Shown one piece after another: positions 1 to 37,488 of a DNA stretch of 37,488 bases. The DNA comes from Planctomycetota bacterium. GTDB taxonomy: Bacteria; Planctomycetota; MHYJ01; JACQXL01. A model generated the notes under the pieces. It searched no databases. It worked only from the letters and a program-made list of their open reading frames with translations, and was not told the origin of the DNA. Numbering within the stretch: the stretch's first letter is position 1; the number at the start of each line of letters is the position of its first letter. The position numbers and the translations under genes are program-made. The stretch spans positions 1 through 37,488 of the forward strand of contig JAZDFP010000016.1 in NCBI GenBank assembly GCA_043807745.1, read 5' to 3'.

Positions 1-3000
1 AATCCGCTTGCGTGTGACAACACCGTAACAATCCTCGTAATTATCTTCTCGCCCGCTACTGTAAAAGGTATCGTAAAATGGGTAGTATCTACTTCGGTTA
101 TCTCAGTGGTTATATCTTGACCTTGTTGAATAACCCATAGCATATTAGCGCCTAATGTATAAAGATTGCTAAGAGTAAATGATTCGTTAGTTCCGCCTAC
201 TGCTATTAATTCTTCATAAACTACGGCTGGGGCGTTGTCGTCAACGTATTTTTTTGTTGATGCTTGATAATCAGTAGTAGGCGTAGGCACTATTGGAGAT
301 GAAGAAAATATCTTTATTCCGTCTACATTTTCGTTGCCGGTATCGTGGACTACATCTGCGTCATTTGCCTTTAAACCAAGATTATCCTTAACCAATTTCT
401 CGCTTGGTATATTAGTATCTAATGTTGGCGAACTCCATGAAGTTACAATTTTTGTGAGTAAAATATAAACAGTATCAAAATAAGTCTTCAAAAAGGCTTT
501 CGTTTGCGTCCAAGTTGATATTTTTGTTTTATTACTATCAGCAGAATCCTTTTGATAAACACTATCGGCATCAACCGGAGTTGTTTTAGTGCCTGTTAGT
601 AATTTTAGACTGCCTGACGCATGCCCAATAGTTCGTATTCCTTGTTCTGCTCCTGCAACACCGTCTTCAATCCTATCAAATTCTGTTGCTTCATAAGAAC
701 CTGGTATGGGAACTGTTCCAGTAGTATAAGTTGGATTACCTACCGCAGTTCCATTATAACCATTACCGGAACTATCAAGAACATCATTATTAAAATGCCA
801 AATTCCAGCAATATTAGTTCCGGCAACATGATGTTTTCCTGCACCAGCACCATATTCTGCGTCTACATCTGTTTGAGTTAAAACATAATTAGTCCAACAA
901 ACAGCCTCATCTAAGGTTACACCAGCAAATCGTCCCGCTCCTGTTCCCCAACATCCAAAACAAAGCTCATAAGTTGTAGTCGGGTCAGCATCAAGAGGTT
1001 GATTATTTCCATTAGTATGCCCCTCAACGCCATTTAAATACAACTTCATTCCAGCCTGTGTATTTGTATCATCCTTAGTTACTACTAACTGATATACTGT
1101 ATTAGGACTAAGGGAAGCAGAACTAATTATTTGTAAATATTTCGCCCCTCCAACAGTTTGCACGAAATCCCAATATACCTTCCCATTATATATAGTGGGC
1201 CCATAACCAGTATACGGAGCATTTGAATTTTGTTTATTAATTATACATTGTAAACTATTTACATTACTTCCAGTTTTAAACCAAACACTCCAACTAAATT
1301 TTTGAAGATACCCTAAATTTAATACATTTCCACATTTAATATATTGAGTAGAACCATTAAGAACAAGTGCCTGACCTGCTTGTCCAGGTTTATATACAGT
1401 TACTGTTTTTGTTTCAACTCTGCCTTCTGTATATTTATCTTCTGATGTATAACCGCCAGCATTAGTTTTTGTAAGAGTTGGTGTGGTTTTAGAAATATTA
1501 AAATTCTGATTAGTGCCAATATCAGTATTTTGAGCATGATAAACACTTACTCCATTTAGTAAATCCCAACTTGCTATTGGATTTGCCCCTGCCGATGTTG
1601 AATAATATAATAACTCATTTGTATCCGATTTAAGTTTTAATAAAGATGCAATTTTAGATATATCTTTTCTCTGCCAATTAGCGCCATCATAATAACAATT
1701 ACTGCATAAATATATTGCTGTAGCGTCAGTAAAAACTCTTCCCCCATAATCACTTGAATTAACTAAATCTAAATAAGGTAAACTTGATTGTATTTTAAAT
1801 GCCGACGAATTACGAATCTGCCTTAACATATCAAAAATATCGTTAACTTTTGATTCTAAAACAGACATACCTCCAACGGCTTCACTCTCAGGCTTGCCTA
1901 ACTGCATCGCCATTATAATGGCATCGCCTTTTAAAGTATATCTTACGCTTTCCACTTCCTCATCTTCTGCGGTAAGCATACCCGGACTGAAAATCCTGAC
2001 CAGGCCTATGGGTTGTATGAATTCTATCCAATCTATTATCTCTACCGGCTTTGCCTCTAACTGTTTTGTCTTCCAGATGTCTTTGGCTACGGTCGTTAGG
2101 TTTGTTGCAACGGCCAGACTATCTGTTGCACTCAATAATGAACCGAATAGAGAAACCCGTTCCCGCCTGTCGTAAGATGTAATAGAACCGCCATGCGAGT
2201 AATTACTTGATTCCTCGGCTCCGATATTAAATACACTGTCCGTAAAGCCCCTCAATACAGTAACTACGTTATAAATATGCTCAAAATCCTGGCTGATGTT
2301 TAGTATGTCAATATCCTTTTGCTGGATTAATACCTTGCCTACAGTTGAGGAAGTGGTTTTAAAGTAGAATTTCTTATTGGCGTCCACGCCCCAATCGGTG
2401 TTGCCCTGTAATAAAGCAAGGATCTTTATTGCATCTAAGGCGGTGCCCCTGAAATATATGTCTGTTACGGTGGCCGCCCCCTGAATCTGGTTATTGTCAT
2501 AGGTTATTGGGGAATAGGGCAGGACGTATGTATCTAAAATATATTTTAACGCTACTGCTACCGTAGTTGCTGTGAAGTGTTTATTACAATAAATCCTATT
2601 TAAGTGTCCAGAAAAGCCATCGCCTTCAAATTCTAATCCGGTTCCGGATTCGTCAAGGTAGGTAGATATTTTATTGATATATCCGGTGTATCTTAGTTCC
2701 CATGTATTTTGATAACCAAGAATCCAGAGTTGGACCTGCCATCCTTCCGTGATATTCCATAATTCAGAGGTTGAGTCTAATTCCTCTTTAGCCACACATT
2801 CAAACCTGCCGCAGCCGCCCCACTGGTCATAAGACCATTCGAACTTTTCTACCTTGTTCGTTATGATTTCTTTTCTGACATTGGTTTTATCTAATAGAAT
2901 AATCCTGTATTGCAAGGCGCCTTCTGGGTCGTCTTCAATCTCGGCCGCTGTTTTAACTGCTATGTCTTTGACTACAGAATGGTCGCCATCAAACCCTCTC

Positions 3001-3983
3001 AGGTAAGTTCCGTATTTTGTCCATTCCGATGCACCATCAAACTTACCGATTCTTGGCTGGAGAGAATAACCACCGCCTATAATGATTCTGCTTTCGCTTG
3101 GCAAATCCCGAATGGTCCAGACCTCATCAGTTGCGATAAATCCAAGTGTAGTCAAACCTGCCGAGATGTCCGTTAAAGTATCGTATGCATAAGTATATAA
3201 TAAACTATTCTGGCAACCGATGGCAAACTTACCTAATACCGAACTATATCTTACGATTAATATTACATCAGCAGTATAATTAGCCGACACCTCAAAAAAG
3301 CCCGTAGCATGTCTATATAGCACCAAATCACCATCGCTCGTCCCGATTAAGAATATTCCGTTAACCGGGTCAAAATCCAGAGACATTATGTCATTCTGAA
3401 AAGTCAGGGCAGTCATAAAGTCATCCGATAAATTGGTTGATGTCCAGGGGTCTCCCGGGATTACCTTAACCAGTCTTGTCTGATTTGGATCTATATTATT
3501 ACCGCCAATAAGATAATATCCGTTTGTTGCATTATAAGAAATAGTATTAACCGGACTACTTCCCCATGCCAATCCAGCTGGTAAAAGTAATGCTGTTCTA
3601 TTGGTCCAGTTTATACCATCTGTGGTAGACATTAACTTACCATCCGAAGAACCGACGAGGAGGACCCTACCGTTTACGCCCAAGTCAACATATTTCATAG
3701 CGGTAATATATGTTGCGGCGGTAAACCCGGCTAATGCAAAGCAATCGGTGGCATGACCTTTTCGCAGCATACACAGCATATCATTACCGCCATAGAATAC
3801 CGCGTCTATGCTTGCCATGTATTCCACGCACCAAAGGTAAAAGGCAGGGTTTGTGCAGACCAGTTTATTTGTTAGGTTTAAGGACTCCGGGATGACAAAC
3901 TTATTTGCTATGCCTACTCCCGATGGGGTAATAGGGTTAAAACTATTATTTCCCGCAATGTAGCAAATATCTCTGACAGACAT
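1..3983 (-). CDS. Giant tail-tip / receptor-binding protein: propeller-like N-terminus, Tal/baseplate-hub-like region, LamG lectin-like domain and fibre-like C-terminal part. The 3' end runs off the window.
   Basis: I translated the minus strand from the ATG at 3983..3981 (an in-frame TAG lies just upstream at 3995..3993). It reads more than 1327 codons with no stop down to position 1. It is missing from the ORF track because there is no stop in the window. The protein begins MSVRDICYIAGNN. It contains a BNR/Asp-box-like STTDGINWT (~3604-3630). A hub-like stretch WELRYTGYINKISTYLD...DAIKILALLQGNTDWGVDANKKFYFK lies at ~2000-2900. A LamG/concanavalin-like jelly roll ALVLNGSTQYIKCGN..FSWSVWFKT..YQLVVTKD..MKLYLNGVE..LDEAVCW lies at ~860-1395. 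Fibre-type motifs DRIEDGV and TKKYVDD lie at ~1-620. The gene sits directly after Dit, where Tal/RBP genes normally lie. Confidence 0.8.
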   Translation of the reverse strand, partial: MSVRDICYIAGNNSFNPITPSGVGIANKFVIPESLNLTNKLVCTNPAFYLWCVEYMASIDAVFYGGNDMLCMLRKGHATDCFALAGFTAATYITAMKYVDLGVNGRVLLVGSSDGKLMSTTDGINWTNRTALLLPAGLAWGSSPVNTISYNATNGYYLIGGNNIDPNQTRLVKVIPGDPWTSTNLSDDFMTALTFQNDIMSLDFDPVNGIFLIGTSDGDLVLYRHATGFFEVSANYTADVILIVRYSSVLGKFAIGCQNSLLYTYAYDTLTDISAGLTTLGFIATDEVWTIRDLPSESRIIIGGGYSLQPRIGKFDGASEWTKYGTYLRGFDGDHSVVKDIAVKTAAEIEDDPEGALQYRIILLDKTNVRKEIITNKVEKFEWSYDQWGGCGRFECVAKEELDSTSELWNITEGWQVQLWILGYQNTWELRYTGYINKISTYLDESGTGLEFEGDGFSGHLNRIYCNKHFTATTVAVALKYILDTYVLPYSPITYDNNQIQGAATVTDIYFRGTALDAIKILALLQGNTDWGVDANKKFYFKTTSSTVGKVLIQQKDIDILNISQDFEHIYNVVTVLRGFTDSVFNIGAEESSNYSHGGSITSYDRRERVSLFGSLLSATDSLAVATNLTTVAKDIWKTKQLEAKPVEIIDWIEFIQPIGLVRIFSPGMLTAEDEEVESVRYTLKGDAIIMAMQLGKPESEAVGGMSVLESKVNDIFDMLRQIRNSSAFKIQSSLPYLDLVNSSDYGGRVFTDATAIYLCSNCYYDGANWQRKDISKIASLLKLKSDTNELLYYSTSAGANPIASWDLLNGVSVYHAQNTDIGTNQNFNISKTTPTLTKTNAGGYTSEDKYTEGRVETKTVTVYKPGQAGQALVLNGSTQYIKCGNVLNLGYLQKFSWSVWFKTGSNVNSLQCIINKQNSNAPYTGYGPTIYNGKVYWDFVQTVGGAKYLQIISSASLSPNTVYQLVVTKDDTNTQAGMKLYLNGVEGHTNGNNQPLDADPTTTYELCFGCWGTGAGRFAGVTLDEAVCWTNYVLTQTDVDAEYGAGAGKHHVAGTNIAGIWHFNNDVLDSSGNGYNGTAVGNPTYTTGTVPIPGSYEATEFDRIEDGVAGAEQGIRTIGHASGSLKLLTGTKTTPVDADSVYQKDSADSNKTKISTWTQTKAFLKTYFDTVYILLTKIVTSWSSPTLDTNIPSEKLVKDNLGLKANDADVVHDTGNENVDGIKIFSSSPIVPTPTTDYQASTKKYVDDNAPAVVYEELIAVGGTNESFTLSNLYTLGANMLWVIQQGQDITTEITEVDTTHFTIPFTVAGEKIITRIVTVLSHASG

Positions 3984-3999
3984 AGAATATCTCTATAAA

Positions 4000-5010
4000 T
4001 TAATTAAAACGTTCAAAATATTGTGTAACGAAACTTCCCCCCGCGCTTGCGCCCATAGCAGACAATACGAAACTATTTACGCCGAACACAATCGGAAGTG
4101 TTACCGTGGAATCATCTGAAATGCTATCAATTGCATTGACGCCATTAACGGTAAATTTTAAATTTTTGGTGTTAATGATTAAAATATCTCCTGCCGCTAA
4201 CGGGGCGTTAAATTGTATGAACTTGCCGGCGGTGGTTGGGACTGTAGCAATTAAAGTTTCCCCAACCGTTGCCGTTAATGATATGAATGATGTTGTATTA
4301 ACTTCCGTATAATCCGTATCCTTAATTAACTTTACCCCATCTTTATATATTGCCAAGCTCCCGTTGCCCAAGACATAAGGGTTAGTAAGGGTAAATGTTT
4401 GCGGTGTGGTGGCAACCGCAAAGACCTGCGGTATCGGGGCGTAATTCGTTATCCTGAATCCCGAATCCAAGGCATTACCGCCCCCTACCGTTAGTGTATA
4501 GACAGGGAACATCGTGCCAAAGCCCCGATTTTCATGCATAAAACTAAGTGTGGCCCCGGCTATTGTTTGTGTATCCACACGTTCACCGTCTGCTGTATAA
4601 GTATAGCCTCCGCCCGTTACCCCTATGGCATAAACAAACGGGTCTTCGCATATGAACCAAATGGAATAATCTGCAAGCAATCCCTTGGTCGCTTTTCTAT
4701 AATTAGGCCCGCTGAAATCGGATTTGGTTGCCCAGACAAACCTATCATTCCAGAATTGAAGTTTCTGCGTGCCCTGGTTAATATAATAAGTCAGGGTATT
4801 TAATGCTGTTTCGAATTCTGCCTGGCTCTTTGCGCGTATCCTTCCTGAAACCGTAACACGCCTGACATCTAACGGAATCGGCAAAGATATCGTTGCTCCA
4901 TGCCTCTTTGGAATATAGGTCAAATCAATTTTTGAATGGGCTGTTTCCAGCCAAGCATTCAAACTGCTTTTAGACGGGAACGTGAAATTGCCGAATTTTA
5001 TGGTTATCAT
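4000..5010 (-). CDS. Distal tail protein (Dit)-like baseplate protein with an extra C-terminal beta-module
   Basis: 336-aa ORF placed between the tape measure gene and the tail-tip gene, which is the canonical Dit slot. The assignment rests on synteny and size only. The C-terminal half carries a ~54-aa module also seen in the tail-tip protein. Confidence 0.5.
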   Translation of the reverse strand: MITIKFGNFTFPSKSSLNAWLETAHSKIDLTYIPKRHGATISLPIPLDVRRVTVSGRIRAKSQAEFETALNTLTYYINQGTQKLQFWNDRFVWATKSDFSGPNYRKATKGLLADYSIWFICEDPFVYAIGVTGGGYTYTADGERVDTQTIAGATLSFMHENRGFGTMFPVYTLTVGGGNALDSGFRITNYAPIPQVFAVATTPQTFTLTNPYVLGNGSLAIYKDGVKLIKDTDYTEVNTTSFISLTATVGETLIATVPTTAGKFIQFNAPLAAGDILIINTKNLKFTVNGVNAIDSISDDSTVTLPIVFGVNSFVLSAMGASAGGSFVTQYFERFN

Positions 5011-5104
5011 TTTTTTAAATTGTTTATTATATTATTTTTATTTACTTCCGATTTTGCTAAACTTATTTTTCGTTTAGTTTCAATAGAATGTGGTTTGTTA
5101 TGCA

Positions 5105-5266
5105 TTATATAAATTTAAACTCCAAGGATTTCCTCTTACATCTACCGGTCTTGCCTCTTTGCACAGTCTCTTTTTGTTTCGTTTCCCTGGATAGCCGGTT
5201 ACCTTCAAATACCTTATCCTTTTTCATTGACCGCGGCCTTCTGAATATAAACTCAAGGACATTCAT
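5105..5266 (-). CDS. Possible small, very basic protein (53 aa)
   Basis: I translated MNVLEFIFRRPRSMKKDKVFEGNRLSRETKQKETVQRGKTGRCKRKSLEFKFI. GGTGA lies 7 nt upstream of the ATG, and the ORF starts 6 nt after the tape-measure stop. It is below the 60-aa cut-off of the ORF track. There is no family signal. Confidence 0.2.
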   Translation of the reverse strand: MNVLEFIFRRPRSMKKDKVFEGNRLSRETKQKETVQRGKTGRCKRKSLEFKFI

Positions 5267-5272
5267 ATTAGA

Positions 5273-7129
5273 TCACCAATTGAATAAGGTCTTTTTCTTT
5301 ACCTTCTTTTTACTCACGTTGATAGCGCTCTGCTCCATTGCGTCGGCCGCTGCTATTAATCCCTTAAGGGTGGCATTTGTGGTTTTCAGGCTGCTTGCCA
5401 TTACATCCTCAATCCCGCGTCCGCCTTCAGCGGTGGCTATCGTTTCCATTACTTTTTTAGCTAACTCTTCGGCAAGTATCCTTCCCTGCTCTCTGTAATT
5501 GGCTGCCATGTTCTGGTAATAATTAATCTGAGCTTTATGGCTTTCGGAGGCTCTTTTATTCGCCGTATTAGTTGCGTCGACTAAGGTAGCTATACCTGCA
5601 ACTACCAGGGTAATGGGATTGGTGGCTATCCCCGCCATCGCACCGACACTCTCTGCTCCAGTAACAGAACCTGCCCCGACCATTGAACCTAACTGTGCGG
5701 TTATATTTTTACCCATTGCATTACTCAGTTCGCGTCCTATGCTTCCGCCGATGTCCTGATAGAATTTTCTAAATATTTGTTTCCACGAATTAGTATGACT
5801 TATAAGCATCTCGCCTATGGAGTAGAAGGCATCAGAGAAAGCACCCCTTATATCATCAACTATCTTTATGAAGGATTTCCCCCAGTCAACCGAGGCATCC
5901 CGCATATGATTCATGGCAACTTTCCAGCCTTCACCAAACTTCTGACCATATTCAGCCGCGGTTAAATCGCGCAGTTTGGCATCTATATCCTTAATGGAAT
6001 CTGCTGTCTGCCCCGTTTCCTTTCTCATTGCTTCCAGTTTTTGTCTTAACACTTCCGTATTTCCACCGGCTTCGAATTCTGCCTTTGATAATTTATCTTT
6101 AAGTATATTAGTTAATTCTTGTGCCTTTTCAGCATCGGTTTTATCCGGGGGTTTTGGTGTCTTTGATTTAGGAGTCTCTAGTTTTTTAAGTGCATCCAAT
6201 TCTTCCTGGAGTCTCTTTTGCATAATAGGGTTACTTGTCAATCCACCTTCTTCCTTTAATTCCAGTAATAGTTTTCTAAGAATAACAATATCGCCTTTTG
6301 CCTGGGTCATTATGGAGGTTATTTTTTTCTCGCCTATGTTCTGTGTCCAACTTCTTTCCGCCTCTGTTCCTATCGACACGACGTCGACGAAAAACTCACG
6401 CCAACCAGCCATTAGGTCGTCCCAAAATTTATTATATGCCTGCTCTGTATCTTTAAGCATTTTTATTTGAGCATCAGATAATATTTTCGTCCCTTCTTTA
6501 ACATTAGATAAATACTTCCCAAAACTTCCACCAGCCGCATCAAATACTTCTGATAATTGCCTTCCGCCTTTCCCAAATAAGTCTACCGCGATGGTATTGC
6601 GTTCCTGGGCATTTTCCATTTTCCCGAGATAATCCACTATCTTAGTAAATGCTTGGAATAAATTTATATTACCGTTCTTAAGGTCTTGTGTTGATATTCC
6701 AAATCGGTCAAACTTTACTATCGCATCAGTAGTTCCTTCCCGTAATGATTGAAGTTCGGTCGACAGTTTAAAGAATGAAGTCTCCAACATATTCATATCA
6801 ACATTCAATAATGTTGATATGCGTTTTAGTAGTTGAGCCTGTTCATTGGTAACATCAAGAGAATATGCCAATTTTGTAACTTCCTTACCATATCCAAGTG
6901 TTTCAAGTGAAAGTTTCTTTATGGCCGCACTGACCGCCATGATAGTGACAGGAATACCAACAAATCCAAGAAATGCCTTAACCGCTAGATTAGTGCTCTG
7001 AGCAATCTGTTTACCGTTCTGCTCAGTGGATACCTTGAATTTTGTGAAGTCGTTACCGATTGACTGAAGTTGACCACTCATCTGGTTGATGATGGACATA
7101 ATGACTTCTATTTTGTTTTCGTCTGCCAT
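5273..7129 (-). CDS. Tail tape measure protein
   Basis: 618-aa ORF immediately after the G/GT chaperone pair. It is alpha-helical and repetitive, has a hydrophobic Gly/Ala-rich segment (GSMVGAGSVTGAESVGAMAGIATNPITLVVAGIATLV), and sits before Dit. Confidence 0.85.
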   Translation of the reverse strand: MADENKIEVIMSIINQMSGQLQSIGNDFTKFKVSTEQNGKQIAQSTNLAVKAFLGFVGIPVTIMAVSAAIKKLSLETLGYGKEVTKLAYSLDVTNEQAQLLKRISTLLNVDMNMLETSFFKLSTELQSLREGTTDAIVKFDRFGISTQDLKNGNINLFQAFTKIVDYLGKMENAQERNTIAVDLFGKGGRQLSEVFDAAGGSFGKYLSNVKEGTKILSDAQIKMLKDTEQAYNKFWDDLMAGWREFFVDVVSIGTEAERSWTQNIGEKKITSIMTQAKGDIVILRKLLLELKEEGGLTSNPIMQKRLQEELDALKKLETPKSKTPKPPDKTDAEKAQELTNILKDKLSKAEFEAGGNTEVLRQKLEAMRKETGQTADSIKDIDAKLRDLTAAEYGQKFGEGWKVAMNHMRDASVDWGKSFIKIVDDIRGAFSDAFYSIGEMLISHTNSWKQIFRKFYQDIGGSIGRELSNAMGKNITAQLGSMVGAGSVTGAESVGAMAGIATNPITLVVAGIATLVDATNTANKRASESHKAQINYYQNMAANYREQGRILAEELAKKVMETIATAEGGRGIEDVMASSLKTTNATLKGLIAAADAMEQSAINVSKKKVKKKTLFNW

Positions 7130-7780
7130 GCCTTAATCTCTCCGTTAAAGACCTTGTTTCCATTCCAATCGTATTTTCAACCCGTTCCTTGTTATAATGG
7201 TTCACATAGATAAACGCTTGCCCTAATGATAAACGCCTAATCTGGGGAATCGTAAAGCCTGTCCTAACCAGGGCGTAGACCATATATTCCCAGTCTATTT
7301 TGTCGTCTGGATGGGAGGCGTCTTTCCCTCCCTCGATGAGTTTTTTATTTCTTCGTCCTCATCGCCGGTTTTTAGTTCGTCTTCTTTCTTGACGAGACCA
7401 TACCCGGACATTTCAAATATCTTTGCCGTCAGTTCCCTGAGATACGAAATATTCGTCGGCAATATTGACGCCACTTTCCTGATACCTATTTTCCATTCGC
7501 CTTTTTCTATCTGGTCATCGGTTAATCCGACTTTCCTTATTCCGAGCCAGGCAACAAACAAATGAAAATCGATTGCTTCTAATATCATGTCTCTTGATGT
7601 TTTCCCTTCAGCGTTCTTTTCCAGCCCGCCTGAGAATATGTCTCCGTATTTACTTACCAGATCTTTAATGTCAACAAGGTCTATCCTGGTGAAAGTATAC
7701 TTTTTGCCGTCCACGCCAGTAATCTTATGCTCTGGAAGTCCGCCTAAAAGAACTTCAAGAGCATTATCTTTATTGTCCAT
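7053..7780 (-). CDS. Tail assembly chaperone GT-like fusion product, made by a -1 programmed frameshift (~242 aa)
   Basis: The 7053..7283 ORF is in the -1 frame relative to 7295..7780. That -1 frame is open from the slippery heptamer at 7346..7340 through to 7053, reading KKLIEGGKDASHPDDKIDWEYMVYALV... It has no SD of its own. Confidence 0.6.
7295..7780 (-). CDS. Tail assembly chaperone (gpG-like)
   Basis: 161-aa acidic ORF between the tail tube and tape measure genes. A strong SD (GAGGAGATAAGAT ATG) precedes it. It carries a frameshift signal near its 3' end. Confidence 0.7.
   Translation of the reverse strand: MDNKDNALEVLLGGLPEHKITGVDGKKYTFTRIDLVDIKDLVSKYGDIFSGGLEKNAEGKTSRDMILEAIDFHLFVAWLGIRKVGLTDDQIEKGEWKIGIRKVASILPTNISYLRELTAKIFEMSGYGLVKKEDELKTGDEDEEIKNSSREGKTPPIQTTK
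7313..7346 (-). other. -1 programmed ribosomal frameshift signal: slippery A_AAA_AAC plus downstream hairpin
   Basis: On the minus strand, the heptamer A AAA AAC (7346..7340) is in the correct X_XXY_YYZ phase of the G frame (ATA AAA AAC). A 7-nt spacer TCATCGA follows. Then comes the stem GGGAGG (7332..7327), loop GAAAGACG, and stem CCTCCC (7318..7313). Confidence 0.6.
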
Positions 7781-7831
7781 ATCTTATCTCCTCTTTTAAT
7801 TTTTATACTGTCCCGCCTTGGCGGGATTATC

Positions 7832-8806
7832 TTACACCGATGTTACGGTGTTAATCAGCGTTAGTTTCACCTCTTTATTGCTATCATCCTGTTTGAATGC
7901 ATTGAAACTGATTTTTTCCAATATCCTGCCCTTTGCCGAGACGGAATTGCTGTATGGATTCAACTTGATTGCCGGGCAGTCTAACTGGAATGTCTGTTTA
8001 AATGCATCTGAGCCGCCGGTTATTACCGCGCCTTCAAACTTCACCCGCAATGCCCTGGATTGCGCGTTAAGAAAATCCGTGCGCCTGCTCACGGTATCAA
8101 ACTCCGCCACGAACGAACCGGATATGATTCTATTGCCTTTCTTTACCGGCTCTTCCATTTCCCTGTCCGGGAACGGAACCCAGTCATCATCCAGGTCGTA
8201 TGCTATTGACATCTCAAAAGAGTTGACCTTAACCCGGGCGTTATTGAAATAAATAAAATTCGCCTCCGCATCCTTATAGGTGATAATCTTGGTCTCGGTG
8301 AATGATTCGCTTGACTTGGAGCTGTAGGTTGCATCAGCACCGATAATCTCAGGGGTTATCACCAGCCCGCCCCTGTTATTAAGGGCAAATCGCATGTTCT
8401 TAATCTTGCAACCGGCTATCAGCAGGCATCCGGTATCACGGTTGATTTCAAAACTCAATCCTATCGGCAGTGCAGTGGCAAGGGTGAATATATGCTGCCA
8501 GACATCCGGGTCGTTGGTGCTATCCGGCTGTGAGCTGGAAACGCTCCCGAAGAGGTGCTTGAATAACAACTCCGCGCCTTCCCATCGGTTAAAGAATTCA
8601 AAAGAACCCTGCGCCATGCGTTTGCCCTGGATGACATCATCCTCATGCCTACTATCCTCATACAGAGAATCCAGAACCACCTGTTCCTCGTTTTCCTCTA
8701 TTGACTCGGAGTTAATCTTGAGGAACTTGCTTCTTGCCACGAGGTCGGCAAAGATAGATTCTTCCCCGAATCCCACATATGCTTCTTGGCCTAATCCTGA
8801 TGCCAT
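7832..8806 (-). CDS. Major tail (tube) protein
   Basis: 324-aa ORF with a strong SD (AAAGGAGAACTATT ATG). It sits after the neck genes and before the chaperones. The pattern MAQGSFEFFNRWEGAELLFKHLFGS resembles phage tail tube families. Confidence 0.65.
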   Translation of the reverse strand: MASGLGQEAYVGFGEESIFADLVARSKFLKINSESIEENEEQVVLDSLYEDSRHEDDVIQGKRMAQGSFEFFNRWEGAELLFKHLFGSVSSSQPDSTNDPDVWQHIFTLATALPIGLSFEINRDTGCLLIAGCKIKNMRFALNNRGGLVITPEIIGADATYSSKSSESFTETKIITYKDAEANFIYFNNARVKVNSFEMSIAYDLDDDWVPFPDREMEEPVKKGNRIISGSFVAEFDTVSRRTDFLNAQSRALRVKFEGAVITGGSDAFKQTFQLDCPAIKLNPYSNSVSAKGRILEKISFNAFKQDDSNKEVKLTLINTVTSV

Positions 8807-8832
8807 AATAGTTCTCCTTTATTTTAAATTAA

Positions 8833-9090
8833 TTATTTCTTTTTTCTGGTCAGCGTTTCTTTCTTATTATCTCTAACATTTATCTTAATCTCTGGGGCAA
8901 GTTTGTATTCCTTATGTTCCCGGAAGTTTCTTGAGTCTATGAACTGTTTGCATACTTCCTTATATCTGTTTTCATTCCCGCCAAAATCAGCCGGGGATAA
9001 TTCCAGTGTATCACCATGCTTTACGGTTATCCCACCTTTGAGTTTGGGGAAATAAACTGGGCTGAGCGTTCCCTGATATACCAGTTTCAT
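8833..9090 (-). CDS. Hypothetical structural-module protein (85 aa)
   Basis: ORF in the operon between the neck and tail tube genes. No recognisable motif. Confidence 0.5.
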   Translation of the reverse strand: MKLVYQGTLSPVYFPKLKGGITVKHGDTLELSPADFGGNENRYKEVCKQFIDSRNFREHKEYKLAPEIKINVRDNKKETLTRKKK

Positions 9091-9106
9091 ATTACTATCT
9101 CCTTAT

Positions 9107-9358
9107 TTAAGAATTAATCATCGGTTTTGATTCACCGGCCCTATCATAATATTGGATATCCGCTCCCCACAAAGAGGTGGGAATCGGTTGGTTGGTATTT
9201 TTATCTTTAAAGAAATACTGGAGTTTTACCTTGCCCGGTGATTTTACGGAGAAGTTGAACCCGACAAATTCCTTTACTTCATCGTTTGTCAGTTGTTTGC
9301 CGTTAATCTCAATTTTGGTATTCTTGGCAAAACCGTCAGTATCAATCAGTATTTTCAT
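9107..9358 (-). CDS. Hypothetical structural-module protein (83 aa)
   Basis: ORF in the operon between the neck and tail tube genes. No recognisable motif. Confidence 0.5.
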   Translation of the reverse strand: MKILIDTDGFAKNTKIEINGKQLTNDEVKEFVGFNFSVKSPGKVKLQYFFKDKNTNQPIPTSLWGADIQYYDRAGESKPMINS

Positions 9359-9368
9359 GTCTTCCTTC

Positions 9369-9863
9369 CTAAGATTCCGTCATTACCGCAACTTCCAGAT
9401 TGATAGCAAAGGCGAATAAGTTTGAATTCGTGGTATAAACGAAATCATCTTCAGGCGGCTCCCATTCTATTCCGGTAACCAGAACCCACTCTATCGTGGC
9501 ATTGGTCAGGACCAATCCGTTCAGGTCGAGCGAGTCCATAAAAAGTTCGGCGAGTATTCTTGCCTTCTGTGTTTTAAGTTCTACCGGATTCTCGCCCTTG
9601 GCGTATTTATTGACATAAACAACCCTGAACTTATAAACCGGCTGGTAGACTTTTCCTATCTGCCTAAAGTTATTAGTTACTTCCCCATAAGGGCGGACAA
9701 AAACGCCGGGCACGAAATTAGCCATGTTTAAAGGCGCTGGCATATAATCTATCTGACCAAACTGGATTTCTTTCAATCCCCAACTTGTTTTTAATGCCGC
9801 GCTGATAATGGAGATAATCTCATCACATATCTCCTCGGCGTGTATCATTTGTTTGATAGTCAT
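9369..9863 (-). CDS. Putative tail terminator / neck protein
   Basis: 164-aa ORF directly after the HK97 gp10-like gene. The assignment rests on position only. Confidence 0.4.
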   Translation of the reverse strand: MTIKQMIHAEEICDEIISIISAALKTSWGLKEIQFGQIDYMPAPLNMANFVPGVFVRPYGEVTNNFRQIGKVYQPVYKFRVVYVNKYAKGENPVELKTQKARILAELFMDSLDLNGLVLTNATIEWVLVTGIEWEPPEDDFVYTTNSNLFAFAINLEVAVMTES

Positions 9864-9866
9864 TCT

Positions 9867-10262
9867 TTATCCTTCAGGATGTAAATATCCCTCTTCGTTT
9901 CCTACGGGTCTTAATTTCTGTAACAATGATATCAGTTTTTCCGAACCAGCCTTAAATCCACCTTTCAAGAATAACCTATGTCCTACCTTATGTCTGCCAT
10001 ATCCATACTCCACATATGGAGCATAAAATACCGCCGAACCTATTTTAGACGTATAGCGATTACCCTCTACTCCCGTGAAGTAATTAATTGATGCCCTTAA
10101 CAATCCGGTATCCACTGGCGTGCCTCTTTTGGATTCGGCGATATTCTTCAATGATGCTGTCCGTAATATATTGAGTAATTTTTCTGGTAAATTCCTTATA
10201 GCCTGATTAGTGGTAAAAATAACATTCTCAATACCGTTAATTGTTACAGCCATTTTGAACAT
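9867..10262 (-). CDS. HK97 gp10-family head-tail joining protein
   Basis: The motif GTPVDTGLLRASINY matches the gp10-family signature (vDTG.LR.Si). The size (131 aa) and position also fit. Confidence 0.7.
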   Translation of the reverse strand: MFKMAVTINGIENVIFTTNQAIRNLPEKLLNILRTASLKNIAESKRGTPVDTGLLRASINYFTGVEGNRYTSKIGSAVFYAPYVEYGYGRHKVGHRLFLKGGFKAGSEKLISLLQKLRPVGNEEGYLHPEG

Positions 10263-10583
10263 CTATATTTCCTTCTGTTCTAAAATCACTTCCTTATGAT
10301 GACTGAAATACTTAGCGACATAATTAACCTCGTATGTTATACTATTGGCATCTAATACCTGGTATCCGGCATCAATATCTACTCCAACTTCACAAAACAT
10401 CTTGTGGGTCGCGGACGGAAACTTTCCCAGAACGGTCCGGTCCCGTCCGCCAGTTAATGGTTCTATCCTGGCTTTCACTCCGGTTACACTCGTCTCCGAT
10501 TCAACTATCTGGTTGTTAACATCTACCGAATGTGTCGGTTTCTTAACCGTTACCGTATCCGTAAGCCAGGAACTAAAAGACAT
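10263..10583 (-). CDS. Head closure / head-tail adaptor protein (SPP1 gp16-like)
   Basis: 106 aa. The pattern is typical: VTVKKPT...VKARIEPLTGGRD...YEV. It lies between the connector and gp10-like genes. Confidence 0.55.
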   Translation of the reverse strand: MSFSSWLTDTVTVKKPTHSVDVNNQIVESETSVTGVKARIEPLTGGRDRTVLGKFPSATHKMFCEVGVDIDAGYQVLDANSITYEVNYVAKYFSHHKEVILEQKEI

Positions 10584-10593
10584 ATGTTTTGCA

Positions 10594-11193
10594 TCACACT
10601 TTCATATTGACGTATCCGTCGAGCATCATCTTTATCTCTGTCGGAACGTCTTTGCTTTCGGTATAGGTTATTGAATATTGCCCGATTGATTCCGACTTGA
10701 CGCCTTCCTTCTCCCTCTGCCTGAACAACTTTATGACAAGTTTCCTGCAGGCGAGATTGACCGCTTTCGGAATAGTCTCATATCCGGCAACATAAACTAC
10801 CTTAACATTGGCGACTCCGACCTGGAATATGCCCCGGGTGAAGAATTGTTTTGTCTCTCCGAACAGCCTAACATACCCCTCGTTCTCATAAGGATAGTAT
10901 TCACTGCTGTTTATCAGGGTATTAGAATCAAAGACGCGGTCGACGTCATCATGGATTGTCGTCACCGCAGTCACCGGCCGGTGCTTCAGGTATATGGTAT
11001 CGTTGCCCTTGCCGTCGATATATTCGGTATACGGCCTCGACAAAAACTGCCTCTTGCAGTAACTATTTTCTATCCAGTTGCTTACGGCATCAATCAACGC
11101 CTCAAGGATGTCGTCATAAGTAGTTGCCGTTGTCAGTTCAAGGTCTGTTTTGACCTCGTCGAGCGTAGTCAGGTCATAATTAGGGTCAGGCAT
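10594..11193 (-). CDS. gp6-like head-tail connector protein
   Basis: The N-terminus DLTTLDEVKTDLELTTATTYDDILEALIDAVSNWIENSYCKRQF matches the gp6-like connector pattern (l.evK..L.i....D..i..li.aA...ie.y..r). An SD (GAAGGAATAATTT ATG) precedes it. Confidence 0.7.
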   Translation of the reverse strand: MPDPNYDLTTLDEVKTDLELTTATTYDDILEALIDAVSNWIENSYCKRQFLSRPYTEYIDGKGNDTIYLKHRPVTAVTTIHDDVDRVFDSNTLINSSEYYPYENEGYVRLFGETKQFFTRGIFQVGVANVKVVYVAGYETIPKAVNLACRKLVIKLFRQREKEGVKSESIGQYSITYTESKDVPTEIKMMLDGYVNMKV

Positions 11194-11220
11194 AAATTAT
11201 TCCTTCACAATCATTAGGTT

Positions 11221-11703
11221 TCACTTCTGTTTTTTTCTCGTTACCTTCTTACCATCCATGCTTAGTTTCGGGGCCGGCGGCAGGGGTTTCTTGGGCGCAG
11301 GCACTGACGCGGGCTTGGGCGTTGCCGCTATCGGCGCGGGTTTGGGCGGTTCAATAACCGGTTTTGGTGCTACAACCGCTTCTTTTTTCATCTCCGGCTT
11401 GACCTCAATCTTCTTTACCGGAGGCTGGAACGAATTAGCTTTCGTCATTGCGGGGGCCACAGGTTTTATCGGTTCGATAATTTTCTTAACCTTGTTGTCC
11501 GGCGCCGGTGCTTCAGTCGCCTTCTTGACTATCCTCCACTCACCGGGGAACGAACTGACGAGTTTCTTTGCACTGCTTTCCGGGATATCGAATGACTGTC
11601 CCTTTCTCGCCCTCTTTATTTCCCTGCCTGAATAAGCCTCGCCCAGGAATTCCACTTTTACCATCGGTTCCGATGTTTTTGTTTCCGTCTTAACTTCTGT
11701 CAT
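11221..11703 (-). CDS. Pro/Ala/Lys/Val-rich low-complexity protein with a small globular N-terminal domain
   Basis: 160 aa. Residues ~65-150 are almost entirely P/A/K/V/E repeats (APAPDNKVKKIIEPIKPVAPA...KPVIEPPKPAPIAATPKPASVPAPKKPLPPAPK). Its start overlaps the stop of the upstream GT-A gene by 14 nt. Confidence 0.6.
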   Translation of the reverse strand: MTEVKTETKTSEPMVKVEFLGEAYSGREIKRARKGQSFDIPESSAKKLVSSFPGEWRIVKKATEAPAPDNKVKKIIEPIKPVAPAMTKANSFQPPVKKIEVKPEMKKEAVVAPKPVIEPPKPAPIAATPKPASVPAPKKPLPPAPKLSMDGKKVTRKKQK

Positions 11704-12502
11704 CTTTCCTCGCTTTCTTCCCGGAAAATAATTCCGGGTAATATGTTTTATAAAATATCTCAGGATAAATCCCTGAGTAATCTAATATCCTGCATTGCGG
11801 TGGCAACTGGTCCGTCAGGAACGATTCACGGCAGGTAATGTAAAGCGGACGGGTCACCTTTTCTCCGCGTTCAATATATAGATTCAAATTTACCTTATAC
11901 CGCTCTGTATCTTTCCTTGCGAATCCCATGTGGTAACATGCTATATCATTCGTATATAACGACCTGTCGTTCTTGATTCCGTATAGACTCCCATCTTTAT
12001 ACGACAGCCGGACGTGGTCGATTTCAAACTTACTTCCGTTGTAATACTTAAATGCATGGCACTGTTTTATACTGAAATATCCGCCCTCTATTATCCTGGT
12101 TATACCTTTCCAGAAGTTGATGATTGGATACATTACCGCATCGTATTGGATGAGCAATGCCTTCAACCTTTCCATGTCGTCAAAGGTATAAAACTGGTCG
12201 ACATCAAGTCTGATAAACGAATCGTTGTCCTTCAGGAGCGTTACATAAAAACGGGCTTTTTCCTCTTTGATTGCAAAAGGCATTTCATGCCATTCAATTT
12301 TACTGCCATATTCCCTGATTAGTTTCTTGACCACGTTTTTAGTCCCATCATTAGATAATCCATTTTTGGAGATGATATCCTTGTTGTTCCTCTTGTCGGC
12401 GCCGTCTATGATGATAACCCTGTCGAAACAATTAACATGCTGGCGGATATTCATTTCTATAAACTCTACCTCGTTGTATACAATCATCATTCCGACAAAC
12501 AT
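11690..12502 (-). CDS. GT-A fold (GT2-like) glycosyltransferase, paralogue of 14082..14675
   Basis: The N-terminus MMIVYNEVEFIEMNIRQHVNCFDRVIIIDGAD fits the GT2 pattern. A later acidic motif, RLDVDQF, is DxD-like. It shares the motifs VYNE, DRVI.(V/I)DGA and DGT with 14082..14675. Confidence 0.6.
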   Translation of the reverse strand: MFVGMMIVYNEVEFIEMNIRQHVNCFDRVIIIDGADKRNNKDIISKNGLSNDGTKNVVKKLIREYGSKIEWHEMPFAIKEEKARFYVTLLKDNDSFIRLDVDQFYTFDDMERLKALLIQYDAVMYPIINFWKGITRIIEGGYFSIKQCHAFKYYNGSKFEIDHVRLSYKDGSLYGIKNDRSLYTNDIACYHMGFARKDTERYKVNLNLYIERGEKVTRPLYITCRESFLTDQLPPQCRILDYSGIYPEIFYKTYYPELFSGKKARKDDRS

Positions 12503-12505
12503 TAT

Positions 12506-13144
12506 TTATTTCCTTTCAAATAAGGCTACCAAGTCATGTTCTTTAGTCTGCTCTTCAAACAGTATCTCGTGATAGATAAGATTGCATTTATCAAGCGCCT
12601 TTATATAATCCGGCAAGCCGAATCCATTCATATGCAGGGACGGTTTATAATTCATGGTAAAGGCGCTTATGTCCTCGTGCAGCAGATAGTATCCGCCCGG
12701 TTTGAGTATTTCCTGTATCGAATTCACCGATTCCGCCCAGGTGATATGGTCGTTGATATGTTGCACGACCGTGAAGGTAAAAGCGATTTCAAATGATGCC
12801 GTGTATTTGTTTTTAAGATTTTTAATCTCCTCTACGACATACTGGTTCTTGAGCGGAAGTTCATTAAAGCACTGCATCGCTTTCTCTGATATATCTGTGC
12901 AAAGGAGTTCCCTGATGAATGAATTATAAAAAGGAGTCAGCCTACCCGAGCCGGCGCCTATTTCTATCCCATTGTTAAAAGTCATTTTCCCAGCTCTTGA
13001 TAATGCCCTACCCATCCTCTCGGTGTCTCTCTTGTATCTCTCTTCCTGGTGGTCATAAATCTGTCTGGATATGCAGGCATTGGCGCCTTCTCTTGCGTAT
13101 CTATCATTCCAGTATTTCTTGATATCAAATTTCTCTATGCTCAT
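12506..13144 (-). CDS. Class I SAM-dependent methyltransferase
   Basis: Motif I is GIEIGAGSGRLTPFY. The later LKPGGYYLLHE is typical of Rossmann methyltransferases. An ATGA overlap couples it to the upstream gene. Confidence 0.75.
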   Translation of the reverse strand: MSIEKFDIKKYWNDRYAREGANACISRQIYDHQEERYKRDTERMGRALSRAGKMTFNNGIEIGAGSGRLTPFYNSFIRELLCTDISEKAMQCFNELPLKNQYVVEEIKNLKNKYTASFEIAFTFTVVQHINDHITWAESVNSIQEILKPGGYYLLHEDISAFTMNYKPSLHMNGFGLPDYIKALDKCNLIYHEILFEEQTKEHDLVALFERK

Positions 13145-14085
13145 TTCAGCATCTCCCTTGCGGTTTCAAATACATATCCGGGGCTCAACATTTTCATGCA
13201 GATATTATCCCGGCAGGTTATGAACATATTCGTCCGATTGGCTTTGTCGCTGATATAGCATCTCTGGCAATTAATTTCTTTTCTCAATATTATTGCCCTG
13301 TTATCCTGCACGTGCGGCTTGTTCTTTATTTCCGATGTCGGACCGAACATGGCTATCTGTTTTATTCCGGTGGTCGTGCCCAGGTGCATTATTCCCGAAT
13401 CTATCGATATCAGAAGACTTGAAGCCATCATCAAGGCAGCAACCTTATCAAGCGTATCCTTAAATACAGGCACATCTGATTCATTCGCCATTTGGTTTGT
13501 CTGTTCTTTCTCATGCTCTCCGCAGAGTAGGCATAATTTATATTCCGACATCTCTTTTTTAAAATATGATATCAGGTCTAACCAGTAGTTATCCGGCCAT
13601 TTCTTTTTCTCCCAGTGCTTGTTGCTGTGGCAGCCGACATGCATCAGTATCATTTTCTGTTTCTCGTAGATATCCGGGACGGGGAATAATGTCGGGTAAA
13701 ACTTTTGGTTGATTGACTTGATAAGTTTCTCGCTCATCAGCGTTTGTAGATTAATTTCTATTTCTGAAGTAAATAAGAATTTACGTTGCTGTTCTGGCTC
13801 GTATAGTAGTTTATCACTTACTCTTTTTAATGGCTCGTCAAACCTTGCCGTCCTGAAGCATGAATTTAAACTGTAATTATAGTGATCGGTTATCTGTTCT
13901 GTTTCCCTGTATATTCTATTAATACGGGGATGTTTTGCCATGACGTCGTAGGCTCGGTCGGACGATAAGACGTCTATCTGCATACCGGGGTTATCATCGG
14001 CGAGTTGTGAGATAACAGGGGTAAATAATACCCCATTCCCGAGGCCTTCGCTTACCCCTAAAAGAACCTTTAGTTCACCGCTCAT
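13141..14085 (-). CDS. GT9-family (heptosyltransferase-like) glycosyltransferase
   Basis: The N-terminus KVLLGVSEGLGNGVLFTPVISQLADDNPGMQIDVL matches the GT9 pattern (lGD.v..tP....lk...P...i..l). The C-terminus VAALMMASSLLISIDSGIMHLGTTTGIKQIAMFGPTS matches the motif DSG.mHlA...g.p.v.lfGpt. A Cys-rich tail, CQRC...CRDNICM, follows. Confidence 0.75.
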   Translation of the reverse strand: MSGELKVLLGVSEGLGNGVLFTPVISQLADDNPGMQIDVLSSDRAYDVMAKHPRINRIYRETEQITDHYNYSLNSCFRTARFDEPLKRVSDKLLYEPEQQRKFLFTSEIEINLQTLMSEKLIKSINQKFYPTLFPVPDIYEKQKMILMHVGCHSNKHWEKKKWPDNYWLDLISYFKKEMSEYKLCLLCGEHEKEQTNQMANESDVPVFKDTLDKVAALMMASSLLISIDSGIMHLGTTTGIKQIAMFGPTSEIKNKPHVQDNRAIILRKEINCQRCYISDKANRTNMFITCRDNICMKMLSPGYVFETAREMLK

Positions 14086-14675
14086 ATTTTATTTATCTGT
14101 CTGAATTCCTTTTCCTCGGTTCTCGACCGGTAATATTGACCCTTTGCCATTACACGTTCCTGTTTCCGCTCTGCATTAAAGTGAATGATATTACAGTTCA
14201 TTATCGTTTCCATCTTGCGTTTATTCAAAATCTCATCGCCTATCATCAGGCAGTGATGAGTCCCAAAATATCTTATCCCCCTTCTATGCCTGAATAATCT
14301 ATATACCGGATAAGCGGATATTCCGTCTGTCCGGTATAGAGATATATTCCAGTCATCCTGTTCCTCATAGCCCTTCGGGATTCCCGCGAGTTCCTCATCC
14401 CCGTCTATCATCAGATACCAGTCGCCCTCTTTGCCCAGCAGGTATCGGTTCCTTTTAACTATCTGGCTTTCCCATGCATTTTCGGTCGTGATTATCTTAT
14501 CCGCATATTTCCTTGCCAACTCTATCGTCCCGTCGGTCGACCAGGGTTTGTCGTAGGGGAAAGAAACATAGGCTCCATCCACTACGATTACCCTGTCCAC
14601 TTTTTCCCTGATTGACCTGATACACCGCCCGAAAAACTGGGCTTCGTTATAAACGGACAGGACACCGATTAACAT
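14082..14675 (-). CDS. GT-A fold (GT2-like) glycosyltransferase
   Basis: Motifs LIGVLSVYNEAQFFGRCIRSIREKVDRVIVVDGAY and the DxD-type LMIDGDEE. An SD (AGAAAGGGAAA ATG) precedes it. It is the first gene after the major capsid gene. Confidence 0.65.
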   Translation of the reverse strand: MLIGVLSVYNEAQFFGRCIRSIREKVDRVIVVDGAYVSFPYDKPWSTDGTIELARKYADKIITTENAWESQIVKRNRYLLGKEGDWYLMIDGDEELAGIPKGYEEQDDWNISLYRTDGISAYPVYRLFRHRRGIRYFGTHHCLMIGDEILNKRKMETIMNCNIIHFNAERKQERVMAKGQYYRSRTEEKEFRQINKI

Positions 14676-14708
14676 TTTCCCTTTCTTTTTATCCGCCTTC
14701 GCAGAAGA

Positions 14709-14774
14709 CCACGGGTTTACGCCCGTGGAACTTCATTAACTAAGCCCAGCACCCATCCCCTGGATAGGTGCTGG
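14709..14774 (-). other. Two GC-rich stem-loops in the intergenic region after the major capsid gene (attenuator or RNA-stability elements)
   Basis: The first is CCAGCACC..ATCC/GGAT..GGTGCTGG (14746..14774). The second is CCACGGG/CCCGTGG (14709..14728). Neither has a clear U-tract on the minus strand. Confidence 0.35.
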
Positions 14775-14813
14775 ACTATATCTGTTATACTAAGACCTTT
14801 CAGTCAAGTCTGT

Positions 14814-16127
14814 TTACGCTAAAATATTTCTGGCTATTGCCACGATTTTCTCTGTAGTCTCGTCATATCTCGGGGTGAACGCCTTCCTGGTTGTCGCCAC
14901 GAGAATATTCTTCTGATATGACGGCCTGTTTTCCAGTTCCAGTTTGATTGCCCTGCGAGTTCCATGCAGGAATCCCGGACGGAACACAAGGATGGCTTCC
15001 GTCAAGGCATTGCCGGTTCCGTCATAAACAGCGCTTGCGCTCAGGTCTTCCCTGATATACTCGGAGCAGATAACCGGGATGTTATCAAACTTGCCGAGTT
15101 CGCCCTGGAGAACCGTTGCCATCGGGCCGTATTTATCCACAGTCCTGAAGCTGGCGAAGTTGGTCTTGTTAAGCATCGCGTTAAACGTGGAAATACCAAC
15201 TACCCATATCAGGTTGTTCGGATTCACTCCGTATTTTCCCATCAGGATTCTTACCGCCTGCAAGTCGCCTTCGACAACCGCATCCCCGCCCACGTTATAC
15301 TTAGCGGCTTCAAGACAGTGCTTGCGGTATCCCTTCCAGCATTTACGGGCATCATCCGCATCGGTGACATCGCTATCCTGATGCGCTGTCGTGGTATCAC
15401 CGTTGATATCGCAGTTTTCCACGCCATGCCCGAGCGCCTGGGCGATATCTTCCTTAATGGTCGGCAACATGGGTATGATTGAGTCTTCCTCAAGTTCATA
15501 ACTGATGTCAACCCTGGATATCAGTGTCTCTGCCGTGAGGGTTAATGCACCGGTTCCGGGTGTCGTTGCCGTGGCTTCGCTTGCCTCGGTCGATTTCTTG
15601 GCGGTTGACCTTGAGGTCTTGCGCCCGAATTTAAACGGATCGCTCGGCATCGGAACATCCCTGTGGGATGCAGCCACCTTCAATTCCAGGTTAAATAGGT
15701 CGACCAGTTCGGAACTGAAATCGGTCGGAATCCATTCTGCGCCCGTTCCTGTCCCGCCGGTCGTCATCGCCTTGGCGAGTTCGGATTCGTTGATTAACGG
15801 CTTCAAACTCTTAAAGAGATTGAAATTCTGCATCGGCTTCTGGCACAGCACAGACATGATCAGCAGGTCATCATTAATCTGCTGGATTTTCTTAACCGTC
15901 TCATCTTTCGTCCTCTTCCTAATGAGAACGTTCATATTGGTTATCCTGGGGTCAGCCTCATCCACGTTGAACTCACCTTTGCGCACTGCTTCGGCGAATT
16001 CATCACGCTGCAACTTCAGCACTTCCTCTATTTCTTCCTTTACTTTCGCTGGGTCAGCCGATTTGGCGATATCGGAAAGTTCTTTCACCTTCCTTCCGAG
16101 CGTATCGCTTATTTTATAGTCTACCAT
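14814..16127 (-). CDS. Major capsid protein (HK97 fold)
   Basis: 437 aa, placed after the protease and scaffold genes. The N-terminal delta-like helical region is followed by GGTGTGAEWIPTDFSSELVDLFNLELKVAS...VPMPSDPFKF, which is typical of Phage_capsid family proteins. Confidence 0.85.
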   Translation of the reverse strand: MVDYKISDTLGRKVKELSDIAKSADPAKVKEEIEEVLKLQRDEFAEAVRKGEFNVDEADPRITNMNVLIRKRTKDETVKKIQQINDDLLIMSVLCQKPMQNFNLFKSLKPLINESELAKAMTTGGTGTGAEWIPTDFSSELVDLFNLELKVAASHRDVPMPSDPFKFGRKTSRSTAKKSTEASEATATTPGTGALTLTAETLISRVDISYELEEDSIIPMLPTIKEDIAQALGHGVENCDINGDTTTAHQDSDVTDADDARKCWKGYRKHCLEAAKYNVGGDAVVEGDLQAVRILMGKYGVNPNNLIWVVGISTFNAMLNKTNFASFRTVDKYGPMATVLQGELGKFDNIPVICSEYIREDLSASAVYDGTGNALTEAILVFRPGFLHGTRRAIKLELENRPSYQKNILVATTRKAFTPRYDETTEKIVAIARNILA

Positions 16128-16197
16128 TTATTTTTGCCTTTCGTAACCATGGAATATAACTTCTAAACCTCTAAAAATTTATAGAGGCTATCAATCT

Positions 16198-16581
16198 TCA
16201 CTTCTTATGAAGTGCATCTTTTACCATCTTTCCTATCTGGTCTTTGGTAAGGATTTTTTCCTTAATAGACTCAATCAGGGTGACTGCGTCTTCACAGTCT
16301 TTGCATACTTTTTCAAGGTCTGCCTTCACGGTGGCGTTCTCCGCCGTCAGTGTTGCATTAGCAGCCTTCAAAGTAGTAATCTCTCCGTCTTTCTTCGTGA
16401 TATCCACATTCTTCTTTATCATTTCATCGTTAAGTGACGCTATCTGCCCTTCGAGTTTTGCCTTCTCGGCACCTGCGGCATCATCTCTTTTAAACAAGAA
16501 GAATGGCGACTTATTTGCCGGCGAGTCCACCAGCGCCACAACGTCAATTTTCAGGTTTTTCAGTTTCCTGGGTTCCGTCAT
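16198..16581 (-). CDS. Scaffolding protein (coiled-coil)
   Basis: 127-aa helical, charged ORF (EKAKLEGQIASLNDEMIKKNVD...TLKAANATLTAENATVKADLEK) between the protease and capsid genes. Confidence 0.6.
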   Translation of the reverse strand: MTEPRKLKNLKIDVVALVDSPANKSPFFLFKRDDAAGAEKAKLEGQIASLNDEMIKKNVDITKKDGEITTLKAANATLTAENATVKADLEKVCKDCEDAVTLIESIKEKILTKDQIGKMVKDALHKK

Positions 16582-16615
16582 CTAATCTCACCTTCCTTTC
16601 TTTTTGTTAGAGTTA

Positions 16616-17371
16616 TTATCTGGAAGCGGTTCCTTCCATCGAGTATCCGGTTATCTTGCCTTCCTTGACGAGTCCCCATAGTTGGCTGTTCAGTATGTGC
16701 GTTGCCATTACCCAAGAGCCTTTCTTGACCTGCCTCTGCCCCATCGGGAAATCAACCGGGGCGATATAGCACTCGGCGATGCGCACATCTTTGTTAATTA
16801 GTTCCTGATGCATGAATGATATGTTTTGGTATTCCTCCAGGAAGTCGTGACATACCCTTTCAATTTCCTCGGCGTCGGTATAATCACCGTGAGCATCCAC
16901 GGTATCCGGTTCGTAAACGATGCCGTAGACTATCTGCTTTTCGTCGTCCCTTTTTAATATTGCTATCTCCCTTTTCATGACCAGGAAGTCATCCGGGAAT
17001 AGTGTTGCCAGTTCCTCTGATTTGTATGCTTTCATGGCTGGAGCATCTTTCGAAAACTGTTTGTAGTGTGATGCCAGGTGGTCGTAAACACCCTGTTTAT
17101 CATCTGCTGGGATATCAACTCCGCCTCTCGCGCCTAACAATGCAGCCATGGCTGTAACCACACCCTTCCACACGGCTTTCTTGTCACCTGCAGTGTGGTG
17201 AGGCATTTTATAGGATGATTTAACATCCGGGTTTTCCTCATCCATCCAAGCGCAGATTTGTTTCAGCACGGTTACATCAGCGGCCGCTATTTCTTTCGGG
17301 CCATCCCATGCCATGCCGATATCGTGCATCCCCAAATCCTTGAACGGAATCGCTTTTTTGTTTATCTCCAT
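16616..17371 (-). CDS. XkdF-like (Peptidase_S78_2-type) putative prohead protease
   Basis: The C-terminal half QIVYGIVYEPDTVDAHGDYTDAEEIERVCHDFLEEYQNISFMHQ...IAECYIAP...GYSMEG fits the XkdF domain pattern. An SD (AAAAGGAGTTGAAAA ATG) precedes it. Confidence 0.75.
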   Translation of the reverse strand: MEINKKAIPFKDLGMHDIGMAWDGPKEIAAADVTVLKQICAWMDEENPDVKSSYKMPHHTAGDKKAVWKGVVTAMAALLGARGGVDIPADDKQGVYDHLASHYKQFSKDAPAMKAYKSEELATLFPDDFLVMKREIAILKRDDEKQIVYGIVYEPDTVDAHGDYTDAEEIERVCHDFLEEYQNISFMHQELINKDVRIAECYIAPVDFPMGQRQVKKGSWVMATHILNSQLWGLVKEGKITGYSMEGTASR

Positions 17372-17391
17372 TTTTCAACTCCTTTTTGTTC

Positions 17392-17430
17392 AAATAAAAA
17401 AGCCGTTCAAACGTTATGTCTGAACGGCTT
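17392..17430 (-). terminator. Rho-independent terminator (repeat copy A) after the portal gene
   Basis: Minus strand: AAGCCGTTCA-gacataacgtt-TGAACGGCTT, followed by TTTTTTATTT. The stem is 10 bp and perfect. Confidence 0.7.
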
Positions 17431-17446
17431 AAGATTATTTCTATTA
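17392..17446. repeat. 55-bp exact direct repeat, copy A (partner at 19671..19725)
   Basis: aaataaaaaagccgttcaaacgttatgtctgaacggcttaagattatttctatta is identical at both positions by direct comparison. Confidence 0.95.
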
Positions 17447-17477
17447 GCCGTGTTATAAAATGCTATACTTTGTTATA

Positions 17478-19547
17478 TTATTCTACTACTGGAATTAACG
17501 TGCAACGACAGTTGCACAAATTTTTCGCTGAACCTTTCGGGTCACCGGGATATGCCATTATTTCCCCGCCCACGGAGAAGTCATCTTCAATATTTACCAC
17601 CTGCCCGTTTACTGCGGCGTGTTCCGGCCTGGTCCGCTCATCAATCGCGGTTAACCATTCCTTTTTCTCAGCCCCCATGGTCTTATATCCTATCAGACTT
17701 GCGTTATTGGATGCAGATATTACTTCCGTCCTGGCAATCGTCCGCGCCCGGTAAGGTTCGGCTCTGGTCATTCCGTCAAATACATCCTGCACCCTTGCCT
17801 TCATTTCCTCGATACTCTCGCCGTCATTGTATCCCTCGCCGAGTGTATCCCCGAGTTCCCTTAGCGTAGTCTTATTTATCTCATCTGCGAATTTGAATAT
17901 CTTGGTATTAAGATAATCGACTACTCTTGGGTCGGAAATGTCAAAATCAATAGACCCACCCAGCCTCTTGATTGCGACATTGCCGAACTCCTTCATGGTT
18001 TCACTCAATACTCCGGACATCTGTCTCTGTAATTCCTTATTGGCAAGTGTAATATTAAACATCAGGTTATCTACCTTGGCGTCTTTTCTAATCTTGTCCT
18101 TACCGACCCTTGTTGGTCTGTAATTCTTATCAATCGCATCCATTACCTCAGCCATCTGTTTCTTGGCAAATTTTCTTACGACTACTATCATCTCGTCCTC
18201 ATATGGTTTAGTCCGGTCTACGTAGTCGCGCCATATCCGCTCTTTCTTCTCTTTCTTGGTCAACCTTGACTTGGTGACGGCCGGTTCAGGCTTAACTTCG
18301 TCTGCCGGGTAAAGATTAAAAGGACGATTCCATGTATATCCCCACGGGACCGCCGGCAATCCCCGGCGCGCCCTGACCTCGTTTATCGTTTCTATGCCGT
18401 TGGTCACAAGGGCAACGTCCATCGTCGTTCTCTTTTCCTCATTCTCCGCCATCGCTTTGATGAATTTATAATCAGGTTCAAAATAAAGATTTTCATCTAT
18501 CGGATAGCATAATTGAACCGTCAAGGTTGCCGCCATCTTTTCGGAAAGCGCCATTATAAGTTCATTGACGAATGTCTTTTTCTGTTCCTCCATATTGGAG
18601 TAATTGGTATATTCCAATATTCCTAAAATTCCCGGGGGGGTGCCAATTACTCCGAGTATTTCACTGCATCCCTGCTTCCTGCCCTCAATGAATTCGCTGT
18701 CTTTTTGGCTCTGTGTCGTCGGGGTATATTCTAATCCGTTATCCAAAAATAATTGCTTATGGAAATTGTCGGGTCCGGAATATTCAGTCTCTATCTGCCG
18801 TTTTATCCTTTCGAATGAATCGTCACTCAAGGATTTTTCGGTTGTGAATACTCCCGATACCTTCCCGCCTTTTTTGAAGAAGTTCTTGTTATATGCGATT
18901 GCGTAGTAATCCGTTATCAGGGTATTAACTAAAGGCGATAATGGAGATAACCCTTCGGAATCGGATAATGGATTCCAGAACTTGAAGTGTATCATTTCGA
19001 ACGGCTGGTATTCTATCGGCTTCTTCCCGTATTCGTATCTGATTACAGGCGTCGTTTTTCCAGGCACTACTACCGTCTTTCCAGATTGCAAAATAAATAA
19101 TTCTTTTGGTATATCAGAAGGTGCGGGTTTCCTTTTGTTGTATTCTTTTGCCGTGAAACAGTTGCCGGCGAGTGATAAATTTATTGAGATTCCTTCTTTC
19201 AAATCATAACCAGAATAAAACGGATTCGGTTTTTCAAGTAAATTAATAAGCAGATGGTCTTTTACCTCAATTCCCTTATCGCCCTTCCACTGCATGAGTT
19301 TAAAAGGGCACTTGGCGATGTTCCTGGCGATTGCCGCTATTGATGAATGAACCCATGGATGCAGGGAATAATTCTCCAAGTATTTCTGCCAGATTGAATT
19401 TGATTGTGATTTGCCGAATTGTTTGTTGTCATAATCATTTTCCAGAGCCCGGTTCTCTTTTGATATGGTTATGTCCCCGCCGGCACTGATAGATCTGAAC
19501 CGAGGATTATCTGGGATGGATTCAGATTTTGATATTTTCCTCTTCAT
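17478..19547 (-). CDS. Portal protein fused to a Mu F / SPP1 gp7-like minor head protein domain
   Basis: ~689 aa. The N-terminal two thirds are portal-like (position and size). The C-terminus RTIARTEVISASNNASLIGYK...WLTAIDERTRPEHAAVNGQVV...YPGDPKGSAKNLCNCRCTLIPV is a clear Phage_Mu_F motif. The ORF-track start at 19559 is a TTG. I prefer the first ATG at 19547 (MKRKISKSE). Confidence 0.85.
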   Translation of the reverse strand: MKRKISKSESIPDNPRFRSISAGGDITISKENRALENDYDNKQFGKSQSNSIWQKYLENYSLHPWVHSSIAAIARNIAKCPFKLMQWKGDKGIEVKDHLLINLLEKPNPFYSGYDLKEGISINLSLAGNCFTAKEYNKRKPAPSDIPKELFILQSGKTVVVPGKTTPVIRYEYGKKPIEYQPFEMIHFKFWNPLSDSEGLSPLSPLVNTLITDYYAIAYNKNFFKKGGKVSGVFTTEKSLSDDSFERIKRQIETEYSGPDNFHKQLFLDNGLEYTPTTQSQKDSEFIEGRKQGCSEILGVIGTPPGILGILEYTNYSNMEEQKKTFVNELIMALSEKMAATLTVQLCYPIDENLYFEPDYKFIKAMAENEEKRTTMDVALVTNGIETINEVRARRGLPAVPWGYTWNRPFNLYPADEVKPEPAVTKSRLTKKEKKERIWRDYVDRTKPYEDEMIVVVRKFAKKQMAEVMDAIDKNYRPTRVGKDKIRKDAKVDNLMFNITLANKELQRQMSGVLSETMKEFGNVAIKRLGGSIDFDISDPRVVDYLNTKIFKFADEINKTTLRELGDTLGEGYNDGESIEEMKARVQDVFDGMTRAEPYRARTIARTEVISASNNASLIGYKTMGAEKKEWLTAIDERTRPEHAAVNGQVVNIEDDFSVGGEIMAYPGDPKGSAKNLCNCRCTLIPVVE

Positions 19548-19560
19548 AGCATAAAGCAAA

Positions 19561-19584
19561 GAGACTCCGTGTTATCGGAGTCTC
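19561..19584 (-). promoter_or_regulatory. Perfect 9-bp hairpin 13 nt upstream of the portal ATG
   Basis: GAGACTCCG-ataaca-CGGAGTCTC, followed on the minus strand by TTTGCTTTATGCT ATG. It could act as an attenuator or as a translational control element. Confidence 0.35.
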
Positions 19585-19670
19585 AGTGCGCAATTAGATT
19601 CGCCGCTATACACGTGTAAATTGGCTAATGGGTCAGCCTCAAACCTTAGCGACGTCTCTAATTTTGTCAT

Positions 19671-19709
19671 AAATAAAAAAGCCGTTCAAACGTTATGTCT
19701 GAACGGCTT
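19671..19709 (-). terminator. Rho-independent terminator (repeat copy B) at the end of the accessory island
   Basis: Same 10-bp stem and TTTTTTATTT tail as copy A. Confidence 0.7.
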
Positions 19710-19725
19710 AAGATTATTTCTATTA
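19671..19725. repeat. 55-bp exact direct repeat, copy B (partner at 17392..17446)
   Basis: Identical to copy A. Identity breaks at 19726 (a, versus g at 17447). Confidence 0.95.
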
Positions 19726-19764
19726 ACCGAAAAATCTAATTATAACCTCTGCCTTTATTTCATA
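19672..19764 (-). ncRNA. Candidate ~90-nt promoter-to-terminator transcript (small RNA or leader)
   Basis: It is bounded by the sigma70-like promoter at 19770..19798 and terminator copy B. It contains only a 2-codon mini-ORF (AAGGAAATT ATG AAA TAA). Confidence 0.3.
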
Positions 19765-19769
19765 ATTTC

Positions 19770-19798
19770 CTTATAGCACAAATGAATTCGGTTGTCAA
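19770..19798 (-). promoter_or_regulatory. Sigma70-like promoter: -35 TTGACA, 17-nt spacer, extended -10 TGC-TATAAG
   Basis: Minus strand TTGACA (19798..19793), then ACCGAATTCATTTGTGC, then TATAAG (19775..19770). The TG lies at 19778..19777. Confidence 0.5.
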
Positions 19799-19801
19799 GC
19801 A

Positions 19802-20308
19802 TTATTCTCGTTTTCGAGAAGATTTTTTATTAGGGAATTTAGTTGCTTTGGCAGATACTCCGACTGCCGTTTCTTCTTTTCCTATCATAGCACCTCGACA
19901 TCCGATTTGCATCGGTGGAATTTTATATTCATGTGCCGTAACAATTGTAAATACATGACGATACGAATTTTCGTCTATTAAATTATATTTATATGAAAAT
20001 TCATACCCTTCGTATCCATATGAACTTTTACTATATTGTATATCAAAGCAAGGAATATTCTTATTGCCACCTAATATGGAACATAATCGTGATACAGCCC
20101 TAACGAATTCCCCTTTAGTCTTTATTTTGCTAACCCTCTTACCATTCCATGTTAATTTTCCTTTAATCTGAACCCAATATTTATATTCACCATCTTGAAG
20201 TATTCCTATTGATTCGTCAAATTGATAATCAACTAAATGATGAATGGTTATATGCTTAGTCAAAAACGGATAAGTCCCATTCAGGATATTTTTAGTAAAA
20301 TCTTTCAT
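19802..20308 (-). CDS. Hypothetical protein (168 aa), last gene of the island
   Basis: ORF with a strong SD (GGAAAGGAGAAAAT ATG) and an ATGA overlap with the upstream small ORF. It has a basic C-terminal tail. No family recognised. Confidence 0.6.
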   Translation of the reverse strand: MKDFTKNILNGTYPFLTKHITIHHLVDYQFDESIGILQDGEYKYWVQIKGKLTWNGKRVSKIKTKGEFVRAVSRLCSILGGNKNIPCFDIQYSKSSYGYEGYEFSYKYNLIDENSYRHVFTIVTAHEYKIPPMQIGCRGAMIGKEETAVGVSAKATKFPNKKSSRKRE

Positions 20309-20478
20309 ATTTTCTCCTTTCCAAATTTATCTACCCAAAATCCCACTATATCATTTGGATAAGCCTCATTAAACTCTATGTCATTTGCCGCACTATTCAA
20401 CGCTTCGTCTAAAGTTTCATGAGATTCAGTTTCCCCAGCATGGAATCTTGTTTTGTAATAAATATATTCATTCGCCAT
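20305..20478 (-). CDS. Small acidic hypothetical protein (57 aa), absent from the ORF track
   Basis: I translated MANEYIYYKTRFHAGETESHETLDEALNSAANDIEFNEAYPNDIVGFWVDKFGKEKI. AGGAGG lies 5 nt upstream of the ATG, and the stop overlaps the next start (ATGA). Confidence 0.55.
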   Translation of the reverse strand: MANEYIYYKTRFHAGETESHETLDEALNSAANDIEFNEAYPNDIVGFWVDKFGKEKI

Positions 20479-20487
20479 ACCGTCCTC

Positions 20488-20679
20488 CTACTTAATATTT
20501 TCTGGCAACACCCTGACTTTTTCTGGTAATGGTTCGTTAATATCCTCCTTTTTATATAAATAGCAAGCGCCAGCATATCCTCTTCCGGTTGCTTGCTGAC
20601 ACTTTAATATCAGGCATCTATCCCTATGGTAACAGTCTCTGCATATTCCCATGTATATGTTTTTATTAATCTGTTTCAT
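20488..20679 (-). CDS. Small Cys-rich hypothetical protein (63 aa)
   Basis: ORF with CRDCYHRDRC...C...C. It has no SD, and a possible promoter lies immediately upstream. Confidence 0.45.
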   Translation of the reverse strand: MKQINKNIYMGICRDCYHRDRCLILKCQQATGRGYAGACYLYKKEDINEPLPEKVRVLPENIK

Positions 20680-20686
20680 AATTATT

Positions 20687-20714
20687 AATATATCCTATAT
20701 ATCTTCAATGTCAA
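20687..20714 (-). promoter_or_regulatory. Candidate internal promoter giving a near-leaderless start for 20488..20679
   Basis: Minus strand TTGACA (20714..20709), a 16-nt spacer, then TATATT (20692..20687). The ATG at 20679 lies ~7 nt downstream. Confidence 0.25.
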
Positions 20715-20955
20715 ATGTTTTAACTCTAAAATATTCCGGCTCGTTCTTTTGCTTATCGGTGCATTTTAGACATATTCTGTTTCCAATCCATGCACTCATG
20801 AATTTCTTTCCATAATCACCCAAGCACGGTCTCATCTTAGGTTTCTCTATTTTACGGTCATTCTCGTTATCTGGCTCGTTATATTTAAGTCTTAGTTGTC
20901 CCTTAGAAAATATTATTGAATTAATTATGCAGCCACGACGGACTTCGCTTACCAT
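20695..20955 (-). CDS. Hypothetical protein (86 aa)
   Basis: ORF in the operon. It has scattered Cys residues (C..C...CLKC). No family recognised. Confidence 0.5.
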   Translation of the reverse strand: MVSEVRRGCIINSIIFSKGQLRLKYNEPDNENDRKIEKPKMRPCLGDYGKKFMSAWIGNRICLKCTDKQKNEPEYFRVKTFDIEDI

Positions 20956-20959
20956 ATTC

Positions 20960-21166
20960 TTAGTCGTTCTTTTTATCTATCTTTACCGTCCGCTCCAAAT
21001 CTACCTGATATATCTCTCCGCCTCTGAAATTTAATATTACCTTGCCGTAAAATCCTTTTTCCACGTATTCGATGATTTGTTTCATTGCCTTTTTGGCAAG
21101 TTCCATATTATTCTCCAACCTTGAATTTGCGGTTTCTGCCTTCATTCCTTTTTCGCTTCCTTCCAT
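20960..21166 (-). CDS. Small protein, possibly YezD/DUF2292-like
   Basis: 68 aa with a strong SD (AAGAAGGAGGGTGT ATG). The C-terminal GKVILNFRGGEIYQVDLERTVKI resembles the DUF2292 pattern (G.v...v.dG.i..ie..e). Confidence 0.45.
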   Translation of the reverse strand: MEGSEKGMKAETANSRLENNMELAKKAMKQIIEYVEKGFYGKVILNFRGGEIYQVDLERTVKIDKKND

Positions 21167-21178
21167 ACACCCTCCTTC

Positions 21179-22300
21179 TTATTTATTAATTAAAGAATCA
21201 AATAATCTTATATGTTCCTTTACCATCCGCTCCTGAGAAAACAATATCTTTCCTGAGTTGGCGATTTTCCTATTATCCAGAATATTCACTTCTTTTAATA
21301 ATGCGATTATGGTCCCGGCAAGAACCTCGGCATTGCCTCTTGGGAATCCATAAATGGCAGCCTCATTAATTATCTCTTCCATGTTCTCGCCCTCACTCAC
21401 GATACACGGCAGTCCGCAGCAGGTCGCCTCCATTATCGTCGTATCCATTCCTGTATAATATAGTGTCGGATTGACGAATATCTTAGCCTGATTGTAAACG
21501 CCTGGCATTTCATCATTCGGCAATGCGCCTTTGTATTCTATGTTAATAAAATCATGCTTTTCGGTATTGCTTCCAAATGCGACGCATCTGATATTCCTAT
21601 TCCATTCTTTTACCATTCCCATTGCATGGTTAAGCACTCCGATTCCTTTTAACTTGGTAAGGTTGCCGGTAAAAAGAACATCATATATCTTTTCCTGTTC
21701 AGGCATGTAGTCAAACCTGTCAATATCGATTCCATTCCTTATCATCTCCACCCTCTTCGACTGTAACACATATTTAATATTCCTTACATTCACTTCGGTT
21801 AATCCGATGAGGCAGTCGTATTTCTGCGCATTCATCCTGTCTTCCCGCGCTTGCATTATGCGCCCGTGCACCCATATTGCAAACTTGTTGACATCAAAAC
21901 GGACATCATCCGGATTCGTTATCGCCGGTATAAGCGACGTGAATATTTCCTCATAAGAGAAGCCGTGCAGTCTCTGGATTGACGGTATTGCCGGATAACT
22001 ATCTACTACATAACTTCCGGCTCCTGATTCTGAATAAATCAAATCCTGTTTTAACTCCCCCACTCTTTTGGTCGCCAACTTAAACCATTCCGGCGTATAC
22101 CGCAATGTCGGACAGGGTAGGTATTCTATCCTAACATTATTAACCACCTCTTCCTTGATTGACTTGTTAGGATTGCTCATGGTCAGCACGGTTATCTCAT
22201 GCCCTGCCTTGGCAAGCCCTTCGCATAGGCTACCGCATACATTGGGCATCCCTCCTGGGCTGGTCGTCGGATATCCGCGTGTTAAGACTGTGATTTTCAT
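21179..22300 (-). CDS. GT-B fold glycosyltransferase, GT4 family (Glycos_transf_1)
   Basis: The N-terminus is MKITVLTRGYPTTSPGGMPNVCGSLCEGLAKAGHEITVLT. The C-terminus is FVNPTLYYTGMDTTIMEATCCGLPCIVSEGENMEEII, which fits the E..g....EA...G.P.i.s motif. Confidence 0.8.
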   Translation of the reverse strand: MKITVLTRGYPTTSPGGMPNVCGSLCEGLAKAGHEITVLTMSNPNKSIKEEVVNNVRIEYLPCPTLRYTPEWFKLATKRVGELKQDLIYSESGAGSYVVDSYPAIPSIQRLHGFSYEEIFTSLIPAITNPDDVRFDVNKFAIWVHGRIMQAREDRMNAQKYDCLIGLTEVNVRNIKYVLQSKRVEMIRNGIDIDRFDYMPEQEKIYDVLFTGNLTKLKGIGVLNHAMGMVKEWNRNIRCVAFGSNTEKHDFINIEYKGALPNDEMPGVYNQAKIFVNPTLYYTGMDTTIMEATCCGLPCIVSEGENMEEIINEAAIYGFPRGNAEVLAGTIIALLKEVNILDNRKIANSGKILFSQERMVKEHIRLFDSLINK

Positions 22301-22301
22301 A

Positions 22302-22571
22302 TTAATCTGCGCTTTCTTTTATCCTTTTTCCGCCACTTGGGCTTAGAGTTGCTGGCACTTTCCCTTCTTTTATATATCTTAATAGAGGTCGTTGTGGTTT
22401 TGGATTTCCTTCTGGTCTTGGAGTTTGTGGTCGTCTGTTCACTCCGCCTTTTTTAACTGGCCCCTCCCTTAAACCATGAAAATCGTTTTGCTCAAGTTTA
22501 TTATCTAAATTATATCCAAAAGTATTTGGATTATTCCTCATTAGTAACCAATCTAAAAATCTTCTTATCAT
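22302..22571 (-). CDS. Basic, Pro-rich hypothetical protein (89 aa)
   Basis: ORF coupled by an ATGA overlap to the upstream gene. It contains KKGGVNRRPQTPRPEGNPKPQRP. No family recognised. Confidence 0.5.
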   Translation of the reverse strand: MIRRFLDWLLMRNNPNTFGYNLDNKLEQNDFHGLREGPVKKGGVNRRPQTPRPEGNPKPQRPLLRYIKEGKVPATLSPSGGKRIKESAD

Positions 22572-23128
22572 TTGGCCTCACTTTCTATCTTGATTGATTT
22601 TATAATAAATGGTCTTCTAACACTCGATAGGAAAAACCCTGCCGCTTTTAAAGCTGATATTATTCGAGTCTTCGGGTAATAGGTTTCGGTCGAATACATA
22701 ACCCCCTTAGCAATATCTGCGCCACTCCCAACTGCATTAAATGGCAACCTCACCTCTTCAACTTGGTAATCCGATTCAATTACAAACAGCCTACCCTTAA
22801 ACCCAATAAGAAAGGAACCGCCACATTCCGTCTCTTTATCCTTACTGGCAAAGCCACCATCTTTCAAACACGTCCTAACAGCATCAACGAAATCAGTAAC
22901 CATATATTCAAATACTGTTTTGCCATTACTGTATTCTGGAATTTTAAGTTTATATCTTAACAGTTGACCCATCCTATAGGATGAAGTAAAACCAATAATA
23001 AACTTATCCTTAATAAAAACCTTTTCATCTGCCCGAATCGCAACCGCATCATCCGCTTTTCCGATGCTATCCGCACCAATATAAATCTTATTCGATTTTT
23101 TATCTATAAGCCCTATTACACAAGTCAT
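22568..23128 (-). CDS. Proteasome beta / HslV-like Ntn hydrolase (peptidase T1-like)
   Basis: With the start at 23128 (SD AAAGAGG 7-8 nt upstream) the protein begins M-TCVIGLIDKKSNKIYIGADSIG, so Thr would be exposed after Met removal. Later motifs are FIIGFTSSYRMGQ and FNAVGSGADIAKGVMY (compare HslV aiGSGg.yA). The ORF-track start at 23149 overlaps the wecE-like gene and has no SD. Confidence 0.6.
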   Translation of the reverse strand: MTCVIGLIDKKSNKIYIGADSIGKADDAVAIRADEKVFIKDKFIIGFTSSYRMGQLLRYKLKIPEYSNGKTVFEYMVTDFVDAVRTCLKDGGFASKDKETECGGSFLIGFKGRLFVIESDYQVEEVRLPFNAVGSGADIAKGVMYSTETYYPKTRIISALKAAGFFLSSVRRPFIIKSIKIESEAK

Positions 23129-23132
23129 ACTA

Positions 23133-24269
23133 TTACCTCTTTCTTGCATAGAACTCTGCTATGCTATCTGTAATAAAATCTATATCCTCTTTCTTCATGC
23201 CGTAGTAAAGAGGAAGTCTTACTAATCTACTGCTCAAGTCTGTCGTGTATTTATCCTGTCCGTTGAATACCCCGAACTGCTTCCCCGCCGATGAACTATG
23301 CAGCGGCACGTAGTGGAATATCGCCAGGATATCTCTTGCCCTAAGATATTTTATCAGTTCGTTTCTCTCTGCCTCACTCCTGCATATCCCGTAAAATATA
23401 TGCGCATTGTGCCTGGCGTAATCCGGTATCTTATTTACTTTGAATCCATCGATGCTGGATAGTTTCTCATAGTAATAATTCCATGATTTCTTCCGGTCAT
23501 TGATTATCGTCTGTGCTTCCTCCAGTTGGGCCAGCAGGAATGCCGAACTTATTTCGTTAAGCAGGTATGACGACCCTTTGTCCATCCACGTGTATTTATC
23601 TACGTATCCTTTCAGGAAATTAGACCGGTTCGTTCCTTTTTCCCGGATGATCTCCGCTCGCTCGTAAAACTCCGGGTTATTAATCAGTATCGCTCCGCCT
23701 TCACCGCAGTGAATATTCTTAGTCTCATGGAAACTTAGACAGCCGATATCGCCGATAGTGCCCAAATACCTATCATTATACCGCGCAATGATGCATTGAG
23801 CCGCGTCTTCTATGACATAGATGTCTCTTTCCCTTGCTATCTGCATTATCTTGTCCATATCGCACGCCACGCCTGCGTAATGCACCACTATAATCGCTCT
23901 GGCCCTGTCATTTATTGCATCCCGGATTACATTCGGGTCTATATTCATCGTATCCGAGGCGATATCAACAAACCGTATCCGGGCGCCGTGTAATACGAAT
24001 GCATTGGCGGTCGACGGGAATGTAAAAGAAGGCATTATCACTTCGTCGCCTTCTTTTATGTTTATAAGTAATGCTGCCATCTCAAGCGCGTGCGTGCATG
24101 ACGGAGTGACCAGCACTTTATTGCATTCCATATTTTTCTCTATCCACGTCTGGCACTTCTTGCCGAACTCTCCGTCACCAGAGAACTTTTTCTTGAGTAT
24201 TACCTGAGTAATATATTCAAGTTCTTTTACTTTAAGCGTTATTGCCGGGACGTTGTATGGATATTTCAT
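23133..24269 (-). CDS. wecE: DegT/DnrJ/EryC1-family PLP aminotransferase, WecE-like (dTDP-4-amino-4,6-dideoxyhexose transaminase)
   Basis: It appears near-collinear with E. coli WecE as I recall that sequence. Shared stretches are VLVTPSCTHALEMAALLINIKEGDEVIMPSFTFPSTANAFVLHGARIRFVDI..DTMNID, VHYAGVACDMD, FHETKN, GEGGA.LIN, IIREKGTNRS.F, VDKYTW.D.GSSYL, FHY.PLH and RLPL. Confidence 0.8.
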   Translation of the reverse strand: MKYPYNVPAITLKVKELEYITQVILKKKFSGDGEFGKKCQTWIEKNMECNKVLVTPSCTHALEMAALLINIKEGDEVIMPSFTFPSTANAFVLHGARIRFVDIASDTMNIDPNVIRDAINDRARAIIVVHYAGVACDMDKIMQIARERDIYVIEDAAQCIIARYNDRYLGTIGDIGCLSFHETKNIHCGEGGAILINNPEFYERAEIIREKGTNRSNFLKGYVDKYTWMDKGSSYLLNEISSAFLLAQLEEAQTIINDRKKSWNYYYEKLSSIDGFKVNKIPDYARHNAHIFYGICRSEAERNELIKYLRARDILAIFHYVPLHSSSAGKQFGVFNGQDKYTTDLSSRLVRLPLYYGMKKEDIDFITDSIAEFYARKR

Positions 24270-24616
24270 TTTACCTTTTCTTTCTCATCCGGTATTTCAT
24301 AAAATTCCTCGCTTTGCCCCCTTGTAATCCTTTTTGCTTTCTCTTCTGCGGTTATACAATCATCACATACCCATGAATCCTTAACCACAGTTAATCGCTT
24401 CATTTGTTTTTTGCTAAAATAATATTTACGGCATCTGCTGCATCCTTCGCATATAGAAAAATCAACTGGATTTTCTATCTTACATTGCGGGCACTTAAAA
24501 ATCTTAATCTTATATACCCAATTTATTTCATTGTTTTTTACCAGAATCCATTTCATACAATGGTCACACCATATTAATGATTCACCGTCTTTTGGTTTGA
24601 ATACAAATAATGTCAT
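24266..24616 (-). CDS. Cys-rich zinc-ribbon-like hypothetical protein (116 aa)
   Basis: It has several CxxC pairs (CDHC, CPQC, CEGCSRC, CDDC). ATGA overlaps couple it on both sides to the MTase and wecE-like genes. Confidence 0.55.
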   Translation of the reverse strand: MTLFVFKPKDGESLIWCDHCMKWILVKNNEINWVYKIKIFKCPQCKIENPVDFSICEGCSRCRKYYFSKKQMKRLTVVKDSWVCDDCITAEEKAKRITRGQSEEFYEIPDEKEKVK

Positions 24617-25179
24617 ATCTTCCTCCCTATAAACAAACTCCCCACCCTTGGTAACCAGACGTATTTACTACCCGGCATCATTTCCTGCACTGCCTTAACC
24701 ACTCCCGGGGTTCCACCATCGTAATCGTGGCACATCACAATTCCGTTTTTGATTAAGAATGGCAGCCATAAACCCAGGTCTTGCTTGACGCTTTCATACG
24801 TATGCTCGCCGTCTACAAATAACAGGCTGATTCGTGCCGTCCACCCTTTTGCGAATTCCTCGCTCGTGCTCTTTATTGGCTGCACGATATCGGCAACTTT
24901 AAACTTGGATATATTCTTATTGAATTCCTCAAAGGTATCGCTGACATTAAATTTATTATGTGTTGACGTATCCCGGTGCGGGTCGACTGCAAAGATTAGG
25001 TTTTCGTTATATTTTAGTTTGGTTTTTAAACCTAATGCCAGCGCTATGGTGGACTTCCCCATCCACGAGCCTATCTCTACTATGCATCCGGCTTCCGGTA
25101 TTTCCGATGCATACTTAAATAAGGCATCGCCTTCATTCTCATTTATCCAGCCTGGTATTTCTGTCCAATGTGGTTTCAT
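24613..25179 (-). CDS. Class I SAM-dependent methyltransferase (Methyltransf_24 / O-methyltransferase-like)
   Basis: Motifs GCIVEIGSWMGKSTIALALGL and LLFVDGEHTYESVKQDLGLWLPFLIKNGIVMCHDY. An SD (TAAGGAGCGAT ATG) precedes it. Confidence 0.7.
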   Translation of the reverse strand: MKPHWTEIPGWINENEGDALFKYASEIPEAGCIVEIGSWMGKSTIALALGLKTKLKYNENLIFAVDPHRDTSTHNKFNVSDTFEEFNKNISKFKVADIVQPIKSTSEEFAKGWTARISLLFVDGEHTYESVKQDLGLWLPFLIKNGIVMCHDYDGGTPGVVKAVQEMMPGSKYVWLPRVGSLFIGRKI

Positions 25180-25187
25180 ATCGCTCC

Positions 25188-25289
25188 TTAATATGGATAA
25201 TGTCCGTTTGTAAAATATGGCTCATTATTTTTGGTTTTCACTGGCTTCTTGGTGCCCTTACCTTTTTTTGACTTCTTGTTCTTTTTCAC
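25188..25289 (-). CDS. Possible Lys-rich mini-protein (33 aa, GTG start)
   Basis: I translated VKKNKKSKKGKGTKKPVKTKNNEPYFTNGHYPY. GGAGG lies 9 nt upstream of the GTG, and the ORF fills an otherwise empty 109-bp gap. This call is very tentative. Confidence 0.2.
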   Translation of the reverse strand: MKKNKKSKKGKGTKKPVKTKNNEPYFTNGHYPY

Positions 25290-26014
25290 TAATATAAACC
25301 TCCGTTTATATGTATTGCCTGGCCGGTGATGTAGGAACTTTCATCGCTCAACAGAAACCTAATCATCCCGCCCAACTCCTCTATTCGACCGAACCTGCGC
25401 ATCGGTATCGATTCTTTTATCTCGTTCCGGATATCGAGCGGTATCTGGTTAATCATCCCGTATTCGAAGTATCCGAGCGCCAGGGCATTGACCGTGATAT
25501 TCTTATTCACCAATTCAGCAGCGAGCGCCTTGGTTAACCCTATGATACCCGCCTTGGCTGCACAGTAATGGGAGGCGCCGATTATTCCCTTGAATGCGGC
25601 GACCGATGATATATTAATTATCCTGCCTCCATTGCTTGCCCTCATACCCGGGATAAATTCATTGATGCACATAAAAGCGGAAAACAGATTATCGTTAATG
25701 ATTGTCTGGAATTCTCCGGTAGGCATTTTCCAGCTCATTGCATTGGATGATGCGCCGGCCATGTTGACGATTCCCCACACATTACCAGCTTTAGCTTTTA
25801 ATATTTGCACGTCATCTTCATTGGTCAGTTCGGCACGGATACACACGGCATCGCTTTCTATCCCATGGCCCATCAATACACTGTCCAATTTGTCTTTGTT
25901 GCCCCTGTATTGGCAGACGATATCGTATTGCTTGCTGCCGAGCAGGTAGTTAACGAGTTCAACCCCGATTCCTCCGTTAGCACCGGTTATTAATATTCTT
26001 TTATTATTTTCCAT
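25289..26014 (-). CDS. Classical short-chain dehydrogenase/reductase (FabG-like)
   Basis: The cofactor motif is ILITGANGGIG. The catalytic motif is S..(13)..YCAAKAG (YxxxK). The length, 241 aa, is too short for an RmlB-type extended SDR. Confidence 0.8.
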   Translation of the reverse strand: MENNKRILITGANGGIGVELVNYLLGSKQYDIVCQYRGNKDKLDSVLMGHGIESDAVCIRAELTNEDDVQILKAKAGNVWGIVNMAGASSNAMSWKMPTGEFQTIINDNLFSAFMCINEFIPGMRASNGGRIINISSVAAFKGIIGASHYCAAKAGIIGLTKALAAELVNKNITVNALALGYFEYGMINQIPLDIRNEIKESIPMRRFGRIEELGGMIRFLLSDESSYITGQAIHINGGLY

Positions 26015-26023
26015 TATGAAAAC

Positions 26024-26764
26024 TTAATACCTTTCAAAGTGTTTATGAAACGTATAAAAAGCATTGTCTATGCTTGGTTCAAATCCTAATCGCACCCAGA
26101 CCTTCTGCACGGCTATGCTCGTTATCTGCGTTGACACTATCATCCGCTCCTTTTTCTGCCCGGCAATCCAGTTAAGCGCTTCGATGATAAGCGAGCGATA
26201 GATTCCCTTGCCCTGGTATTCCGGTAGGATGCTTGAGAGCACGCCTTCGCCGTCCTTGTCATTGTTCAGGCGCACGGCAACAAAGCCAACTATCTTACCT
26301 TTGTCTTCGGCCACGAATACTTTATCTGCTGCCAGTTTATCGTGGCAGACCCGATATCCCCAGTCTTCATATGTTCGATTGCATTCATCTATATTTAACA
26401 TGGTATCGTTATGATAGTGACCGTTGTAGTTCTTAAATCCAATTGCGGATATTTTCTCAACTAACCTGGTTTCGGTTGCAGGGTCCAGTTCCCGGATGAT
26501 TATATTATCTTCCCTTTTATCTTTCTGAATACTCTTTAGGTTATGCACATAGCATACCTGCGTATCCATTAGCCGAAATCCTGCACTCTCCATTTCTTGA
26601 ACGGTTGCTATATCCGCAGCATTACACCGGGCAATCAGAAACCTAACGCTATTGGCTTTGCAATAAGTAAGCACATCAAGAATATCATCATGCTTGATAC
26701 CGCTCGCCCTTGCCGATTGTATTCCGAATCGTTCCGTGTCTAATTTTGATAATGATATTATCAT
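26024..26764 (-). CDS. wecD: Two-domain GNAT N-acetyltransferase, WecD-like (dTDP-4-amino-4,6-dideoxyhexose N-acetyltransferase)
   Basis: The GNAT core is IVGFVAVRL...EGVLSSILPEYQGKGIYRSLIIEALNWIAGQKKERMIVSTQITSIAVQKVWVRLGF. The N-terminal extra domain (LDTERFGIQSA...FLIARCNAADIATVQEMESAGFRLMDTQV) parallels E. coli WecD as I recall it. The gene is close to the wecE-like gene. Confidence 0.6.
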   Translation of the reverse strand: MIISLSKLDTERFGIQSARASGIKHDDILDVLTYCKANSVRFLIARCNAADIATVQEMESAGFRLMDTQVCYVHNLKSIQKDKREDNIIIRELDPATETRLVEKISAIGFKNYNGHYHNDTMLNIDECNRTYEDWGYRVCHDKLAADKVFVAEDKGKIVGFVAVRLNNDKDGEGVLSSILPEYQGKGIYRSLIIEALNWIAGQKKERMIVSTQITSIAVQKVWVRLGFEPSIDNAFYTFHKHFERY

Positions 26765-26925
26765 CTTATCTCCTTAACAGATTTAATCTTTCCTGAACAC
26801 AGTTCGACGTCTTTTATCATCATCGACCTAATTGCCCATCGTGCCGCGCCCCTACTTTTAGCCTTGATATGGATTAACCTGTAATCCTTTACTTCTATCT
26901 TTACTTCGTAGTATTTTGATTTCAT
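26761..26925 (-). CDS. Small hypothetical protein (54 aa), absent from the ORF track
   Basis: I translated MKSKYYEVKIEVKDYRLIHIKAKSRGAARWAIRSMMIKDVELCSGKIKSVKEIR. It starts right after the upstream TAA, and its TGA overlaps the ATG of the wecD-like gene. Confidence 0.4.
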   Translation of the reverse strand: MKSKYYEVKIEVKDYRLIHIKAKSRGAARWAIRSMMIKDVELCSGKIKSVKEIR

Positions 26926-27780
26926 TTAGAAATACTCCCCTTTATATTTCAATATTTCTTTCACGTCTTTGCCGTAGTATGGATGCTTCTTCATTATTGC
27001 CGGAAACGCCCCCTTATACGGCACGGTAAACATCGGCGAAGCGTCTAAATTCATATTGACATTAGTCGTCTCTTTTGCATTCATCCACTTATTAATCACG
27101 TCCACTGGGTTCTCCCTCGGTCTCTTGGAATAAAATTGGTTGTTCCATTCCGCTTTCTGTTCCAGGTGTTTTAAATTATGCACCCACTTAAAGTGATGTA
27201 TTTTAATATCGTGCGCCAGGTTAGCTCCTCCCATCCGCACTTCGCATTCCGGTCGTGACGGATAGACAAAAGCCGCATTCTTGGTTATTGCTTCTAACTT
27301 CATATCCCGATTAAACATGTAATTGCGCCCTTCAGCTCCCGGGCCTACCCAGCCGAAGTCGCCGTGGAATACCAAGTGGTCAGGTGAGTAATTGAACTTC
27401 CTTTCTTTGGTCAACTTTATCAATTTATTTAACTCCTTGTCATCCCATACCTCATCTGGCATACTGATGATAAAAGCGTCATCATCGGTGTATCCGAGTT
27501 CACACATTTTATCAAATCCTGCACGCCATTGCTCATTAGGTGAATACCAGCCCTCACTGAATACAGTATGTATTTTGCCATGATGTTTCTTTCGCATTAA
27601 CTCTATATATTCGAGCGTCCTGTCCTGGTCTTTTATTTCTGCTTTATTTATGCGCCACTGCCACATATATTTGGTTGGACAGGTTATAACAATATGGTCG
27701 AGTTTAAGTAGGCTCTGGATACACTGGGCCATGTATTCCTCGTCGTGCGGCATACAAATCATTAAAGCAGATATTTTCAT
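26926..27780 (-). CDS. Putative GT-A fold glycosyltransferase (divergent third paralogue)
   Basis: I prefer the start at 27780 (MKISALMICMPHDEEYMAQCIQSLLKLDHIVI; SD AAAGGATAAC ATG). It has acidic motifs DDDAFIISMPDE. It shows weak similarity to the two head-locus GT-A genes. Confidence 0.4.
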   Translation of the reverse strand: MKISALMICMPHDEEYMAQCIQSLLKLDHIVITCPTKYMWQWRINKAEIKDQDRTLEYIELMRKKHHGKIHTVFSEGWYSPNEQWRAGFDKMCELGYTDDDAFIISMPDEVWDDKELNKLIKLTKERKFNYSPDHLVFHGDFGWVGPGAEGRNYMFNRDMKLEAITKNAAFVYPSRPECEVRMGGANLAHDIKIHHFKWVHNLKHLEQKAEWNNQFYSKRPRENPVDVINKWMNAKETTNVNMNLDASPMFTVPYKGAFPAIMKKHPYYGKDVKEILKYKGEYF

Positions 27781-27790
27781 GTTATCCTTT

Positions 27791-28189
27791 CTACCTGATT
27801 TCATCTATTTCATCAGGCTTATCCTTGCTTTCAACTATCCTTAAATCTATACCTAAATCCCTGAGGTAATGAACATCTATTATTATTTTTCCGTAAGAGA
27901 ATAAAACGGCTCCAAGGCTTTTCTTTCCATCTGCATAATACGCTCTTAGGTTTTTGTTAAACTCTATCAGTCCCTGTGATATTATCTGAGACTGCTCTTC
28001 GACTTGCTGATATGCTTCCCTCAGTTCTTCAATGGTCAGCGGCTTTTCCGGCTTCGCCTCAGTCCAGGTCGTTGCTTCTTTATCAATCTTTTCTGCTGAT
28101 GCCTTAATAACGTCGTGTTCTAATTGCCTATCTAATTCGTTTTTTCCGAAAATTAACTTTGCATTTTCCCATGCTTCTTTATTTATCAT
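27791..28189 (-). CDS. Hypothetical protein (132 aa)
   Basis: I prefer the start at 28189 (MINKEAWENAK), which forms an ATGA overlap with the upstream stop. The longer ORF-track start at 28294 would overlap the upstream gene by 108 nt. Confidence 0.5.
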   Translation of the reverse strand: MINKEAWENAKLIFGKNELDRQLEHDVIKASAEKIDKEATTWTEAKPEKPLTIEELREAYQQVEEQSQIISQGLIEFNKNLRAYYADGKKSLGAVLFSYGKIIIDVHYLRDLGIDLRIVESKDKPDEIDEIR

Positions 28190-28932
28190 TTGCAATATTC
28201 CTCCAGTTCTTTTGTCCCCACCGTCACATGTTTCGCCAGCATATCGCACAGCCGGGACAGGTTTGATACGTATGCGCTCTCGATGGTTTCCCACGTGAAA
28301 TGCAGGGTTATCGTTATCAGTGTGTCTTCCTCTATCATATTCAGTGCATATTCGTCCCTGTATATTTGTTCATTGAATACCAGTGCCGGTATTTCTCGTG
28401 ATCTGGTATAATACAAATGGGACGATTGGAGACACATCAACCCATTATCATCAAAGAAGCATTTACCCCCTTCCTCTATCTTCCCGCCGAAGAATGTCTT
28501 GAACCCGATTTGCTTGAGATGGTATCTCAGATTCGGTGTATCCTCATCAAACGGCGATATGTAACTGGTTATCTTGCCGAAGCGCACCTCCATTATCCGC
28601 TTATGTTCTGCTAATAATTTATGCAGTCTACATGATTCGCCTTCCATCTCCTCAATCACCCTAATTTCCTTAACATTGCATTCACACAGATTAACCAGCC
28701 ACCGCCTATGGTCTACCCCATGCATTGCTACGTCTATTTTGGCTTCCTGAATTATCTGGATATCCCGACTGTCCAGCATGGTCGGCACCACTCCGAGTAT
28801 GTATTTCACTCCGTATTTTTTGAATACCTCATTGAACATCGCCAATCTGAGATGCTTGGTCGCATCCGGCAGGCGCGGGTCAGTGTTTAGTGCCCGCGGG
28901 TAGTCATCTACGCGGACGATAAATTTCAGCAT
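28186..28932 (-). CDS. Polysaccharide deacetylase-like protein (NodB-fold / DUF2334-like)
   Basis: The stretch MLKFIVRVDDYPR...VFKKYGVKYILGVVP...DVAMHGVDH fits the pattern lRvDD......f..y..k..lgviP.....HG..H. Confidence 0.45.
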   Translation of the reverse strand: MLKFIVRVDDYPRALNTDPRLPDATKHLRLAMFNEVFKKYGVKYILGVVPTMLDSRDIQIIQEAKIDVAMHGVDHRRWLVNLCECNVKEIRVIEEMEGESCRLHKLLAEHKRIMEVRFGKITSYISPFDEDTPNLRYHLKQIGFKTFFGGKIEEGGKCFFDDNGLMCLQSSHLYYTRSREIPALVFNEQIYRDEYALNMIEEDTLITITLHFTWETIESAYVSNLSRLCDMLAKHVTVGTKELEEYCK

Positions 28933-29537
28933 ACCTTCTCCTTTTTAAAATCATCCAAAATAGCATAAATCACTGTTAAGGGAATGAATTTATCTGAATA
29001 TCTATCGAATATTTTCCCGTCCATTGCACTATTTACCAATACCTGCCTTAGCCTGTCCAAATCAACACTTTCTTTTGGAAGGACTAAAAAGTCCCCATTG
29101 GAATCGGTTTGTAATGATGCTGGTATTTTATTTATCTCTGATTTAGTAATTTTATCTATCCGATTAACACCAAAATATTTTGAGCAAATTATTCCATGAT
29201 GATTAAAATATGCCTTGCCGTCTGCAAAACAAATCTGCCAATAACTATTGTCTCGCATTAATAATTCATCTCCCACTTTATATGTTTTTTCTATTAGCTT
29301 AGGCGGTTCTGGTGGCAATCCACAATTAGGGCAAAAATGAATCGGTTCAGAAGAATGAATAAATCTTGCCCAGCATTGTTTTTCATGCCAATGTAACTCA
29401 ATGGAATCCTTTCTCATATTCATCCAATCACACTCACAATATTGCTGTTGTTGCCAGTTATCACAAGCATCGAGTTTATCTGTTTTCTTAAATCCGCATT
29501 CGTTCCTACAATTTTCACAGTTCTTCTCTGTTTTCAT
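28926..29537 (-). CDS. Hypothetical protein with a Cys-rich N-terminal half (203 aa)
   Basis: It contains CENCRNEC...C...CEC...C...CPNC. It is the first gene after TerL. Confidence 0.55.
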   Translation of the reverse strand: MKTEKNCENCRNECGFKKTDKLDACDNWQQQQYCECDWMNMRKDSIELHWHEKQCWARFIHSSEPIHFCPNCGLPPEPPKLIEKTYKVGDELLMRDNSYWQICFADGKAYFNHHGIICSKYFGVNRIDKITKSEINKIPASLQTDSNGDFLVLPKESVDLDRLRQVLVNSAMDGKIFDRYSDKFIPLTVIYAILDDFKKEKVC

Positions 29538-29538
29538 A

Positions 29539-31095
29539 TCAATTCTCCCTCTCTTTTGTGGTTACCACCCTAATTTTCGGCACGTTCCTGAGTGCCTGTT
29601 CCCGGACCTGCCAAGCAATTGCCCAGGCTATTACCAAGTCATCAAAACTCCCTCCCTTCGCCCCATATCCACCGTCTGATAACTGCTGGAATGTCTGACA
29701 TTGACCCAGAAATTCCATGTCGTTGACCTTCATTAGATTTTCCACGAATGCATTATCAAGTCCGTTAATCATCAGCGGTCTCGTCTTTGCATTCGTATGC
29801 CATCCCAACTTACCCTCGCCACCGTCTGCATCATAATCTACGTGCTTATAAATATTGGGATAACGAATGGTATTATACAGAGTATTAAGTGTTGAGTGTC
29901 CGTGATTATTCGCTTCCGGAGCGAGCATACCGGTGTTGTATTCATAACCAAGTTTCGCCATCTTCTCGCCGAATACCTCCGGGCGCCATCTGCCCACCAG
30001 ACATGCCACCTGCTCGCAGGTATTAACATCAAGCACGCCTGCACAAGAGAAATCCGATTTCTCTAATCCCTCCCCCACATCACCCCCTATCGCATAGACG
30101 TGCCCCTTCTCCGGGTTAACCCATATCAACAGCGCGCCGTCTTCCCTGATTTCTATTGGCGGTTTGCATTTGGCAGCCAGTGCTCGGACAATTTCGATAT
30201 TGAATCTATGCAAGCCGGATGATATAAAAGCCTCCATTGGATTTTCGGGAAACTCCTGCGGGAATAGTTTTTTATATTCAAATTTCGTATCCCTGCGCCA
30301 TTTAATCTGTTCAGGTATGATATCTATTTCGTATATCTCTTTGGCATATCTAATTAAGTCTTTTTCATTCTCTTCATATTTAAGTTCCTCTCCTTCCCCT
30401 AATGCCAACATGTTATTTTGGTCTATATACCAGGGCAGGAATATCGGATTCCAACTATTGCCGCCCTTTGTTGCCTCGTTCCAGGTATCAAAGAACCATC
30501 CGCCGACCCCGTTGCCGGTTGTCTCGCATATCACATCCCCATATCGGCAAGCCCCAAATATACCTGCGATAAAGTTCTCTATTGCCTCTTTAGTGCCTGG
30601 AAAGTATGCCGCTTCACTCAGATGCACCCGTTGCACCGTCTTACTACGGCCGGCCGCCTTCGCCCCGGCTGTGCCGATGGAGAATTTACTATTAATTCTA
30701 GGGAAGTCCAGTTCGTTCTTATTTTCATAATCCCGGCGCGGTCTTATAGACGGGTCCAATTTATCATAAAATAATTGCGCTATCCTGAATATTTCCTGCG
30801 TATCGGGTTTGGTATGAGCTAAGGTTATACATGACTGATTAGCCATCGTTGCTACCAGCTGGAAACTCTCCGCTTGTTCAAGCGTAGTTATCCCTACTTT
30901 CCTTGACTTCAATACTAGGTATCGCTTCTTCTTGCCCAACTTGCGATAGTAGTTCTTCAATTTGAGATAATATATTTGCGTTGAGTTAAGATAAAACGGG
31001 CGTATGTATCCCATTTCGTCCTTGATATACAGGAACGTCTGCATATACTTGATTTTGTTATTCAAATACGAATATGCTTGTGCCGTATCTACCAT
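29539..31095 (-). CDS. Terminase large subunit
   Basis: 518 aa. The Walker A-like motif is YLVLKSRKVGITT (compare lKaRQ.G.St), and the Walker B-like motif is RVHLSEAA. A C-terminal nuclease-like region follows. It sits downstream of the TerS-like gene. Confidence 0.85.
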   Translation of the reverse strand: MVDTAQAYSYLNNKIKYMQTFLYIKDEMGYIRPFYLNSTQIYYLKLKNYYRKLGKKKRYLVLKSRKVGITTLEQAESFQLVATMANQSCITLAHTKPDTQEIFRIAQLFYDKLDPSIRPRRDYENKNELDFPRINSKFSIGTAGAKAAGRSKTVQRVHLSEAAYFPGTKEAIENFIAGIFGACRYGDVICETTGNGVGGWFFDTWNEATKGGNSWNPIFLPWYIDQNNMLALGEGEELKYEENEKDLIRYAKEIYEIDIIPEQIKWRRDTKFEYKKLFPQEFPENPMEAFISSGLHRFNIEIVRALAAKCKPPIEIREDGALLIWVNPEKGHVYAIGGDVGEGLEKSDFSCAGVLDVNTCEQVACLVGRWRPEVFGEKMAKLGYEYNTGMLAPEANNHGHSTLNTLYNTIRYPNIYKHVDYDADGGEGKLGWHTNAKTRPLMINGLDNAFVENLMKVNDMEFLGQCQTFQQLSDGGYGAKGGSFDDLVIAWAIAWQVREQALRNVPKIRVVTTKEREN

Positions 31096-31328
31096 CTCTT
31101 CGCCTCTTTCTTTGTTTTTTCCTGGATAGTTACCACTTCACCGCAGAATAAACACCTGCCAGTTAGTTCACCGTCCCTTTCCCCTATGGATTCCTCATCT
31201 ATTGCCACCACGCCCGCGTGGATACATTCTATCCTAAGACTGCATCCCGGGCACCGGAACATATCACTCTGGTTGCAGTTCGCCCTGCCTAAGTAAACCG
31301 TTTCCGTATTACAACATAAGCATTTCAT
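31089..31328 (-). CDS. Zinc-ribbon-like Cys-rich protein (79 aa)
   Basis: It contains CLCC...C...CPGC...C...CLFC. Its stop overlaps the TerL start. Confidence 0.5.
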   Translation of the reverse strand: MKCLCCNTETVYLGRANCNQSDMFRCPGCSLRIECIHAGVVAIDEESIGERDGELTGRCLFCGEVVTIQEKTKKEAKRW

Positions 31329-31364
31329 ATTAAATAATTCTGTGCCAGCCGTTTCTCTATCATC

Positions 31365-31682
31365 TTAATATATTTCGGATTCAACTCTATCCCGATTTAC
31401 TTCACCTTTTATTTTTAGCTTACCTAAGTCTTTAATCTGTGTGCCTTGCAAATACAGAGAATCGCCAAAATGTCCGGTTTTATTTATATCTACAATAATC
31501 CGTAAAACCTCATTCAAGCATCGGGTTTGCCATAATTCTTTTTCTTCTTCATACCATCCGGGCAAAGTTCCCTCTTCATCTATTTTATATTGCCAGTCTT
31601 TAAGGTCAATAGACGAGAGGCTACCAAGTGGTAATATTTCTATTTTAACGAAAGTTCTTAAATATAAATCGCCATCCTTCAA
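31365..31682 (-). CDS. Hypothetical protein (105 aa, apparent TTG start)
   Basis: ORF between TerS and TerL. The only start codon available in frame is TTG at 31682. Confidence 0.4.
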   Translation of the reverse strand: MKDGDLYLRTFVKIEILPLGSLSSIDLKDWQYKIDEEGTLPGWYEEEKELWQTRCLNEVLRIIVDINKTGHFGDSLYLQGTQIKDLGKLKIKGEVNRDRVESEIY

Positions 31683-31794
31683 TTTCCTTTTATTATTAAA
31701 TCGTTATGTTTTTTGTTTCGGCTATAGAATGGGTTTTGTTCTCCTTTGATTGCCAAGAAATTAAATCCTATACACATATATTATCCTTTCTTTA

Positions 31795-32352
31795 TTAATC
31801 TATATCTTCTTCCTCTTCCGGTGCCGACAGCAACGGTTGCCCTGGTTTCGCCCCTGTTAGTTCTGCCTCTATCTCATTGACAGTTTCATACTCACTAACC
31901 CGCCGATTCTGATTATCAAGTATCGCCCGTTCTATTGCGGTTATGACTGTTTCGGTGCGACTGTCGGCGTTGCCATGGAGAAATTCGTCCGTCCTGATTA
32001 GTTTTTCTAAATCTGATAGGGTGCATTTAATTGTTTTATACCTTATTTGTTGGACAAGATAACTCAATGCGCCTTCTACTATTTTCTGATTTCTCAATAG
32101 ACGGTCTGCTGTTTCAGTCGAGCACTTCTTTAATATTTTTATTCCTATTTTATCCCAATGGTCTTTACGCTTTAATAACCAATTTTCCTTCTTAGCCAAT
32201 CGACCCAACTGTGCCTGACTTATTCCATATTCCTGGGCTAACTGGTTCATAGACGGTTCATCTTCCCTCTCTATATAAGCCGTCTTAATCATTATCCATT
32301 TAGCTTGGGTATTCTTCTGGGTTTTTCTCGTAGTCCATTTAATATTAGTCAT
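31795..32352 (-). CDS. Terminase small subunit (HTH-type)
   Basis: I prefer the start at 32352 (MTNIKW; SD GAGGGAAGC ATG). The stretch PSMNQLAQEYGISQAQLGRLAKKENWLLKRKDHW is typical of the TerS N-terminal HTH. It has an acidic C-terminus and lies upstream of TerL. Confidence 0.65.
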   Translation of the reverse strand: MTNIKWTTRKTQKNTQAKWIMIKTAYIEREDEPSMNQLAQEYGISQAQLGRLAKKENWLLKRKDHWDKIGIKILKKCSTETADRLLRNQKIVEGALSYLVQQIRYKTIKCTLSDLEKLIRTDEFLHGNADSRTETVITAIERAILDNQNRRVSEYETVNEIEAELTGAKPGQPLLSAPEEEEDID

Positions 32353-32377
32353 GCTTCCCTCTCTGCACTCGTGTGCA

Positions 32378-32515
32378 TTAATGCTCATAATCTTTTAAGA
32401 AATTCCGATTAATAACCATCCTAATTAAAATGGATGTTTCCCTTAAGGTATAACCGGCTATGAGATAAACCGTGATTAGATACAATATTCTCAATAATCT
32501 TTTAAGTTTTTTCAT
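32378..32515 (-). CDS. Possible 45-aa membrane mini-protein
   Basis: I translated MKKLKRLLRILYLITVYLIAGYTLRETSILIRMVINRNFLKDYEH, which has one hydrophobic helix. The SD is poor. This call is tentative. Confidence 0.2.
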   Translation of the reverse strand: MKKLKRLLRILYLITVYLIAGYTLRETSILIRMVINRNFLKDYEH

Positions 32516-32610
32516 CTTCGATATTGCCTTTTTGTCCGACTCTCCTAAATAAACATTAATAATTGATACTTCACAGTTATATTGCTATCGAGCTTTGCGA
32601 TTCTTTTCTT

Positions 32611-32823
32611 TCATATTATTATTCCATTCGTAAGTTTAAGTTCTGTTTCTTTGACTACTATTGCTAGTGTAAATCCTCTATGGTCTTTAACTGGTTTGTT
32701 ATTAAAATAAACTCTTACTACAAAGTAGAGACCGTTTGATAATTGACGAATAATCTTTACCCTACCTAATTTTTTGTGATACCTAATCTTGCGCCATCTG
32801 TTTTCATTGGCAAGTTTGTTCAT
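32611..32823 (-). CDS. Hypothetical protein (70 aa)
   Basis: ORF coupled to the upstream gene by a 4-nt overlap. Confidence 0.5.
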   Translation of the reverse strand: MNKLANENRWRKIRYHKKLGRVKIIRQLSNGLYFVVRVYFNNKPVKDHRGFTLAIVVKETELKLTNGIII

Positions 32824-33029
32824 TGTTTAATCTCCTCGTTATACAAAGGTGTTATTAAAACTCTAATTACAACATAAGCAAAGGCATTTTCTTTGCGTTC
32901 TTTTTCTGCTTCCTTTTTCGTGGTATGTATCGAATGAACCATTGCATTGCCAGAATGAATAACTCCCCAGTAGATACAGTTTCTTTTTTCTTGTTGTGCC
33001 AGTATAGACATTTTATTTTTTGCGCCCAT
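32820..33029 (-). CDS. Hypothetical protein (69 aa)
   Basis: ORF in the operon. No family recognised. Confidence 0.5.
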   Translation of the reverse strand: MGAKNKMSILAQQEKRNCIYWGVIHSGNAMVHSIHTTKKEAEKERKENAFAYVVIRVLITPLYNEEIKQ

Positions 33030-33030
33030 A

Positions 33031-33366
33031 TTAAGACTCCTTTATTATAATAGAAAACTCCTGTCCGATTAGACTTCGGTAATATTCTTCTTTTTGTGGT
33101 TTATATGGTCTTAATGTAGTAAAGACAAATTCATCTCTTTGATAATTTTTCGTAACAAATAAGAGCAATAAATATTTAGTATAAGGTAATTCGTATTGTC
33201 CATTGGGATATGTTGCATCATAATCAATAAATTTCTGTGGCAAGTCTTTTTTATTAACTATTGATACATTTACAAGACACGCTTGTTTTACGGGGGTAAC
33301 ATTATTGTTATCGCAAGTAATCCAATTTAGTTTAAAATACTTATGACTAAAGGTTATCTGATTCAT
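33031..33366 (-). CDS. Hypothetical protein (111 aa)
   Basis: ORF with an SD (AGGAGGTGGGGG ATG). No family recognised. Confidence 0.55.
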   Translation of the reverse strand: MNQITFSHKYFKLNWITCDNNNVTPVKQACLVNVSIVNKKDLPQKFIDYDATYPNGQYELPYTKYLLLLFVTKNYQRDEFVFTTLRPYKPQKEEYYRSLIGQEFSIIIKES

Positions 33367-33379
33367 CCCCCACCTCCTT

Positions 33380-33694
33380 CTATTCTTTATTTAATGCAAT
33401 CAATAACTCTACATCACCCAATAGATTATGTATTGTTTCATTAGTATATCGTAAGATTTTCCATCCCAATATCGTAGCACGATTATACTTTTCGCAATCC
33501 TTAATAAAACCTGAACCCCTTGTATGCCTTCCCCGAACCCAGACCGCACCTTCTAATTCCACCGCTATCCCTTTTTGAACTATGGCATAATCAAATCTCC
33601 AACGTCTTGGCGGGTTAAATCTATATTCTTTAACGAATTTTATACCTATTTGATTTAAGATTAATTCTGCTTGTTGCGTTAATTTAAGTTGCAT
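33380..33694 (-). CDS. Vsr/DUF559-like PD-(D/E)xK endonuclease fold protein
   Basis: The pattern RFDYAIVQKGIAVELEGAVWVRGRHTRGSGFIKDCEKYNRATILGWKILRYT matches the small phage endonuclease pattern fD.a....iavE.eG..w..GrH.r..g...D.eK.N.a...GW.vlr.t. Confidence 0.55.
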   Translation of the reverse strand: MQLKLTQQAELILNQIGIKFVKEYRFNPPRRWRFDYAIVQKGIAVELEGAVWVRGRHTRGSGFIKDCEKYNRATILGWKILRYTNETIHNLLGDVELLIALNKE

Positions 33695-33740
33695 TATTTC
33701 TTCTCCTCTGCATCAAAGACTTTGTCTATAAAATTATCTT

Positions 33741-34025
33741 TCATATTTTATTCCTCCTCATCCAAGCATTTAATTTCTTGCATAATGTCAATGCGCTAAA
33801 ACTTATTTCTTCTACTATCAATTTATCATTTTGGTATATCTCATATTTTTCATAACCTCCGCGTTTATTTTTACAACTATAGAAAATTACTTTAATTTCA
33901 GGTGTCAATATACTTTCACTTTTTCTTATTTTTATCTCTCCTTCTTTCGGCTCTTGTTTAATACCAGTGTCTATTGATGCTATTACTCTATCTGCTTCTG
34001 CCTTTATCATATTGATTACTTTCAT
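33741..34025 (-). CDS. Hypothetical protein (94 aa)
   Basis: ORF in the operon. No family recognised. Confidence 0.5.
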   Translation of the reverse strand: MKVINMIKAEADRVIASIDTGIKQEPKEGEIKIRKSESILTPEIKVIFYSCKNKRGGYEKYEIYQNDKLIVEEISFSALTLCKKLNAWMRRNKI

Positions 34026-34026
34026 A

Positions 34027-34482
34027 TCATCTCCTTATAAAAATATCAGTAATCTTTTCCTCCAAACTTTTCTCTACTTTCGGCTTTAGGGGTTTAGAGC
34101 AGATAGGACATTTACCGCAAGATTTACAAGGATGACTTACACTTAATACACACTCACACCATTCGGGGGGAGGGAGTCTTGTTCTACTACTACATTGGAC
34201 TACATTATCATTTCCTATACCCGTTCCAAACACTATATCTTTTGCTTGACATTCAGCAAAACATTGATTACAGTCTTCACATAGATTTACTGATTCTAAA
34301 CAGTAATCACAAAATATCTGGGTATCTTCTTTTGGAATAAAACGGTTATCACATTTGTCGCATATTTTAGATTCATGCGAACATCTTCCACACCATTCTG
34401 CTATAACAGTTTCATCTCCACTAAAATAATTTTCGCAACAAGGACATTTTTTACTTTTAGATTTATTGATATATTCACTCAT
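34027..34482 (-). CDS. Extremely Cys-rich protein (20 Cys in 151 aa)
   Basis: It carries a series of CxxC/CxC pairs (CPCC, CGRC, CDKC, CDYC, CEDCNQC, CEC, CKSCGKCPIC). An SD (AAAGGAGAGAATAAAG ATG) precedes it. Confidence 0.6.
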   Translation of the reverse strand: MSEYINKSKSKKCPCCENYFSGDETVIAEWCGRCSHESKICDKCDNRFIPKEDTQIFCDYCLESVNLCEDCNQCFAECQAKDIVFGTGIGNDNVVQCSSRTRLPPPEWCECVLSVSHPCKSCGKCPICSKPLKPKVEKSLEEKITDIFIRR

Positions 34483-34520
34483 CTTTATTCTCTCCTTTAT
34501 TACAGTGTTGTTGCAAAAAA

Positions 34521-34769
34521 TTAAGATATAAAGCCCAATGTAATATTAGGGTCATTTTTAGGTTCTATTTTCTTAGTTAATTCTGCAATAATATCATTTC
34601 TTGACTTCATACATTTTGGGCAATCAACTGCTGGTAAAACCTTATTATAATAATTGTCGTCGTCATAACACCCATCAATTCTTGATGTTGCTTTACAATC
34701 TTCACACTCTACAATGTAGTGTTGCAACTTCCTCACAAAGCCAGAATAGGGCGGTTTCAATCTGTTCAT
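34521..34769 (-). CDS. Small Zn-ribbon-like protein (82 aa)
   Basis: It contains CEDC...C...CPKC. The SD is weak. Confidence 0.45.
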   Translation of the reverse strand: MNRLKPPYSGFVRKLQHYIVECEDCKATSRIDGCYDDDNYYNKVLPAVDCPKCMKSRNDIIAELTKKIEPKNDPNITLGFIS

Positions 34770-34813
34770 TTGTTAAGTCTTTTCTCATTCAATTATCTCC
34801 CTTCTATAAAATA

Positions 34814-34909
34814 GCTCGGTGTGAAGTTTTATCGGTGCTATGTGCTTCACTCAGCCCCCTACTTGTGAATATAAACTACAAGCATCACCGTGCAGGGCAC
34901 AAACCGAGC
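34814..34909 (-). other. 96-nt intergenic four-helix structured element
   Basis: P1 is GCTCGGT (34814..34820) paired with ACCGAGC (34903..34909), 7 bp. It encloses P2 GTGAAG/CTTCAC (34821..34826 / 34845..34850), P3 CTTGT/ACAAG (34862..34866 / 34878..34882) and P4 GTGC/GCAC (34890..34893 / 34897..34900). Confidence 0.35.
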
Positions 34910-34929
34910 ATAATTATTTAGTTTGCTTC

Positions 34930-35310
34930 TTATACTCCTCTTTTATTAAGCCAGATTGCCATTTCGGCAAGTGCTTCTACGAGTTCTTTATTCTCTATCT
35001 TTTTTAACCATACACCATTTTCAATGGCATTGTAATATTCAATGAAATATCCTTGTTGTCTTTTTCCAAAATTAAGATAACAAGGTAAAATATTTGCCTT
35101 TTTTATAGAGAATGGCAACACTTCCAGCAATTCAGGAATGTCGGGGGCGGTATATTTCATTAATGTAGTTTCTTGACAAGATACGCCATTATTTAACATT
35201 CCTGCAAGGCTGTAAAATTTTTCTGTCTTAACCTCAAACCCCGCTTCTTTCAGCTTCTTCGCTGTCTCTAAACATACGTATTTCTGCATATTGTTTCTTC
35301 TCACTTTCAT
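34930..35310 (-). CDS. Hypothetical protein (126 aa; start may instead be 35289)
   Basis: ORF after the radical-SAM-like gene. There are two in-frame ATGs, and neither has a strong SD. Confidence 0.5.
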   Translation of the reverse strand: MKVRRNNMQKYVCLETAKKLKEAGFEVKTEKFYSLAGMLNNGVSCQETTLMKYTAPDIPELLEVLPFSIKKANILPCYLNFGKRQQGYFIEYYNAIENGVWLKKIENKELVEALAEMAIWLNKRGV

Positions 35311-35328
35311 TAAAGGTTTTATTTATTG

Positions 35329-36048
35329 CTATGGTTGGTCGCGTTCCAATATTCTCCTGAGATTGCTCTTTTTCTTGATAGTCAACCCCGCCCCTTGTAA
35401 CCCCTCAATCAATGCCCGGACTTTTTCCGGTGATGGTTCGGGTAGATTGCAGTTCTTACTATCAGCTCCAATATTTATGAATGCCGGTTTGATTTCCTTC
35501 ATCCAATCCAATAATCCGTTATTAAATTCATCAGTTATATCAAAATCGGTGATTGGCTCAATCGTAACGAATACCTGAATACCTTTATCAACGAATAGTT
35601 TTAGAGCTTGACCCCGACTCCAAGTATATGGAGCTTCGCTAAATTTATAAGTATCTTTTCGGTTAGTTTCGATTGTAGTTCCTATCATAAAGTTAGAAGG
35701 GAAATACTCAAAATATTCCAATGCCCTTATGGGATTTTTAGTCTGGAAAATATATTTATTATCAGGATATTTTTTACAGTGTTCACATATAGTTTTAATC
35801 CATTCATACTTAATTTTATAGGCAAACAAATCATTCATGTGTTCAATAAAAATGGTCTTGCCTGAGCCGTAATTGACCAATAACTCTTTCTCGATTAGAC
35901 GGGGTTCTCCTTTGTATCTATCCGGCACTCCAAATCTATTCTTTTGAACATAACAATAACTGCATTTATGGGGACACTCGCCACCTAAGTGGCTATGCAT
36001 GTGAGTTACGAAATCATACATATTTCCGCGTGATTTATTGAGTGGCAT
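35329..36048 (-). CDS. Radical-SAM-type protein (CX3CX2C), resembling the phage Gp37/Gp68 (DUF5131)-like and SplB-like small radical-SAM families
   Basis: I prefer the start at 36048 (MPLNKSRG), 1 nt after the upstream TAA. The Cys motif is GGECPHKCSYCYV. Further blocks TIFIEHMNDLFA, YIFQTKNP, MIGTTIETN, VTIEPITDF and INIGADSK parallel the conserved blocks of DUF5131, as I recall them. Confidence 0.55.
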   Translation of the reverse strand: MPLNKSRGNMYDFVTHMHSHLGGECPHKCSYCYVQKNRFGVPDRYKGEPRLIEKELLVNYGSGKTIFIEHMNDLFAYKIKYEWIKTICEHCKKYPDNKYIFQTKNPIRALEYFEYFPSNFMIGTTIETNRKDTYKFSEAPYTWSRGQALKLFVDKGIQVFVTIEPITDFDITDEFNNGLLDWMKEIKPAFINIGADSKNCNLPEPSPEKVRALIEGLQGAGLTIKKKSNLRRILERDQP

Positions 36049-36049
36049 G

Positions 36050-36499
36050 TTATTTCCCTTTCTCATTCACGCCAAGGGCTTGTTTAAATTCTTCTGTAAA
36101 TAAATTCCAAGTTCTTCTACCTATCTCTCCGGTTAATCTATCAAGTGGAATACCCATTTTTTCTTGTAATAATTTATGAACTTCCGCTAATTGTTCTTTT
36201 GTCATTGGGATAAAAATGTCTTCTGGATATGGATTTTTAGGCAACATATCCACAACCGCCTTGAGTATTTCTGATGTGGCTTTGTCAGGTGGGTTACACC
36301 TATCGCAATCACCGTCAAGATTACAATCTGTAACAGGACAGTTTCCTTTTATTATATTCCATATCTCCTCCCTCAACCTATTTGGCTGGAGTGGGGTGGG
36401 TTGCCAACACATAAGTTCCCCGGATATATTTCTCATGTGGTTATGACATGGCGTTTTTCGTTCTATATAACTGCAATTATTACAACTCTTATCTTCCAT
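36050..36499 (-). CDS. Cys-rich hypothetical protein (149 aa)
   Basis: The N-terminal half contains CNNC...C...C...C..DC..DGDCDRC. The C-terminal half is helical. Confidence 0.55.
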   Translation of the reverse strand: MEDKSCNNCSYIERKTPCHNHMRNISGELMCWQPTPLQPNRLREEIWNIIKGNCPVTDCNLDGDCDRCNPPDKATSEILKAVVDMLPKNPYPEDIFIPMTKEQLAEVHKLLQEKMGIPLDRLTGEIGRRTWNLFTEEFKQALGVNEKGK

Positions 36500-36548
36500 A
36501 ACGCTCCTTTCATTTGGGGTTAGTTAACAGGTTGTTTGTTTTGTTCGT

Positions 36549-36755
36549 TCATTTTGTCTCCTGTTCTGTATAAACTGGAAAGTGAAGTTTATTAAATATT
36601 ACAACAATATCACTTAGTTTTTTACCTGATGTTCCCACAAATTGTTCTCCATCTTTCCACCATGCAAATGCTTTTATTCCATTAATCCATCCTTGAGCAT
36701 AATCAAAAGATTTATTTTTAAGTTGCTCAATTACCCAATCTTCTAATGTTGGCAT
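36549..36755 (-). CDS. Hypothetical protein (68 aa)
   Basis: ORF with a strong SD (AGGAGGGGAAATGAG ATG). No family recognised. Confidence 0.55.
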   Translation of the reverse strand: MPTLEDWVIEQLKNKSFDYAQGWINGIKAFAWWKDGEQFVGTSGKKLSDIVVIFNKLHFPVYTEQETK

Positions 36756-36840
36756 CTCATTTCCCCTCCTGTTCTTTTTGAAATTGATTAATGCAATTTA
36801 TACATAATACTTGTATTTCGATATTTTTTATCTGGGCGTT

Positions 36841-37488
36841 TCATATATTTTTTCCGCAAAATACATCACATTCTGGACATATCACCTTAGGTTTTCTGCC
36901 CGATTCTTGTGGAAAGTCAATCAAATTAAATTCTTTAAATACTCTACCTCCGACAACCCTTTCGAGTTCACACCTATTCTTAAATACATCAGGAAAATCA
37001 ACCCTTATTTTATTCCAATACCCCATTCCGCCCTTAAGACATCCGATACAGTTATTATTGGGGTATCCCATTTCATACATTGCTGGACGGTTTATTCCGG
37101 CTTCCTTGAGGATATGGTGTGCTTCTTTTTTGCTAATTTTATTTTCTATTAAAGGGAATACGGAGTTCGGCATAGATTCAATCAACCTGTCCGCCCTTTT
37201 CTTTTCAGTGCTATCAAATCCCCAGACGTAAGTGTAATTATTCCCGTTTTTATCTTCCCATTCCTTCCGAACTCTCTTTTTTAATAATCTTGTGCATCCT
37301 GCCCCGTAAGGTGAGTTTATAAACCCAATTTGTCGGCAAGCTGTGTCGACATTTTTAACTGAACTTTGCAGGATTTCTATTTTAATGCCAAACCATTTTT
37401 CGCAATCTAATAGAAACCTCATTGTGTCTGGATGCTGGTCGTCTATATGGATATAGATAATTTTTATACTGCCATATTTATTAATAGC
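36841..37488 (-). CDS. PAPS reductase / PP-loop family protein; the 5' end is beyond the window
   Basis: The reading frame stays open upstream of the ORF-track ATG to the window edge (AINKYGSIKIIYIHIDDQHPDTMRFLLDCEKWFG, my translation). The pattern IYIHIDDQHPDT..F, then CTRLLKK, then VWGFDSTEKKRADR, then FPLI..KISK, then MYEMGYPNNNCIGCLKG fits the PAPS_reduct family. Extra C-terminal cysteines are present (CPECDVFC). Confidence 0.7.
   Translation of the reverse strand, partial: AINKYGSIKIIYIHIDDQHPDTMRFLLDCEKWFGIKIEILQSSVKNVDTACRQIGFINSPYGAGCTRLLKKRVRKEWEDKNGNNYTYVWGFDSTEKKRADRLIESMPNSVFPLIENKISKKEAHHILKEAGINRPAMYEMGYPNNNCIGCLKGGMGYWNKIRVDFPDVFKNRCELERVVGGRVFKEFNLIDFPQESGRKPKVICPECDVFCGKNI

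Follow-up and report, generated by a model that had tools for sequence, protein, structure and literature searches.

Virion glycosylation by phage-encoded cassettes has been proven for the mycobacteriophages Corndog, Che8 and Myrna (Freeman 2023, Cell Host Microbe 31:1216, as cited in PMC11600133, PMC12363180 and PMC12619734) and not yet outside some mycobacteriophages. According to the citing papers, the substrates of the Corndog enzymes are capsid and tail tube proteins (PMC11600133, PMC12363180); the Che8 system includes gp110. In Corndog, an O-methyltransferase and three glycosyltransferases (GTs), gp35-38, lie between the portal and protease genes, the order being portal, TylF-type methyltransferase, gp36, GT2-like, GT25-like, protease, capsid. 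Cluster F1 phages such as Maravista, a relative of Che8, use a slot at the genome end instead (PMC11256854). A further block, in the Cluster J phages (Thibault gp11-gp20, Omega), is inserted between the capsid and head-tail connector genes, and its authors left open whether its target is viral or belongs to the host (Pope 2013, PMC3706429). Cytoplasmic enzymes that add sugars to folded proteins or peptides are also known from bacteria. They include GmaR, the Listeria flagellin O-GlcNAc transferase, whose GT domain is N-terminal, and the glycocin S-glycosyltransferases SunS and ThuS (PMC9638930).

The locus described here comes from a contig binned with a Planctomycetota MAG; the whole 37,488-nt stretch analysed is called the window. 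Between its major capsid gene and a gp6-like adaptor gene sits a translationally coupled four-gene cassette that encodes a stand-alone GT-A enzyme (GTA1), a GT9-type enzyme, a methyltransferase and a second, divergent GT-A enzyme (GTA2). An ORF check found every cassette and slot ORF listed in Table 1 at its coordinates on the minus strand. Read from those coordinates, the junctions from the capsid side to the adaptor are two 4-nt overlaps, a 3-nt spacer, a 14-nt overlap and a 27-nt spacer. The gene order and the tight coupling of the four genes given in the preliminary description are thus borne out, and its four family assignments (GT-A, GT9, methyltransferase, GT-A) were all correct, by Pfam matches and, for GTA2, by AlphaFold and Foldseek. 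All cassette enzymes are soluble, and transmembrane segments are found in none of them. We propose, with a probability of roughly 0.6, that the cassette serves the cytoplasmic glycosylation of virion proteins late in infection, as what we suggest is the transferase half of a phage-encoded virion-glycosylation system.

Table 1. Features of the capsid-adaptor slot and of the terminase-portal region (positions within the window)
Feature	Coordinates	Strand	Details
gp6-like head-tail adaptor	10594-11193	-	Downstream border of slot; PF05135 E 5e-11; phrog_442 E 1e-28
Small head-module protein	11221-11703	-	160 aa; Pro/Ala/Lys-rich basic tail
GTA2	11690-12502	-	270 aa; divergent GT-A glycosyltransferase
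Methyltransferase	12506-13144	-	212 aa; class I, SAM-dependent
GT9-type glycosyltransferase	13141-14085	-	314 aa; GT-B
GTA1	14082-14675	-	197 aa; stand-alone GT-A (GT2-like) glycosyltransferase
Capsid-to-GTA1 spacer	14676-14813	-	138 nt; two stable hairpins
Major capsid protein	14814-16127	-	HK97 fold; Pfam PF05065; phrog_10
Portal	17478-19559		
Second sugar module (whole)	21179-26764	-	
GT4	21179-22300	-	Pfam
HslV-like Ntn hydrolase	22568-23149	-	phrog_1040
WecE-type aminotransferase	23133-24269	-	NCBIfam NF008687
TylF/Methyltransf_24 methyltransferase	24613-25179	-	Pfam
FabG-like SDR	25289-26014	-	Pfam
WecD-like GNAT (acyltransferase)	26024-26764	-	Pfam; WecD model below cut-off
Large terminase	29539-31095		phrog_2

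Like Corndog, the window combines one methyltransferase with three GTs, all soluble and within the head-morphogenesis operon, although the slot is the capsid-adaptor one rather than those of Corndog or the F1 phages. The enzymes of the two phages share no sequence homology except for a weak pairwise match between the GT9-type protein and gp36 (E 5.6e-5). The host phyla also differ, the mycobacteriophages infecting Actinobacteria and the window being binned with Planctomycetota. The window also adds to the proven set of Corndog, Che8 and Myrna a GT9 enzyme and a nucleotide-sugar tailoring module, while its glycosylation is deduced from genes. The resemblance to Cluster J is one of position as well as of content, with several GTs and a SAM methyltransferase in the capsid-adaptor slot. 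This slot had been taken to be normally empty or to hold a decoration protein, a view that Cluster J does not support: it carries there a GT/methyltransferase block of 8-10 genes with a GTA1 homologue. That homologue, gp19, is the only one from cultured phages; in Thibault it is a full-length family member (HMM E 1.6e-30). Next to it, as in the window, comes a small protein whose basic tail is rich in Pro, Ala, Lys and Glu, and the adaptor follows. The Cluster J block is the larger of the two, adds a Ser/Thr kinase and a metallopeptidase-like protein, lacks GT9, and accompanies a capsid with no detectable relation to that of the window.

GTA1 is the conserved, capsid-linked core of the cassette. 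Ten metagenomic contexts were inspected, and in every one the GTA1 homologue comes 0-4 genes after the capsid gene; in three of them it is the only GT present. IMG/VR holds 47 loci with strong GTA1 matches; a capsid gene of the window's type ends within ~210 nt of GTA1 in 14 of the 17 loci that have such a capsid. In 29 further IMG/VR loci, 68 ORFs lie upstream of GTA1, and 22 of these have matches in other capsid families (Mu gpT, Phage_capsid_3, Phage_capsid_4 and Phage_capsid). Across IMG/VR, the capsids next to the enzyme represent at least four Pfam families. Of 69 phages having the window's capsid type, only 10 carry it. As a stand-alone protein, GTA1 hardly occurs in 185,579 representative cellular genomes, but it is common in viral contigs, where it adjoins capsid genes.

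The question, raised in the preliminary description, of whether related phages hold the cassette as a unit can be answered with yes: it is kept at the same site in L001, L002 and L008, and in L003 as far as this short contig reaches. Capsid identity to the window is 60% in L001, 52% in L002 and 90% in L003, the three for which it is given; L008 was picked up through GTA1 (61%). In L006, a GTA1 orthologue of 38% identity is followed by a different set, GT2-methyltransferase-GT2, and such a swap of the downstream genes is what one would expect if the initiating enzyme is fixed and the extension varies.

GTA1 matches Pfam Glycos_transf_2 at 28.1 bits (cut-off 23.3), and its top PDB match is the GT domain of GmaR (E 5.4e-7), followed by SunS. 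Among 30 family members, D33, S46-T-D48-G-T50 and E94 are invariant, and in at least 90% the D91-x-D93 motif retains D91 and D93. Among cellular proteins, its best relatives carry a GT2 domain joined to TPR repeats, and the two top-ranked ones have GT41 as well. GTA2 gave no match in sequence searches of Pfam, PHROG, NCBIfam or PDB; it is, however, a paralogue of GTA1 (33% identity over 103 aa, BLASTP E 3e-8) with 559 homologues, in whose fused members the region matching GTA2 scores as Pfam GT2. An AlphaFold model from a 62-sequence alignment (pLDDT 94.6) is recognised by Foldseek as GT-A, with ThuS and SunS as top PDB matches (E 5e-10 to 9e-9), and the family's invariant positions are N10, S50, D52, D100-x-D102 and H191. 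Both families conserve the DxD and nucleotide-binding motifs, and the nearest characterised relatives of both, GmaR, SunS and ThuS, are protein or peptide GTs with GT2-type GT-A domains and the same N-terminal motifs. The structural matches are distant (~15% identity, TM ~0.52), and the TPR or substrate-binding extensions of these relatives are missing from the phage enzymes. Membership of the SunS family itself was rejected, the NCBIfam model giving 18 bits against a cut-off of 350.

The GT9-type protein matches Glyco_transf_9 (PF01075) at 63.2 bits (cut-off 22), and its PDB matches are 3tov, WaaC and WaaF. As in the latter two, the C-terminal domain that binds the nucleotide-sugar donor is conserved, whereas the N-terminal acceptor domain is short and divergent; the catalytic-base Asp of WaaC presumably corresponds to Asn17 here, in a weak N-terminal alignment. 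Unlike WaaC and WaaF, it also has a four-Cys motif at its C-terminus (C273, C276, C291 and C296, invariant in 4 orthologues). The methyltransferase matches Methyltransf_11, _12, _25 and _23, all above cut-off, and its orthologues hold the same position in L001, L002 and L008.

A second sugar module lies between the large terminase and the portal, and an equivalent was found in L001 and L008. Its aminotransferase scores 560 bits against NF008687 (dTDP-4-amino-4,6-dideoxygalactose transaminase; cut-off 375), which makes it a WecE equivalog, while the GNAT reaches 64 bits, under the cut-off, with the WecD model. The module is proposed to supply and transfer a 4-acylamido-4,6-dideoxyhexose. The window also encodes a PAPS-reductase-like gene and a radical-SAM/DUF5131 gene.

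Put together, the two clusters suggest the following scheme. GTA1 is proposed as the initiating protein GT on account of its place as the capsid-linked core and its likeness to GmaR, SunS and ThuS; it would put the first sugar directly on Ser/Thr (or Cys) of a structural protein. The major capsid protein is the likely one, with the tail tube or the neighbouring small protein with the basic tail as possible further acceptors. The GT9-type enzyme and GTA2, for which glycan extension is the proposed role, would lengthen the chain, and the methyltransferase, a putative glycan methylase, would cap or decorate a sugar. From host dTDP-4-keto-6-deoxyglucose, the WecE equivalog, the WecD-like N-acyltransferase, the FabG-like reductase and the TylF-type methyltransferase would make the 4-acylamido-4,6-dideoxyhexose, which the GT4 would add. 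If this is true, the particle would gain a glycan coat that shields it, stabilises it or changes how it adheres. The earlier claim that the substrate is a virion component is partly supported: a virion or protein target is favoured by the adjacency of GTA1 to capsid genes, by the protein and peptide GTs among its relatives and by the solubility of the enzymes. The acceptors named here are candidates, and no capsid feature tracks GTA1.

The major capsid protein, which has 414 homologues, is a candidate acceptor. Its length, Ser/Thr content and insertions do not differ between sequences with and without a neighbouring GTA1 (14 versus 32), and its Ser/Thr-rich N-arm segment also occurs in cassette-less relatives. 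The capsid gene and the stem-loops behind it, as first described, are real: the spacer folds with an MFE of -54.6 kcal/mol (z = -5.7) into hairpins with stems of 16 bp and 7 bp, with no U-tract. Analogous GC-rich hairpins stand 3' of the capsid gene in 8 relatives, among them the cassette-less L004. The spacer of the window is probably an mRNA 3' stabiliser or attenuator that lowers enzyme expression relative to capsid, and the post-capsid hairpin would hold the enzymes at catalytic rather than stoichiometric levels. It had been argued that the enzymes share both the timing and the stoichiometry of capsid assembly. Since a strong hairpin follows the capsid stop here and in every relative, also in one without the cassette, the late timing is plausible and equal expression is not.

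The small head-module protein, which has no Pfam or PHROG match, consists of a conserved N-terminal domain of ~60 aa and a tail of ~100 aa. It had been counted with the cassette, a placement the relatives do not support, since its N-terminal domain is constant in L001, L002, L006 and the cassette-less L004; it stands outside the mobile cassette, though it always adjoins the cassette's downstream end. The enzymes may have it as a partner or as an acceptor. In L009 it forms one protein with the GTA1 homologue P0287, to whose C-terminus it is joined (HMM E 8.7e-6), and such a fusion would also suit an unlikely alternative, that the enzymes glycosylate a protein that is not an exposed part of the virion. 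Candidates are the small protein (as an internal or assembly factor), some scaffold or chaperone, and a protein of the host. On this view the genes follow the capsid gene only because insertion is tolerated there, and the place after the hairpin could simply suit late-expressed accessory genes. The hairpin is present with or without the cassette, which makes it a natural joint in the operon; the Cluster J block of this slot includes a kinase and a peptidase; and no feature of the capsid follows GTA1. However, permissiveness alone hardly explains the recurrence of one GT family beside at least four unrelated capsid families, and the phage GT/methyltransferase cassettes studied so far act, as far as the citing papers report, on capsid and tail tube (PMC11600133, PMC12363180).

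It is quite improbable that the cassette instead reshapes a glycan of the host envelope (LPS core, O-antigen, capsule or S-layer), which could mask receptors so that progeny are not trapped on debris, or convert the serotype of a lysogen. The characterised GT9 members are LPS heptosyltransferases acting on LPS cores, the sugar produced by WecE/WecD-type genes goes into cell-surface polymers such as enterobacterial common antigen, and in PHROGs the GTA1-like family is placed in the category "moron, auxiliary metabolic gene and host takeover". Against this, the GT9-type protein, with its divergent acceptor domain, reaches 55 bits with the NCBIfam models for heptosyltransferases I and II, whose cut-offs (185 and 135) lie far higher, and neither sugar cluster encodes a membrane protein, flippase, polymerase, Gtr-type partner or bactoprenol-linked GT. 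The window differs from LPS and enterobacterial common antigen systems in lacking lipid-carrier and export genes, as it does in its sub-cut-off GNAT. The genes lie inside a late head operon with overlapping stops and starts, unlike a moron with its own promoter, and no integrase or repressor was found in the 37 kb, the part of this incomplete genome for which gene absences hold. The scarcity of stand-alone GTA1 in cellular genomes, set against its frequency beside viral capsid genes, also speaks against this reading.

DNA modification is the classical role of phage GTs and is carried out by diverse viral GTs (Pyle 2024, as cited in PMC12619734). Hypermodification of phage DNA, with hydroxymethylated bases glycosylated against restriction, is nevertheless a very remote prospect here: the PAPS-reductase-like and radical-SAM/DUF5131 genes and the incompleteness of the genome leave it some room, but no hydroxymethylase or thymidylate-synthase-like gene was found in the 37 kb, DNA modification is needed at replication and not from a head operon, and both GT-A enzymes are closest to protein or peptide GTs. 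We know of no DNA-modification precedent for a cassette of several GTs, a methyltransferase and aminosugar genes beside a capsid gene.

Glycosylation of capsids or fibrils by cytoplasmic, virus-encoded enzymes is also known from chloroviruses and giant viruses. For example, chlorovirus PBCV-1, with A064R, has its own cytoplasmic GT and methyltransferase domains, which build a methylated glycan on its major capsid protein, and giant viruses encode aminosugar pathways, such as those for viosamine and bacillosamine in mimiviruses. These are eukaryotic viruses with capsids unrelated to that of the window phage, and Foldseek comparison with giant-virus GTs found a generic GT-A resemblance only.

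The most likely function of the cassette is the cytoplasmic glycosylation of virion proteins, the acceptor being a candidate; we would give this reading a probability of about 60%. The cassette lies in a siphovirus-type phage fragment. The window is the entire contig of 37,488 bp, deposited with a Planctomycetota MAG; it is incomplete at both ends, and all its genes have the minus orientation. Beginning with the large terminase, they follow one another from high to low coordinates as in the table. The adaptor gene is followed, in order and on the same strand, by genes for a head-completion protein, a gp10-like protein, the tail tube (7832-8806), the tape measure and Dit; the long stop-free frame that comes after the Dit-like gene is cut off by the end of the contig. 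The four cassette genes were placed exactly in the preliminary description; they are joined by two 4-nt overlaps and a 3-nt spacer, and the last of them overlaps the gene of the small Pro/Ala/Lys-rich protein by 14 nt.

Positions of the phage genes and other features in the window and in related loci (L numbers)
Sequence	Feature	Coordinates	Strand
Window	DUF5131/radical-SAM protein and PAPS-reductase-like protein (phrog_424)	35329-36066 and 36841-37422	-
Window	Large terminase	29539-31095	-
Window	Sugar-nucleotide module, between terminase and portal	21179-26764	-
Window	WecE-type aminotransferase, in sugar-nucleotide module	23133-24269	-
Window	HslV/Ntn-hydrolase-like protein (phrog_1040), in sugar-nucleotide module	22568-23149	-
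Window	Hairpin with T-run	19679-19709	-
Window	Portal fused to Mu F domain	17478-19559	-
Window	Hairpin with T-run	17400-17430	-
Window	XkdF-type protease	16616-17371	-
Window	Coiled-coil scaffold-like protein	16198-16581	-
Window	Major capsid protein	14814-16127	-
Window	GTA1, GT-A glycosyltransferase	14082-14675	-
Window	GT9 enzyme	13141-14085	-
Window	Class I SAM methyltransferase	12506-13144	-
Window	GTA2, GT-A glycosyltransferase	11690-12502	-
Window	Small Pro/Ala/Lys-rich protein	11221-11703	-
Window	gp6-like adaptor	10594-11193	-
Window	Stop-free frame of 1330 codons, presumably a tail fibre or host-recognition protein	3-3992	-
L001	Mobile insertions	5366-6484 and 11423-12124	
L002	Mobile insertion	16100-16693	
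L008	Mobile insertion	15557-16102	
L005	Capsid homologue	7837-9357	
L006	UDP-glucose/GDP-mannose dehydrogenase gene	6184-6948	
L006	HslV-like ORF	9350-10054	
L009	Small-protein family member	8001-8777	
L011	Second glyco block	8613-14054	
L081	Small-protein family member	9723-9980	

The folds that had been assigned to the cassette proteins (GT-A, GT9, class I SAM methyltransferase and GT-A) are all four right, by Pfam and, for GTA2, through paralogy and structure prediction. GTA1, the 197-aa enzyme encoded first, matches Glycos_transf_2 (PF00535; 28.1 bits against a cut-off of 23.3, residues 6-97). Among 30 members of its family, D33, S46, D48, G49, T50 and E94 are invariant, and the two aspartates of the DxD motif, D91 and D93, are conserved in at least 90%. 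The 270-aa GTA2 itself has no Pfam, PHROG, NCBIfam or PDB sequence match. It can be placed as a GT-A enzyme because sequence comparison makes it a paralogue of GTA1, because the matching region of its fused or multidomain relatives (an exhaustive profile search found 559 relatives in all) scores as PF00535, the Pfam GT2 family, and because of its AlphaFold model. This model, built on 62 sequences with a pLDDT of 94.6 (it superseded one made with 4 sequences only, at 48.7), has 199 Foldseek matches in the PDB at E<=0.001, nearly all of them GT-A-fold glycosyltransferases, with the glycocin S-glycosyltransferases ThuS and SunS at the top. D100-x-D102 is invariant in the 62 sequences, and the nucleotide-binding and DxD motifs are kept in both GT-A families. 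The 212-aa methyltransferase scores 37.3 with Methyltransf_11 against a cut-off of 21.2, and Methyltransf_12, _25 and _23 are above their cut-offs as well.

The GT9 enzyme (314 aa) matches Glyco_transf_9 (PF01075) over residues 104-277, with 63.2 bits against a cut-off of 22. It is not an equivalog of the LPS heptosyltransferases of the WaaC, WaaF or WaaQ type, since it scores far under the NCBIfam cut-offs (TIGR02193, 55.0 against 185.3; TIGR02195, 54.7 against 134.6; TIGR02201, 44 against 170). The donor-binding half of WaaC and WaaF is kept; the acceptor half is short and divergent. In a weak N-terminal alignment (2 bits), a G-L-G-N17 motif stands where 3tov and WaaC have G-D. N17, which is invariant in four orthologues, thus seems to stand in the place of D13, the N-terminal catalytic aspartate of WaaC. 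There is also a C-terminal CxxC...C...C motif (residues 273-296), whose four cysteines are invariant in the orthologues. Judging from these motifs, the enzyme may bind metal and be mechanistically atypical. A relationship to TibC/Aah (BAHT)-like autotransporter protein heptosyltransferases was considered as well and dropped for want of a sequence signal: a profile of the four orthologues, run against the PDB at E<=10, matched 3tov, WaaC and WaaF and gave no TibC match.

Relatives of the locus were recovered by protein and profile searches only, as blastn against 50,697 phage records found none at the DNA level and IMG/VR single-protein scans with the capsid and with the GT9 enzyme gave no match. 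The comparison with related phages proposed in the preliminary description found the cassette as a unit in L003, L001 and L002, whose capsids are 90%, 60% and 52% identical to that of the window, and in L008, recovered through a GTA1 61% identical. The order is constant (GTA1, GT9, methyltransferase, GTA2, then the small protein and the adaptor), with single extra ORFs inserted in some; L003 is a short contig that ends inside the gene after GT9, so that the first two cassette genes only are visible. In L006, a GTA1 orthologue (38% identity) is followed by a GT2, a small methyltransferase-like protein and another GT2. In L004, with a capsid 48% identical, there is no cassette: a 104-aa ORF comes after the capsid gene, and then the small protein and the adaptor. 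Of the 69 IMG/VR loci that have a window-type capsid, 10 have a GTA1-family gene downstream of it and none has GT9. Taken with the layouts of the relatives, these counts make the cassette an accessory module in which the first enzyme is conserved and the later ones vary.

The structural operons of L001, L002 and L008 also carry mobile insertions: endonuclease genes (NUMOD3/DUF559 and HNH), a TnpB/OrfB_IS605 gene that lies upstream of the portal, and an ORF of 233 aa, rich in Cys, that separates GTA1 from the capsid gene. A 506-aa capsid homologue (44% identity) in L005 (GCA_037444445.1, JBBIMK010000017.1) is surrounded by housekeeping genes (IleRS, FTCD, QRPTase, GH116 and folate genes), and no further phage gene lies within 17 kb of it. 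It could be a relic, or a capsid gene that has been domesticated.

The linkage of GTA1 extends well beyond the cassette. In ten of ten metagenomic contexts the gene lies 0-4 genes after a capsid gene; one of the phages combines an SPP1-type portal with a capsid of another kind (300 aa), and in three of them GTA1 is the sole glycosyltransferase. A profile scan of IMG/VR returned 67 loci, 47 of them strong. Where the window-type capsid is present, it ends -88 to +208 nt from GTA1 in 14 of 17 loci. In 29 further loci, 22 of 68 ORFs upstream of GTA1 match other capsid families (Mu gpT, 9; Phage_capsid_4, 6; Phage_capsid, 4; Phage_capsid_3, 3), an upper bound since one protein may match two related models; the upstream ORFs also include extra glycosyltransferases, FkbM methyltransferases and UDP-glucose dehydrogenases. 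GTA1-like domains in 185,579 representative cellular genomes are confined to large multidomain proteins (TPR-fused in seven of the best ten matches, the top two also fused to GT41, the O-GlcNAc-transferase family), and no prophage copy of a stand-alone GTA1 adjoining a capsid gene was found. GTA1 is thus tied to capsid genes, and this broader linkage of its family is the part most worth following.

Among the neighbours of GTA1-linked capsids in IMG/VR (L014-L061), UDP-glucose/GDP-mannose dehydrogenase genes (4 loci) and FkbM methyltransferases (5) are found repeatedly, and L006 has such a dehydrogenase gene between portal and protease. The recurrence of these genes suggests diverse virion glycan chemistries. 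L011, which also has GTA1 after its capsid gene, carries a second and larger glyco block within its head-tail genes, after the gp10-like gene: a 722-aa GT9-GT2 fusion, three SAM methyltransferases, a GT4 and a Cpn10 gene.

The nearest characterised relatives of the two GT-A enzymes act on proteins or peptides. Of the solved structures, the closest to GTA1 in sequence is the glycosyltransferase domain of GmaR, with SunS weaker. GmaR adds GlcNAc to flagellin (PMC9638930), and GmaR, SunS and ThuS are all cytoplasmic protein or peptide glycosyltransferases. Among phages, Corndog has an O-methyltransferase and three glycosyltransferases between portal and protease, which reportedly modify proteins of the capsid and tail tube (Freeman 2023, as cited in PMC11600133, PMC12363180 and PMC12619734). 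Like the systems of the Corndog/Che8/Myrna type, that of the window has phage-encoded, soluble glycosyltransferases and a methyltransferase; its genes are translationally coupled within the head operon. The two sets are not homologous, except for a weak match of the GT9 enzyme to gp36; the Methyltransf_24 protein of the window reaches Corndog gp35 at an E value of 0.013 only.

A closer parallel in position is found in Cluster J. The matches of GTA1 in cultured phages are limited to 36 mycobacteriophage records, and those inspected (Thibault and Optimus) belong to this cluster. The Thibault genes after the capsid gene are gp11-gp19, among them four annotated glycosyltransferases, a methyltransferase and a kinase, and then the small gp20 and the adaptor; gp19 is a full-length member of the GTA1 family (E 1.6e-30). 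The Pro/Ala/Lys/Glu-rich basic tail of gp20 resembles that of the small protein in the window, with no detectable homology. Pope et al. (2013) described this insertion of 8-10 genes, which separates the capsid gene from the connector genes in Cluster J, and did not decide between viral and host targets. The use of this slot for a glycosyltransferase block is therefore not new, and the premise that it is usually empty or holds a decoration protein needs the Cluster J block as an exception.

Three other targets have to be weighed against virion proteins. The enzymes could act on a protein outside the virion, or the site could simply be permissive to insertion. We consider this unlikely, with the position of GTA1 beside several capsid families on one side and the capsids themselves on the other: a dedicated acceptor segment is not supported, as the Ser/Thr-rich stretch of the N-arm is also present in cassette-less relatives, and 14 GTA1-linked and 32 unlinked capsids show no difference in length, Ser/Thr fraction or insertions; surface residues may still provide such a segment. 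Remodelling of the host envelope, for which the LPS-type GT9 fold might speak, is quite improbable. A Gtr-type or O-antigen seroconversion module can be rejected for lack of membrane components: none of the 16 proteins of the two sugar clusters has a membrane segment (maximum 19-residue hydropathy below 1.75), and no Pfam families for a GtrA flippase, a GtrB bactoprenol glycosyltransferase or a membrane GtrC or Wzy were found. Glycosylation of DNA is very improbable; no base hydroxymethylase or other DNA pre-modification enzyme was found in the 37.5 kb of this contig, which is incomplete at both ends.

The enzymes had been proposed to be made with the timing and stoichiometry of capsid assembly; late timing is plausible, but capsid-level stoichiometry is not, given a GC-rich hairpin after the capsid gene in every relative, the cassette-less one included. 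In the window, the 138-nt spacer after this gene holds 16-bp and 7-bp hairpins without a U-tract (z = -5.7).

A supply of sugar may be encoded nearby. The module between terminase and portal comprises a GT4, an HslV-like Ntn hydrolase, a WecE-type aminotransferase, a TylF/Methyltransf_24 methyltransferase, a FabG-like SDR and a WecD-like GNAT, a gene set shared with L001 and L008. The aminotransferase scores 559.9 bits with NF008687 (dTDP-4-amino-4,6-dideoxygalactose transaminase, WecE) against a cut-off of 375, and the GNAT is under its cut-off. The module as a whole would convert the dTDP-4-keto-6-deoxyglucose of the host into a 4-acylamido-4,6-dideoxyhexose. An ORF similar by eye to the HslV-like protein lies in L006 directly between the capsid gene and GTA1, so that this protein is associated with glyco genes in two phages.

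The small Pro/Ala/Lys-rich protein belongs to the head module and not to the cassette, since its N-terminal domain (about 60 aa), conserved in L001, L002 and L006, is also found in L004, which has no glycosyltransferase. In L009, the GTA1 homologue P0287 carries this domain at its C-terminus as a fusion (HMM E 8.7e-6), which hints at a functional link between the two, as docking site or acceptor. The C-terminal extensions of GTA1 homologues of the P0298 type look alike by eye and lack HMM support; only the P0287 fusion is significant. Throughout the family a conserved N-terminal domain is followed by a variable tail that always ends basic (TRKKQK, TRKRSR and similar); in the window, about 100 aa of Pro/Ala/Lys make up this tail, which resembles histone H1.

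As far as the accessible literature shows, mycobacteriophages are so far the only tailed phages for which glycosylation of the virion has been demonstrated; there it is reported to lower antibody binding and neutralisation. The locus and its relatives suggest that unrelated, uncultured phages do the same with other enzymes and an in-house supply of aminosugar, a strategy marked by a small glycosyltransferase family through its position beside the capsid gene. One could go further and tentatively propose, though with some doubt, that GTA1 stands for a family of stand-alone protein glycosyltransferases, about 200 aa long, that is widespread, specific to phages and dedicated to the capsid, and that has been recruited beside at least four unrelated families of major capsid protein, from phages of Actinobacteria (gp19 of Cluster J) to those of Planctomycetota-type environmental hosts. 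If so, virions coated with glycans would be no peculiarity of mycobacteriophages but a common feature of environmental phages, their glycans would include methylated and 4-acylamido-6-deoxy sugars, and GTA1 would have its docking partner or acceptor in the small basic-tailed protein that always comes after it. In practice, GTA1 could serve as a marker gene by which glycosylated virions are predicted from metagenomes, gp19 of the Cluster J phages as a cultured test case, and the cassette as a compact set of enzymes with which phage particles could be given engineered glycan coats.

Two further features of the contig lie outside the cassette. The portal gene is bracketed by two identical 31-nt hairpins, each followed by a T-run (AAGCCGTTCAGACATAACGTTTGAACGGCTT); zero such pairs are expected by chance. 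At the early end of the contig, the genes of the DUF5131/radical-SAM and PAPS-reductase-like proteins may serve in nucleic-acid modification.

What the first reader, a model, noticed from the sequence alone, without database searches (positions are those of the whole stretch)
17392..19725. Exact 55-bp direct repeat carrying an intrinsic terminator brackets the portal gene
The sequence aaataaaaaagccgttcaaacgttatgtctgaacggcttaagattatttctatta occurs identically at 17392..17446 and at 19671..19725. The first copy lies between portal and protease, and the second between the island and portal.

On the coding (minus) strand each copy folds into a perfect 10-bp stem followed by TTTTTTATTT. Identity extends 16 nt beyond the stem, which points to duplication or recombination rather than convergent evolution.

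Three consequences follow:
- The portal-MuF gene is a repeat-flanked cassette that homologous recombination could delete or exchange.
- Copy A ends only ~20 nt before the SD of the protease gene. Expression of protease, scaffold and capsid genes would therefore need read-through, antitermination or an unseen promoter.
- The accessory island is transcriptionally insulated from the structural genes.
Basis: seen in the sequence. Interest (0 to 1): 0.6.

Follow-up and report, generated by a model that had tools for sequence, protein, structure and literature searches.

The report
Twin terminator hairpins bracketing phage portal gene
The two identical 55-base stretches are real copies of this small phage group's own transcription-stop signal, placed before and after the portal gene and kept alike by copying between the two sites. 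This is an ordinary kind of phage gene punctuation with one unexplained detail.

Summary
**Observation:** confirmed. The 55-mer occurs exactly twice, at 17392-17446 and 19671-19725 (58/59 identical when extended), and nowhere else in the 2.55-Mb assembly.

**What it is:** on the coding (minus) strand each copy is a canonical intrinsic terminator. It has a 13-bp stem, a 5-nt loop, about -19 kcal/mol, and the tail UUUUUUAUUU.

**Relatives:**
- A phage with 69% portal identity has the same module at both sites, but with a different, compensated stem at the upstream site.
- A closer relative (80% nt identity) has that second stem type at the downstream site.
- A fourth relative has no element between portal and protease.

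So the module is old, dispensable at site A, and its sequence moves between the two sites. The exact identity here is best explained by recent gene conversion.

**Other features:** copy B lies about 90 nt after a conserved sigma-70-like promoter and is followed by a second terminator-like hairpin and a portal start without a usable SD. Copy A ends 7 nt before the protease SD, so head genes need read-through.

**Open points:** a conserved 26-nt hairpin overlapping each terminator hints at regulated antitermination, which is unproven. I found no evidence of portal exchange.

The parts
19770..19798 (-). Sigma-70-like promoter: TTGACA (19798-19793), 17-nt spacer, TGc-TATAAG (19775-19770). It starts 4 nt after the stop of the last island ORF.
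   Evidence: Read. The -35, -10 and spacing align in register with TTGACG-17-TATAAA in relative L117 (alignment A2). The -10 lacks the usual T at its last position, so the consensus scan did not list it.
19755..19763 (-). Two-codon mini-ORF ATG-AAA-TAA. Its A lies 7 nt after the -10 hexamer, so it may be the transcript's 5' end.
   Evidence: L117 has ATG-AGG-TAG at the same offset. Its function was not tested.
19667..19732 (-). Terminator module copy B. It consists of a linker hairpin (CGGUUAAUAGAAAUAAUCUUAAGCCG), a 13-bp terminator hairpin (19709-19679) and a U-tract (19678-19669). The exact 55-mer is 19671-19725.
   Evidence: The covariance model R1 scores it at 89.1 bits.
19572..19670 (-). 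Conserved 125-nt leader segment that contains a 32-codon ORF without an SD. The ATG directly abuts the U-tract. Coding status is doubtful.
   Evidence: L117 has a 29-codon counterpart sharing TSLRF..DP..NL..YS. Only two sequences are available, so no selection test was possible.
19561..19584 (-). Second terminator-like hairpin (9 bp, -15 kcal/mol) followed by UUUGCUUUAUGCU, ending 13 nt before the portal ATG.
   Evidence: L117 keeps it with two compensatory pair changes (A-U to G-C and C-G to U-A).
17478..19547 (-). Portal-MuF fusion gene (689 aa from ATG 19547). It has no properly spaced SD.
   Evidence: Pfam Phage_portal 7e-65 plus Phage_Mu_F 1.5e-17, and PHROG 2662 2e-113. In the SD survey, 35 of 52 genes have an SD motif. 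The portal's only GGAG lies inside hairpin 2, 18 nt from the ATG.
17388..17453 (-). Terminator module copy A. The terminator hairpin is 17430-17400, the U-tract is 17399-17390, and the exact 55-mer is 17392-17446.
   Evidence: R1 scores it at 91 bits. It is 95% identical to the site-A element of L117, while the surrounding coding DNA is about 69% identical.
16616..17384 (-). Protease gene (XkdF-type S78) with a strong SD (AAGGAG, 17384-17379) starting 7 nt after copy A.
   Evidence: Pfam Peptidase_S78_2 8e-35; sequence.

Best explanation
**What it is.** The two copies are paralogous members of a lineage-specific intrinsic-terminator module of about 60 nt. The module consists of a conserved A-rich linker (GGYUAAUAGRAAKAAYCUU), a 12-13-bp hairpin and the tail UUUUUUAUUU. 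In this small clade of uncultured HK97-like phages it sits at two fixed sites, just upstream and just downstream of the portal-MuF gene.

**Why the copies are identical.** The layout is ancestral. The exact identity in this genome comes from recent intragenomic gene conversion, in which site B was overwritten with the site-A sequence. This is inferred.

**What the copies do (inferred from sequence only).**
- Both stop or attenuate minus-strand transcription.
- Copy B ends transcripts coming from the sugar island and from a conserved promoter about 90 nt upstream. Together with a second hairpin and an SD-less start, it keeps portal expression low or conditional.
- Copy A attenuates flow from portal into protease, scaffold and capsid, which therefore depend on leaky or factor-assisted read-through.
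For: **Structure**
- Each copy has a 13-bp stem of about -19 kcal/mol plus a U6AU3 tail.
- Across 5 copies from 3 phages, 98.5% of cells are paired and 4 of 13 pairs show double (compensatory) changes. Slid controls give 20-54% pairing.
- Terminators in genomes of the MAG's own family end in the same TTTTTTATTT tail.
- These are the only strong canonical terminators on the coding strand of the 37.5-kb contig.

**Ancestry**
- L117 (portal 69% aa identity) has the module at both sites.
- L119/L124 (80% nt identity) has it at site A.

**Exchange between sites**
- Stem/linker type alpha occurs at W-A, W-B and L117-A. Type beta occurs at L117-B and L119-A.
- So the closer relative differs at site A while the more distant one matches (95% versus 79%).
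- Within-genome identity is 98% here against about 74% in L117.

**Dispensability**
- L122 has a 22-nt portal-protease gap with no element. By portal C-terminus it nests between L119 and L117 (79% aa identity to the window), so this looks like a loss.

**Not convergence**
- More than 130 pattern-matched terminators in unrelated genomes score 26-45 bits, against 83-91 bits for family members.
Against: - There are no transcript data, so termination, its efficiency and read-through are all inferred.
- Only 4 related phages exist in the collections searched (5 copies, 4 distinct sequences). The direction and number of conversion events therefore rest on a very small tree.
- A terminator directly before the genes needed in highest copy number (scaffold, capsid) makes little stoichiometric sense unless it is bypassed. 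Plain attenuation may therefore be incomplete as an explanation.
- The strong conservation of the linker (3 changes in 22 nt between types, while 6 of the 7 inner stem pairs changed) is not explained by terminator function alone.
Confidence: 0.65

Rival explanations
1. The module is a regulated switch rather than a plain terminator. The conserved 26-nt hairpin (CGGCU-AAU-AGR-AAKAA-YCU-UA-AGCCG) shares its 3' strand with the first 5-6 nt of the terminator stem. A sequence-specific RNA-binding antiterminator, from the phage or the host, would stabilise this hairpin at both sites and so turn on portal and the head genes late in infection, in the manner of RAT/LicT-BglG. An alternative version has RNA polymerase modified at the upstream promoter, as lambda Q does at PR'-tR', so that it reads through copy B, hairpin 2 and copy A.
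For: - The alternative hairpin can form in all 5 copies (97.5% of cells paired).
- Two of the three variable linker positions are the two sides of one pair (A-U in type alpha, G-C in type beta), and the third lies in its loop.
- The linker is far more conserved than the inner terminator stem.
- Two strong terminators and a third hairpin stand between the only nearby promoter and essential genes.
- The layout of a promoter followed by a terminator about 90 nt downstream is conserved in L117.
- A -10-like TATAAT lies at about +20 of the leader (19744-19739), and L117 has GATAAT/TAATAT at the matching place.
Against: - There is only one compensatory event, and 50 of 500 shuffles do as well.
- The alternative hairpin is weak (-4 to -8 kcal/mol) compared with -19 kcal/mol for the terminator.
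- PHROGs and Pfam scans of most ORFs found no Q, N, CAT/RAT, ANTAR or other antiterminator family.
- L122 does without element A.
- The contig is partial, so a regulator could lie outside it.
Confidence: 0.2
2. Copy B is the 3' end of a small-RNA gene: the promoter at 19798-19770 would make an RNA of about 95 nt. Copy A would generate a 3'UTR-derived RNA from portal mRNA. The shared A-rich linker plus terminator would be a chaperone-binding module.
For: - A promoter fires straight into a terminator, and this layout is conserved in L117.
- The linker reads as four A-R-N triplets, with variation only at the N positions. This is the pattern bound by the distal face of Hfq (established knowledge).
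Against: - Hfq (PF17209) is over the cut-off in 0 of 10 genomes of the MAG's family, while the control genomes score positive.
- The 5' 40 nt, where a seed would lie, is the least conserved part of the leader at about 50% identity.
- There is no Rfam family. The only hit is a sub-threshold trpB-motif match at 32 bits against a gathering score of 59.
Confidence: 0.12
3. The direct repeats exist mainly as recombination substrates that let the portal gene be deleted or swapped between phages, as PeSL elements do in T4-type phages.
For: - BLAST-detectable homology between the window and L117 runs from the 5' edge of element B (19728) to 35 nt past element A (17357).
- Non-homologous DNA lies on both sides: hypervariable small ORFs plus a TnpB upstream, and a different protease N-terminal domain downstream.
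- Sequence types move between the two sites.
- PeSL precedent: PMC2839356 and PMC4122927.
Against: - Portal is essential, so deletion products are dead ends.
- Portal is orthologous and syntenic in all relatives, with identity like its neighbours (69.6% against 67-82%).
- Hand alignment shows that the conserved block actually begins at the promoter's -35, not at the element.
- There are only 2 copies and no promoter inside the repeat, unlike PeSLs.
Confidence: 0.08
4. The exact repeat is an assembly artefact. Its length of 55 nt equals a common largest k-mer size, so a shared graph node could have been mis-threaded.
For: The exact match length of 55 coincides with a widely used assembler k value (my own knowledge). 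Reads could not be inspected.
Against: - A shared k-mer can scramble order but cannot create sequence.
- The order island, B, portal, A, protease is the same in the independently assembled L117.
- Element A of L117 is 95% identical to the window's.
- The repeat extends to 58/59.
- The L119 and L124 contigs from two different samples agree.
Confidence: 0.03

Closest known systems
Canonical Rho-independent (intrinsic) terminators used as internal attenuators in phage late operons, for example T7 Tphi after the capsid gene
   Same: - A GC-rich hairpin followed directly by a U-tract, co-directional with the genes and at a gene boundary inside the morphogenesis operon.
- Downstream genes require read-through.
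   Different: - Here the terminator precedes the high-copy head genes instead of following them.
- It occurs as two sequence-identical copies with a conserved upstream linker.
- Its efficiency is untested.
PeSL (promoter-early stem-loop) regulatory cassettes of T4-type phages (Arbiol et al. 2010, PMC2839356; Comeau et al. 2014, PMC4122927)
   Same: - Short repeated regulatory units that contain an effective terminator stem-loop, sit at gene junctions and border hyperplastic regions.
- They take part in homologous exchange between copies.
   Different: - PeSLs fuse a sigma-70 promoter with the stem-loop inside one unit, occur about 50 times per genome and mostly flank non-essential ORFans.
- Here there are two copies, the repeat itself holds no promoter, and the flanked gene is the essential portal.
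Lambda PR'-tR' late leader (6S RNA) with Q antitermination
   Same: A promoter is followed within about 90 nt by a strong terminator directly ahead of morphogenesis genes, and further terminators downstream must also be bypassed.
   Different: - No Q-family protein was found.
- The terminase genes lie 10 kb upstream, outside this unit.
- No QBE or pause site has been demonstrated.
RAT/terminator pairs read by BglG/SacY/LicT-type antiterminators
   Same: A conserved imperfect hairpin of about 26-29 nt overlaps the 5' strand of a terminator and is repeated at each regulated terminator.
   Different: - There is no sequence similarity to RAT and no CAT-domain protein was found.
- Support for the hairpin is a single compensatory change.

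Membership tests
Intrinsic (Rho-independent) terminator | Stable GC-rich hairpin (about 5-14 bp stem, 3-8 nt loop) | tested here: met
   13-bp stem, 5-nt loop, -19.1 kcal/mol. Compensatory changes occur in 4 of 13 pairs across relatives.
Intrinsic (Rho-independent) terminator | U-rich tract immediately 3' of the hairpin on the transcribed strand | tested here: met
   UUUUUUAUUU starts directly after the stem in all 5 copies. On the opposite strand the tail is only AAGAUUAUUU.
Intrinsic (Rho-independent) terminator | Transcript 3' ends map to the U-tract | not testable with these tools
PeSL-type composite promoter/terminator cassette | Sigma-70 promoter and stem-loop combined within one repeated unit | tested here: not met
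   The repeat (55-59 nt) holds no promoter. The promoter at site B lies about 45 nt upstream, outside the repeat, and site A has none.
PeSL-type composite promoter/terminator cassette | Many copies concentrated in hyperplastic regions, flanking ORFans | tested here: not met
   There are exactly 2 copies in the contig and in the MAG, and they flank the essential portal gene. Only site B borders a hypervariable region.
PeSL-type composite promoter/terminator cassette | Recombination between copies | tested here: inconclusive
   Sequence types swap between sites among relatives, which is consistent with exchange. Mini-circles or indels between copies were not testable.
Lambda-type Q antitermination leader | Q-family antiterminator gene in the phage | tested here: not met
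   No antiterminator family appeared in PHROGs or Pfam scans of 50 ORFs. The contig is partial, so absence is not proven.
Lambda-type Q antitermination leader | Promoter followed closely by a terminator ahead of late genes | tested here: met
   TTGACA-17-TATAAG lies at 19798-19770 and the terminator U-tract ends at 19669. The same layout is present in L117.
Rfam RF04312 (trpB ncRNA motif) | Score at or above the gathering threshold (59 bits) | tested here: not met
   32.1 and 31.2 bits in the window, and 27 bits in L117. The match is driven by the terminator.
Hfq-binding sRNA module ((ARN)n plus terminator) | Hfq present in the host | tested here: not met
   PF17209 is over the cut-off in 0 of 10 genomes of the MAG's family. 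The controls were positive. The host assignment rests on binning only.
MITE or IS-derived mobile element | Terminal inverted repeats or target-site duplication, and multiple dispersed copies including in the host | tested here: not met
   No TIR or TSD is visible at the filled sites (window, L117, L119) compared with the empty site in L122. There are no other copies in the MAG or in 400 genomes of the phylum.

The most novel reading that the evidence does not exclude
Both terminators that bracket portal carry the same conserved 26-nt hairpin, and this hairpin competes with the terminator for the strand AGCCG. An unidentified sequence-specific RNA-binding factor, possibly one of the phage's many small Cys-rich proteins, would lock this hairpin at both sites and so switch on portal, protease, scaffold and capsid together. 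If so, this is a phage late-gene switch of the RAT/antiterminator type with a new RNA element and a new protein partner.
Probability: 0.15. Interest if true: 0.65.

Novelty: new member of a known kind. Interest (0 to 1): 0.33.

Why it matters
**For annotation.** The finding shows that the head operon of this sugar-island phage is cut into units by strong terminators. It also shows that the portal gene sits in its own tightly gated compartment: a promoter, two terminators, an SD-less start, then another terminator.

**For evolution.** It is a compact example of concerted evolution of a 60-nt regulatory element within a phage genome.

**If the antiterminator reading holds.** It would supply a testable RNA switch for late-gene timing in an uncultured phage lineage of a poorly known bacterial phylum.

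Otherwise it is ordinary phage punctuation.

Tried and rejected
- **Degenerate stem pattern in viral and genome collections.** It gave 113 hits across many phyla. All share only the stem and tail (at most 33 of 55 positions), so they are convergent generic terminators and not homologues.
- **Pattern CTTAAGCCG..CGGCTTTTTTATTT.** The 21 hits in unrelated taxa score 26-45 bits and are also convergent.
- **Niabella chromosomal look-alike, L121 (43 bits).** It sits after a host gene and is most likely chance or convergence.
- **megablast against phage records and portal peptide scan of viral contigs.** Neither found anything.
- **Search with the portal N-terminal fragment, to find more site-B contigs.** Nothing was found.
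- **Hfq/(ARN)4 idea.** Rejected because Hfq is absent from the host family.
- **Coding explanation for the 3-periodic linker variation.** Rejected because there is no start codon and both copies have stops in that frame (read).
- **Promoter inside or after the element.** Rejected because only 7 nt (site A) or 0 nt (site B) separate the U-tract from the SD or ATG. Any start within the linker would still transcribe the whole hairpin.
- **RNase III site.** Rejected because the helix is only 13 bp.
- **attL/attR of an integrated element.** Rejected because the 2.3-kb interval holds only the portal gene and its leader.
- **Known antiterminator families.** None were found.
Full report
**1.

- The 55-mer occurs with no mismatch at 17392-17446 and 19671-19725. 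Nothing else matches within 3 mismatches, and none of 100 shuffles gave any match.
- The pair extends to 59 nt with one mismatch.
- The window is a whole 37,488-bp contig (C16) of a 2.55-Mb, 395-contig MAG. Neither the hairpin pattern nor a covariance model finds a third copy in that assembly.
- All genes lie on the minus strand. In transcription order they are:
  - TerL (31095-29539);
  - a roughly 10-kb sugar island (DegT aminotransferase, GT4 glycosyltransferase and others);
  - a hypervariable set of small ORFs ending at 19802;
  - copy B;
  - portal-MuF (19547-17478);
  - copy A;
  - XkdF-type protease (17371-16616), a scaffold-like ORF and the major capsid protein (16127-14814).

**2. 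Each copy is a canonical intrinsic terminator on the coding strand**

- The RNA folds into a 13-bp stem (one G-U) with a 5-nt loop, followed directly by UUUUUUAUUU.
- The hairpin alone is -19.1 kcal/mol. Windows of 81 nt fold at -22 and -24 kcal/mol, with z-scores of -5.4 and -6.2.
- In scans of the whole contig these two are the strongest terminator-like sites. The only comparable one on the coding strand is a 9-bp hairpin at 19584-19561, just before the portal ATG.
- Terminators in genomes of the MAG's own family end in the same TTTTTTATTT tail, so the element matches the presumed host's termination signal.

**3. Relatives show that the layout is old and the hairpin is real**

Only a handful of relatives exist in the collections searched.

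| Locus | Source | Similarity to the window | Element found |
|---|---|---|---|
| L117 | Logan contig, 52 kb | portal 69% aa | Same order (island, promoter, element, small ORF, hairpin 2, portal, element, SD, protease) |
| L119 / L124 | two samples | 80% nt over portal 3' end and protease | Site A element, found with the linker pattern |
| L122 | 1.2-kb contig | portal C-terminus 79% aa | No element: a 22-nt portal-protease gap |

- Aligning the five copies (A1) gives three different inner stems, all 12-13 bp.
- 98.5% of cells are paired and 4 of 13 pairs carry changes on both sides. Sliding the partner columns drops pairing to 20-54%.
- The outer stem, the U-tract and a 22-nt linker (GGYUAAUAGRAAKAAYCUUAAG) are nearly invariant.

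**4. Why the two copies here are identical**

- There are two sequence types.
  - Type alpha (linker ..GAAAUAAUC.., stem GUUCAGAC) is found at window A, window B and L117 A.
  - Type beta (linker ..GGAAKAACC.., stems CUUCGAU or UCUCGA) is found at L117 B and L119 A.
- At site A, therefore, the distant relative L117 is 95% identical to the window, while the close relative L119 is only 79% identical and resembles L117's site B (83.8%).
- Within-genome identity is 98% here and about 74% in L117.
- This pattern does not follow the phage tree. It is what transfer of sequence between the two sites (gene conversion) would produce, with at least one event in this lineage (A onto B) and one in L119's lineage (B-type onto A). 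With only four phages this is an inference, not a proof.
- L122 falls between L119 and L117 by portal similarity, so its lack of element A is most simply a loss. Element A is therefore dispensable.

**5. It is not convergence, a mobile element or an assembly error**

- *Convergence.* Generic terminators with the same outer stem and tail occur in more than 130 unrelated genomes. They share neither loop nor linker and score 26-45 bits against R1, whereas family members score 83-91 bits.
- *Mobile element.* There are no inverted ends, no target duplication at filled versus empty sites, and no copies elsewhere in the MAG or in 400 genomes of its phylum.
- *Assembly error.* The match length of 55 equals a common assembler k. 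A shared k-mer can only mis-order segments, and the order is confirmed by L117.

**6. Context of copy B**

- Four nt after the last island ORF's stop lies TTGACA-17 nt-TGcTATAAG (19798-19770).
- L117 has TTGACG-17-TATAAA in register. In both, a two-codon ORF (ATG-X-stop) begins 7 nt after the -10.
- Upstream of the -35, homology between the two phages ends. The window has three ORFs without counterparts in L117. L117 has three other ORFs plus a TnpB.
- Downstream of copy B lies a conserved 125-nt stretch containing an SD-less ORF of about 30 codons. Hairpin 2 follows, kept in L117 by two compensatory changes. The portal ATG then follows, and its only GGAG lies inside hairpin 2, 18 nt from the start codon.
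- Portal is therefore preceded by a promoter, two terminator-like hairpins and a weak translation start. That fits a protein needed in only 12 copies per particle.
- The same arrangement means the head genes behind copy A must be reached by read-through.

**7. The unexplained part**

- The linker is much better conserved than the inner stem.
- It can fold into a 26-nt interrupted hairpin (5 bp, internal loop, 3 bp, loop AAKAA; -4 to -8 kcal/mol). The 3' strand of this hairpin is the first 5 nt of the terminator stem's GC core.
- Two of the three variable linker positions form one pair that switches from A-U to G-C, and the third lies in the loop.
- This is the design of a protein-stabilised antiterminator such as RAT. 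However, it rests on a single compensatory event (50 of 500 shuffles do as well), and no known antiterminator family was found among 50 ORFs.
- An Hfq-type reading of the A-R-N periodicity was rejected because the host family lacks Hfq.
- Rfam gives only a sub-threshold trpB-motif match.

**8. Comparison with known systems**

- The element meets the sequence criteria of an intrinsic terminator.
- It resembles PeSL cassettes of T4-type phages in being a repeated terminator-bearing unit at a hyperplastic border that exchanges sequence (PMC2839356, PMC4122927). It fails their defining features: no promoter inside the unit, not many copies, and not flanking ORFans.
- The promoter-then-terminator leader resembles lambda PR'-tR', but without a detectable Q.
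- Earlier notes of this scan describe similar repeated terminator or promoter units in other phages. This suggests the phenomenon is common.

**9. Verdict**

Terminators, recombinational origin, insulation and the need for read-through are plausible. The portal-cassette idea is not supported.
- This is a new member of a known kind, of modest interest, with a minority reading (a regulated antitermination switch) that is worth a simple reporter test.

Noticed in passing
L117:8534-9652 and L117:9692-9713 versus L117:9996-10017: The relative carries a TnpB (OrfB_IS605/Cas12f-like) gene inserted just upstream of the portal-leader promoter. Forty nt after its stop lies a 22-mer (TTTGTATGAGAAAAATATCCAA) that matches the portal start region 304 nt downstream at 20 of 22 positions. 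It could be a relic of an older junction, or it could be the omega-RNA guide region.
   Followed up: partly
window 14700-14785 (-), and L117:14520-14560: Directly after the major capsid gene lie two very stable hairpins (16 bp and 7 bp; the region folds at -54.6 kcal/mol, z -5.7) with no U-tract. L117 has a different strong hairpin at the same place. They are likely mRNA 3' stabilisers or non-canonical terminators for capsid mRNA.
   Followed up: partly
window 16950-17371 (-) versus L117:12190-12344 and L122:680-800: The protease N-terminus differs between relatives. The window and L119 have a roughly 130-aa N-terminal extension (251 aa in total). L117 and L122 have a short Cys-rich (CxxC..CxxC) N-terminus (162-163 aa). 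This domain swap begins a few codons after element A.
   Followed up: partly
window 19755-19763 (-) and L117:9777-9785: A start-X-stop mini-ORF (ATG AAA TAA, and ATG AGG TAG in L117) lies exactly 7 nt after the -10 hexamer in both phages. It may be a leaderless start-stop at the transcript's 5' end.
   Followed up: no
window 19802-20700 (-): The three ORFs just upstream of the promoter (168, 57 and 63 aa) have no homologue in L117 and no family hit. They lie in the lowest-GC stretch of the head region (0.34), so this is a hyperplastic spot at the island-portal border.
   Followed up: partly
L121:165-230 (Niabella defluvii chromosome): A host terminator after a chromosomal gene reads TAATAGTAACAATCTTAAGCCGTGCA..TGCACGGCTTTTTATTTA. 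That is the same linker pattern, outer stem and tail (43 bits with R1). It is probably chance, but it is the only non-phage sequence with the linker.
   Followed up: partly

Follow-up and report, generated by a model that had tools for sequence, protein, structure and literature searches.

In an uncultured tailed phage, the genes for the terminase large subunit (TerL) and the portal protein are split by a run of 18 genes, and the enzymes predicted from this interval support a coherent pathway in which nucleotide sugars would be tailored and then transferred. The best explanation, to which we assign a probability of about 0.5 as a whole, is that these glycan genes are transcribed together with the packaging and head genes, and that the system, expressed late, glycosylates the phage's own virion proteins.

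Organization of the TerL–portal interval

The window, that is, the whole 37,488-nt stretch of DNA analyzed, carries 100% of its genes on the minus strand. The interval is delimited by the following features:

29539..31095, minus: TerL, the upstream boundary (PHROG 2 "terminase large subunit", E 1e-21)
19671..19729, minus: copy 1 of a 59-nt repeat with a terminator hairpin (13-bp stem plus T-run)
17478..19559, minus: portal-MuF fusion protein, the downstream boundary (Pfam Phage_portal E 7e-65, Phage_Mu_F E 1.5e-17)

TerL shared 26–30% identity with annotated terL genes across >90% of its length (tblastn), and its nearest relative among 414 homologues found was 78% identical. The portal-MuF protein is identical to NCBI MFH1230013.1. 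Between these flanks, positions 19802-29537 (9736 nt) contain exactly 18 co-oriented ORFs, as a sequence-only reading of this DNA had claimed. The translational coupling proposed in that reading was also found: six junctions are ATGA overlaps, two others overlap by 7 and 14 nt, and gaps longer than 15 nt occur at just two places (109 nt separating the SDR and MT24 genes, and 242 nt before the portal gene). The suspected promoter and terminator lie ahead of the portal gene, with a TTGACA-N17-TATAAG site at 19798-19770 preceding a terminator-like hairpin at 19709-19679 (13-bp stem, then a T-run). A second copy of the repeat, at 17392-17450, is 98% identical to the first, and the portal gene of the related contig L006 is flanked by equivalent hairpins. 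The terminator in copy 1 closes the TerL–island transcription unit ahead of the portal gene, as in L006. Whether a comparable split had been described was left open by the sequence-only reading; 17 and 40 ORFs have been reported between TerL and portal in Microbacterium phages (PMC7302621). The arrangement is more than chance: the module recurs at this position in a further three contigs, which come from different samples.

Enzymes and small genes of the island

The genes of the island, in the order of transcription, are as follows:

28926..29537, minus: 203-aa Cys-rich protein (12 Cys), good ribosome-binding site, this window only
28186..28932, minus: DUF2334/CE4 (NodB-fold)-like putative deacetylase, core gene (Pfam DUF2334 E 1.6e-3)
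27791..28189, minus: 132-aa protein, start codon overlapping the upstream stop as ATGA
26926..27804, minus: 292-aa orphan, possibly of GT-A fold, core gene with orthologues in L001, L010, and L015
26761..26925, minus: 54-aa conserved small protein, 38–46% identity to its positional counterparts in L001 and L010
26024..26764, minus: WecD-like two-domain GNAT N-acyltransferase, core function (Pfam Acetyltransf_1 E 5e-11)
25289..26014, minus: classical SDR, FabG/acetoacetyl-CoA reductase type (adh_short E 1e-38)
24613..25179, minus: Methyltransf_24 SAM-dependent methyltransferase, MT24 (Pfam E 4e-24)
24266..24616, minus: 116-aa Cys-rich protein (9 Cys), variable, ATGA overlaps at both ends
23133..24269, minus: WecE-type dTDP-4-keto-6-deoxyhexose 4-aminotransferase, core gene (DegT E 1.5e-86)
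22568..23149, minus: HslV/proteasome-like Ntn hydrolase, this window only (PHROG 1040 E 1.5e-18)
22302..22571, minus: 89-aa basic Pro-rich protein, variable, ATGA overlap
21179..22300, minus: GT4 (GT-B fold) glycosyltransferase, core gene (Glyco_trans_1_4 E 1e-16, Glycos_transf_1 E 2e-14, Glyco_transf_4 E 2e-12)
19802..21166, minus: five small ORFs (68, 86, 63, 57, and 168 aa) forming a low-GC tail

Seven of the eight family assignments made earlier held (DUF2334/CE4-like, GNAT, SDR, methyltransferase, WecE, Ntn hydrolase, and GT4); support for calling the 292-aa protein GT-A is weak. The product of 23133..24269 was shown by homology to be a bona fide WecE-type 4-aminotransferase: its score on the WecE equivalog model NF008687 (NCBIfam) was 560 bits, with a cutoff of 375, and it matched the PDB WecE structures 6blg and 4piw with an E-value of about 1e-124, and has the SFHETK...GEGG motif. 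Residues 6-237 of the GNAT aligned to positions 10-227 of the 232 positions of NCBIfam PRK10975 (WecD, dTDP-4-amino-4,6-dideoxy-D-galactose acyltransferase) with an E-value of 1.8e-17, below the cutoff of the model. The top NCBIfam models for the SDR were 3-oxoacyl-ACP reductase and acetoacetyl-CoA reductase, all scoring below their cutoffs, and a role as a sugar 4,6-dehydratase or epimerase was rejected on the basis of these best matches. The SDR and GNAT are both present in L001 and L010 and both missing in L015, where a hexapeptide-repeat acyltransferase stands in their place. This non-orthologous displacement fits an aminotransferase step followed by N-acylation.

The DUF2334-like protein scored 18.5 bits, below the Pfam cutoff of 26; its L015 orthologue passes with 32.1 bits and also touches Polysacc_deac_1, and the motifs DD, HGxDH (H-x-x-x-H), and LHxTWE are invariant across four orthologues. 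MT24 matched PDB 6g7d ("methyltransferase domain protein") with an E-value of 1e-10. The 292-aa protein gave no match in Pfam, PHROG, NCBIfam, or PDB, and formed one cluster among 1.84 billion representatives. It is possibly a GT-A glycosyltransferase: hhalign against the phage GT2-like family described below gave a probability of 59% (E 9e-5), with its SMPDE aligned to DxDE, and the N-terminal half of a poor AF2 model (pLDDT 44) was beta-alpha-beta. Its start is probably M9, matching its three homologues.

The Ntn hydrolase had no match in Pfam or PDB and no counterpart in the relatives examined. Its start is probably M8 (23128), with a GAAAGAGGA ribosome-binding site just upstream, and Thr2 would then be the N-terminal nucleophile. 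The true start of the GTG ORF at 27791-28294 is most likely the ATG at 28189, which gives the 132-aa protein and its ATGA overlap; the similarity of this protein to an 87-aa gene of L010 is limited to the N-terminal part. No family match was found for the 203-aa, 116-aa, or 89-aa proteins. The 203-aa protein is not at this position in L001, L010, or L015, in which the DUF2334-like gene follows TerL directly or sooner than in the window. In the five-ORF tail (GC 0.34, versus about 0.42 in the enzyme core), the 68-aa and 86-aa proteins are kept in L001 (48% and 36%) and the other three have no homologue. Small Cys-rich proteins, which had been taken as a trait of the island, are spread over the whole window.

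Conservation in related phages and the second cassette

The DUF2334-like protein, the 292-aa orphan, the aminotransferase, an N-acyltransferase, and GT4 form a core common to three other metagenomic phages. Identities in L001/L006 were 87% for WecE, the best-conserved protein (TerL 78%, portal 69%, capsid protein 60%), 72% for the GNAT (72–73% in L001 and L010), 68% for the SDR, 67% for the DUF2334-like protein (66–75% in L001 and L010), 65% for GT4, and 52% for the 292-aa protein. In L010, TerL is only 44% identical, yet the 292-aa protein is 90% identical. L015/L011 carry the DUF2334 (32%), GT4 (42%), MT24 (43%), and DegT (59%) genes and a 283-aa orthologue of the 292-aa protein (49%); MT24 has no orthologue in L001. 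Within this clade the TerL–portal gap varies from 0 to 10.7 kb and is a hotspot of variation; among the genes that relatives carry there are DNA methyltransferases, a TnpB gene, and genes resembling homing endonucleases. Instead of the single accessory island first proposed, the locus is, judging from these comparisons, a conserved core with small lineage-specific genes scattered through it; for six of the 18 ORFs no relative has a homologue, MT24 is patchy, and the Ntn hydrolase occurs in the window only. Unrelated insertions into a recombination-tolerant slot best explain these six ORFs, the Ntn hydrolase, and the Cys-rich proteins.

A second cassette reported at 11221-14675 is also real, and it lies next to the capsid gene:

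14814..16127, minus: HK97-fold major capsid protein, candidate glycan acceptor (Phage_capsid E 8e-8, PHROG 10)
14082..14675, minus: GT2-like GT-A glycosyltransferase, the next gene after the capsid gene (Glycos_transf_2 28.1 bits, cutoff 23.3)
13141..14085, minus: GT9 (heptosyltransferase-like) glycosyltransferase (Glyco_transf_9 E 3e-17)
12506..13144, minus: Methyltransf_11-type SAM methyltransferase (Pfam E 4.5e-9), conserved in L006 and L011
11690..12502, minus: 270-aa paralogue of the GT2-like enzyme (BLASTP E 3e-8 to 14082-14675)
11221..11703, minus: 160-aa protein, small conserved N-terminal domain plus Pro/Lys/Ala-rich tail, conserved in L006

The DG and DxDE motifs of the GT2-like family are invariant in 29 homologues. 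In all five contexts examined, of 34 family members, the gene is part of the head module, with the capsid gene on one side and the head-tail adaptor genes on the other. It immediately follows the capsid gene in three contexts, and in the remaining two it lies one to four genes downstream; L013, one of the five, has an unrelated Terminase_6N and SPP1-type portal. The paralogue matches the GT2-like enzyme over its 100 N-terminal residues, the DxD motif among them, and is 66% and 52% identical in L006 and L011, respectively. GT9 matched the heptosyltransferase I and II models with E-values of about 1e-14, below their cutoffs, and its PDB matches were 3tov and WaaC. The 160-aa protein had no family match; its L011 counterpart is a two-domain version with a TTPSETGTPKPP tail, and it is a candidate acceptor or decoration protein. 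Both cassettes were present in three of the three related genomes in which both positions could be read, and both were absent from TerL relatives at 53–54% identity, which have a different head module.

Candidate targets of the glycan system

Together, the two cassettes encode four to five glycosyltransferases, which appear soluble (GT4, two GT2-like enzymes, GT9, and possibly the 292-aa orphan), and one or two methyltransferases. No typical hydrophobic 19-residue window indicating a membrane helix was found in the enzymes of the island or cassette, GT9 being borderline. RmlA and RmlB were not found in the window, and the supply of precursor from the host is therefore assumed. Host RmlA and RmlB would produce dTDP-4-keto-6-deoxy-glucose, which WecE would convert to dTDP-4-amino-4,6-dideoxyhexose and the GNAT would N-acylate; the SDR may provide a 3-hydroxyacyl donor, as suggested by its co-occurrence with the GNAT. 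Working in the cytoplasm at a late stage of infection, the glycosyltransferases would then build a short glycan, partly methylated, directly on virion proteins.

We infer that the target is a virion protein, which the sequence-only reading had also favored; the co-occurrence of the cassettes, the head-module position of the GT2-like gene, and the lack of membrane segments agree with it. The capsid protein is the first acceptor candidate because a GT2-like gene lies right behind its gene, and its variable Ser/Thr-rich segment (about residues 168-198) is a candidate glycan site. In mycobacteriophages, capsid and tail-tube proteins are glycosylated by phage glycosyltransferases acting together with an O-methyltransferase (Freeman et al. 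2023, as described in PMC11600133 and PMC12619734). The mycobacteriophage glycans are on Ser/Thr-rich C-terminal extensions, whereas the window's capsid protein and its tail tube protein have none. Relatives of LPS heptosyltransferases, such as TibC, glycosylate proteins in the cytoplasm (PMC4358343).

Other considerations count against the virion as the target and bear on a doubtful alternative, remodeling of the host envelope. WecE, WecD, and GT9 are classically envelope-glycan enzymes (ECA, O-antigen, LPS core), and cytoplasmic glycosyltransferases lacking membrane segments can use lipid-linked intermediates. In infection or in lysogeny, the enzymes might divert host dTDP-sugar metabolism so that the O-antigen, LPS core, capsule, or S-layer glycan is altered, which could block superinfection by other phages or the re-adsorption of progeny to lysing cells. 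Consistent with this, the best-characterized homologues are WecE (above its equivalog cutoff), the WecD-like GNAT, and the LPS heptosyltransferase-like GT9; a ConA-like lectin domain on the tail tip protein suggests a glycan receptor; and serotype-converting phage glycosyltransferases are well known (reviewed in PMC12619734). However, no GtrA/GtrB/GtrC-like protein, Wzx/Wzy, polyprenyl-phosphate transferase, or O-acetyltransferase membrane protein was found, and no island or cassette enzyme has a clear membrane segment. Moreover, the genes lie within the packaging/head operon rather than near an integrase, attachment site, or early genes, the GT2-like family follows the capsid gene across unrelated packaging modules, and late expression would leave scant time for an envelope change to matter.

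It is improbable that the genes have no common function, with the gap a dump for unrelated acquisitions and the sugar enzymes fragments of a captured bacterial cluster. The varying size and content of the gap, its homologue-less ORFs, and the 17–40 functionally uncharacterized ORFs that Microbacterium phages carry in this slot (PMC7302621) would suit this idea, but the enzymatic core is retained where TerL identity is only 44–54%, WecE is more conserved than TerL, portal, or capsid protein, the enzymes form a functionally coherent set, N-acylation survives the displacement of its acyltransferase by a non-orthologous enzyme, and a second cassette of matching function co-occurs. A search for defense systems gave no match. 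Finally, transfer of the amino sugar to modified DNA bases to evade restriction is highly improbable: GT-A and GT-B phage glycosyltransferases do act on 5hmC in DNA, relatives carry several DNA methyltransferases, and MT24 matches PHROG 2675 ("DNA methyltransferase"), but the described DNA glycosyltransferases share one operon with C5-methyltransferase and 5mYOX/TET genes (bioRxiv 10.1101/2023.12.21.572611), whereas the island and the rest of the window contain no TET, dCMP/dUMP hydroxymethylase, or C5-methyltransferase, L002, the relative with a C5-methyltransferase, has none of the glycosyltransferases, and the locus belongs to the late structural module rather than to the replication module.

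If virion proteins are indeed glycosylated by this system, the sugar coat would change the surface of the particle, and thereby its stability, adhesion, or shielding from recognition.

Gene order and transcription signals of the late region

Gene by gene, the window is laid out like the late region of a siphovirus, on the minus strand throughout.

Late-region features of the window, in gene order
Start of the gene order, before TerL, minus strand: small low-GC genes, including those for PAPS-reductase-like and radical-SAM/DUF5131 proteins
Just upstream of TerL, minus strand: conserved 197-aa protein, probably TerS
29539-31095, minus strand: TerL (PHROG 2)
17478-19559, minus strand: portal-MuF
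After the portal gene, minus strand: XkdF-type protease, scaffold-like protein, then major capsid protein (14814-16127)
After the capsid gene, minus strand: second cassette, five genes
After the second cassette, minus strand: head-tail adaptors, tail tube (7832-8806), tape measure, Dit
3-3992, minus strand: tail protein of more than 1330 aa with a ConA-like lectin/glucanase domain, running off the left contig end

TerL shared at most 30% identity with its counterparts in cultured phages and was still a clear terminase by its PHROG 2 assignment. The large tail protein (3-3992) matched Laminin_G_3 with an E-value of 1.6e-12 and BppL_N weakly; it is probably a receptor-binding tail tip that recognizes glycans. 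The NCBI record lists the 37,488-bp contig as part of a Planctomycetota MAG, with the portal as MFH1230013.1 and a glycosyltransferase as MFH1230009.1. Having no bacterial sequence at its flanks, the contig appears to be part of a phage genome, and the host assignment is therefore based on binning alone. Neither tRNA genes nor Rfam families were found in the window.

The sequence-only reading had described TerL and portal as split by 18 co-oriented genes, many of them coupled by ATGA overlaps, and both descriptions held. Exactly 18 ORFs occupy the island (19802-29537); six junctions are ATGA overlaps, two more are longer overlaps, and only two gaps exceed 15 nt. Start codons should probably be revised to ATG 28189 for the 132-aa ORF, to M9 for the 292-aa ORF (26926-27804), and to M8 for the Ntn hydrolase. 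Candidates for the promoter and terminator proposed for the end of the island were also located: a hairpin (13-bp stem plus T-run; 19709-19679) and TTGACA-N17-TATAAG upstream of it. The promoter-like site begins 3 nt past the last island stop codon, with the terminator about 60 nt further (19798-19672, minus strand). This pair, whose stretch matched no Rfam family, could yield a transcript only some 90 nt long or serve as an attenuator. A 59-nt direct repeat with 98% identity lies on both sides of the portal gene (17392-17450 and 19671-19729, minus strand), each copy containing a terminator-like hairpin (13-bp stem, T-run). Equivalent hairpins also flank the portal gene in L006, a contig of the closest relative (L006 9826-9856 and 12128-12159). 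The portal gene thus seems to form a transcription unit with boundaries of its own. A second GC-rich hairpin (19561-19584), with TTTGCTTT after it, directly adjoins the portal start codon, which is either TTG at 19559 or ATG four codons on and has no Shine-Dalgarno sequence; this arrangement is likewise kept in L006 (9964-9988).

Small Cys-rich proteins (up to 13% Cys), which matched no family, are unusually numerous and dispersed over the entire window. They were therefore rejected as a hallmark of the island.

Small Cys-rich proteins of the window
31089-31328
34027-34482 (the richest case, 20 Cys in 151 aa)
34521-34769
36050-36499
28926-29537
24266-24616

Island enzymes and the conserved core

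Profile searches supported seven of the eight enzyme families that had been assigned to the island by eye, the exception being the GT-A-like assignment of the 292-aa protein. By sequence, the aminotransferase proved to be a true orthologue of WecE: over its full length it scored 559.9 bits against NF008687 (equivalog cutoff, 375) and 546.5 bits against TIGR02379 (cutoff, 434.85), matched the solved WecE structures PDB 6blg and 4piw with an E-value of about 1e-124, and is approximately 52% identical to Salmonella WecE. Its translation carries the PLP-binding lysine motif (SFHxxK...GEGG) as SFHETKNIHCGEGG, which we take to be the motif of the DegT family. The GNAT protein scored below the WecD equivalog cutoffs (NF008212, 64 versus 219 bits; TIGR02382, 40 versus 195 bits); it aligned with WecD end to end (residues 6-237 on model positions 10-227 of 232) and, like WecD, has two domains, with the GNAT domain at the C terminus (residues 133-230). 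The SDR is a classical one of the FabG/acetoacetyl-CoA-reductase type, and its identity as a sugar dehydratase or epimerase was rejected since the top models were FabG and acetoacetyl-CoA reductase. The Methyltransf_24, GT4, and HslV-like Ntn hydrolase families were as originally called; the PDB match of the Methyltransf_24 protein, 6g7d, is presumably a mycobacterial mannoside O-methyltransferase. The Ntn hydrolase was rejected as a pathway member because no relative carries a gene for it.

The DUF2334-like protein of the window scored 18.5 bits, under the Pfam cutoff of 26. This weak assignment gained support from the orthologue in L015, a contig of a more distant relative, which scored 32.1 bits (same cutoff) and touched Polysacc_deac_1 with an E-value of 5e-4, and from invariant DD and HxxxH motifs; D9, D10, H71, H75, and H211 do not vary. 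The AF2 model of this protein, built from a single sequence, was poor (pLDDT about 36), and a profile search of the PDB with the family alignment returned nothing meaningful.

The 292-aa orphan protein matched nothing in Pfam, PHROG, NCBIfam, or PDB, had no hit among 50,697 deposited phage records, and belongs to a family that forms one cluster among 1.84 billion representatives. Its sole link to the GT-A fold was an hhalign comparison with the phage GT2-like family encoded after the capsid gene (probability 59%, E-value 9e-5), which placed the invariant SMPDE of the orphan on the DxDE of that family. An AF2 model from a two-sequence alignment reached a pLDDT of 44, and the Foldseek hits obtained with it were generic Rossmann-like ones (TM ≤0.28) and were disregarded. 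A PDB profile search with the orphan alignment gave nothing meaningful, and a scan of JGI metagenomes with the same alignment re-found L010 alone, a contig already among the relatives.

Related contigs were reached through TerL homologues. In the closest relative (L001/L006, Logan run SRR23882335; TerL 78%, portal 69% identity), TerL is followed by the DUF2334-like (67%), 292-aa (52%), 54-aa (38%), GNAT (72%), SDR (68%), WecE (87%), and GT4 (65%) genes; the small genes interspersed among them are unlike those of the window, a TnpB gene precedes the portal gene, and the second cassette is present after the capsid gene. The 3.9-kb JGI contig L010 carries TerL, DUF2334-like, 87-aa, 292-aa orthologue, 54-aa, GNAT, and SDR genes. 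Its 292-aa orthologue is 90% identical to that of the window, whereas the C-terminal half of its TerL is just 44% identical, which suggests that the module passes from one phage backbone to another and stays at the same site. The third relative (L015/L011; TerL 54%) has a compact 7.2-kb module that ends at the portal gene, in the order DUF2334, GT4, 283-aa orthologue (49%), hexapeptide-repeat acyltransferase, Methyltransf_24, DegT (59%), and two small genes, and it also has the complete second cassette.

When these modules were compared, the island did not stand as a single 18-gene unit: the relatives share its core, and the remaining small genes differ between genomes. The real unit is thus a conserved core: a CE4-like protein, the orphan, GT4, the aminotransferase, and a step of N-acylation, which a methyltransferase joins in some lineages. 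Only the window has the 203-, 116-, 89-, 63-, 57-, and 168-aa ORFs and the Ntn hydrolase. Compared with the closest relative, no protein is better conserved than WecE (window 23133-24269, L001 15717-16853), at 87% identity against 78% for TerL, 69% for portal, and 60% for capsid. The high identities of WecE and of the 292-aa protein in L010 point either to a module recently exchanged between phage backbones by horizontal transfer or to very strong constraint.

Genes resembling homing endonucleases (HNH, DUF559, EndoVII-like) intersperse the modules of the relatives. A TnpB (OrfB_IS605) gene lies just before portal in L006; DUF559 (Vsr-like) and HNH endonuclease genes adjoin the GT2-like gene after capsid, before it in L006 and after it in L011; and a weakly EndoVII-like protein is also encoded inside the glycan cassette of a relative. 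Such selfish elements may drive cassette exchange.

Selfish elements in the glycan cassettes of relatives
L006 8534-9652
L006 14591-15292
L011 10609-11298
L001 12325-12915

In TerL relatives at 53-54% identity, the TerL-portal gap measures 2.1-3.1 kb and contains small genes or a DNA methyltransferase; these relatives had no glycosyltransferases, and their head module is of a different type. Among the loci seen, the gap ranges from 0 to 10.7 kb, and it is therefore a variable hotspot. Only four contigs with the module were found in any database, and the clade of four genomes has its origin in metagenomes of sediment and groundwater type. When 13.8 kb were compared with the 50,697 phage records by megablast, there was no match; IMG/VR gave no relatives, or distant ones only, for TerL, portal, WecE, and the 292-aa protein; and a scan of GTDB genomes found nothing. 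Looking up the exact TerL and portal of the window likewise returned no record. Among the same phage records, no true WecE orthologues occurred except in entries that were bacterial contaminants.

The cassette after the capsid gene

The second cassette (11221-14675) that had been recognized from the sequence does exist, and comprises genes for a GT2-like protein (14082-14675), a GT9, a Methyltransf_11, a GT2 paralogue (BLASTP E-value 3e-8), and a Pro/Lys-rich protein. The GT2-like protein scored 28.1 bits against PF00535 (gathering threshold, 23.3), and across 29 homologues its D91-x-D93-E94 and D33-G34 show no or almost no variation. The GT9 matched models of LPS heptosyltransferases and, in the PDB, WaaC and 3tov.

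The GT2-like family has 34 hits, metagenomic without exception. All five contexts examined place the gene within the head module, in the interval from capsid to adaptor. It is directly 3' of the capsid gene in the window, L011, and L014, and one gene past capsid in L006 (where an endonuclease-like insert intervenes) and L012; in L013, whose packaging module is unrelated (Terminase_6N/SPP1-portal), two small genes and two further glycosyltransferases separate them. In L014 (8613-14054; GCA_033813915.1, JAPZCA010000368.1), from an uncultured phage, the structural module encodes, besides the GT2-like protein, a 722-aa GT9-GT2 fusion, a GT4, three methyltransferases, and a homologue of Cpn10.

In the window, the operon from TerL to the adaptors holds four to five glycosyltransferases and two methyltransferases, a combination known from virion glycosylation of the mycobacteriophage type. 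The capsid protein has a variable Ser/Thr-rich segment (about residues 168-198), and the tails of the Pro-rich protein in the relatives are rich in Thr and Pro. Both proteins are candidate acceptors.

Proposed target of the glycan and relation to known systems

The enzyme families suggest the following pathway. Host RmlA and RmlB would provide dTDP-4-keto-6-deoxyglucose, WecE would aminate it at C4, and the GNAT would N-acylate the product. The FabG-like SDR beside the GNAT may make a 3-hydroxyacyl donor, and its position suggests that the acyl group is not acetyl. In L015, both GNAT and SDR are gone, and one hexapeptide-repeat acyltransferase is in their place. The GT2-like enzyme, GT9, GT4, and possibly the orphan would then assemble a short glycan on a virion protein, which the methyltransferases and the CE4-like enzyme would cap or trim. 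We give a probability of roughly 0.35 to the reading that this uncultured siphovirus lineage converts a host dTDP-sugar intermediate into an activated N-acyl-4-amino-4,6-dideoxyhexose of its own, which may be 3-hydroxyacylated, and that a phage-specific GT2-like "capsid glycosyltransferase" family, encoded beside capsid in phages otherwise unrelated, together with GT9, GT4, and the orphan, builds a methylated heteroglycan on the capsid.

Remodeling of the host envelope by the module is rather doubtful in our estimation, but it stays a serious rival because the closest characterized homologues are ECA and LPS enzymes. The likeness to the dTDP-Fuc4NAc branch of ECA (RmlA/RmlB to WecE to WecD to WecF) lies in the WecE orthologue and the WecD-like acyltransferase near it. 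In contrast to that branch, the window lacks RmlA, RmlB, WecA, WecF, WzxE, and WzyE, its GNAT is far under the WecD cutoff (64 versus 219 bits), and the context is a phage head operon. No convincing membrane segments were detected in the island and cassette proteins using 19-residue hydrophobic windows. Families of the Gtr, Wzx, and Wzy kinds and polyprenyl-phosphate transferases were missing from the Pfam results for the window, and no integrase lies within it; by Pfam and hydrophobicity, the membrane-embedded GtrA, GtrB, GtrC, Oac, and Wzy components of Gtr- or Wzy/acetyltransferase-type conversion, whose genes usually adjoin an integrase and attachment site, were likewise absent. Judged from gene content, we favor a soluble, late-acting system whose acceptor would be tied to the head. 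A cytoplasmic precedent for the GT9 exists in the autotransporter heptosyltransferases TibC and Aah, relatives of LPS heptosyltransferases that glycosylate Ser in proteins (PMC4358343), and a GT9-like enzyme can thus accept protein; unlike these, the window GT9 fits the LPS heptosyltransferase models as well as PDB WaaC and 3tov, and no specific TibC match was found.

That the sugar genes are unrelated insertions is improbable, since a core conserved across relatives contradicts it. Glycosylation of phage DNA is very unlikely because glycosyltransferases of that kind share an operon with C5-methyltransferase and 5mYOX genes (10.1101/2023.12.21.572611), and neither a C5-methyltransferase nor 5mYOX/TET nor dNMP hydroxymethylase was present in the 37.5 kb seen of this genome. 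Separately, the island was rejected as a defense system, with no PADLOC hit for 10 island proteins.

Phage virion glycosylation is a kind of system already known. To our knowledge, experimental proof of it in tailed phages has so far been restricted to mycobacteriophages. Glycosylation of mycobacteriophages alters antibody recognition of the particle, and the phages of Freeman et al. 2023 reportedly depend on host nucleotide sugars. According to three papers that cite that study, glycosyltransferases and an O-methyltransferase glycosylate the capsid and tail-tube in Che8, Corndog/cluster O, and cluster F (PMC11600133, PMC12619734, PMC11256854). Tandem soluble phage glycosyltransferases with an O-methyltransferase are common to these phages and the window, and the glycans there are thought or shown to be on capsid or tail-tube. 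The window differs in having a dedicated N-acylated amino-dideoxyhexose pathway, as predicted from its genes, in the placement of its genes in two cassettes within the packaging/head operon, and in its binning with Planctomycetota, whereas the mycobacteriophage hosts are Actinobacteria; furthermore, C-terminal Ser/Thr acceptor tails are not evident in the window phage. The three citing papers make no mention of WecE/WecD-type tailoring enzymes (PMC11600133, PMC12619734, PMC11256854).

As for the position of the island, the Microbacterium phages Quhwah (17 ORFs) and Hendrix (40 ORFs) have expanded TerL-portal gaps (PMC7302621), in which many co-oriented small ORFs also part TerL from portal in an otherwise canonical structural operon. 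Their gap ORFs are mostly functionally unassigned and no coherent pathway is described for them, whereas the window has a conserved core of glycan enzymes.

A comparable repertoire is found in giant viruses. The chlorovirus PBCV-1 has capsid glycosyltransferases, and Mimivirus has a viosamine/bacillosamine pathway. These viruses likewise encode an aminotransferase, an N-acetyltransferase, and glycosyltransferases for their own particle, independent of the host secretory machinery, but they are eukaryotic viruses of at least 300 kb, in contrast to a siphovirus of roughly 40-55 kb here. PBCV-1 is named in 10.1101/2023.12.21.572611.

The variant proposed here is new in three respects: its own predicted nucleotide-sugar tailoring, its two cassettes in the packaging/head operon, and its environmental lineage. 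It suggests that virion glycosylation reaches environmental phages and that such systems can include nucleotide-sugar tailoring, otherwise known from giant eukaryotic viruses. The WecE orthologue, the GT2-like family, and the orphan 292-aa family make up a testable gene set, and the GT2-like family could act as a genomic marker of capsid glycosylation. If the target were instead the host envelope, the genes would be a conversion module concealed in the late operon. If the phage does have its own sugar pathway and a capsid glycan, it would be the first small tailed phage with both tailoring and transfer steps, and capsid glycosylation would be widespread in environmental phages of hosts other than Actinobacteria.

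Follow-up and report, generated by a model that had tools for sequence, protein, structure and literature searches.

The interval at positions 23133-26764 of the 37,488-nucleotide stretch of DNA analysed here (the window) raises the question of what a sugar aminotransferase, an acyltransferase, an SDR and a methyltransferase do together among phage head genes. The four open reading frames reported by a preliminary description are all present on the minus strand: an aminotransferase (23133-24269, 378 aa), a methyltransferase (24613-25179, 188 aa), an SDR (25289-26014, 241 aa) and a GNAT (26024-26764, 246 aa). The explanation that we favour, and that as a whole we hold to be reasonably probable, is that a phage-borne cassette for tailoring nucleotide sugars has its core in this interval. 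Starting from a common bacterial sugar-nucleotide intermediate, its enzymes very probably make a rare 4-amino-4,6-dideoxy sugar that is N-acylated.

The cassette lies within a 10-kb insertion in the terminase-portal interval of a tailed phage's head-morphogenesis operon. The insertion is bounded upstream by the large terminase (29539..31095, minus strand; phrog_2, 1.2e-21), whose stop codon overlaps the start of the next gene, and downstream by a portal-MuF fusion (17478..19559, minus strand; phrog_2662, 2e-113); in the GenBank phage nearest by portal, the TerL-portal-protease-capsid-adaptor order runs without interruption. This setting was absent from the preliminary description, as was a glycosyltransferase cluster behind the capsid gene that is discussed below. 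The cassette genes overlap or abut one another, consistent with a single late transcription unit. The window itself is an incomplete genome: genes are cut by both of its ends, and a search for terminal repeats found none.

The same cassette is kept in the TerL-portal interval of one related phage contig (52 kb, of which our comparison covers 21 kb) that comes from an independent assembly (L003). The order common to both phages is a 248/257-aa protein, a 292/282-aa protein, a 54-aa ORF, the GNAT, the SDR, a 33/34-aa peptide, the aminotransferase and a GT4 glycosyltransferase, with protein identities of 51-87%. The aminotransferase, GNAT and SDR have their closest homologues in bacteria (45-61% identity), which would fit bacterial DNA misassembled onto phage DNA, or a recently captured, non-functional fragment. 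We consider this highly improbable: the cassette and its order recur in the independent assembly, and the ORFs are intact, on a single strand and tightly packed, with GC content and skew resembling those of the remaining window.

Judged by its sequence, the 378-aa protein is a genuine member of the WecE clade, a PLP-type dTDP-4-keto-6-deoxyglucose 4-aminotransferase. It matches Pfam DegT_DnrJ_EryC1 (1.5e-86) and exceeds the cut-offs of the NCBIfam models NF008687 (560 bits, cut-off 375) and TIGR02379 (546 bits, cut-off 435). The near-collinearity with E. coli WecE that had been proposed is borne out by 53% identity to the K-12 protein over 360 aa and by end-to-end alignment to the solved WecE structures 6blg (residues 3-371 against 5-375, E 8e-124) and 4piw (full length, E 2e-123); the catalytic Lys motif is SFHETK, with Lys184. 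E. coli O7 VioA, a characterised gluco-forming enzyme, reaches only 173 bits on the same NCBIfam WecE-type model and falls in the DesI-like clade in a model scan. The phage enzyme does not belong to this gluco VioA/DesI clade. A galacto product is predicted: C4 transamination would convert dTDP-4-keto-6-deoxy-D-glucose to dTDP-4-amino-4,6-dideoxy-D-galactose.

The substrate is presumably made by RmlA/RmlB-type enzymes of the host, because the 37.5 kb seen contain no gene for one. In a tblastn search of all six frames of the window, the best E values were 6.1 for E. coli RffH and 3.1 for RffG, and Pfam detected no NTP_transferase or RmlB-type protein among the scanned ORFs, which include each ORF long enough for RmlA or RmlB. 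The absence of a thymidylyltransferase and a 4,6-dehydratase from the window had been correctly described. The accompanying claim that the pathway must draw on a host RmlA/RmlB intermediate is too strong for an incomplete genome; host dependence is plausible, and phage-encoded rmlA and rmlB may lie beyond the window.

The 246-aa GNAT is predicted to be an N-acyltransferase acting on the dTDP-4-amino sugar, with an acyl-CoA donor. Its Pfam Acetyltransf_1 match (4.9e-11) is limited to the C-terminal half, and the NCBIfam WecD model PRK10975 aligns weakly but collinearly over the full length (residues 6-237 with profile positions 10-227 of 232). Against the favoured explanation, the protein misses both curated WecD cut-offs (64 bits on PRK10975 where 219 are required, and 40 where 195 are required) and has just 21% identity with WecD. 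The top PDB fold match of its AF2 model (pLDDT 95.5) is nevertheless E. coli WecD (2fs5_A; E 3e-15, TM 0.73/0.80), in agreement with the two-domain WecD architecture first described. Additionally, bacterial homologues of the GNAT (44-47% identity) adjoin WecE-type aminotransferases in three contexts, and these partners are 46-53% identical to the phage aminotransferase.

The SDR is a classical FabG-like enzyme and not of RmlB type, as the preliminary description held. It matches Pfam adh_short_C2 (6e-42) and adh_short (1.2e-38), carries TGxxxGIG at residues 10-17 and YxxxK at 150-154, and scores under every FabG/PhaB equivalog cut-off in NCBIfam. Its nearest homologues (51-61% identity) are glycan-cluster enzymes encoded beside N-acyltransferases, not FabG of fatty acid synthesis: the subfamily directly precedes an Acetyltransf_9 GNAT in five of the six contexts read, two of which have KAS III upstream. 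In both phages the SDR (68% identical between them) is directly beside the GNAT. We predict that it reduces the N-acyl group from its 3-oxoacyl to its 3-hydroxyacyl form, acting on a 3-oxoacyl thioester or an N-(3-oxoacyl) sugar, and it would most likely supply or finish a 3-hydroxyacyl group such as 3-hydroxybutanoyl; otherwise the group would be acetyl. By analogy with VioR, N-acetyl is no more likely than an N-(3-hydroxyacyl) group, since the context of the SDR subfamily resembles that of VioR in the viosamine island of Pseudomonas syringae. The earlier "acetamido" product is thus probably too narrow, while the speculation that the SDR tailors the N-acyl group is strengthened by the synteny with GNATs and KAS III, which makes 3-hydroxyacyl a serious alternative.

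It is possible, though somewhat unlikely, that the locus performs plain dTDP-Fuc4NAc synthesis as in enterobacterial common antigen, with the GNAT using acetyl-CoA and with the SDR and methyltransferase doing unrelated jobs, such as other sugar ketoreduction or auxiliary lipid metabolism. The conserved SDR-GNAT adjacency, the glycan-cluster relatives and the sub-threshold FabG/PhaB scores all argue for a coupled function instead. However, WecD is an acetyltransferase, PHROGs classes FabG-like proteins as general auxiliary metabolic genes, and two observations favour plain Fuc4NAc while counting against our explanation: the window has neither KAS III nor ACP, and the bacterial GNAT-WecE operons are without an SDR. 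Because of the latter, and because the usual partner of the SDR subfamily belongs to a different family (Acetyltransf_9) from the phage GNAT, the proposed SDR-GNAT coupling is an analogy.

The 188-aa protein is a Methyltransf_24 SAM methyltransferase (Pfam 4.4e-24; sole PDB match 6g7d, E 1e-10) and a probable sugar O-methyltransferase. It would add an O-methyl group in this phage only; its counterpart is missing from the related phage, which weighs against our explanation and leads us to regard the enzyme as accessory. Also missing from the relative are a 116-aa Cys-rich, zinc-ribbon-like protein (24266..24616, minus strand) and a 193-aa HslV-like Ntn-hydrolase-family protein within the cluster (22568..23149, minus strand; phrog_1040, 1.5e-18). 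Two small conserved ORFs inside the interval had gone unmentioned before: one of 54 aa (26761..26925, minus strand) between the GNAT and a 292-aa ORF, and a very basic 33-aa peptide (25188..25289, minus strand) ending in PYFTNGHYPY, which shares its position and C-terminus with a 34-aa gene of the relative. The 292-aa protein (26926..27804, minus strand; 51% identical in the relative) is lineage-specific, with no match in Pfam, NCBIfam or PHROG, one representative among 1.8 billion proteins and an AF2 pLDDT of 36. A 248-aa protein (28186..28932, minus strand; 67% identical in the relative) has a weak match to DUF2334 (deacetylase-like).

A 373-aa GT4 (GT-B) glycosyltransferase (21179..22300, minus strand; Glyco_trans_1_4 1e-16, Glyco_transf_4 2e-12; 65% identical in the relative) is a candidate transferase for the tailored sugar. 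A second glycan cluster (11690..14675, minus strand) separates the major capsid gene from the head-tail adaptor. According to Pfam, it encodes a GT2-like protein (14082-14675), a GT9 protein (13141-14085, with GT9 PDB matches) and a class I methyltransferase (12506-13144); its fourth product, of 270 aa (11690-12502), is GT2-like at the N-terminus and shares 33% identity over 103 aa with the 197-aa protein. No clear transmembrane segment was found by hydropathy in 20 cluster proteins; the one peak above about 1.6 (1.74, in the GT9 protein) is read as a buried core helix.

The tailored sugar would be used by these soluble glycosyltransferases: the GT4 enzyme and perhaps also two from the second cluster, the GT2-like protein and the GT9 protein. 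The cassette genes would be expressed as part of the head-morphogenesis operon, so the acceptor is most probably a cytoplasmic target present late in infection, with virion proteins the leading candidate. Two negative results count against this: no BLAST relatives of the glycosyltransferases were found among GenBank phages, glycosylating mycobacteriophages included, and the capsid and tail-tube C-termini have no obvious Ser/Thr-rich tails. There is some, lesser chance that the target is instead a glycan of the host envelope (LPS core or O-antigen, teichoic acid, S-layer glycan), remodelled at the cytoplasmic face for superinfection block or serotype change. Known GT9 members include LPS heptosyltransferases, and the bacterial GNAT-WecE homologues feed GT2/GT-C surface-glycosylation systems. 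Host glycans are also the classical target of phage glycosyltransferases (PMC7326821, PMC12619734). Yet neither a flippase, a GT-C or a polyprenyl-phosphate transferase nor a membrane protein of any kind is encoded, no lysogeny gene was seen within the window, and the genes are embedded in head-assembly genes, which they abut or overlap, not set apart under a promoter of their own near an integrase or attachment site. Phage glycosyltransferases that put diverse glycans on DNA are known (cited in PMC12619734), and all proteins here are soluble. Hypermodification of phage DNA, in which a hydroxymethylated base would receive the tailored sugar, is nonetheless quite improbable: base-modification genes, such as those for a hydroxymethylase or dNMP kinase, were seen neither in the window nor in the 21 kb of the relative, and the clusters belong to the head module rather than to that for replication.

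The enterobacterial common antigen branch RffG/RffH-WecE-WecD (E. coli K-12 b3788-b3791) shares with the phage the aminotransferase clade, above the curated equivalog cut-off, the two-domain WecD fold and the predicted intermediate. Unlike that branch, the phage genes have no adjoining rffG/rffH equivalents, a GNAT distant from WecD, and no WecF (GT56), Wzx or Wzy; they add an SDR and a methyltransferase and sit in a head operon.

The viosamine island of P. syringae (vioA, vioB, vioR, vioM, vioS, acp, vioT) follows the same logic of 4-aminotransferase, N-acyltransferase, FabG-like reductase, O-methyltransferase and glycosyltransferase (PMC3927599). FabG-like VioR is needed there for the N-(3-hydroxybutanoyl) group on a 4-amino-4,6-dideoxyhexose, VioM adds a 2-O-methyl group, and the sugar is used for flagellin glycosylation; the methyltransferase is dispensable for transfer, a parallel to the relative without one (PMC3927599). 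In contrast, the VioA of E. coli O7, the gluco-forming enzyme scanned here, belongs to the DesI-like clade, the phage is without KAS III and ACP, and its transferases are small GT4/GT2/GT9 proteins, not the 1173-aa VioT. VioB, moreover, is a left-handed beta-helix enzyme and not a GNAT.

Bacterial GT2-GNAT-WecE-(GT-C) operons (Chloroflexota and metagenomes; L004-L006, L008) hold the same GNAT family and WecE clade in adjacent genes, GNAT then aminotransferase. Theirs are coupled to a GT2 of polyprenyl-phosphate type and to a large GT-C or PMT_2 protein of the membrane, whereas the phage, which encodes no membrane protein, has the unrelated, soluble 292-aa ORFan in place of the GT2 and an SDR as an insertion.

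Mycobacteriophages (Che8, cluster O) carry an O-methyltransferase and tandem glycosyltransferases, with glycans on capsid and tail-tube subunits (Freeman et al. 2023, summarised in PMC11600133 and PMC12619734). The pairing of methyltransferase and glycosyltransferases recurs here, where a virion glycan is predicted; the hosts of those phages are Actinobacteria, and their transferases have no detectable sequence relation to ours. To our knowledge, their genes supply transferases and a methyltransferase without any pathway for tailoring nucleotide sugars.

The Mimivirus UDP-2-O-methyl-Vio4NAc pathway (R141, L136, L142, R132) differs in belonging to a eukaryotic giant virus, in using UDP sugars of gluco configuration in place of dTDP sugars, in encoding its own 4,6-dehydratase and in having no SDR for the acyl group (PMC10117803). 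It likewise clusters a viral aminotransferase, N-acetyltransferase and methyltransferase with glycosyltransferases, and the virus particle is decorated with its product, a methylated 4-acylamino-4,6-dideoxyhexose (PMC10117803). The cassette described here, with several glycosyltransferases nearby, suggests an unusual glycan on the phage's own particle or on the host surface.

Every gene of the 37,488-base window is encoded on the minus strand, and the sugar-tailoring cassette is located inside a 10-kb block of about 16 genes between the large terminase (29539-31095) and portal (17478-19559) genes. The four open reading frames of the preliminary description were confirmed where it had placed them, and its domain assignments were upheld by Pfam: a 378-aa aminotransferase (23133-24269), a 188-aa Methyltransf_24 protein (24613-25179), a 241-aa short-chain dehydrogenase (SDR; 25289-26014) and a 246-aa GNAT protein (26024-26764), all on the minus strand. 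The same block also encodes a GT4 glycosyltransferase, a weakly DUF2334-like protein, an HslV-like protein and a 292-aa ORFan. Geobacillus phage GBK2, which has the nearest portal among GenBank phages, carries its terminase, portal, protease, capsid and adaptor genes in an unbroken series. The capsid gene (14814-16127) and the head-tail adaptor are separated by a second block (11690-14675) with genes for a GT2-like protein, a GT9 protein (heptosyltransferase family), a class I methyltransferase and a 270-aa protein that is a paralog of the GT2-like protein in its N-terminal part. The glycan genes of the phage include GT4, two GT2-like, GT9 and two methyltransferase genes. Genes overlap or abut throughout, and a convincing transmembrane segment was found in none of the 20 proteins examined.

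The cassette is also present in a related phage, represented by a 52-kb contig (L003; Logan contig SRR23882335_1043) of which 21 kb were read. The gene order there is terminase, 257-aa protein, 282-aa protein, 54-aa ORF, GNAT, SDR, 34-aa peptide, aminotransferase, GT4 and portal, and proteins shared by the two phages are 51-87% identical. Because the cassette is kept in order in this relative, we conclude that it is a stable, selected part of the phage lineage; an assembly artefact is ruled out by the same conservation. The 21 kb of L003 lack the genes for the Methyltransf_24 protein, a 116-aa protein and the HslV-like protein (Ntn-hydrolase, phrog_1040), the last of which lies between the aminotransferase and GT4 in our window (22568-23149). 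The related phage carries an IS605 OrfB/TnpB (Cas12f-like) gene in its terminase-portal interval (L003 15062-16180), which suggests that this interval is an insertion hot spot.

Two small reading frames on the minus strand had been overlooked. The first, of 54 aa (26761-26925), has a counterpart in the related phage by both position and sequence. The second, of 33 aa (25188-25289), is very basic, ends in PYFTNGHYPY and corresponds to the 34-aa peptide of the related phage (L003 9876-9980); in both phages it follows the SDR, ahead of the next gene, and bears an invariant C-terminal PYFxxGHYPY. Additionally, a 59-nt direct repeat, 98% identical between copies, is found on both sides of the portal gene (17392-17450 and 19671-19729). 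Each copy contains a terminator-like hairpin with a 13-bp stem and, after it on the coding (minus) strand, a T-run, and the repeat could serve as transcriptional punctuation or be a small mobile or recombination element. A promoter scan returned fewer sites than were found in shuffled controls. A 245-aa radical-SAM/DUF5131 protein is encoded upstream of the terminase (35329-36066).

The aminotransferase had been described as WecE-like, and this is borne out by curated models, solved structures, the PLP-lysine motif and a comparison with VioA. It scores 559.9 bits on the NCBIfam WecE equivalog NF008687 (dTDP-4-amino-4,6-dideoxygalactose transaminase; cut-off 375) and 546.5 bits on TIGR02379 (cut-off 434.85). 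It shares 53% identity with E. coli K-12 WecE and is collinear over its full length with WecE structures 6blg (residues 3-371 against 5-375, E 8e-124) and 4piw (end to end, E 2e-123). The PLP-lysine motif SFHETK(N) is aligned, with the lysine at position Lys184. An exact-protein look-up returned no record. In order to distinguish galacto from gluco stereochemistry, as the preliminary description had proposed, we scanned the characterized VioA of E. coli O7 (strain IAI39) against the same profile library. VioA scored 173 bits on the WecE model NF008687 and 310 on the DesI model, whereas the phage enzyme scored 560 and 133, respectively, which by sequence places it in the WecE clade, distinct from the gluco-forming VioA/DesI clade. 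This clade membership favors a galacto product, predicted to be dTDP-Fuc4N with an axial 4-amine, formed from dTDP-4-keto-6-deoxy-D-glucose.

The relationship of the GNAT protein to WecD, which had likewise been proposed, holds for architecture and gene pairing but not at the level of curated equivalogs. The protein scores below the WecD/RffC cut-offs (NF008212/TIGR02382; 64 bits against 219 and 40 against 195), shares 21% identity with E. coli WecD across 216 residues, and found no direct match to WecD in a PDB sequence search; it nevertheless covers positions 10-227 of the 232-position WecD profile. Its family is well populated, with relatives that are about 45% identical and all approximately 245 aa long. 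An AlphaFold (AF2) model built on 71 family sequences had a mean pLDDT of 95.5, and its best fold match in the whole PDB was E. coli WecD (2fs5_A, E 3.3e-15, TM 0.73/0.80). The two-domain architecture of WecD, an N-terminal domain followed by a C-terminal GNAT domain, is present. By sequence the protein is no more than a remote WecD relative, and its predicted role, to act on the WecE product, rests on fold and on conserved gene pairing.

This pairing was seen in bacterial loci (Chloroflexota and metagenomes) encoding homologs of the phage GNAT. A GT2 gene lies upstream of the GNAT gene, and an aminotransferase gene is next to or near it in two of the three contexts (L004/L005 and L006), followed by a gene for a large membrane protein (GT_STM0557_N or PMT_2); in the third (L008) there is no aminotransferase within 7 kb. 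The paired aminotransferases share 46-53% identity with the phage enzyme, and their NF008687 scores range from 570 to 606 bits. The bacterial operon of GT2, WecD-fold GNAT, WecE-type aminotransferase and large GT-C-like membrane protein (L004/L005 6055-10268, L006 6051-10888, L008 6042-11345) is apparently uncharacterized and looks like a three-component system that would place Fuc4NAc on a surface polymer.

In the phage, the GT2 slot of these operons is occupied by the 292-aa ORFan (26926-27804, minus strand), which shows no similarity to the GT2 that the bacterial operons have there. It has one representative among 1.84 billion proteins, essentially no homologs outside the phage lineage and no PDB sequence match; its AF2 model, built from a single sequence, reached a pLDDT of 36 and was left out of the fold search. 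A GT-A transferase is one conceivable reading of this protein. The weakly DUF2334-like protein (248 aa) gave its DUF2334 match below threshold and no PDB match.

The SDR had been called a classical FabG-type enzyme rather than an extended RmlB-type one, and we agree. It carries the motifs TGANGGIG (10-17) and YCAAK (150-154), and its best PDB matches are FabG structures 2uvd and 3osu (E ~4e-43). An RmlB-like function was rejected: similarity to RffG, the E. coli 4,6-dehydratase, is confined to 65 aa of the Rossmann N-terminus (E 5e-4 in a tiny database). The protein also falls below every curated FabG/PhaB equivalog cut-off (best 200 bits against 269; TIGR01830 188 against 298), and its closest relatives (51-61% identity) make up a group of their own. 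In five of the six homolog contexts read, the SDR gene is directly followed by an Acetyltransf_9 GNAT gene, and in two of these five it is preceded by KAS III; the sixth context differs. All five belong to glycan clusters, not to fab operons, with GT2, GtrA, PIG-L or polysaccharide deacetylase, RmlC-like or PMT_2 genes as neighbors, and one of them (L012) is a phage-like contig. The recurrent (KAS III)-SDR-Acetyltransf_9 cassette (L011 5998-8829, L020 5026-7823, L010 1541-3381, L021 6001-7829, L012 10001-11640), often accompanied by PIG-L or polysaccharide deacetylase, probably installs 3-hydroxyacyl groups on amino sugars.

A precedent for such chemistry is the viosamine island of Pseudomonas syringae, in which the FabG-like VioR is genetically required for an N-(3-hydroxybutanoyl) group (PMC3927599). 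Since the SDR-GNAT(-KAS III) synteny fits the logic of that island, we consider an N-(3-hydroxyacyl) product of the phage cassette about as likely as an N-acetyl one; with the SDR adjacent, a 3-hydroxyacyl donor for the GNAT is conceivable as an alternative to acetyl-CoA. Several caveats apply to the 3-hydroxyacyl reading: the window encodes no KAS III or ACP, the phage GNAT and the usual Acetyltransf_9 partner of the SDR belong to different families, and the bacterial GNAT-WecE operons have no SDR. The original proposal of an acetamido branch is right about its two key enzymes, while acetyl alone is probably too narrow given the SDR context.

The only PDB relative of the Methyltransf_24 protein is 6g7d, which we take to be a mycobacterial sugar O-methyltransferase. 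Because its gene is absent from the related phage, we regard this enzyme as an accessory decoration. In P. syringae, VioM adds the 2-O-methyl group to the 4-amino-4,6-dideoxyhexose capping the flagellin glycan, and in a vioM mutant the unmethylated sugar is still transferred (PMC3927599). The phage cassette and the viosamine island have a reductase and a methyltransferase in common; however, the phage aminotransferase is of the WecE clade rather than VioA-type, its acyltransferase is a GNAT rather than VioB-type, and KAS III and ACP are lacking. The full gene set of the island is not present, and the likeness is one of function, not of membership.

In the enterobacterial common antigen (ECA) branch, rffG/rffH-type genes are encoded with WecE, whereas none were found with the phage WecE-type gene. 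We detected no RmlA/RffH or RmlB/RffG homologs in any frame of the window or in the 21 kb of the related phage; Pfam scans, including every window ORF long enough for RmlA or RmlB, gave no NTP_transferase or RmlB-type match. The simplest reading is that the host supplies dTDP-4-keto-6-deoxyglucose. The preliminary description had held that the pathway must draw on host RmlA/RmlB; the lack of both enzymes in the window stands, but the necessity is unproven because the window is an incomplete genome. A 1330-codon tail gene and a second ORF continue beyond the window ends, and terminal repeats are lacking.

The phage itself, read as a siphovirus, belongs to a lineage without close relatives in GenBank, IMG/VR or GTDB. 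Its portal and terminase share no more than 30% identity with those of any GenBank phage, and megablast of 12 kb against GenBank phages gave no match. IMG/VR scans with the aminotransferase, a GNAT alignment and a portal alignment returned only distant matches (25-31% identity), and a GTDB genome scan with the portal returned only matches at 22-23% identity, with no prophage relative and no host. The SDR matched GenBank phage records (tblastn) at no more than 35% identity; these were generic FabG, apparently largely host-derived sequence filed as phage. A tail protein of more than 1330 aa (3-3992), which follows a Dit-like protein, contains a Laminin_G_3 domain (a concanavalin-like lectin fold) and weakly matches BppL_N; it probably acts as a receptor-binding protein that recognizes carbohydrate. 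A Gram-positive-type host is weakly hinted at by this protein and the SPP1-type Dit.

In the proposed mechanism, the WecE-clade aminotransferase would convert dTDP-4-keto-6-deoxyglucose to dTDP-Fuc4N, which would then be N-acylated (acetyl or 3-hydroxyacyl) and optionally O-methylated, and the tailored sugar would be transferred by soluble glycosyltransferases. We favor an acceptor that is cytoplasmic and present late in infection, because the genes are apparently co-transcribed with head-assembly genes and because no membrane protein is encoded, be it a flippase, a GT-C or an initiating transferase; on these grounds we would place virion proteins first among the candidates. The capsid and tail tube show no obvious Ser/Thr-rich C-termini of the kind found in glycosylated mycobacteriophages. 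A serious rival to virion glycosylation is that lipid-linked glycans of the host are remodelled at the inner membrane face, and glycosylation of DNA is a minor one. The full reading with virion proteins as acceptor, which we offer as possible though rather doubtful, is that the phage makes an O-methylated N-(3-hydroxyacyl)-4-amino-4,6-dideoxy-D-galactose from a hijacked host dTDP-keto-sugar and puts it on its own virion by means of four to five soluble glycosyltransferases co-expressed with head genes.

Each enzyme taken singly is an ordinary member or a remote relative of a known family. The unusual features are how they are combined and that they sit in the head operon of a phage, one whose lineage has no close relatives in the three databases. 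Sugar genes of phages are commonly interpreted as serving DNA glucosylation or serotype conversion; here a predicted complete tailoring module for a rare amino-deoxy sugar is built into the head-assembly operon together with several soluble glycosyltransferases. If this reading is true, it would show that a phage can produce a custom sugar from a single intermediate taken from its host, and this would be the first case, to our knowledge, of a phage tailoring the nucleotide sugar itself. If the virion is the acceptor, particle glycosylation would extend beyond mycobacteriophages and outside actinobacteriophages, with a bearing on immune recognition of therapeutic phages and on particle stability. 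The analysis also flags two uncharacterized bacterial modules, the GT2-GNAT-WecE-GT-C operon and the KAS III-SDR-GNAT cassette, both of which probably install N-acylated amino sugars on cell surfaces.

Capsid and tail-tube subunits of mycobacteriophages are glycosylated, according to the summaries in PMC11600133 and PMC12619734. Phage-encoded glycosyltransferases and a methyltransferase are common to that system and to ours. Sequence kinship with glycosylating phages was not found for GT4, GT9 or the 270-aa protein, which, like the GNAT, had no tblastn match in 50,697 GenBank phage records. Mimivirus fibrils are glycosylated with 2-O-methyl-Vio4NAc (PMC10117803), in parallel to the virion decoration proposed here, which, if true, would be a bacteriophage counterpart of Mimivirus fibril glycosylation.
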